A program made the position numbers and the translations under genes. The notes under the pieces are model-generated. The model was not told the DNA's origin. It searched no databases and saw only the letters and a program-made list of their open reading frames with translations. A DNA stretch of 32,000 bases, taken from contig LYOS01000004.1 of the NCBI GenBank assembly GCA_001766815.1, positions 1 to 32,000 on the forward strand, written 5' to 3'. This DNA is from Candidatus Syntropharchaeum caldarium. GTDB lineage: Archaea; Halobacteriota; Syntropharchaeia; Syntropharchaeales; Syntropharchaeaceae. The first letter of the stretch is position 1, and every line of letters starts with the position of its first letter. This document shows, piece by piece, positions 1-32,000 of this stretch.

Positions 1-87
1 ACGTAGAGGTTCTGAGGAGGATAATCGAAAGAACATTCAGTAGGCTTGCAGAGAGCTTATCATTTGCTAAGTCGTGGATAGAAAAAT

Positions 88-699
88 TCATCCCATCGTG
101 GATTTAGTTTTGCGGGGGACTATAATTTTCGCTTCCACTCCACCAACCGCAGCAAAAGCCCAGCAACTTCCACAATAACCTTGATCTCTGACAGGAGTTA
201 TCCAATTCTTCCCATCTTTATTTCGCCAGTCAAAGGTAGTTGGATTCACCACTTCAAAATAGTTATTTTCTCTACTAATTCCGCTAACATTTTTAGATTT
301 GTATTCTATGGGAATTGCCCCCGCTGAAATCTTCTCATCAAGATCCATTAATTTCATAACAGACTTCGTTGTCTTATTCGGCAAAACACAAACAACACAT
401 TCTTGTGAAAAGGGATTTTTTCCATTCCTAACTGTTTCTATGTCATATCCATGAAGTTTGCAGTAAGAGTAATTCTGCCCGCACTTTCCTGTAAAGAAAT
501 CCCATGCATCACATGAAGTATTATCTGGAAATATACAAATACCTCTTTGCCCACTCTCATTGTCTGTTATTATTTTATATTCATATCCTAACTCATTGCA
601 ATAAGCAGCGGCTGGATTTGCCAATCCTATTCCCGTTTCATTCGAGTTAGATGTATTATTTTCCTTCATCATACACCCAGCAATAAGTGCCACAAACAT
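88..699 (-). CDS. Lipoprotein-like DUF333 (Cys-rich, putative-hemolysin-type) domain fused to only the first part of a papain-family (C1) cysteine peptidase domain; apparently truncated, probable gene fragment
   Basis: The N-terminus MFVALIAGC carries a lipobox-like [18 protein letters not shown]...[22 protein letters not shown] fits the DUF333 Cys pattern. [35 protein letters not shown] is the active-site Cys helix of C1 peptidases. The frame stops about a dozen codons later (TGA 85-87), before any His/Asn catalytic region. Confidence 0.6.
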
Positions 700-1012
700 C
701 TAACACAGTTACTACAATCATTTTCTTTCCCACCACCAAAACCACCTCATACATACACTCCTCCAATTTCTGTGCACGCCCCAAATATAAACTTAACTAA
801 TTTCAAGGACAGAACTATGACATACGATCAGAATGAGTCGGGATAAAAAGACGATATTCACATCTATGCCAGAGGAGAGCACCCAATCTCATACGTTGCA
901 GGATCACACACATGATTCAACAACAGGATCACATCATCGTGCTCGACCTTGTTGCTGAAGGTTCTCTCCATTACTGTATCCTTTGGTTGATGATCCCTGC
1001 CTGAGCTATCTT

Positions 1013-2287
1013 CTATGTTGTACCCCCATCACCACGCCTTGCATTCCCTCGAGCCGCCTCTTTCTCCAGAACCCGTGACAACTCCTTGACGATTGCTTCG
1101 GCTATTACCTTCTTTGGACCTTTCGCGTACTTCACGCGCCCACTCGATATGATCCTGACCTCGTTATCGTCTGTGCCCATGCCAACCTTGCCGACATCAT
1201 TGGCAACGATCATCTCAATTCTGGATTCTTTCATCTTCTGCTTCGCACGATCGATCAGTTCCTCCACCGTAACGTTCGTCTCCGCCTTGAACCCCACGAT
1301 GAAAAGATCCTGAAACTTCGAGCGCACCTCATCGATCAGTTTGGCGGTCGGCTTCAGTATGATAGAGAGTTCTTCGCATCTTGACGGGATCTTCATTGAA
1401 GAAGGCTCGCACGTGTAGTCTGTTATCGCAGCAGCAGAGATCAGGATATCATAACCTTTTTCAAGCTCCTTGAGACAGGCTTCGGTCATCTCTGCAGCGC
1501 TTTCAACCTGAATCTCATTAATTCCTATCACATCGAGGACGTTATTATGGATGATCGTGACATCTGCACCCTGTCTGAAGCATTCTTTTGCAAGTTCGAC
1601 ACCTGTCTTTCCAGAACTGCGATTTGTGATGATTCTGATCGGATCGATCGACTCTGCGGTTGCACCAGATGTAATCAACACACGTTTTCCTGCGAGTGAT
1701 TTCTCTGAGAGCGTATGTTCAACCGCGAGTACAATATCCTTGATCTCTGCAAACTTTGCCTTCCCTTCCTCGAATCTCGGTCCAACGATGGTAACACCCA
1801 GATCTCGGAGCTTCTCAACGTGCTCTTTGAGGACAGGGTGGTTGTACATCGTCTCATGCATTGAAGGCACAAGCAGGATGGGGATATTTGATCCAAATGC
1901 GGTGATCGCAAAAGTTGTAACTGCGGTATCACCTATCGCGCAAGCAATCTTTCCGAGCGTGTTTGCGGTGCATGGAGCAACGAGGAAAAGATCCGCGGAT
2001 CCCTCCATCCCGAGAAACTCAACGTGCTCTATCTTTCCCATCAGCTTTGTGATCACCTCATGTCCCGTTGCATAGTGGAGTGTATACGGATGAATGATCT
2101 CCATCGCAGCTGGAGACATAACCGCATAAACATCTGCTCCATATCGAATAAGTTCCCTTGCAAGTTCCACCGTTTTTATTGAAGCTATACTGCCAGTTAC
2201 AGCCAGAACTATCTTTTTTCCAAGGAGCGAGTGACTTTTCGATCCTTTTATCCTTAAAGTGGGGTGAGGTCCCCTTGAATTATCCAT
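1013..2287 (-). CDS. coaBC: Bifunctional phosphopantothenoylcysteine decarboxylase / phosphopantothenate-cysteine ligase (CoaBC/Dfp)
   Basis: 424 aa. The N-terminal flavoprotein half reads KKIVLAVTGSIASIKTVELARELIRYGADVYAVMS...PCTANTLGKIACAIGD. The C-terminal ligase half reads KRVLITSGATAESIDPIRIITNRSSGKTG...ISAAAITDY. This is the typical Dfp two-domain layout. Confidence 0.93.
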   Translation of the reverse strand: MDNSRGPHPTLRIKGSKSHSLLGKKIVLAVTGSIASIKTVELARELIRYGADVYAVMSPAAMEIIHPYTLHYATGHEVITKLMGKIEHVEFLGMEGSADLFLVAPCTANTLGKIACAIGDTAVTTFAITAFGSNIPILLVPSMHETMYNHPVLKEHVEKLRDLGVTIVGPRFEEGKAKFAEIKDIVLAVEHTLSEKSLAGKRVLITSGATAESIDPIRIITNRSSGKTGVELAKECFRQGADVTIIHNNVLDVIGINEIQVESAAEMTEACLKELEKGYDILISAAAITDYTCEPSSMKIPSRCEELSIILKPTAKLIDEVRSKFQDLFIVGFKAETNVTVEELIDRAKQKMKESRIEMIVANDVGKVGMGTDDNEVRIISSGRVKYAKGPKKVIAEAIVKELSRVLEKEAARGNARRGDGGTT

Positions 2288-2291
2288 ACAA

Positions 2292-3206
2292 TCAAACCTC
2301 CAGGATACAGTTATATGAAGATTCCTTCTTACCGATCATAACAACCCTGCTTATCTCAACCTCGTTCCTGATACAGTATTCATCCATAAACTCAAGCAGA
2401 TCATCTGCAAATTCCTTTATCTCATGATGAGCTGGCATATTACCTCTATCGAGTCGCATACGGGAGTGTCCAAGATGCATGTATGATTTGACCTCGACAA
2501 AATCTGGTTTTGCCAGGCGGATAAGCTCGGCATAAGCTTCTGGATCTATCATATTAATACCCTTTATCAGTGTAAGCCTGATCGTCCTTCGCCAGTTTGC
2601 TTTTGCCATAATTTCAAGCGATTTCATAATATTTTCCCAGTAATCGCCCTCTGGCTGGCATACGTGCTCATACAGCACTTTGTTTGGCGCGTTAAGTGAT
2701 ATATAACACTGGGTCGGCCTCACTGCTTTAAGCACATCAGGATTTGTGCCATTTGTCACGAGAAAGGTGGTAAGACCCATCTTATTAAACTCATCGATGA
2801 GCTGTGGTAGATACGGATACATGGTTGGCTCACCAATCAGGGATATTGCAACATGTTTAGGTACCTCTGCCTCAAGCAGGCGTTTGTGGTCTGTTTTATC
2901 TGATCCACCATATCCTGACAACAATCGCCGATGCTCGGTCAAAACCCCTTTAATAAGCTCTGATGGCATATCCCAGATAATTTCCTCATTTTTATCGATG
3001 AAAGGACGCCAGCAGTGGATACATTCATGGTTGCAGTGAATGGAAGGGGTCATCTGGATGCAGCGATGAGAGGCGATTCCGTAAAACTTTCCTTTGTAGC
3101 ATAACTCACCACCTCTCAGTGCTCTTCGCAACCAGAGACACCTCTTTGTTGCACTGTGTTTGTGCTCACCGAAGAGATGATAACCCTGTGATTCAAGCAT
3201 CTTCAA
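2292..3206 (-). CDS. taw1: tRNA 4-demethylwyosine synthase (radical SAM, Taw1/TYW1 family)
   Basis: 304 aa. It has the radical-SAM cluster motif CNHECIHCWRP and upstream Cys residues for the auxiliary cluster (KRCLW...ELCYKGKFYGIASHRC). EPTMYPYLPQLIDEF and the overall length are typical of archaeal Taw1. It overlaps pdxT by 14 nt and ends 4 nt before coaBC. Confidence 0.9.
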   Translation of the reverse strand: MKMLESQGYHLFGEHKHSATKRCLWLRRALRGGELCYKGKFYGIASHRCIQMTPSIHCNHECIHCWRPFIDKNEEIIWDMPSELIKGVLTEHRRLLSGYGGSDKTDHKRLLEAEVPKHVAISLIGEPTMYPYLPQLIDEFNKMGLTTFLVTNGTNPDVLKAVRPTQCYISLNAPNKVLYEHVCQPEGDYWENIMKSLEIMAKANWRRTIRLTLIKGINMIDPEAYAELIRLAKPDFVEVKSYMHLGHSRMRLDRGNMPAHHEIKEFADDLLEFMDEYCIRNEVEISRVVMIGKKESSYNCILEV

Positions 3207-3750
3207 CCATCCTCAAAAAATATTCAAAGAGCCTCGCGTCGCCAAGAAGTTCAGGATGGAAAGCTGATGCAAGGATGTTCTTCTCTCTCGCAAGTACAAT
3301 CCCTTCTTTAATTTTTGCAAGAACCTCCACCCCTGGACCCACACGCTCTATAATCGGCGCACGGATGAAGACAGCTTTAAATGGCGCAGATCCAAGCACA
3401 GGAATCTTCAGCATCACCTCAAACGAATCGCGCTGTCTGCCAAATGCGTTCCTTACAACATCGGCATCCATCAACCCAAGCCCGTATTCTGATCTTCCAA
3501 CGATAACAAGCCCTGCACACGTCCCGAATATTGGTTTGCCCGCCTCATTTGCTTCGATGATCTCTTGATCAATCCCTTCCCTCTTCATCAGCCGCATAAA
3601 GGTTGTACTCTCACCACCTGGTATCACAACCCCGTCACAACCATCCAGTATACCTCTATGTTTGACGGGAATAACACTCGCACCTGCAGCTTCGATCGCC
3701 TGTTTATGCTCTGCGATATCTCCCTGAAGTGCAATAAGCGCGATTTTCAT
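3193..3750 (-). CDS. pdxT: Pyridoxal 5'-phosphate synthase glutaminase subunit PdxT
   Basis: 185 aa class-I glutamine amidotransferase. Motifs: MKIALIALQGD, VIPGGESTT, the nucleophile in PIFGTCAG, and a C-terminal FHPEL. Confidence 0.93.
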   Translation of the reverse strand: MKIALIALQGDIAEHKQAIEAAGASVIPVKHRGILDGCDGVVIPGGESTTFMRLMKREGIDQEIIEANEAGKPIFGTCAGLVIVGRSEYGLGLMDADVVRNAFGRQRDSFEVMLKIPVLGSAPFKAVFIRAPIIERVGPGVEVLAKIKEGIVLAREKNILASAFHPELLGDARLFEYFLRMVEDA

Positions 3751-3869
3751 CGAGGTTATTTATGACCCACGTTAATAAAGCTTATCAGCATCCGTCCTGG
3801 ACTACCATGAAAAATTGAGATCAAAACCTATTTATAATCTACCAGGTCTTATACCTTTGACTTTTTGTT

Positions 3870-3944
3870 GGGCCCATGGCTCAGTCTGGATAGAGCACCG
3901 GCCTTCTAAGCCGGGGGTCGGGGGTTCAAATCCCCCTGGGTCCG
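3870..3944 (+). tRNA. tRNA-Arg (anticodon UCU), no encoded CCA
   Basis: Hand-folded 75-nt cloverleaf. Acceptor GGGCCCA/TGGGTCC (one G-U). D arm GCTC-AGTCTGGATA-GAGC. Anticodon arm CCGGC-CTTCTAA-GCCGG (anticodon TCT). Variable loop GGGTC. T arm GGGGG-TTCAAAT-CCCCC. Discriminator G. Confidence 0.95.
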
Positions 3945-3949
3945 CTTGC

Positions 3950-4270
3950 TCATTTAAGCCTCCGGTCTTTTATGAGTGACTTGAATCGCATATCGTTCTC
4001 TATGTTGTTGATTGTATCAAGAAACTCGATCAGCGCTTTTGTATATGGGTTATCTTCATTGAGCCTTATGACCCTGGATGTCCCTATATCAGTTTCCTTC
4101 AGGATATTTGCTTTGAGCAGGTCTGCCACGACCTTTCGCACCGTTACATGGCTCTTTCCTGTTTTTTCTGTCAGTCCTGTTATGTTTGTAAAAAAGCTTC
4201 GATCGTTGTAGTATAAAAGAATTATTTGTAGATGTACTGACTTTCCGAGTATCGACTTTAATATCTTCAT
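3950..4270 (-). CDS. Small winged-helix DNA-binding protein (ArsR/MarR-like wHTH), function unknown
   Basis: 106 aa. The HTH-like segment is ITGLTEKTGKSHVTVRKVVADLLKANILKE, followed by a wing (TDIGTSRVIRLN). By eye it is lower in GC than its neighbours. It ends 5 nt from the 3' end of the convergent tRNA. Confidence 0.55.
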   Translation of the reverse strand: MKILKSILGKSVHLQIILLYYNDRSFFTNITGLTEKTGKSHVTVRKVVADLLKANILKETDIGTSRVIRLNEDNPYTKALIEFLDTINNIENDMRFKSLIKDRRLK

Positions 4271-4323
4271 GTTTATATTTTGGATCGAGGATCTATAAAT
4301 ATATATTTTTCATAGATGAAATT

Positions 4324-4352
4324 AAAAAACTTCAAATATAAGAAAAATAAAA
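4324..4352 (-). terminator. Oligo-T tracts downstream of clpB (archaeal-style terminator candidate)
   Basis: The minus strand after the clpB stop reads TAATAAATATTCTAATTTTATTTTTCTTATATTTGAAGTTTTTTAAT, with a T4AT5 tract and a T6 tract within 45 nt of the stop. Confidence 0.35.
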
Positions 4353-4364
4353 TTAGAATATTTA

Positions 4365-6974
4365 TTACTTTATTACATCAACCGTAAAATCGAGTCTGTC
4401 ATCATGTGCGTCAACGATCACCTTTGTTCTTTCTTTAACGCTGCCCTTGATGATCAGATGTGCAATCGGCGTCTCGATCTCTTTTTGAATTAGCCGTTTG
4501 AGCGGTCTTGCACCGAGACTTGGACTATAGCCATTTCTTGCAAGATATGTCTTTGCCGCATCTGTGAGTTCGATCTCAATCTTACGATCTTTGAGTCGAT
4601 CTTTGAGTATGCCGATCTGGATATCAACGATCTTCTTGAGATGCTCCTCACTGAGTGGTTCAAAGACGACGATCTCATCAACACGGTTCAGGAACTCTGG
4701 CTTGAAGTACTTCCTGAGCTCCTCCAGGACGGAGTTTTTCACCCAGTCATAATCTAAAGTGGTTGCCTGATCAAGGTAATCGAGTATATACTGGCTACCG
4801 ATGTTCGATGTCATAATGATCACCGTGTTCTTGAAGTCAACCGTTCTGCCATGTGAATCGGTGAGTCGACCATCATCCAGCATCTGTAGAAGTATGTTGA
4901 AGACGTCCTGGTGTGCCTTCTCGATCTCATCAAAGAGTATCACTGAGTATGGTTTTCGCCTGACCGCCTCTGTTAGTTGTCCACCCTCCTCATAACCAAC
5001 ATAGCCGGGTGGTGCACCGATCAACCTTGCAACGGTATGTTTCTCCATGTACTCCGACATATCGATGCGGATCATATTATTCTCATCATCGAAGAGGGCC
5101 TCTGCAAGTGCTCTCCCAAGCTCGGTCTTTCCAACGCCTGTGGGTCCAAGGAATATGAAGCTTCCGATTGGTCTGTTTGGATCTTTTATTCCAGCACGAG
5201 CACGAATGACTGCATCTGCCACGGCTTTAACAGCCTCATCCTGACCGACAACCCGTTTGTGAAGTTCCTCTTCGAGACGCATGAGCTTTTCCATCTCACC
5301 CTCTACAAGCTTTGATACTGGAATTCCGGTCCACTTGCTCACAACCTCTGCAATGTCTTCTTCATCGACCTCCTCTTTCAGGAGCATTCCGCGTTCCTGT
5401 TTTTCCTCAAGGCGTCGCTGCTCACCCTCAAGCTTACGCTCAAGATCGACAAGCTTTCCATATTTCAGTTCTGCAGCTCGATTAAGATCATAATCCCGTT
5501 CTGCTCGTTCAATCTCGAGTTTCAGGTCTTCTATCTCTTTTTTCAGCTTTCTGATACGATGAATTGCCTGTTTTTCCATCTGCCACTGTGCTTTAAGCGA
5601 GTCCCTCTCTGCACTAAGATCGGCAAGTTCACGTTCGATTTTTTCAAGCCTCTCCTTTGACTCAGGGTCAGACTCCTTCTTCAGAGCTTCTCGCTCGATC
5701 TCAAGCTGCATGATCCGTCGCTCGATCTCGTCAAGCTCTGATGGCATGCTGTCGATCTCTGTCCTGAGTTTTGCAGCAGCCTCGTCCACTAAATCGATCG
5801 CCTTATCGGGTAAAAACCTGTCAGAGATATAGCGATGGCTCAAAGTCGCAGCAGCTACAAGGGCAGAATCTTTTATCCTGACACCGTGAAAGACCTCGTA
5901 GCGTTCTTTCAAACCACGCAGGATTGAGATCGTATCCTCGACCGATGGCTCATCGACAAACACCTGCTGAAAACGCCGTTCAAGTGCTGCATCCTTCTCG
6001 ATGTACTTCCTGTACTCATCAAGTGTTGTCGCACCTATGCAGTGGAGTTCTCCACGAGCAAGCATCGGCTTAAGCAGATTACTCGCATCCATCGAGCCTT
6101 CTGCTGCTCCTGCTCCAACAACCGTGTGGATCTCGTCGATGAAGAGCAGTATCTCTCCCTCTGACTGCTGGATCTCATTCAATACAGCCTTCAGGCGATC
6201 CTCAAACTCTCCTCGATACTTCGCACCCGCGATCAGCGCACCCATATCGAGTGCAATGATCCGTTTATCCTTCAAACCTTCTGGAACATCCCCCTTAACG
6301 ATTCGCTGGGCTATACCCTCAACAATCGCTGTCTTTCCAACCCCTGGCTCACCTATCAGGACGGGATTGTTCTTTGTGCGCCTTGAGAGGATCTGAATCA
6401 CACGTCTTATGATCTCATCACGTCCGATGACAGGATCAAGTTTACCACTTCTTGCGAGCTTGGTCAGATCCCTGCCATAGCGCTCGAGAGACTCATAAGT
6501 ATCTTCTGGATTTGGAGATGTCACGCGTTGTGATCCCCTGACTTCACGAAGCACTTCCATTATGCGATCTTTTGTAATACCAGATCGAACCAGAAGCTCA
6601 CCTGCATCGCCGCCTTCTTCGATGATGCCGATAAGAAGGTGTTCAACGCTGACATACTCATCCTTCATGCGCTCTGCTTCCCTCTCGGCTACGTTGAACA
6701 CCCTGCCAAGATTCTGAGTCATATATGGTTGGGCAGTAGCACCAGCGCCTGATACACCAGGTTTTTTGCGAAGAAGTCCCTCGACATCCCTTTTAATGGC
6801 GTCTATCGGGACTTCCATCCTTTGAAGGAGTCTTGGAACAAGCCCCTCTGATTGATCGATCAGTGCGAGGAGTAGATGTTCAACATCAATCGCCTGATGG
6901 TTGTACGATGCTGCAATTGTGGTTGCAGCCTGTATAGCTTCCTGAGATTTTTGAGTAAATTTATCAATATTCAT
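4365..6974 (-). CDS. clpB: ATP-dependent disaggregase ClpB (two AAA+ modules with coiled-coil middle domain)
   Basis: 869 aa. It has an N-terminal Clp repeat domain and two Walker A motifs ([16 protein letters not shown]). A long coiled-coil M-domain ([21 protein letters not shown]...) is present. Walker B motifs are LFIDEIH and [10 protein letters not shown]. Confidence 0.97.
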
Positions 6975-7312
6975 ATTCTCACCCTGCTTCTTAAATAACG
7001 AATTTCACGCCTCAAATCCTCCATCTCATCGAGGAGGTTGAGAATTATCTCAATCCCGATAAGATTAACACCAAGATCTCTTCTCAACCGATAGATCTTT
7101 TTCAATCTCATGATCGTATCATTTGAGAAGTATGGCTTATCAAATAATTCAACTGCTGGCGTTATCAGTCCAATCTCGCGAAATCTGAGGATCAAATCCG
7201 GGTGTAGAGAACAGATCTCGGCGAGATCATCGATTGATAGGAGACCTTCTTTCATCAATTCAATATATAGAGGAGATAGTGTCAGATCCCCCTTCTTCTG
7301 CACTCGCATCAT
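6971..7312 (-). CDS. MerR-superfamily small protein resembling chaperone modulator CbpM / HspR-type heat-shock regulator
   Basis: 113 aa. The N-terminal HTH-like segment is [28 protein letters not shown]. The C-terminal [45 protein letters not shown] parallels the CbpM pattern (R-L-R-x-D/E-L...G-I...L-L-D...L...LR). It shares 4-nt overlaps with both dnaJ and clpB. Confidence 0.7.
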
Positions 7313-8247
7313 CGATTGAGCCTCCTGAAGAGTTCTTCTCTCGGGTTCTCGGGGTGAAGTTCACCCAGCTTCCTGAAGAGTTCTTTACTCTTTTTATCTA
7401 TACGCTTAGGAATCACAATCTTGAGCTTGACGTACTGATCTCCGCGTCCACCGCCCTTTTTGTTAAGCCCTTTTCCCTTGAGACGAAGTTTCTTCCCGCT
7501 CTGGCTCATTGGTGGGATCTTCATACTCACCCTGCCATCAATCGTCGGAACGTCTATCGTTGTGCCCAGTACCGCTTCCCATGGCATTATTGGAACTTCA
7601 ACCGTAACTTCATCGCCGTCAACCTCAAAAACAGGGTGTGGTGCAATCTTGATCCTCAGGTATAGATCTCCAGCTTGCCCACCACCTATTCCTGGTTCGC
7701 CCTGGCCAGAAAGCCTGATCTTTGTCCCATCACGCACACCTTTCGGGATATTTACCTCAAGCTGCTTTGATCCCACTGTAATGAGCCGTTTTCCACCATT
7801 ATGTGCAACCTCAAGCGGGATCTCGACTTCTGCCTGAAGATCTTTGCCCTTCGTGGACCAGGTAGCTCCCCTTGCTGTTCTTTGAGTTTTCCTACCGAAT
7901 AGTGTCTCGAAGAAGTCGCTGAAACCACCAAGATCCTCCATTCCGCCAACGTTCCTGAATTCAAAGTGAATGCCGCCTGTATCAAATCCCGGTGGCGTCT
8001 TGAACTCCATGCCACTCTTCCAGTTTGAACCAAGCTGGTCGTACATCTTCCGCTTCTTAGGATCGCTCAGAACCTCGTAAGCCTCGTTTATATCCTTGAA
8101 CTTCTCTTCTGCCCAGCTTTTTTTATCTTCAGGGTGGAGATCGGGGTGATACTTCCTGGCAAGTTTTTTATACGCCTTCTTTATCTCATCCTCTGAAGCA
8201 CCCCGCTTTAACCCAAGAATTTTGTAGTAGTCTTTATACTCGGTCAT
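7309..8247 (-). CDS. dnaJ: DnaJ-family co-chaperone, class II / CbpA-type (J domain, G/F-rich linker, two C-terminal beta domains, no zinc-finger)
   Basis: 312 aa. The J domain is [31 protein letters not shown]. No CxxCxGxG repeats occur anywhere in the protein. The C-terminal substrate-binding domain repeats are present. Confidence 0.9.
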
Positions 8248-8738
8248 GTCTGCTCATCATCTTGCTCATCATCTATATCCATTGCCACCTCAACCTTTGC
8301 AGGACGTAAGACTTTCTCGCCTATGAGATAGCCGCGCTGAAATTCCTTTGTGATCGTATGAGGAGGGTGATCGGAGGCTGGTGTCGTTGATATCGCATCA
8401 TGGAAGATCGGGTCAAAGACTTCGCCCACTGACTCGAATGGTCTGACCTCAAACTCAGCTAATGCTTTTAACAACCCCTCATAGATCGCTCTAAACCCTT
8501 CGAGGATGGGGTTGCTCTTATCATCCGATTCAAACGCCCTCTCAAAGTCATCCAGCACATTCAGAATCTTCAGGATAACTTCTTCTCTCCCCAGTTCGCG
8601 ATTCCTCACTCGATCCTTTTCTACCCGTTTTTTGTAGTTATCAAAGTCTGCAAGTGCCCGAAGATACTTATCGTTCAATTCATCGAGCTCATTCTGGAGA
8701 TTTTCAAGCTCTTCCTTCAGTTCTTCAGACACGCCCAT
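8244..8738 (-). CDS. grpE: Nucleotide exchange factor GrpE
   Basis: 164 aa. The N-terminal helix carries [17 protein letters not shown]. The C-terminal beta domain reads [10 protein letters not shown]...[14 protein letters not shown]. Confidence 0.93.
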
Positions 8739-8743
8739 CTAAA

Positions 8744-10642
8744 TCACTTCTCCTCGAATTCAGCATCAACAACATCATCCTCTTCAGATCCACCACCTGT
8801 TGCACCAGCTTCTTCTCCAGCTTCTGCCTGCTGAGCCGCCTGCTGCTGGTATGCCCTCTCTGAGATCGCGTATGCCGCCTGCTGGAGATCGTTCATGAGC
8901 GTCCTGATCTGTTCGATATCTGCCTCCTCTTTGATTGCTTTTCGTATATCCTCTATAAGCTGCTCTGCACGTGCCTTCTCATGGACCGGGATGTTCTCAC
9001 CAAGCTCTTTGATCTGGCGTTCAACCTGATAGGCGAGGCTGTCTGCCTGATTTCGCGTCTCAATCTCTTCTCGCCTCTTTTTATCCTCTGCTGCGTGCTG
9101 TTCAGCATCACGAATCATCCGGTCTATCTCTTCCTTTGACATCGTCGTTGAGCCTGTGATCGTTATTGCCTGTTCCTTTCCTGTCGCCATATCCTTTGCA
9201 CTGACGTTCACAATTCCGTTGGCATCGATATCAAATGTCACCTCGATCTGGGGCACTCCACGGGGTGCAGGTGGAATCCCTTCGAGCCTGAACCTTCCGA
9301 GCGATCGGTTATCCTTTGCAAGTTCTCGCTCACCCTGGAGGACGTTTATATCAACTGCAGTCTGGTTATCCTCGGCAGTCGAGAAGATCTGGCTCTTACG
9401 CGTTGGTATCGTTGTATTTCGCTCGATGAGCTTTGTTGTAACACCACCAAGTGTCTCAATACCAAGTGAGAGCGGAGTAACATCGAGAAGAACAACGTCT
9501 TTAACCTCTCCAGCAAGGACTCCGGCCTGGATCGCAGCGCCGAGTGCCACAACCTCGTCAGGGTTAACGCTCTGATTCGGTTCTTTTCCGCCTAATAGCC
9601 GCTTTACAAGGTTTTGCACCGCAGGAATTCTTGTAGAACCACCAACAAGAATAATCTCATCGATCTCTCTCTCTGTCAGGTTTGCATCAGATAACGCCTG
9701 CTTCACAGGACCCACGCAACGCTCAACAAGGTCTGCGGTTAAATCTTCAAACTTCGCCCGTGTGAGCTTCATCTCAAGATGCTTCGGACCTGTTGCATCT
9801 GCTGTCACGAATGGCAGGCTTATCGTTGTCTCAACTGTGGATGATAACTCGATCTTTGCCTTCTCTGCAGCCTCGGTCAATCGCTGGAGAGATTGCAGGT
9901 CATCTCTTAAGTCAATCCCATTCTCACGTTTGAACTCATCCGCAAGCCAGTTCACGATCCGCTTGTCGAAATCATCGCCACCAAGATGCGTATCACCGCT
10001 GGTTGACTTGACCTCAAAAACACCCTCTCCAACTTCAAGGATCGAGACATCGAACGTCCCACCACCGAGATCGAATACAAGTATCGTCTCACTCTCTTTC
10101 TTATCAAGCCCATAGGCAAGTGATGCTGCGGTCGGCTCATTGATAATTCTTAATACGTTCAACCCAGCGATCTTGCCTGCATCCTTTGTCGCCTGACGCT
10201 GGGCATCATTGAAATACGCGGGTACAGTGATAACCGCATCTGTGACCTTCTCGCCGAGATACTTCGATGCATCATCGACCATCTTTCGAAGTACCATAGC
10301 AGAGATCTCTTCTGGAGCATATAGCTTATCCTCCACCTTTATTCTGACGTTGTCATCCGGTCCTGCCACAACCTCATAAGGAACAAGCTTCTTCTCCTCT
10401 ACAACCTCACTGTACTTTCTTCCAATAAATCGTTTGATTGAGTAGATCGTATTCTTTGAATTGAGTATCGCCTGTCGCTTTGCAAGCTGCCCAACAAGTC
10501 GCTCACCCGTCTTTGTGAATGCCACAACAGATGGTGTTGTTCTCCCCCCTTCTGCATTAACGATCACAGTTGGGTTTCCACCCTCCATGATTGCCATACA
10601 GGAGTTTGTAGTACCTAAATCAATTCCAACAGTCTTTCCCAT
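8744..10642 (-). CDS. dnaK: Hsp70 chaperone DnaK
   Basis: 632 aa. Hsp70 signatures: [19 protein letters not shown] and [13 protein letters not shown]. The C-terminal tail is acidic. A GGAGGT motif lies 7 nt upstream of the ATG. Confidence 0.98.
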
Positions 10643-10677
10643 AATTTATACCTCCACTTCTTTAATGATATACAACT

Positions 10678-10713
10678 TTATCTAATTATTGCTTATTGGT
10701 TATCTGATTATTG
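10678..10713. promoter_or_regulatory. Pair of 14-bp direct repeats in the dnaK upstream region (candidate operator)
   Basis: TTATCTAATTATTG (10678-10691) and TTATCTGATTATTG (10700-10713) match at 13 of 14 positions, with a 22-bp centre-to-centre spacing. They lie 36-71 nt upstream of the dnaK ATG, next to an A/T run (10716-10732) that could be the TATA/BRE. Confidence 0.3.
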
Positions 10714-10744
10714 TTAAATTTTTAAAAAAGAAAGAGACGGAAGG

Positions 10745-11212
10745 TTACTTAACCTCGATCTTTTTGACTTCTTCCGCTGCGACCTTTGGCATTGTGACCT
10801 CAAGTACACCATTCTCGAACTTCGCTGTTATTGCATCCTTATCAACCGATGCTGGAAGCGGCACAGCCCGGTAATACTTTGCATAGTGTCGCTCTCGCCT
10901 GATATAACCCTCCTCTTTTACTTCCTCTTCCCCTTTTCGCTCTGCACTGATCTCGATCATATCATCCTTCATATTGACCGAGATATCGCTCTTATCAACG
11001 CCAGGCACGTCTGCCCTGAGCACAAGCGTATCTCCCTTATCGATCAGGTCGATTGATGGTACCCTTGAAATGGGAGCAACCTCCTTGCCTGTGCTCTCAG
11101 GTAACAGTAACCCCCCTGCAGTTTGCATCTCGCCCATAAGATCATTCATCCATTCTTCCATCCGCTTTAATTCATAGAATGGATCAAATATGTGTCGTCT
11201 TCGCCACATCAT
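10745..11212 (-). CDS. hsp20: Small heat-shock protein, Hsp20/alpha-crystallin family
   Basis: 155 aa. The alpha-crystallin domain runs DLIDKGDTLVLRADVPGVDKSDISVNMKDDMIEISAERK...AKFENGVLEVTMPK. A GAGGTGAT Shine-Dalgarno motif lies directly upstream. Confidence 0.92.
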   Translation of the reverse strand: MMWRRRHIFDPFYELKRMEEWMNDLMGEMQTAGGLLLPESTGKEVAPISRVPSIDLIDKGDTLVLRADVPGVDKSDISVNMKDDMIEISAERKGEEEVKEEGYIRRERHYAKYYRAVPLPASVDKDAITAKFENGVLEVTMPKVAAEEVKKIEVK

Positions 11213-11301
11213 CCATCACCTCACTTTTTATACCTGCAACAAAATAGGGGTATATACTACTATATAAAGTTTTCGTAGGAAGAGTCCTTCCGAATTACAT
11301 T

Positions 11302-13179
11302 TCATAGACTCCCCACAAACCTCGGACGCCTCGATAAAAGCACAGGAAGCGATAATGGCTTATACGGCATCTCACCCTGTTCAACCTCAAGCATCTTCTT
11401 AAGCTCATCCACCGTCATCTTTACCCGCTTTGGCTTCTTCAAGCTCGATTCTTTCCTCACCGTTACCGTTAGAACACCTTCCTCGCACTCACGTTCTCCG
11501 ATAACCACAACATAAGGCACCCACTCACGCCCTGCAGATCTAACCTTCTTTCCAACGGTCTCATCACGATCATCGATATCAACCCTGAAAGGAAGACTGG
11601 ATGCGACTTCAACCGCGTGATCAAGCTGTTGATCTGATACGGGTATGATCCTCACCTGTGTCGGCGAGAGCCAGAATGGAAGCATCGGGAGCTTGACACC
11701 ACTTTCTGTATCCATACTCGCTCTCTCAAGCAGCGCATAGATGCACCGTTCAATCGCACCAGATGGCGAGCAGTGAAGGATTGTTGGTTCAACCTTTGCA
11801 TTCTCAGAATCGATGTAGGTTATACCATATCGACCGGCATTCTCAACGTCAATCTGGACGGTGGAGAGTGCGCTTGCTTTACCCAGGCAATCGATGAAGT
11901 TAAACTCAAACTTCAGTACAAAGTAGAAGAACCTTTCATCCCAGATCTCGACAAGCACAGGTTTATCGAGCACAGCTGCAAGTCCATTTATGAAATCCCT
12001 GTTCTCATCATAGAAGCCCTGTGTGAATCTTATCCCAACCTCATAGTCCGATGATTCAAGCCCGATCTCAGCTAAAACGTCTATGCACATCCTGTACTGA
12101 TCCTCGAACTCACGGATAGCCTCATCCATATCCTTACAGAGCGTGTGCATATCCGGCATCGTGAAGCTCCTGAGCCTTCTCAGTCCCACAAGTTCACCAC
12201 GCTGTTCCCTTCTGAAGCTGTATCGTGTAAGCTCGATCATCTTCAGTGGAAGATTCCTGTAAGAAATGCTCATATCGTGGTTCATCAAAAACTGCCCAAA
12301 ACATGCTGCAAAGCGTAAAAATAGCTCTTTATCTTTTTTATCCCCTATAACTCTATACTGTCGTGCTGGAAATCGCTCAAGATACTTTTTAAGGGTTGGA
12401 TGATTCGAATCATACATGATAGGTGTCTCAACCTCCATCGCACCACTCTTAACCGATCTGGAGAGTACAAGTTCCTCAAGAAGCCCTTTTATGAGTCGTC
12501 CGTTTGGGTAGTATCTCAGATTACCTGGATCAGACCCTTCCTCATAGTCTGCAAGCTCAAGTCGCCTCATAAGCTCAACATGCGGTGGAGGTATATCGAC
12601 AACTCTGTTTTTTGAGATCTCATAGTCAAAAAAGGCTTTTAAGCCATCATAACCACTGAAATCAAATTTTTCTGGCTCAAAGATATCACCATCTGGGGTT
12701 AATACCATGATCCTCGATACAGCTTTCTCTTCTGCTTCAAGTGCACCTGTAAGCTTCTCCACAGGTCTTATCGTCCTTGATAGCTCTGAGAGCGGGTGTC
12801 CCTTGCATCTGATCGAGAATGCCTTGTACCATCCAAAAGGAGCTCGCATAAGATCGAAATCATCTTTAAGTATCTCTTCCATCCTTTTAAGAGCATAAAC
12901 AGCGGCATCAGGGCTTGAAAGGCTGGAACTTAGATGTGCATACGGATAAAGAACGATTCTATCTGTATTGACCTTCTCTGAAACTTCTTTGATCTCAGAA
13001 ACCGCATCATCAACAACAGCATCGATATCTCCTTCATCTTCATTCTCGACCGCGATAAAGACCGCAAGCACATCATCCATCCTGCCAGACTTTTGTGCAT
13101 CTTCGATCTCTTCTGCAACTTTTGTCTGTCGCTTAACCTCATACTCAAGATAATCCGAGTGTACAAACATTAACTGCAT
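11302..13179 (-). CDS. thrS: Threonine--tRNA ligase, archaeal type with N-terminal DTD-like editing domain
   Basis: The protein begins [15 protein letters not shown], a typical archaeal ThrRS start, followed by a class-II catalytic core and a C-terminal anticodon-binding domain. I chose the ATG at 13179, which sits behind GGAGGT. The TTG-initiated extension to 13242 would lie inside the RFC gene. Confidence 0.94.
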
Positions 13180-13180
13180 C

Positions 13181-14191
13181 TTAAACCTCCGAGATCTTTG
13201 ATAGGAGTGCCTCAAGCTGTATCCGCTCATTCGCACCCTCAATGATTCTCATATCAAAATCAGCCATGATCAGGATAACCTCCTCAAGTTGTTTACTGAG
13301 GGGACGGTCACCTGATGTGATTCTGTCATGTATCATATCAATCACCTCGTATCCTGTAAATCCACTATCTGCGGTCAGCGCCTCGATCATCTTTGCAACC
13401 TCTACAAAATCACCACTGAGACTGAGTGATAGCAGCTCATCGATTTTATCATCCCTGATCTCTGGAAGCTTACCTGCGAGTGAATAATATTGTAGCGCAT
13501 AGATCGCTTGCCCCAGGCTCCCTGATGCACGGGATATAATCGTCTGAAGTGTCTTTTCATCAAAGGTCAACCCCTCTTTTTCCATAATCTTTTTCAGGTG
13601 CTCCTCGATAAGCTCGTCCTCGATTTTGCCAAGATACAGATTCAGCGCTCGTGATCTCAATGGTGGAATAATCTTTGAAGGTCTTTTGGTTGTGAATATA
13701 AACCTGCATGTGCGATTGTATCGCTCTATCATTCTTCTTAACGCCTGCTGTGCATCGAGGGTGAGTGCATCGGCATTTCTGAAAAATATAATCTTGAAAT
13801 CGGCATCAATTGGCATCAGCGAGGCATACTCGTTTATCACCTCCTTGAATGTCTCAATAACCGGTTTATTCTTCTCATAGAAGTGCTCAAATCTCGGATC
13901 AGCCTCGAGGTATGCTTTTCCTCGATTGAAAAAGTCAGATGCATCTATCTCGGTCAGGTTATCCTCAAACCCACCTCCATAGATACCTTTTGCAATCAGA
14001 TACACGAGCGTGCTCTTTCCCACACCCTCTCGTCCATGAAATAGCAGGTTCGGGATAGTTCCTGCCTCAACATACGACCTGATCCTGTTCACAACCGCCG
14101 ATTGCCCCAGAACCTCATCGAAGGATTTGGGTCTGTATTTATCAATCCAGACCTCACTCAAACTGAATCCCCTCCAGATCCCGCACACCAT
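13181..14191 (-). CDS. Replication factor C small-subunit paralog (divergent; Walker B degenerate)
   Basis: Motifs: RFC box [19 protein letters not shown]; P-loop GREGVGKS; [11 protein letters not shown]; SRA in place of SRC. The position of the canonical DEAD box reads FRNAD. An alternative start is the TTG at 14161, 9 nt after GGAGG, which would shorten the overlap with radB. Confidence 0.85.
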
Positions 14192-14879
14192 CTGCTTTCA
14201 GCATAAACTCACACGACTCTCCCTCAGGAAGTGATCTGTGCTTTCTTATTATCGCTCTTCGCTTTCCCCCACCGATCTTTTCAAGCTCCAGAACTGTTTT
14301 TGATGCGTATTCAAATATCAAACCACCGATGGGACACAGTCTATCGTTATCGATATCTGTATAGACCTGATTTGTTACAACAACCGCAAGATCATCCTTT
14401 CTTGCAAGCTCGAGGAGTGAGATCATCTGTGATCCAAGCTGACGCCTCAGCATCTGTCCTCGCTCGTCATCAAGCTCAAGGCGGTAGAACATCGTTGCAG
14501 AATCGAGCACCACGAGACCGATATTTCCTCCAAGTTTCTTAAGATCTTCGATCGCGCTCTGCTGTTCGAGGAAATTGACTGGTTCAAAGATCATGACCTC
14601 ACGCGCGATCTTCCTGTAATCCTCTCCTGCAATCTGCTTGAACCGTTCAGGCGATAAACCTTCTGTATCGATGTAAACCGCCTTTCTACCTCCTTTAACG
14701 CACTCGACAACAAGCTGGATACAGATATTTGTCTTACCGGAGCCTGGTTCACCATAGATCTGCGATACCGCTCCTGCCTCAAATCCACCACCGAGAAGAC
14801 GATCCAGGCTCCTGCACCCTGTCTGTAACCGCTCAATCACCGCCTCAAGCTCAGAAGAAGATGATGGCTCCATTTTCAC
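14154..14879 (-). CDS. radB: DNA repair and recombination protein RadB (RadA/Rad51 paralog lacking the N-terminal HhH domain)
   Basis: 241 aa. Walker A is GEPGSGKT and Walker B is LVVLDS. The short length and the absence of an N-terminal domain fit RadB. It shares an ATGA overlap with fni. Confidence 0.88.
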   Translation of the reverse strand: MKMEPSSSSELEAVIERLQTGCRSLDRLLGGGFEAGAVSQIYGEPGSGKTNICIQLVVECVKGGRKAVYIDTEGLSPERFKQIAGEDYRKIAREVMIFEPVNFLEQQSAIEDLKKLGGNIGLVVLDSATMFYRLELDDERGQMLRRQLGSQMISLLELARKDDLAVVVTNQVYTDIDNDRLCPIGGLIFEYASKTVLELEKIGGGKRRAIIRKHRSLPEGESCEFMLKADGVRDLEGIQFE

Positions 14880-15958
14880 CTTATAAACTTTGTATCAAAC
14901 CCTCGCTCGCTCAGGATCTCGCGAGTAAGACCCTTCAGAACAACATCTGCAAACCCAAGATCTGAAACCGTCTTTGAGCCTGTGAGAAACATCGCGACCC
15001 TGAGCTCCTCGAGCACCTTGCTTATATGATCCACAACCGCATCCATACCTCGAAGTGCTGGTTCAATCAGGGGCAAACCCATTCCACAGACCGTTGCACC
15101 GAGTGCGATCGACTTTGCTATATCAATCCCGCTTCGTATACCTCCTGTTGCAACCACAGGAATGCCAAAGTCCCTGCACTCAACGATCGAGACGGTTGTC
15201 GGTATTCCCCAATCCCAAAAAGCCTCTCCAAGCCGCTCTTTTATCCTGTTATCCTCTGCTCTCGCGCGATAAACCTCGATACCTGCCCAGCTTGTTCCCC
15301 CAACGCCTCCAACATCGATCGCAGCCACACCTGCCTGATAGAGCATATATCCAACTTTATGCGAGATACCAGCACCTGTCTCCTTGACGATCACAGGTAT
15401 ATCAAGTTTCGTGCATATCCTGTTGATCGCTGTGATGCACCCAACTGCATTGACATCCCCTTCTGGCTGTATCGCCTCCTGCAAGAAGTTCAGGTGTATC
15501 GCTACCGCATCGGCATCGATCATATCCACAACCCGTTTCACACCATCGATACCGTACTTTGCAAGCTGAGGAGCTCCGATATTTGCATATACAAACGCAT
15601 TCGGGGCATAATCCCTCACAACCCTGAACGAAGCCTCCTGAGCTGGATCTTCGAGTGCTGCACGCTGGCTTCCAACGCCGATGCCGATGCCGAGCTTTTC
15701 TGCTGCCATTGATAGGTTGCGATTGACCTCCATTGTATCAGGATGACCACCTGTCATCGACGTGATCAGAAGCGGGCATCGGAGTTCTCTTCCAAGAAAT
15801 CTCGTTGTAAGGTCGATCTCGGCCATATCGATCTCAGGAAGAGCGTTGTGTATCAGAAGAACATCCTCGAAAGAGTGTGTGCGGTGTTCTACATCCTCCT
15901 CTGCACATAACCTCAGATGATCGAGCTTTCGCTTTGATGTTTCATTCAATCTTAGCAC
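14876..15958 (-). CDS. fni: Isopentenyl-diphosphate delta-isomerase, type 2 (FMN-dependent)
   Basis: 360 aa TIM-barrel protein. KRKLDHLRLC...FEDVLLIHNALPE...PLLITSMTGG...ETGAGIS...GGVGGTSWA is typical of IDI-2. Confidence 0.93.
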   Translation of the reverse strand: MLRLNETSKRKLDHLRLCAEEDVEHRTHSFEDVLLIHNALPEIDMAEIDLTTRFLGRELRCPLLITSMTGGHPDTMEVNRNLSMAAEKLGIGIGVGSQRAALEDPAQEASFRVVRDYAPNAFVYANIGAPQLAKYGIDGVKRVVDMIDADAVAIHLNFLQEAIQPEGDVNAVGCITAINRICTKLDIPVIVKETGAGISHKVGYMLYQAGVAAIDVGGVGGTSWAGIEVYRARAEDNRIKERLGEAFWDWGIPTTVSIVECRDFGIPVVATGGIRSGIDIAKSIALGATVCGMGLPLIEPALRGMDAVVDHISKVLEELRVAMFLTGSKTVSDLGFADVVLKGLTREILSERGFDTKFIR

Positions 15959-16009
15959 CCTTTTTTGTCTTTAGATGAAATTAACAGGATAGGTTAAAGT
16001 CTTTATGCA

Positions 16010-18433
16010 TTATCTCAAGAGAAAACCTCCGAGATCTCGCTCGCTCCTGATATCATAGAGGTAGTGAACCGTCCCTTTTATGATCCTCAATGCTGCATAA
16101 AGAATTAAAAAGGCGTAAGCGTTGGATATGATGAGGAAAAGCATGAATAGATATAACCACTCTCTTTCAAGATCGTTTCTTTCTTTATCTGTGTCTTCAA
16201 GCAGCAACATCTCTCCTGCAATCCTGTATCGTTTTGAGGCATCTTCGAGGTGCGAGATGGCGGTACTGTACTTTTCATGGGCGGTGTCATAGTTGTAGGG
16301 ATTCAAAAGGATGCGCCTGTTCCCGATTGCTGTAAAATCTTCCTCTTTTGCATCCTCGACCAGCCTCTCCGCGGTAAAACGTAAGTTCCCTGCATCACTC
16401 ACAAGATCATCGTGGAGTGAAACCATCAGTTCGTAGTTACGCCTCGCATCCCTTCGATCGGCTTCATTTCCAAGGAGTGTGTAGATCAGTTCTGCGTTAC
16501 GATAAGCTCTTGCAGCGTGGTTCGCATCTTCACCCTCCTCCAGATGCGTTATATCACCCGATTCTGCCGCTTCTCTAATAGATGCACTCATATCATCGGC
16601 GGTAGATGTGATAACGCCCACCTCGTAGTGGAGAACTTCATCGAGAAGATCTGTGGCAGCATCCCGGATATTCAGGGCATAGGAGCGGATCTCTTCATCC
16701 CAGATCTCTGAATGTGAGACGATCGTATCACTCGTGACCCATGCACCAACAGATTCTCTGACCGCCTCATCAAAGAAGCCACCCTCAAGTGATCCAAGTG
16801 CCTTATCGAGCGTCGTGATCAGGGTGCCTGTACTTCGTATCAGAACGATCAGCTTTTTCCAGTCATCAGAACTGGGACCTGGATCTTCTTTCTCAACCCG
16901 ATTAAGGATGTAAATAGCGTTCTGGAGTGCAGTATCTGCCTGCGAAAATTTAGCGACAAGCTCACTACCCCTCAGATCCTCGAACTCGCTTTTTGTCATT
17001 GAGATATTTATCGGTATGATTTTTGCTGCGATTTTAAGCGGTTTTTCACCTGCATTAAGAGATGTAATCTTCCCATCCCATGTATAGGGTCCTGGAACAG
17101 CCTCCAGCCCGGGCTGAATGGTTATCGTAATATTTCTCGACTCACCAGGAGGTATATCCTCAAAACCATCCTCTTTGAGTGCAGTAAGCCAGTCAGCATG
17201 CGCACCGCTCTTTGAAAATGCGATACGTCTTACAGATTTATAGTTATAGATCTCAGTCAGGCTGATCATATATGATCGATTCTCGTACACCCCCTCTTTA
17301 AACTCAAGCGAGCCAAAATCGATACTTGAATGAGATAAAACAAATCCAACTGGCCAGCGTATCTCAATGTCAATATCTGTTTCCTTCTTACCCGCACTGC
17401 CGGCATCCACACGTATCACTGCTGTCTGCTCACCCTCAGGTGCGTCATAGAACGCGATAACTCGGATCTTTACCTTCTTCGTGCTCTTTCCAGCAACCGA
17501 ACCTGAAGGATTATCGATCTTGATATTGATCCCTGCAGGAAGCTCGATGACCCTTGCTTCAAAATTCATCGTCTCATCCCCCTCATTTCTGACCATAAGA
17601 TCGATTGTGCGTTCATAGGTTGCAACCGTTCCCCGTTTTTTATCAAAGCTTATCGTCAGTGACTTATCATACAACTCTCCAAGTTTTGGGGGCATCAGAA
17701 TATAGGCATCGATTTTTATGCTTGCAGAGCCTGCTACATCGGTTGAGATCGAGAATGTCCATGAGTAATCGTTGTGATCGGGTGTGCCCGGGCTTAACTC
17801 AAATGTTACATCCCTCGATGAGCCTGCAGGAATCACGAAAGCATCGGGGCTAACCGTGACCCATTCGTTCCCGCCAGTTTGTGAGATCGTTACAGTCACA
17901 TCTTTATAGCCAAGCACCTCGCTTATCGTGACCAGCCTTGATGGATTGTCATACCGATGAACCGTGCCAAAGTCGATCTGAGTATCACTGACTGTAATCT
18001 CTGCAAAATAGATCACATCAATACTGACCGTCAAACTCTCACCACCAACATCGAGTGTGAAAGTCTCCAAACCTTCTGCCGTTTCGGGAGATACCACTGT
18101 GTGGAGTGTTATCGTCGTTGATTCACCGTAAGCAAGGCTGAAAGAAGAGGTATCTGGGGTTATCGTCACAGTGTCTGTGCTCACAGATCCGATACTCCCG
18201 CTCACTGTTACGTTAGGATCTGGATTTATGTTTGTGATCGTGAAAGTTGAGTAATCCTCATAATAAGCGGTACTTTTCGGTTGATTGAATGAGAAGCTCA
18301 AATCGATCGTCGATGGATTCACCGATATATCTGCCGCTTTCGCCCCACTGCATAAAAGCATCGAGAGCATCAGAAGTCCGATAACTGTTATAAAGCATCT
18401 AAGATATGAGTTCTTCACCCAATCTCGTGTCAT
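16010..18433 (-). CDS. Large surface protein: signal peptide, four Ig-like beta-sandwich modules, ~275-aa helical domain, C-terminal TM anchor and short conserved tail
   Basis: 807 aa. The signal peptide is ITVIGLLMLSMLLCSGAKA. The repeated modules carry an IDFG(T/S) motif (QIDFGTVHRY, SIDFGSLEFK). The C-terminal TM is WLYLFMLFLIISNAYAFLILYAALRII, followed by the tail YLYDIRSERDLGG. No catalytic motif was recognised. Confidence 0.7.
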   Translation of the reverse strand: MTRDWVKNSYLRCFITVIGLLMLSMLLCSGAKAADISVNPSTIDLSFSFNQPKSTAYYEDYSTFTITNINPDPNVTVSGSIGSVSTDTVTITPDTSSFSLAYGESTTITLHTVVSPETAEGLETFTLDVGGESLTVSIDVIYFAEITVSDTQIDFGTVHRYDNPSRLVTISEVLGYKDVTVTISQTGGNEWVTVSPDAFVIPAGSSRDVTFELSPGTPDHNDYSWTFSISTDVAGSASIKIDAYILMPPKLGELYDKSLTISFDKKRGTVATYERTIDLMVRNEGDETMNFEARVIELPAGINIKIDNPSGSVAGKSTKKVKIRVIAFYDAPEGEQTAVIRVDAGSAGKKETDIDIEIRWPVGFVLSHSSIDFGSLEFKEGVYENRSYMISLTEIYNYKSVRRIAFSKSGAHADWLTALKEDGFEDIPPGESRNITITIQPGLEAVPGPYTWDGKITSLNAGEKPLKIAAKIIPINISMTKSEFEDLRGSELVAKFSQADTALQNAIYILNRVEKEDPGPSSDDWKKLIVLIRSTGTLITTLDKALGSLEGGFFDEAVRESVGAWVTSDTIVSHSEIWDEEIRSYALNIRDAATDLLDEVLHYEVGVITSTADDMSASIREAAESGDITHLEEGEDANHAARAYRNAELIYTLLGNEADRRDARRNYELMVSLHDDLVSDAGNLRFTAERLVEDAKEEDFTAIGNRRILLNPYNYDTAHEKYSTAISHLEDASKRYRIAGEMLLLEDTDKERNDLEREWLYLFMLFLIISNAYAFLILYAALRIIKGTVHYLYDIRSERDLGGFLLR

Positions 18434-19403
18434 AAAGATCCTTTCTCCACCTGGTAACGCGTCGATATGTTATAAACGTCAGAACTGCAAGAAGAACGAG
18501 GTATGCAAGAAGCACCTTCAGTATTGCGATAATCATCTCATTGTACGTCTTATTTATATCCGTCTCAAGCTCCTCTATCGTTTCGAGTTTTCTGTCTGAA
18601 TGTAACTCATAGATCTTTTTTCCGCTGTAAAAATTATCTCTTGCTTTCAATACCTCCATGAATCCAGAAGTGAGACCAAAAAACCCTGGAGGATGATGCT
18701 CTGCGTTATCAAGGTGTACGCCTGCGGCATCTATGAACGAAGCTGCATTCTCCATATCTTTCTCATAGATCCGTCTGGTTCTCGCTGATTCAAACCTCAT
18801 ACGGCTTGAATCTGTGAGAAGATCGCCTTTTCTGTATGCCTCAGAGCTTATGGACATATACTCGATCCTGACAGCCGTCTCCTTCTCGATCCTTGAGGCA
18901 GACTCGAAGAACTCACCTTCTTTTATGTAAAATCGCTCAAGTGCAAGTTCCAGAAGAAGCGGGATTCCATTTGAAGAAGCCTCATCATATCCTGCAAAAA
19001 GGCTTATCGAGCTGTTTACATCATCTGCCATCCTGAGAGCTTCTATGTGAGAAGCAGGGTCGTCATCCACGTCCGTCATCGCTTCAAATTTATCGAGAAT
19101 CTCAAGAAAGAGGTCAACCCATTCTGATGTTACTACCGTAACCTCTGATCCATCCATTCCCTGTATAGTCGCCTGAACTTTGGTCTTTGCGAGGAATAAC
19201 TCACTGTAATCCTCAAAGAGTGATGGCTTATCAATCGCCAGCAGGTCTGTCAGGATCTCACGTTTTGTTGCATCAGATCCATCAACAGGCGTGATAGTGG
19301 AAAGAACGAGTATCAGGATGAGAAATACGGGAATCAGGTGATAACGCATCAAAAAAATTATGCTTTTCCTGTTTATAGTTTTATTGTCTCCTCCTAGAAC
19401 CAT
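18399..19403 (-). CDS. Membrane-anchored helical protein, paralog of the C-terminal half of the downstream 807-aa protein
   Basis: 334 aa. It has an N-terminal hydrophobic signal or anchor (MRYHLIPVFLILILVLSTITPVDG; the start could be the ATG at 19346). The C-terminal TM is IIAILKVLLAYLVLLAVLTFITY, followed by DLYDTRLGEE. Shared motifs with the 807-aa protein are AYR(K/N), ARRxYE and DA(A)G. It overlaps the next gene by 35 nt. Confidence 0.65.
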   Translation of the reverse strand: MVLGGDNKTINRKSIIFLMRYHLIPVFLILILVLSTITPVDGSDATKREILTDLLAIDKPSLFEDYSELFLAKTKVQATIQGMDGSEVTVVTSEWVDLFLEILDKFEAMTDVDDDPASHIEALRMADDVNSSISLFAGYDEASSNGIPLLLELALERFYIKEGEFFESASRIEKETAVRIEYMSISSEAYRKGDLLTDSSRMRFESARTRRIYEKDMENAASFIDAAGVHLDNAEHHPPGFFGLTSGFMEVLKARDNFYSGKKIYELHSDRKLETIEELETDINKTYNEMIIAILKVLLAYLVLLAVLTFITYRRVTRWRKDLYDTRLGEELIS

Positions 19404-19456
19404 TTTATCACTTTTTGGATATATCCTTCAGTCTTCTTCTCACTAGCATTGCATAA

Positions 19457-20590
19457 TCATCGAGATTTTTCTTTCTCACCGTTTCCTCCAAGATATCTGA
19501 TTCCCATCTCAAGAAGATCTTTTCGCTCTCCATCTTCAAGGTTGCAACTTGCCATATAACGCTCAAACTCTCTTTTTATCGATTTGAACGAGACATCACC
19601 TGCGTATGTTCCACCATTATCCCTGATGACATTCCATTTTATCTCAAAGTGGACAGCATCAGCTGTTAATCGTTTTATCTCATCGAAATCGATCGTGTTA
19701 TAGATCGCAACTGGAATATTCTCCACCTTAAGCCGTACGATCTTACCCGCTGGATCGCAGTCTGCAATTCGCCCTCTTATCAGATCCATCACCTCGCCTG
19801 CGGTTAAACCATCGCAACGAAGAGGCCTGATATCGACCATATCCCGTATATCAAGTTTTTTGAAGTGAACAACATGGTCGCCACTTAGATCAAGCTCTAA
19901 AAATCCCTTTGGATTTCCTGCATCGGTGAAAGATAGCCGCTCGGTTGAGCCTGAATAGTACGCATTTCCCCCGACATGAACCGCCCTGTGATAGTGCCCG
20001 AGTGCGATGTAGTCAAAACCTTCTCCAAACTCATCATACTCGATGATCTCCTCGTTGAAGAGACCTTCTTTGAATACCGAAACCCCAGAGACTCCACAAT
20101 GGAGCATCAAAATATTATAGTCGAAGCTTCGATCGATTTTAACCTTCTCAAGCTCACTTCGCATCCCATCCGGTGAATGTGGTATCGCATGAATCGCAAG
20201 TCCCAGATCATCAAAGCGGATCAGCTCATATTTACCCTCGTAGACTGGATATACATTATCAATGTGTTCAAATAGCCTGAAGACACTGCCTGTCTCACGC
20301 AGTCTCGGAGTCTCGTGATTTCCAGATATTACAACAAACGGGATCTCTTCATCTGACAGTTTGAGAAGAAGATCGAGCACATTGGATATTGCACGATTTG
20401 TAGGTCTTACAGCATCAAAAAGATCACCTGCATGTAATATAATATCAGGATGAGTCTCTATCGCGTAATCCACAAACTGTTTGAACGCATCGTAAACGTC
20501 AACCTCCCGCTGGTTTAGCCCTGACCCGCTCTCAACCTTCCTGTAGGCTGAGTACCCGATGTGTGTATCAGCAAGGTGCAGTAGTTTCAT
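19457..20590 (-). CDS. mre11: Mre11/SbcD-family DNA double-strand-break nuclease (calcineurin-like metallophosphoesterase)
   Basis: 377 aa. The ordered phosphoesterase motifs are LHLADTHIG, HAGDLFD, ISGNHE, MLHCGV and GHYH, with Mre11-like spacing and a C-terminal capping-type domain. No Rad50/SbcC ORF is adjacent. Confidence 0.85.
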   Translation of the reverse strand: MKLLHLADTHIGYSAYRKVESGSGLNQREVDVYDAFKQFVDYAIETHPDIILHAGDLFDAVRPTNRAISNVLDLLLKLSDEEIPFVVISGNHETPRLRETGSVFRLFEHIDNVYPVYEGKYELIRFDDLGLAIHAIPHSPDGMRSELEKVKIDRSFDYNILMLHCGVSGVSVFKEGLFNEEIIEYDEFGEGFDYIALGHYHRAVHVGGNAYYSGSTERLSFTDAGNPKGFLELDLSGDHVVHFKKLDIRDMVDIRPLRCDGLTAGEVMDLIRGRIADCDPAGKIVRLKVENIPVAIYNTIDFDEIKRLTADAVHFEIKWNVIRDNGGTYAGDVSFKSIKREFERYMASCNLEDGERKDLLEMGIRYLGGNGEKEKSR

Positions 20591-21660
20591 GGCTCTCTCA
20601 GGTAATTCTCCACGTGCATTGGATCGAATCGATCGATCGATGCCATCGACTTTATGAAGTTGAAGAGTTTCAATCTAACCTCGGGGTCAAGATTTGGATA
20701 CCATATCGGACTTGCAACTACCAGACCTCTGAACAGGTAAAACGGAGGGATGAATTCGAGTATATCGTAATCCTCGGTCTTCTCAAGATAGTTTTCCCAG
20801 AATATATCAAAAAGTTCCTTGAACGCGCCGTCGAAGGAACCGCGCTGGGTGAGTGCGAAGAAGAGATAGTTGATCGTGATCGAGGACAGATCATCTGCAG
20901 CCTCACCCCATGCACCACGCGATCGATCAAGCATCGTGAAGGATGTACCCTCCCTGAAAAGAATATTCCATGGGTGGAAATCCCCGTGAACCGCACATAA
21001 TCGCTCACATCTATCCTTGATTCTCCACCGCCACCTTACAGCCCCTTTCTCGATTATTTCAAGTTCTTTCCATGAGATAAACTCAAGATTGGGTGGATAG
21101 CTGTCCGTAAGCCCCATTATGCACTCACCATGTCCAACAAGTTCCCTTATTCGCCTCGTATACAGTGATTCCATCCCTTTCTCAGGTTTTATAGCATGAA
21201 TGCGGGCAAGATAGGAGGATAAAGCGTACGCACGTTCGCGATCAAGATCTTCAAGCTCTCCACGCCTGGAAATCCTGTTTAGATCCAGAACGTACTCAGA
21301 ACCCTCAACCTCTTCCATCAGCAGAAAGTACTCATTAGCATCTCTCACAGATTTCATTGCTCCATCTGCTGTGAAATATCCAATATCGACCGATTTTACA
21401 TGCTCTGGCAGGCTGTTGAAGGTGTGGTATTGTTCCATCAAAACCCTTGCTCGATCTTCCATGTGTTCGTGCCCGAATGAGTCACCACGCATCGTTGATA
21501 GCACGAAACCTTTCTTCACACCCCCGATCTCAACCTCGATCTTCAGTGGCTTGCCGTACCCAAAACCCTTGAGTTCATCCAGACCTCCAATATCTCCTGT
21601 GCTCACAAGCTTTGCATCTTTGCCAAACAACTCCCGTATATACGCTTCAACTTTCATCAT
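20587..21660 (-). CDS. Phosphotransferase of the aminoglycoside-phosphotransferase/choline-kinase (APH/ChoK, protein-kinase-like) fold; substrate unknown
   Basis: The catalytic loop is HGDFHPWNILF, followed by the metal-binding MLDRSRGAWGEAADDL. I chose the ATG-ATG at 21660/21657 ([13 protein letters not shown]). The track ORF begins at an upstream GTG (21810) deep inside the preceding gene. It shares an ATGA overlap with mre11. Confidence 0.75.
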   Translation of the reverse strand: MMKVEAYIRELFGKDAKLVSTGDIGGLDELKGFGYGKPLKIEVEIGGVKKGFVLSTMRGDSFGHEHMEDRARVLMEQYHTFNSLPEHVKSVDIGYFTADGAMKSVRDANEYFLLMEEVEGSEYVLDLNRISRRGELEDLDRERAYALSSYLARIHAIKPEKGMESLYTRRIRELVGHGECIMGLTDSYPPNLEFISWKELEIIEKGAVRWRWRIKDRCERLCAVHGDFHPWNILFREGTSFTMLDRSRGAWGEAADDLSSITINYLFFALTQRGSFDGAFKELFDIFWENYLEKTEDYDILEFIPPFYLFRGLVVASPIWYPNLDPEVRLKLFNFIKSMASIDRFDPMHVENYLREP

Positions 21661-22846
21661 CCTTAAGCCTCGATGGGTAGATTCGCCTGTACTCAACAAT
21701 TTCTTCAAAAGTTTTAATAGAATTTGCAACCGTATCATCGATTTGTTTCGTATCAAGAAGCTTGACAAGCTTGTTTGAGTTGAAAACTGATACCTCCTCC
21801 CATATTCCACTGCTTTTGAGCAGATTTACAAGTTCATTGTACCGCTCTTCATCCCTGGACTTCGATGGATATTCAGGCTTTTTTGATATCTTGATCCTCA
21901 ACCTGTACTCACTGCCATTTATGACATCTACCCCTTCTCTTAGTGCATATCTATATATCGCATCTTTCAACCTCGATTCTTCCTCTTCAAGCTTTTTCTT
22001 TTGGTTTTTAAGCTCGATGAATCTGTTCACAAGTCTGACACCATCCTCCTCAATAAAGGCATCTGGTGGAAGATCAGCTACCTTGAATGCATGTTTCTTT
22101 GAGGGGCAAAGGTCCTGGTATCCGCACCAGTTGCAGAGGGCAGATTCTTTTGGTTCGAAGCTTTCAGCTGTCTCGATCTCGTAAATCTTTTTTACAATCT
22201 CCTCTTTGAGCATTTCAAGTGTAATTCTGTTCCTTTTTGATCGGAACTCCTTGTCAAACTTGAGGTAGTGCCATACAAGGTCAACATCCGAGATATCATT
22301 CCACAGCGGCTCGATTCCAAGCTGATACAATGCAAGTTGCTTATCCTGATCGATTTCCGATTGGTATGGCAGAGTGGATGATGTTTTGTAGTCATGAATC
22401 TCATACGTCCCATTTTCTCGCTGATCCACACGATCAATAAATCCAATGAACTTGAACTCAGAGTCGGGGAGTGGTACTTCTATTCGCATCTCAAGTGCGA
22501 TCGTCTTTGCCTGCTCAAATGGATAATACCGTCTGTAATAGCCCTCAAGACAGTTTCTGCCGATTTCTTTATAATTATCAGATGTGTAGTCTTTTCTGAT
22601 TACAAGAACACCATCATGGAACTTCTTCTCCCAGTTTACATCGTAAAAATCAATTAGTTCATCGAGCTGGGGGTCTTTTGCCATCATCTTATCCCTGTAG
22701 AGCTTTTCAAGACTCTCATGAACTCTTGAACCCATGAACGCTTCTATACCTTCTGTATCAGGCTTTATCCGATCAATATATCGAAGTTTGAACTGAAATG
22801 GACAGTTTTCATACGCACCAATCCTGGAGTAGGAGTATGTCTTCAA
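21647..22846 (-). CDS. Cas4/AddB-like PD-(D/E)XK nuclease with 4Fe-4S Cys signature and ~150-aa C-terminal coiled-coil extension
   Basis: 399 aa. There is an N-terminal Cys (YENCPFQF). Nuclease motifs are GFIDRVD and EIHDYKT (D...DxK) plus QLALYQL (QhxxY). The C-terminal [10 protein letters not shown] is a CX2CX5C cluster. The TTG start overlaps the upstream stop and sits 4 nt after GGAGGTG. No other cas genes and no CRISPR array are present. Confidence 0.85.
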
Positions 22847-23976
22847 TTCACACCTCCCAGAATCTTTCGCACGATCTCATCCCCAACCTCTGATGTCTTA
22901 CTGTTACCCCCAAGATCATAAGTTCTAACTTTCCCTTCTTTCAGAACATCTTTTATTCCAGTTATAATTCTCTCTGCTGCCCTCACTTCACCCAGTTGTT
23001 CAATGAGCATCGCACCTGCCCATATCGTTGCAATCGGATTTACGACATTCTTTCCTGCATACTTTGGAGCAGATCCATGAATCGGCTCGAACATCGATGT
23101 TCCATCGGGATTTATATTCCCACCAGGTGCAAGTCCAAGCCCACCCTGAATCATCGCACCAAGATCCGTGATGATATCTCCAAAGAGATTCGGTGCAACA
23201 ACAACCCTGTACCACTCAGGGTTCTTCACAAACCACATCGTCGTCGCATCAACGAAGTTGAACTCGGTCTCAATCGAAGGATAGCGTGCTGCAACATCGA
23301 GAAAAACATCCCTCCAGAGCCCATACATCTGAGAGAGGACGTTTGCTTTATCCACCCCTGTCACACGTTCCATACCTTTTCGAGCTGCAAGACTGAAGGC
23401 ATAATCGATGACGCGCTCTGCCCCTTCCTTTGAGATCACACCAATCTGGTATGCGATCTCTTCGCTGCTTGTCTCGATGTCGAGATCGAACCGAACCTGA
23501 TAGAGTTCTCTCAGGAGTTCAAGCTGCACCTTTGAATTCCTGCCTTTGAACCTGTCACCGATACCGATATAGAAATCCTCCGTATTCTCACGCACAACAA
23601 CGAAATCGATCTCTTCGGGCCCTTTATCCTTAATTGGAGTCCAAACACCTTCCAGAAGTTTTATTGGTCTGAGATTAACATACTGGTCAAAGTAAAATCT
23701 CAGTTTAAGTAAAATTCCAAGTTCAAGAATCCCTGGCTCAACTCTTGGATCACCAAGTGAGCCGAGATATATTGCCTTATACTGCCCAAGCTCTTTGAGT
23801 TCATCTTCACTTATTAACTGTCCACTTTTAAGGTAGCGATCTGCACCAATATCATAAGGTATCCACTCGACATCAAATCCCTCTACCTCTGCCACAGCTT
23901 CAATCACCTTTCTGCCCTCATTGATGATCTCTGGACCGATACCATCACCAGGAATTACCGGTATCTTATACATCAT
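22843..23976 (-). CDS. Isocitrate/isopropylmalate dehydrogenase-family oxidative decarboxylase (closest in layout to tartrate/D-malate/3-isopropylmalate dehydrogenases)
   Basis: 377 aa. Motifs: [69 protein letters not shown]. The exact substrate cannot be assigned from sequence alone. Confidence 0.88.
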
Positions 23977-24021
23977 GTTTAACCCTTCGGTGGATGAGTG
24001 TATAAATATTAACCCTCGACC

Positions 24022-24780
24022 TCACCGTTTTCTTTTCTGCTTCAACAACTCGGAAACCCTCTGGAATGACTTTTCATCAACAATCCCTTCATGCCCACCA
24101 TCAAAAAGATTATCACCCCACTTAACCCTACCGAGGTAGGTTTTGTTTGTCAGGATTCTGTAAACCAGTGATCGTGGAACATTGAATGCCCTTGAGATCT
24201 GTACTGTGCTATTTCCGCGTAAATACGCTCGATAGATATCTTTAACAATCTCGGCCTCCTCTTCAACCACAACCAGGCGTTTATCTTCAAAGCGATATCC
24301 AAATGGTGGCTTGTACTGGACATATCCATCTTTCGCCTTTTTATCCATCCCGAGAATGACTCGTTGTCGAATAATATCACGTTCAAACTCTGCAAACGCT
24401 CCGATGATATGAAACATTAACTTTCCCACGGGTGTTGTTGTATCGATCTGTTCTGTGAGGCTCACAAAATCAACATTATAACTCCTCAATTCATCGATCG
24501 TGAGTATTATATCCCTCAGTGACCTGCTCAATCTGTCAAGTTTGTAAACTAAAAGAACATCAAGAAGATTATTTTTACCATCTTCAATCAATCTTTGAAG
24601 CTGTGGACGGTTGAGTGTGCCACCACTCAAACCTGCATCCACATACTCCCCTACAATATGCCATTCGTTGAATTTGCAGTACTCCTCAAGCTTCTGTTTC
24701 TGTGCAGCGAGGCTGGCACCCGTGGATACCTGCTCTTCTGTGCTTACCCTCAGATACAATCCCACCCTTTTTTGTTCCAT
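24022..24780 (-). CDS. Serine recombinase: resolvase-type catalytic domain plus the 'recombinase' domain of large serine recombinases, but no zinc-ribbon/coiled-coil domain
   Basis: The catalytic Ser lies in VGLYLRVSTEEQ. Other catalytic-domain motifs are VYKLDRLSRS and GAFAEFERDII. The recombinase-domain region reads PPFGYR...EAEIVKDIYRAY...LTNKTYLGRVKW...HEGIVDEKSFQRV. The protein ends about 10 aa later. The ATG at 24780 is preferred over the TTG at 24801. Confidence 0.88.
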   Translation of the reverse strand: MEQKRVGLYLRVSTEEQVSTGASLAAQKQKLEEYCKFNEWHIVGEYVDAGLSGGTLNRPQLQRLIEDGKNNLLDVLLVYKLDRLSRSLRDIILTIDELRSYNVDFVSLTEQIDTTTPVGKLMFHIIGAFAEFERDIIRQRVILGMDKKAKDGYVQYKPPFGYRFEDKRLVVVEEEAEIVKDIYRAYLRGNSTVQISRAFNVPRSLVYRILTNKTYLGRVKWGDNLFDGGHEGIVDEKSFQRVSELLKQKRKR

Positions 24781-24825
24781 AAGGTTTACCTTTCGGAACA
24801 ATAAATATAGTTTTTGGCGTATTCT

Positions 24826-24975
24826 GGAAAAATATTAAAAAATAATATTTATAATATCTTAATTAATTTATATTTGATTAAATATGAATTACTACATTAA
24901 ATAAATTATAGAAAGTATCTATTATAGTATAACTAATTAGAAATAAGTTTTGTGTAATACAAAATAAAATCCTCA
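24826..24975. other. Extremely AT-rich intergenic tract (about 11% GC by hand count over 24831-24970)
   Basis: I counted 15 G/C in the 140 nt of 24831-24970, whereas the surrounding genes are mid-40s % GC by eye. The tract lies between the XPD 3' end and the recombinase 5' end. It is flanked by TATTCTGGAAAAA (24819-24831) and the imperfectly inverted AATTCCTGAGGAT (complement of ~24970-24982). Confidence 0.8.
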
Positions 24976-24991
24976 GGAATTAAGAAGAATC

Positions 24992-25013
24992 AAAAAACCG
25001 GACAGTTAAAAAA
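24992..25013 (-). terminator. Two T6 tracts downstream of XPD (terminator candidate)
   Basis: The minus strand reads CCATTTTTTAACTGTCCGGTTTTTTGATTC, beginning about 30 nt after the XPD stop. Confidence 0.35.
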
Positions 25014-25044
25014 TGGTGCATACGCCGCAGAACTCACCTGCAAA

Positions 25045-26907
25045 TTAGTCTTTCAATTTTTGATTGCTTTGATAGAAAAATTCCTTCAACATCTCCGCCC
25101 ATTCATCACTTATAATCACCCTGAAATCTGGTGGCAGACAATCGAGATATTTTTGCATACCAAAACGATCGTCCATGAGAATAATTGCCCCGCGATCTTC
25201 TTCGCTTCGGATACATCTTCCAGCAGCCTGCAGGACTTTGTTCATTGCAGGATACGTGTACCCATACAGGTGTCCACGTCCAAATTTTTTGTTATAGTAC
25301 TCAATCAATGATTTGACCTCAATCGATGGAGGACTGAGTGGGATTCCTACAATAACCACCCCATCAAGCGCATTTGCAGCGTAATCAATACCCTCTGCGA
25401 ACGAACCTCCCATAACTCCAACAAGAATGCCACCATCTTCTTCTTTAAGGTGCATCAAAAGATCATACATTCCATCTTTATCTTCCTTGCTCATCCCACG
25501 ATCCTCTCTGACAATCCGTTTCGATGATCGTAGATACTGCAGGACCGCATTCATAATCATATAGGATGGGAAAAAAACTGCAAGATTTCCTGGGATAATA
25601 TCTGCAACTGTATTCAGATTAGTGCCTATCTTTGCATACATCATTTCATCTCGCTTTGAATAGAGTGTCGTCGTCCCAGGAACCGAAAGTATAATGCGAT
25701 TCTTCTTTGGAAAAGGGGATCTGTAAGTGGCTAAAATTGACCTCTCTGCCTCGATTCCAAGTATATCTCGTATCATCTCAGGATATAGCGTTCCACTCAT
25801 GAGAATCGATGCATGAATATGGTCAAATATTCCTCTTGCAAGAATTGATGGATCAAGGAGTCGGTTTGAGATACGCGGCGTCTCTTTATTCTCAAATATC
25901 CTGACAGATGCACCTTCATTTGCAGGCCAACCTTTGAGAAAAGCTGCGAGGTGTTCAAGTGCCGAGTGATAGTTTCCGTCTTTGATGATTTTCTCTCCAC
26001 CTGCAGAGATCAGCCTGACAAACGCATCAAAGTCCAGCGGCTCGAGCTGCTCTTTTAGGATCTTATCAACTCGAACGACGAGATCATCTACCGTGAGCAT
26101 AATCTCGCCCCCCACAGGCGTTTGCTTCCCAAACGCATCAAAGATCCTGGTCATACCTCTGAGATGGTGGGTTAAACGTGCCATTTCATTTCCTTTAAGC
26201 GTTTTTGACTCCTTTATTGCATCTTTTAGATCAAAAATACTAATACTGTCGCTTAAATGGTCCCTTATACGATCCGGTAGATTGTGTGCCTCGTCAACAA
26301 TCACAATAAGCTCATCAAGCCCTTTTCCAAGCCTTGCTAATATTGTATCCTCTACAGGAGAGAAAAGATAGTTGTAATCACATACAATAACATCCGCAAC
26401 CCCGCCAAGTTCAAGTGCAGTCTTATAGGGACAGACCTCACATGCTGTTGCCAGACGAACGAGAGAATCAACATCATAGATCGTATGCATAAGATCTTCG
26501 ATGAGGCTTTTATCTTCGCCTGTAGCATACTTGCATCGATGTGCGCGTTGTTCTCTTGCGCAGAACTCATGAAATTCACCAGAAAATAACCGCTGAGCGC
26601 CACCTCTTGGACACATACTCTGCTTTGCGATGATGTCAACAACAATGATATTTCTCCCACTTACATCCTTCATGAGCCGCAGCGTATCGATCGCTATCCT
26701 GTGCTGTGACTGACGGGATGTTAGAAATAGTGTCAAAAGTCCATTGTCCATTCCATACTCGAGCGAAGCAGCAAGTGCAGCGGCCGTCTTTCCGATTCCA
26801 GTTGGTGCATGTGCAAGAAGGTGCTTACCGCTCGATATCACACGCCTTGCATCATCCAGAAATTCACTTTGACCGCTCCTGATCGTTGGAAAGGGAAACA
26901 GGTTCAT
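25045..26907 (-). CDS. xpd: XPD/Rad3-family 5'-3' DNA helicase (SF2, Fe-S cluster domain)
   Basis: Walker A is HAPTGIGKTAAAL and the DEAH box is VDEAHNL. Four Cys residues sit between motifs I and II (SMCPRGG, FCAREQRAHRCKY, CEVCPYK). VIVCDYNYLFS and the C-terminal helicase motifs (GSFAEGIDY, QAAGRCIR) are present. The ATG at 26907 is preferred over the TTG at 26910. Confidence 0.9.
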   Translation of the reverse strand: MNLFPFPTIRSGQSEFLDDARRVISSGKHLLAHAPTGIGKTAAALAASLEYGMDNGLLTLFLTSRQSQHRIAIDTLRLMKDVSGRNIIVVDIIAKQSMCPRGGAQRLFSGEFHEFCAREQRAHRCKYATGEDKSLIEDLMHTIYDVDSLVRLATACEVCPYKTALELGGVADVIVCDYNYLFSPVEDTILARLGKGLDELIVIVDEAHNLPDRIRDHLSDSISIFDLKDAIKESKTLKGNEMARLTHHLRGMTRIFDAFGKQTPVGGEIMLTVDDLVVRVDKILKEQLEPLDFDAFVRLISAGGEKIIKDGNYHSALEHLAAFLKGWPANEGASVRIFENKETPRISNRLLDPSILARGIFDHIHASILMSGTLYPEMIRDILGIEAERSILATYRSPFPKKNRIILSVPGTTTLYSKRDEMMYAKIGTNLNTVADIIPGNLAVFFPSYMIMNAVLQYLRSSKRIVREDRGMSKEDKDGMYDLLMHLKEEDGGILVGVMGGSFAEGIDYAANALDGVVIVGIPLSPPSIEVKSLIEYYNKKFGRGHLYGYTYPAMNKVLQAAGRCIRSEEDRGAIILMDDRFGMQKYLDCLPPDFRVIISDEWAEMLKEFFYQSNQKLKD

Positions 26908-26928
26908 CAACTTTCAGGAGTGCGTAGT

Positions 26929-26938
26929 CTTATATAAG
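26929..26938. promoter_or_regulatory. Perfectly palindromic TATA element CTTATATAAG, a candidate bidirectional promoter for xpd and osmC
   Basis: The element centre (26933.5) is 26.5 nt from the first base of the xpd ATG (26907, minus strand). It is also 26.5 nt from the first base of the osmC ATG (26960, plus strand). This matches the archaeal TATA-to-TSS distance if both mRNAs are leaderless. Confidence 0.4.
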
Positions 26939-26959
26939 ATCTCTTTGTATGTGTGATCG

Positions 26960-27421
26960 ATGGTTTTAAGACATGTGGAAGGGAAGCTTCTTGGAGAGTG
27001 CAGAAGTACCTGGAATGGTGGCGTGCGATCAGTTACAACATTTGACGGAGCTTTTCCACTCATAATGGACGAACCAGAAGATTTCATCGGTACTGGCGAG
27101 GGTCCCACTCCAATGGAAGTGATGCTTGCATCGATTTCAGGCTGTGCGGTCGCAACGTTTGCCTATATCGCAGGTAAGATGAATATCAAGATTGAAGATC
27201 TTTCTGCAGTTGCAAAAGGCGAGGCAATCCATCGTGAAGCGGGTGGTTGGCTGATCAATGATGTCGAGACAACGATAAATGTCAGAGTTGCAGGAGATAC
27301 GTCACCTGAGAAAGTTGAAGCATGTTTTAAACAGTATCAGTATTTTTGTGCGATAAAAAATTCAATTGAAGCAGGCATTCCAATAAAAGCAGACCTGAAT
27401 TTAAAGATAGAGGGGGAATAA
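26960..27421 (+). CDS. osmC: OsmC/Ohr-family peroxiredoxin-like protein
   Basis: 153 aa. GTGEGPTPMEVMLASISGCAVATFAYIAGKM contains the first conserved Cys. The second Cys is in QYFCAIKNS. The length is typical for OsmC. Confidence 0.85.
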   Translation: MVLRHVEGKLLGECRSTWNGGVRSVTTFDGAFPLIMDEPEDFIGTGEGPTPMEVMLASISGCAVATFAYIAGKMNIKIEDLSAVAKGEAIHREAGGWLINDVETTINVRVAGDTSPEKVEACFKQYQYFCAIKNSIEAGIPIKADLNLKIEGE

Positions 27422-27427
27422 GGCGAG

Positions 27428-28066
27428 ATGGACGTATTTGTAGAGTGCGCGGAAGAAACAGGTGCACTTGCATTCCAGATGTTAACGGAGAGTATAATCG
27501 AGGATCTCCATGCAGGGAGACTGATCGAGCGGGTGCGCGAGTATATTGATATTGACATACCGCTCTTCTATATTTCGATCAAACCCCACCGATCCACCCA
27601 GAAGATAGAGATGCGCGATCTTGTATCCATTATCGAGGCAACAGAGGATGGGATAAAAGTCTCCATCGATGATGAGACATATGCACCCTATCTCCTGCCG
27701 CTTCTCTGGGAAAAATACGGCGATAAGGTGCATCAGATTGAGCGTAACAGGCTTGAAATCAATGGGGTAACTGAAGACGAACTTATGGCAATCCCGATCG
27801 AAGATATAAAAATGAAAGAGATTGATGATATTCTGAATCATATCATCTTCCACGTGATACCGATCGGCTTCAGGGTGATTCGAAATATCTCTGAAGGGGA
27901 TGAGATCAGGTATATCGCATCAGAGAACTCGATAACCGATGAGATGGTTGAGAAGGTTAAAAAAATCGTCGCAAAACCGCCAAAAGAACTGAGTCTTCGA
28001 AGGGAAGATATATTAAAGCCTTCAAAGAAGACTTATGTCGCAAGTTACAAAGAGAGCTATGTTTAA
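27428..28066 (+). CDS. Uncharacterised acidic cytoplasmic protein
   Basis: 212 aa with no TM segment or signal peptide and no motif I can name. It starts 6 nt after the osmC stop. The reading frame is long, clean and has typical composition. Confidence 0.6.
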   Translation: MDVFVECAEETGALAFQMLTESIIEDLHAGRLIERVREYIDIDIPLFYISIKPHRSTQKIEMRDLVSIIEATEDGIKVSIDDETYAPYLLPLLWEKYGDKVHQIERNRLEINGVTEDELMAIPIEDIKMKEIDDILNHIIFHVIPIGFRVIRNISEGDEIRYIASENSITDEMVEKVKKIVAKPPKELSLRREDILKPSKKTYVASYKESYV

Positions 28067-28140
28067 TTCTCAGGGGTGTAAAGATTCCAGAAAATAGCGG
28101 TGAAGAGAAGGGAAAACATGGACGGGTAATTGTTGCTACA

Positions 28141-28956
28141 ATGGGACTTTTTATCCTGATTGTTCAGGTTGCTGCGGTTGTGCTTGCACCTGATTTTGAG
28201 TCAGCGGGTATTGTGGCATTTGAAAATCCTGAGTCTGTCACAAATCCAATCATCTACATAGGTTTTATACTTCTATTCACGCTTTTCCTCCTTTTTGTGA
28301 TGAAACGTGGTAAGGAATGGCTCATAAAATTTGTGATGTACGGTGCAATCTTTGGGACACTCTTCTACGTCTTTGTACTCCCTTTTTCTACTTTGGCTGC
28401 TATTGTAAGCGCTTTTCTGGTCACGCTTTTAATCTACGCCTACCCTGAGTGGTATATCGTCGATGCAGTAGGACTTCTTATCGGTGCAGGTGCAACAGCG
28501 ATCTTTGGGGTGTCACTCACGGTTCTTCCCGTGATCATACTGCTTGTTATCCTTGCAATCTATGATGCGATCTCGGTTTATCAAACAAAACACATGGTGA
28601 CCCTGGCAGAGGGTGTACTTGATCTTAAAGTTCCAATTCTCTTCATACTGCCCAGAAAAAGGGGGTTCTCCTATCTTGTGAATACAGAATTTAAGCAGGG
28701 TGATGTCTTTATTATGGGACTTGGTGATGCAATAATACCCTCGATCCTGGTTGTATCTGCAAACTTCTACCTAACTGATCTCCCCACAATCTGGATTCTC
28801 AACTATCCTGCACTTGGCGCAATGATCGGAACGATGATGGGTTATGTACTCTTATCTATGTTTGTTGGGAAAGGAAAACCCCATGCAGGATTACCATTTT
28901 TAAATACAGGAGCGATCACTGGCTTTCTTATAGGACTTGGATGCTGCTATCTGTGA
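28141..28956 (+). CDS. Presenilin/signal-peptide-peptidase homolog (archaeal PSH, intramembrane aspartyl protease, family A22)
   Basis: 271 aa polytopic membrane protein. The two catalytic motifs are LAIYDAISVY (YD) and MGLGDAIIPS (GxGD). A C-terminal AGLPFLN segment sits at the PAL-motif position. VAFENPESVTNPIIYIG and YPEWYIVDAVG resemble the Methanoculleus PSH as I recall it. Confidence 0.88.
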   Translation: MGLFILIVQVAAVVLAPDFESAGIVAFENPESVTNPIIYIGFILLFTLFLLFVMKRGKEWLIKFVMYGAIFGTLFYVFVLPFSTLAAIVSAFLVTLLIYAYPEWYIVDAVGLLIGAGATAIFGVSLTVLPVIILLVILAIYDAISVYQTKHMVTLAEGVLDLKVPILFILPRKRGFSYLVNTEFKQGDVFIMGLGDAIIPSILVVSANFYLTDLPTIWILNYPALGAMIGTMMGYVLLSMFVGKGKPHAGLPFLNTGAITGFLIGLGCCYL

Positions 28957-29030
28957 AGTGCACCCATCACCGTCTAATAAATAACGATGCTGCAAAAGGA
29001 TTTAAAAAAAGATTGATTATAGGATAGAAT

Positions 29031-29957
29031 ATGCTCAGAGTGCGCTTTCTTGGAACGGGCGGGTCATTTCCCACACCCACCAGGAATACATCTTCGATAC
29101 TCTTCAATCGAGAAGGTGAACTTCTCCTCTTTGACTGTGGGGAAGGTACACAGCGGCAGATGATGCGTACAAAGAGCGGTATGGGAAGTTTAAAATCTGT
29201 TTTTCTCACTCACCTTCATGCAGATCATTTTCTTGGGTTGCCGGGTGTTATACAGACACTATCGTTCCAGAAGAGGACAGAAGAACTCACAATTTTTGGG
29301 ACAGAAGGAACAGAAGAACTTATGGAACATATAATGGCACTTGGGAAGTTTAAACCACGTTTTGAAGTGCGGGTAAAGGAGTTATCCCCTGGAGATGTAA
29401 TCAAGCGATCCGGCTATAAAATTCGGGTGATCAGGACTGAGCATAGCATCCCCAGTATCGGGTACGTCCTTGAGGAGGATGTAAGGCCTGGAAAGTTTGA
29501 CAGAGAACGGGCGATCGAGCTTGGTGTGCCACCAGGTCCGCTATTTTCAAAGCTCCATCATGGTGAGTCAGTGACAGTCAATGGGAGAGAGATAAGGTCA
29601 GAAGAGGTTGTTGGGCCACCAAGACCCGGCAGAAAGGTTGTTTACACAGGAGATACGCGCCCGTGCAGGTCGGTTATCGAGGCTGCAAAAGGTGCAGATC
29701 TTTTAATACATGACTCAACAATGGGAGCTGAGCTTGCAGACTGGGCAGTAAATTACCGACACTCGACTGCACTTGAGGCGGCAGAGGTTGCAAAGGAGGC
29801 AGGAGTTGCCCGGCTTCTTCTCACACACATTAGCCCCCGTTACTCAAATAGCGCAAAGCGCCTCCTCGATGATGCAAAAAAGGTCTTTGAAAACGTGACC
29901 ATCGCAGAGGATCTCATGGAGATCGAGGTGAAATATAGAGATAAAAAAGAACACTGA
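29031..29957 (+). CDS. rnz: Ribonuclease Z (tRNA 3' endonuclease, metallo-beta-lactamase fold)
   Basis: 308 aa. Motifs: FLGTGGSFPTPTRN, LLFDCGEGTQRQM, the His motif LTHLHADHFLGLPG, and a C-terminal LLLTHISPRY. Confidence 0.95.
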   Translation: MLRVRFLGTGGSFPTPTRNTSSILFNREGELLLFDCGEGTQRQMMRTKSGMGSLKSVFLTHLHADHFLGLPGVIQTLSFQKRTEELTIFGTEGTEELMEHIMALGKFKPRFEVRVKELSPGDVIKRSGYKIRVIRTEHSIPSIGYVLEEDVRPGKFDRERAIELGVPPGPLFSKLHHGESVTVNGREIRSEEVVGPPRPGRKVVYTGDTRPCRSVIEAAKGADLLIHDSTMGAELADWAVNYRHSTALEAAEVAKEAGVARLLLTHISPRYSNSAKRLLDDAKKVFENVTIAEDLMEIEVKYRDKKEH

Positions 29958-30086
29958 CCGAGTAATATCTGGAAAGTATTTACGGACAAGGTGGTATTTC
30001 ACACAACACAATTATTAGATTCAAGTCTCTCGCTGACCGCGTAACAATCACAATCTTTATTTGAGGTGAGGGGAAAGTAATAACTA

Positions 30087-30833
30087 ATGAACAGTATTGA
30101 ACAGGCACACCTCATCATCAAAGGAAGGGTACAGAAGGCAGGTTATCGTGATCATATCGATGAGATGGCGTTCAATCTTGATCTTACAGGTTATGTGAAG
30201 AATCTTCCCGATGGATCGGTTGAGGTTGTCTGTGAAGGAGAGCGAGAGAAGATCGAGCAGTTTATCGATCTGATCTGGATAAAACAGTATCCAATCTCGG
30301 TTGAGGATATAGAGGTGGATTATTCAGATGCAACAGGTGAATTCAGAGACTTTGAGATCATAAGAGAAGAGGATCTAACTGAAGCAGTCTATGAACGAAT
30401 GGATACCGCTGCCAGGTATATGCGCGAGATGAACAGGAATCTTGGTGAGAAGATCGATAAAGTCGGGGAGAAGGTTGATGCAGGAAGGGAAGAGAACAAA
30501 CAGGGATTTTCGATGCTTGGTGAGAAGATCGATGGAGTTGCCAAGAAAGTTGACATAGTTGGAGATAAAGTTGATAAAGTTGCTGAGAAGGTTGATATAG
30601 TTGCCGAGAAGGTTGACATAGTTGGAGATAAAGTTGATAAAGTTGCTGAGAAAGTTGACATAGTTGGAGATAAAGTTGATAAAGTTGCCGAGAAGGTCGG
30701 TACCGTCAAAGAGGATACGGGGGAGATACGACGTTCTCTGCATACACTCGAAGATCACATGCTGAAGTATGAAGAGTTACGTCGGGATATTCTTGAGATA
30801 AAGCAGGCTTTGAAGGAGAAGGGGATTGTTTAA
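30087..30833 (+). CDS. Acylphosphatase-like domain protein with C-terminal heptad-repeat (coiled-coil) region
   Basis: The N-terminal ~95 aa match both acylphosphatase signatures (IIKGRVQKAGYR and GYVKNLPDGSVEVVCEG). Residues 121-209 are K-[VI]-D-x-V-x-[DE] heptads. Eight consecutive heptads occupy residues 154-209. Confidence 0.75.
   Translation: MNSIEQAHLIIKGRVQKAGYRDHIDEMAFNLDLTGYVKNLPDGSVEVVCEGEREKIEQFIDLIWIKQYPISVEDIEVDYSDATGEFRDFEIIREEDLTEAVYERMDTAARYMREMNRNLGEKIDKVGEKVDAGREENKQGFSMLGEKIDGVAKKVDIVGDKVDKVAEKVDIVAEKVDIVGDKVDKVAEKVDIVGDKVDKVAEKVGTVKEDTGEIRRSLHTLEDHMLKYEELRRDILEIKQALKEKGIV
30549..30695 (+). repeat. In-frame tandem repeat: three near-identical 42-bp units plus one 21-bp unit
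   Basis: GTTGACATAGTTGGAGATAAAGTTGATAAAGTTGC(T/C)GAGAA(G/A) occurs at 30549-30590, 30612-30653 and 30654-30695. A related 21-bp unit, GTTGATATAGTTGCCGAGAAG, occupies 30591-30611. Confidence 0.92.
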
Positions 30834-30834
30834 A

Positions 30835-30888
30835 GTGCAGAAGGCAGGTTATCGTGATAAAACCGATAGAGTTGCTGAGAAAGTGTAA
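30835..30888 (+). pseudogene. Collapsed mini-copy of the upstream acylphosphatase-repeat gene (17 codons)
   Basis: The 21-nt CAGAAGGCAGGTTATCGTGAT at 30838-30858 exactly repeats 30132-30152, which encodes VQKAGYRD. GTTGCTGAGAAAGT (30871-30884) repeats part of the 42-bp unit. The segment reads VQKAGYRDKTDRVAEKV-stop and begins 1 nt after the parental stop codon. Confidence 0.5.
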
Positions 30889-30956
30889 AGTCGACGACAG
30901 GACCGATTGTCAGGGATGATACAACCGCAATCTGCACCAGAGAAAGAGGTTAGGGG

Positions 30957-32000
30957 TTATCTGGATCTTCTCTGTCGCACAAAATATCCTGCGAATATTA
31001 TCCCTATAACAACCCAGAGCGGGTGCACCGCTGGCATGATCGCAGGATCTGTTGTGATCTCAAAGTAAGCCGATTTCTCATCACGTTTTCCGCTGATTAA
31101 ATCCTCCACCGTAACCAGTACGCTGTATCTACCCTTCCCAAGCCAGGATGTATCATAGCTTGATGACGCCCAGACCCTCTCAGGCGGCGACTCACTTATC
31201 TCATGAAACTCATCCGCTTCCACACTGTGAAATACACTCTCACCCGTCTCATCGAGGATATCGATCGAGTGCTTGAGCCAGACCTCGTGTCCGCTTTCTG
31301 CACTTTGAACAGCAAAGTTTGCGATCTCATAATAAATCAGGATCGTATCACCAGAGGCATACCGTGTATCTGCTCGCTCGATGAAGTCCCCATCTTCACT
31401 TATCTCCTCACAGAATGCAAGCCGATCGATACTGACGCTCTCACGCAGATCCCTGAAGTTTGCTGAGACGTCGATCACATAAACCGTACTGCAGCCCTTG
31501 TATCCAAGATCACTCCCGCCTGCATAGATACTTTTTGTTGCATCAAGCACCATCCACGCCCCGTACTCATCATTGATAAAATAGACCGGAACCGCTGTGT
31601 TATAGTAAGCTCGCACAGCATCCTGAACCTCATCAGACCCTGACACATCACCTACAAAGACACCTGCAAACATGTGATCATCGGTGAGATAGACCCTGCT
31701 TGTCCCTCCGATCGCCTCAATCATCGCTGCAAGCAGTATTGCATGGTTATCGCAGTCACCCCCACCTGCAAGAATCGTCTCAGCAGGCGTCTGCCAGTAC
31801 TCCGCATCGGGTGGGTCTGAGACGTACTCGATCTGTTCTGATACGCGATCAAAGATCGAGCAGACCTGGTAGATGTTATACTCGCCGGGAAAAGTCTTTA
31901 CAGCAGAGATGGCTTCACTGCGAAGCAAAGATCCAAGCGGGAAGATCAGATCGTTCACCTTATCAAACCTCATCCCACGATCACGCACGTAATCTGGATC
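30957..32000 (-). CDS. Transglutaminase-like (papain-fold) domain protein with C-terminal TM anchor; 5' end possibly outside the window
   Basis: The Cys-His-Asp core candidates are GGGDCDNHAILLAAMIEAIGG, DDHMFAGVFVG and WMVLDAT. A beta-rich C-terminal module follows, then the TM LWVVIGIIFAGYFV and RQRRSR. The frame stays open from the GTG at 31988 to the window edge. Confidence 0.75.
   Translation of the reverse strand, partial: DPDYVRDRGMRFDKVNDLIFPLGSLLRSEAISAVKTFPGEYNIYQVCSIFDRVSEQIEYVSDPPDAEYWQTPAETILAGGGDCDNHAILLAAMIEAIGGTSRVYLTDDHMFAGVFVGDVSGSDEVQDAVRAYYNTAVPVYFINDEYGAWMVLDATKSIYAGGSDLGYKGCSTVYVIDVSANFRDLRESVSIDRLAFCEEISEDGDFIERADTRYASGDTILIYYEIANFAVQSAESGHEVWLKHSIDILDETGESVFHSVEADEFHEISESPPERVWASSSYDTSWLGKGRYSVLVTVEDLISGKRDEKSAYFEITTDPAIMPAVHPLWVVIGIIFAGYFVRQRRSR

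Follow-up and report, generated by a model that had tools for sequence, protein, structure and literature searches.

A genus-specific block of dehydrogenase, Fe-S nuclease, APH-fold kinase and mre11 genes in Candidatus Syntrophoarchaeum, probably an operon of unrelated genes

Results

Four overlapping genes at the locus

The analyzed DNA (the window, 32,000 nt of Candidatus Syntropharchaeum caldarium contig LYOS01000004.1) contains four minus-strand genes packed as one compact unit, with a serine recombinase gene upstream. The features of the locus are as follows.

19457-20590, minus strand: mre11, encoding the 377-aa Mre11 nuclease with a full set of intact phosphoesterase motifs
20587-21660, minus strand: kinase, APH-fold (protein-kinase-like) phosphotransferase
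21647-22846, minus strand: nuclease, 399 aa, stand-alone PD-(D/E)XK enzyme with a four-Cys Fe-S cluster
22843-23976, minus strand: dehydrogenase, Iso_dh-family beta-decarboxylating enzyme of the LeuB/tartrate-dehydrogenase-like subgroup
24000-24010, minus strand: TATA-like element AATATTTATAC, read from the sequence; the same element is found in four Syntrophoarchaeum-lineage genomes
24022-24801, minus strand: 259-aa serine recombinase, encoded separately from the four-gene unit and upstream of it
24802-24971, minus strand: AT-rich noncoding region upstream of the serine recombinase, from a three-genome alignment

All three junctions overlap, as the original prediction had read from the sequence. 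The dehydrogenase/nuclease junction is TTGA, in which the stop codon TGA (22845-22843) overlaps the TTG start codon (22846-22844), and the predicted GGAGGTG is located at 22857-22851, 4 nt ahead of this TTG. The kinase gene, starting with ATG at 21660, overlaps the 3' end of the nuclease gene by 14 nt, or by 11 nt if the following ATG (21657) is taken as the start, as in the database entry of the kinase. At the kinase/mre11 junction, stop and start codons overlap in ATGA (20590-20587), and this overlap is retained in all Syntrophoarchaeum-lineage genomes with the block. Upstream, 23 nt separate AATATTTATAC (24010-24000) from the first ATG (23976, dehydrogenase), and this element is likely the promoter of a four-gene transcript. 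Since the TATA-like element is conserved and the tight junctions are kept in four genomes, the originally proposed single transcript is plausible.

The tight packing of the block is unexceptional for the window. Approximately 11 to 12 of its 22 same-strand junctions, about half, overlap or have a gap of at most 5 nt, and such junctions also join unrelated genes (FMN_dh-RadB-RFC-ThrRS and PdxT-Tyw1-CoaBC).

The dehydrogenase and the Fe-S nuclease

The family calls of the original prediction were right for all four proteins. The dehydrogenase matched Iso_dh (PF00180; E = 6.6e-94) and reached 404.5 bits with the NCBIfam 3-isopropylmalate dehydrogenase model PRK03437 (LeuB equivalog), which is above the cutoff of 393 by a narrow margin. 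It scored 347 with the tartrate dehydrogenase model (cutoff 470) and 280 and 277 bits, each below the cutoff, with models of the archaeal LEU3_arch/AksF type. The nearest solved structures were 3FLK (tartrate dehydrogenase) and 1W0D (Mycobacterium tuberculosis LeuB). We propose that it is a metabolic enzyme of the LeuB/tartrate-dehydrogenase type.

The nuclease matched PDDEXK_1 (PF12705; E = 4.6e-36; 125 bits, cutoff 22) and, weakly, Cas_Cas4. Residues C15, D138, E149, D152-Y-K154, Q170, Y174, C238, C241 and C247 were invariant in 20 homologues, across which the Cys, D..DxK and QxxxY motifs were unchanged. Foldseek analysis of its AF2 model (pLDDT 90) revealed matches to AdnA, ACE1, AddAB, Dna2 and Cas4, with E-values of 3e-11 to 5e-10 for AdnA and ACE1, and the C terminus carries an extra domain of approximately 140 aa. 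We propose that the protein is a stand-alone Fe-S enzyme of the AdnA/AddB/Cas4 type working on DNA ends. It was not accepted as a CRISPR-associated Cas4, because it scored 28.4 bits with TIGR00372 (cutoff 65) and is accompanied by neither cas genes nor a repeat array. No CRISPR array was found in the window, in agreement with the predicted Cas4-like nuclease outside any CRISPR/cas context.

Relatives of the nuclease are stand-alone genes in unrelated contexts, and none of the 12 nuclease loci outside the genus contained the four-gene set or Mre11. Only three nuclease matches were detected among 2.9 million viral contigs. Members of the family are frequent in bacteria, and no constant partner gene accompanies them. 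No member of this widespread AdnA/AddB-like family has been studied, and it may be of interest to specialists.

The APH-fold kinase and its usual neighbors

The kinase matched APH (PF01636; E = 4.6e-9; 36.8 bits, cutoff 23.2). Its HGDxHPxN motif was invariant, as were H225, G226, D227, N232 and D245. The 5976 homologues showed 52-60% identity across orders, and as judged by this conservation, the kinase belongs to a highly conserved archaeal family. It had no sequence-level match among solved structures (PDB) or the named NCBIfam kinases, and its model (pLDDT 70) gave a weak fold match to 5-methylthioribose kinase (MtnK), with a TM score of about 0.5 and moderate confidence. Assignment as MtnK was rejected, since the likeness is a weak fold resemblance only and extends to no sequence-level membership in NCBIfam or the PDB.

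We located the kinase in 80 genomes. The four-gene arrangement was repeated only in Candidatus S. butanivorans (L001). Of the other 79 loci, 69 had at least 1.2 kb of upstream and 70 at least 1.2 kb of downstream sequence, and neither the nuclease nor Mre11 was detected in any of them within 10 kb of the kinase, even at E<=1. Among them are the 'Syntrophoarchaeum sp.' MAG L033, which is more distant, and MAG25_tar_biofilm, with its kinase on one contig (L053) and its nuclease on another (L086). The neighbors at the 79 loci were AdoHcyase upstream (37 loci), an APS_kinase-like gene downstream (38 loci) and Inositol_P (32 loci); in about half of the loci, the kinase lies between the S-adenosylhomocysteine (SAH) hydrolase and the APS-kinase-like gene. 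This usual SAH hydrolase neighbor is consistent with a salvage role. We propose that the protein is a small-molecule kinase, strung in other archaea with SAH hydrolase, APS-kinase-like and inositol-phosphatase-like genes. Such a conserved kinase with a usual link to SAH hydrolase may also interest specialists.

These data bear on the idea that a small molecule, made or sensed by the dehydrogenase and the kinase, controls the nucleases; we consider this highly improbable. All that favors it is co-transcription, which the overlapping junctions and the one conserved TATA-like element suggest. However, the dehydrogenase passes the LeuB equivalog model, the kinase is found with AdoHcyase, APS-kinase-like and Inositol_P genes and no nuclease in dozens of genomes, and neither nuclease is fused to a sensor or effector domain.

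Mre11 belongs to a clade unlinked from rad50

Mre11 matched Metallophos (PF00149; 60 bits) and the sbcd subfamily model TIGR00619 (88.1, cutoff 77.65), and fell far below the cutoffs of the NCBIfam equivalogs Mre11_Sulfo, Mre11_Halo and Mre11_Pyroc, which are lineage-specific models. The five calcineurin-like phosphoesterase motifs (DxH, GD, GNHE, H and GHxH) were present, and D8, H10, D56, N91, H92, H164, H199 and H201 were invariant in a 17-sequence alignment. PDB matches were the Mre11 proteins of Methanocaldococcus jannaschii and Pyrococcus furiosus.

In the window, no tblastn match to Rad50, HerA or NurA was obtained at E<=1e-3, as had been predicted, and no second Mre11 was found. The locus was therefore not assigned to the herA-mre11-rad50-nurA end-resection operons, which have adjacent rad50, herA and nurA. 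Among metagenomic loci, rad50 was located immediately 3' of mre11 in 68 of the 72 informative ones, some with HerA and NurA too; the nuclease, kinase or dehydrogenase occurred at none of the 80 Mre11 loci. The Mre11 homologues upstream of rad50 were 40-53% identical to the window protein and had the same length, and by these measures, the latter is an orthologue of Rad50-linked housekeeping Mre11s. Since it aligns full-length with them, including the C-terminal region, retained Rad50 binding is suggested.

The Rad50-less loci (L089, L099, L110, L111 and L083/84) formed one clade with the window and L088. Because these exceptions cluster with the window Mre11 and have varied neighbors, unrelated to one another, the "orphan" state appears to be lineage-wide. 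In our reconstruction, the window protein would be a normal archaeal Mre11 from a clade (Syntrophoarchaeum and ANME-1-like relatives) with mre11 no longer beside rad50. This loss of linkage across a whole clade of alkane-/methane-oxidizing archaea is a further finding of possible interest to specialists.

A conserved serine recombinase and variable flanks

The serine recombinase predicted directly upstream was confirmed by Pfam. It has Resolvase and Recombinase domains (Pfam and NCBIfam) and lacks the zinc-ribbon and coiled-coil parts. The block and this recombinase are colinear in four Syntrophoarchaeum-lineage assemblies, with three different flank contexts, and the recombinase accompanies the four genes in every such assembly. 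Its amino acid identity is 85-86% in L001 and L088, which makes it the best-conserved gene of the block; it is also present in L175. DNA homology with L001 and L088 begins at the noncoding region 24802-24971, in which the three-genome alignment revealed conserved stretches, including TAACTGTCC and AATTAGTTATACT.TAATAGATACTTT. This region probably serves as a recombinase site, as the promoter of the recombinase gene, or in both capacities.

The constant attachment of the recombinase and its upstream noncoding region, its high conservation, the variation of both flanks between genomes and an rve transposase fragment close to the block in L001 could be explained by a recombinase that moves the five-gene block among chromosomal sites, with the nucleases serving element maintenance or defense against viruses and plasmids. 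We regard this as very unlikely. There were no conserved direct or inverted repeats flanking the block, the sole 22-nt inverted repeat occurring in the window genome only, and the GC content of the block equals that of its surroundings. Moreover, Mre11 and the kinase cluster with related archaea, as expected of vertically inherited core genes, and the nuclease family is nearly absent from viral contigs. In PADLOC, the kinase, Mre11, dehydrogenase and recombinase had no match and the nuclease matched only weak Cas4 models. An integrative element with a large serine recombinase was likewise rejected, given the short 259-aa protein without the C-terminal domains of integrating enzymes, the missing repeats and the GC content.

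Discussion

The combination of genes is unusual, as originally stated. It occurred only in Syntrophoarchaeum-lineage genomes and was absent from 79 other kinase loci, 80 Mre11 loci and 12 nuclease loci. Since the genes are together only in this genus and have different partners elsewhere, an ordinary operon of unrelated genes is most likely. We conclude that the block is probably a lineage-specific operon of convenience, made up of unrelated housekeeping genes, on the Candidatus Syntrophoarchaeum chromosome. Four genes with separate housekeeping roles would have been brought side by side in the ancestor of the genus, where one promoter, the conserved TATA-like element, probably serves them all and translation of the downstream genes is probably coupled through the overlapping stop and start codons. 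The overlaps and the shared promoter would leave no neutral breakpoint inside the unit, and the block would therefore survive rearrangements of its flanks. As a caution, stop-start overlaps and a common promoter in compact archaeal genomes are not in themselves a sign of common function. Colinearity in four assemblies with differing flanks could nevertheless reflect selection for linkage and not a mere lack of breakpoints, the kinase/mre11 ATGA overlap is kept in all of these genomes, and two DNA-end nucleases on one presumed transcript are biologically suggestive; these points count against an operon of convenience.

An alternative is a genus-specific DNA-end-processing pair or triplet, in which, once mre11 had lost its linkage to rad50, a horizontally acquired 5' nuclease of the AdnA/AddB type would have been recruited beside Mre11 and both nucleases would jointly resect DNA ends without HerA-NurA, with the kinase possibly a regulator and the dehydrogenase a passenger. 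The intact catalytic motifs of both nucleases, the resemblance of the nuclease fold to the end-resection enzymes AdnA, AddAB, Dna2 and Exo5, the unbroken block between different flanks in four assemblies, and the lack of Rad50, HerA and NurA nearby are in line with such a pair. We nevertheless consider it unlikely: the adjacency is limited to one genus, the nuclease is missing from all 80 Mre11 loci, other Rad50-unlinked clade members included, and Mre11 from all 12 nuclease loci outside the genus. In addition, the kinase, which elsewhere has a conserved metabolic neighborhood, stands between the two nucleases, and the end-to-end alignment of Mre11 suggests that it still binds Rad50. More improbable still is an extended version, an operon fusion maintained by selection as a compact resection unit independent of Rad50 and HerA-NurA, in which the rad50-unlinked mre11, the bacterial-type AdnA/AddB-like Fe-S 5' nuclease and a kinase regulator would have been joined, and a domesticated serine recombinase next to them may have changed their position.

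The functional modules of the original prediction (Rad50-independent end processing, defense or mobile recombination, and a metabolite-linked nuclease) are thus unsupported. The four genes were syntenic in congeneric genomes only, and the window Mre11, an orthologue of Rad50-linked housekeeping Mre11s, lies within a clade whose mre11 genes generally lack linkage to rad50; both findings largely correspond to refuting observations named in the original prediction.

In contrast to the mre11-rad50 (herA-nurA) operon, the mre11 of the block, like that of its surrounding clade, is not followed by rad50, but its product has the same phosphoesterase motifs, length and domain order as Mre11 of M. jannaschii (3AV0/4TUG) and P. 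furiosus (1II7). With the AdnA/AddB nuclease domains, the Argonaute-associated ACE1 and Cas4 (SSO0001), the nuclease shares the PD-(D/E)XK core, QxxxY, and an Fe-S cluster of one N-terminal Cys and CX2CX5C. Unlike these, it is a stand-alone protein of approximately 400 aa with the additional C-terminal domain of approximately 140 aa, and a helicase partner, Argonaute and cas genes are all absent nearby. The dehydrogenase shares the full-length Iso_dh fold with 3-isopropylmalate dehydrogenase of the M. tuberculosis type (1W0D) and tartrate dehydrogenase (3FLK); it is distinct from the archaeal LEU3_arch/AksF type, and its gene does not adjoin leuC or leuD. Finally, the kinase resembles MtnK and other APH-fold small-molecule kinases in its fold and its HGDxxxxN catalytic loop; MtnK is its best structural match, with fructosamine, aminoglycoside and ethanolamine kinases next.

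The four genes under study probably form an operon of convenience that was born in the Syntrophoarchaeum ancestor and whose members have separate roles. They lie in an archaeal chromosome stretch where the minus strand carries every sizeable gene, from position 26910 down to 88. The kinase and nuclease proteins were 100% identical to Candidatus Syntrophoarchaeum caldarius entries on a 221-kb contig.

Gene overlaps and proposed promoter of the four-gene unit

Genes of the unit, in window coordinates
22843-23976, minus strand, Iso_dh-family dehydrogenase
21647-22846, minus strand, PD-(D/E)XK nuclease
20587-21660, minus strand, APH-fold kinase
19457-20590, minus strand, Mre11/SbcD-type phosphoesterase

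Reading of the minus strand bore out the original prediction that all three junctions overlap. GGAGGTG (22857-22851) is followed by TGAA and then by the TTG start of the nuclease gene, TTGA being the overlap with the TGA stop of the dehydrogenase gene. The kinase ATG is located 14 nt within the nuclease gene, and the kinase gene ends and mre11 begins within a shared ATGA. In the database entry the kinase starts at the next ATG, leaving an 11-nt overlap with the nuclease gene. The predicted TATA-like element was also recovered, as AATATTTATAC at 24010-24000, with 23 nt separating it from the first ATG. Since this element is kept at the identical position in four Syntrophoarchaeum-lineage genomes, it is reasonable to propose from the sequence that one promoter serves the unit and that its transcript is leaderless or has a short leader. 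The unit would then be cotranscribed, and its genes may be translationally coupled.

Tight packing is not unusual for this genome: of 22 junctions between same-strand genes in the window, approximately 11 to 12 either overlap or leave a gap of ≤5 nt. Three successive 4-nt overlaps connect GrpE, DnaJ, MerR, and ClpB, which are related in function. These genes belong to a bacterial-type chaperone string, DnaK-GrpE-DnaJ-MerR_2 (HspR-like)-ClpB (4365-10642; joins mostly 4-nt overlaps), and an Hsp20 gene is located just upstream (10745-11212). Three successive overlaps also connect the functionally unrelated FMN_dh, RadB, RFC small subunit, and ThrRS genes (11302-15958). As a local control, this run shows that a common function cannot be deduced from overlapping genes in this region. 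Similarly, the unrelated PdxT, Tyw1, and CoaBC genes are joined by a 14-nt overlap and then a 4-nt gap. The only RNA element revealed by Rfam and tRNA scans was one tRNA-Arg, which lies far away from the unit. A 21/63-nt tandem repeat (30517-30694; ~7.6 copies of the 21-nt unit) was found inside the gene at 30087-30833, in the product of which an acylphosphatase domain precedes a coiled-coil-like region.

The kinase has different partners outside the genus

With an alignment of kinase homologues, we found the gene in 80 species-representative genomes and took as much as 10 kb to either side of it; these loci were queried by tblastn with the four unit proteins and their window neighbours. The order recombinase-dehydrogenase-nuclease-kinase-Mre11 was present only in Ca. 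S. butanivorans (L001). No match to the nuclease or Mre11 was detected in the other 79 loci even at E ≤ 1; upstream sequence of at least 1.2 kb was available for 69 of these, and downstream sequence of at least that length for 70. Among the 79 were a less closely related "Syntrophoarchaeum sp." MAG (L033) and MAG25_tar_biofilm, in which kinase (L053) and nuclease (L086) are on separate contigs.

Clustering of neighbouring ORFs and Pfam annotation revealed an S-adenosylhomocysteine hydrolase directly upstream of the kinase (37 loci), an APS-kinase-like P-loop protein directly downstream (38 loci), and an inositol-monophosphatase-family protein after the latter (32 loci). This string, found in about half of the 79 genomes, may represent an uncharacterised salvage or nucleotide-sulfur pathway. 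The kinase family, which is highly conserved (52 to 60% identity), includes Methanoperedens, ANME-1, ANME-2, Methanosarcinales, Methanocellales, Methanoliparum, Bathyarchaeia, and a few bacterial MAGs, and its HGDxHPxN loop is invariant. A sequence search of the PDB yielded no relative of the kinase, and a fold search was used instead. The model, of moderate confidence (pLDDT 70), was nearer to 5-methylthioribose kinase and other small-molecule kinases than to protein kinases, suggesting a salvage-type role. A metabolite-controlled nuclease system, for which we found little support, is extremely improbable.

mre11 is unlinked from rad50 throughout a clade

The window gene encodes an ordinary Mre11: all phosphoesterase motifs are present, and alignment of the protein with Rad50-partnered orthologues covers its full length, the C-terminal region as well. 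Look-ups of gene context showed three patterns, NurA-HerA-x-Mre11-Rad50, Mre11-Rad50, and one of Mre11 without Rad50. Scanning an Mre11 alignment against metagenomes yielded 80 loci, 72 of them with enough downstream DNA. Rad50 was directly downstream in 68 of the 72 loci, several of which had HerA and NurA upstream. The nuclease, kinase, and dehydrogenase were absent from all 80 loci (at least 1.2 kb upstream in 62).

In a neighbour-joining tree, a simple distance tree from tblastn segments, the loci without Rad50 (L089, L099, L110, L111, and L083/84) formed one clade with the window Mre11 and L088, a further Syntrophoarchaeum-lineage locus, while the sister branches had Rad50. Neighbours within the clade varied: DUF1464 and a GHMP kinase; PGM, DUF58, and VWA; or ParA-like and IlvD. 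Because the Mre11 proteins without Rad50 form one clade with differing neighbours, the "orphan" state belongs to the lineage and not to the four-gene unit. The unlinking of mre11 from rad50 is clade-wide. The protein presumably still partners a Rad50 encoded elsewhere. Besides Syntrophoarchaeum, the clade comprises relatives with the labels ANME-1-like or Methanomicrobia. Homologues with the source names Methanophagales, Methanospirareceae, and Methanomicrobia showed similar identity (~50%); on a Methanospirareceae contig (L176), mre11 is preceded by mcrBGA and a PALP enzyme, the gap being 1 nt. Literature searches that paired Syntrophoarchaeum with either Mre11 or serine recombinase retrieved no paper.

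A conserved five-gene block with variable flanks

The unit and the upstream serine recombinase gene form a block whose gene order was the same in four assemblies, the window, L001, L175 (a second S. butanivorans-type locus), and L088. The arrangement is restricted to this one genus, and the kinase and Mre11 have different conserved partners elsewhere; the functional-module readings first put forward are not supported. Block nucleotide identity to the window was ~74 to 75% (measured for L001 and L088), and homology in these two loci extended from ~140 to 170 nt upstream of the recombinase gene to the mre11 end. All four assemblies preserved the ATGA overlap of kinase and mre11, and their junctions stayed tight, between -4 and +9 nt.

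Recombinase gene with its conserved AT-rich upstream region (~200 nt), and flanks of the block
Window, 24022-24971; XPD helicase / block / two membrane or secreted proteins
L001, 6648-7585; ribosomal protein L10e / block / HypE-HypF-HypD and NiFe hydrogenase
L175, 3732-4490; flanks as in L001
L088, 91-1061; block / short-chain dehydrogenase and ABC transporter

That the block is conserved although its flanks are scrambled leaves some weight to the main rival explanation, in which the nuclease would work together with Mre11 in the genus Syntrophoarchaeum. Mre11, the kinase, and an Iso_dh gene were not found near nuclease relatives in 12 loci, and we consider such cooperation unlikely. According to the preferred operon of convenience, overlapping genes behind one promoter would offer no harmless breakpoint, and the unit would stay together for this reason.

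The short serine recombinase (259 amino acids) is the best-conserved gene product of the block (85 to 86% amino acid identity) and is without a zinc-ribbon or coiled-coil part. The gene and its upstream region remain joined to the block, though both flanks vary between genomes. No conserved repeats flanking the recombinase or the block were found, and the block GC content was not distinctive. A 22-nt inverted repeat (82% complementary; 23808-23829 and 24994-25015) spans the recombinase gene and the dehydrogenase gene start. One arm is on a conserved upstream motif; since the copy in the dehydrogenase gene is missing in L001 and L088, the repeat is probably due to chance. An invertible or mobile segment was rejected, the only promising inverted repeat being specific to the window genome. 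There is little in favour of a recombinase-borne cassette, and we regard it as very unlikely.

The nuclease and dehydrogenase compared with known systems

The nuclease belongs to a large family (4,152 matches) of stand-alone proteins of ~400 amino acids labelled "putative RecB family exonuclease." A few archaeal MAGs had relatives at 52 to 55% identity; the named matches below ~50% had mostly bacterial names, with ~45% identity over the full length. The family (L085-L087 and L169-L174), with its AdnA/AddB/Cas4-type Fe-S domain, is widespread in bacteria as stand-alone genes without a conserved neighbour. Outside the genus, the two closest archaeal relatives have a HEM4 gene on one side and a lamin-tail-domain gene on the other, and another relative is surrounded by small unknown genes, with a methylase and a MutH-like gene close by. 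Three relatives with 45 to 48% identity (one named, a Chlamydiae MAG) were in three unrelated chromosomal contexts. A viral origin was rejected: 2.9 million viral contigs contained only three relatives, none adjoining Mre11 or the kinase.

Invariant residues were C15, D138, E149, D152-Y-K154, Q170, Y174, and C238/C241/C247. A PDB sequence search gave no match, and we again relied on a fold search. In the confident AlphaFold2 model (pLDDT 90), the first ~260 residues matched the nuclease domains of AdnA, ACE1, AddAB, Dna2, MGME1, Exo5, and Cas4, and the C-terminal ~140 residues form an extra domain partly matching DUF7376. A defence system was rejected, PADLOC returning only weak Cas4 matches, and no CRISPR array was found in the window. 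An XPD/Rad3-type helicase (25045-26910) matched the PADLOC "type IV DinG" model (E = 1e-104). No cas genes or CRISPR array are near it, and the match probably reflects model breadth rather than a defence role.

For the nuclease, the Cas4 family model itself scored far below its cutoff. The dehydrogenase narrowly passed the NCBIfam LeuB equivalog PRK03437 (404.5 bits versus a cutoff of 393) and does not belong to the archaeal LEU3_arch/AksF type; its closest solved structures were P. putida tartrate dehydrogenase and M. tuberculosis LeuB.
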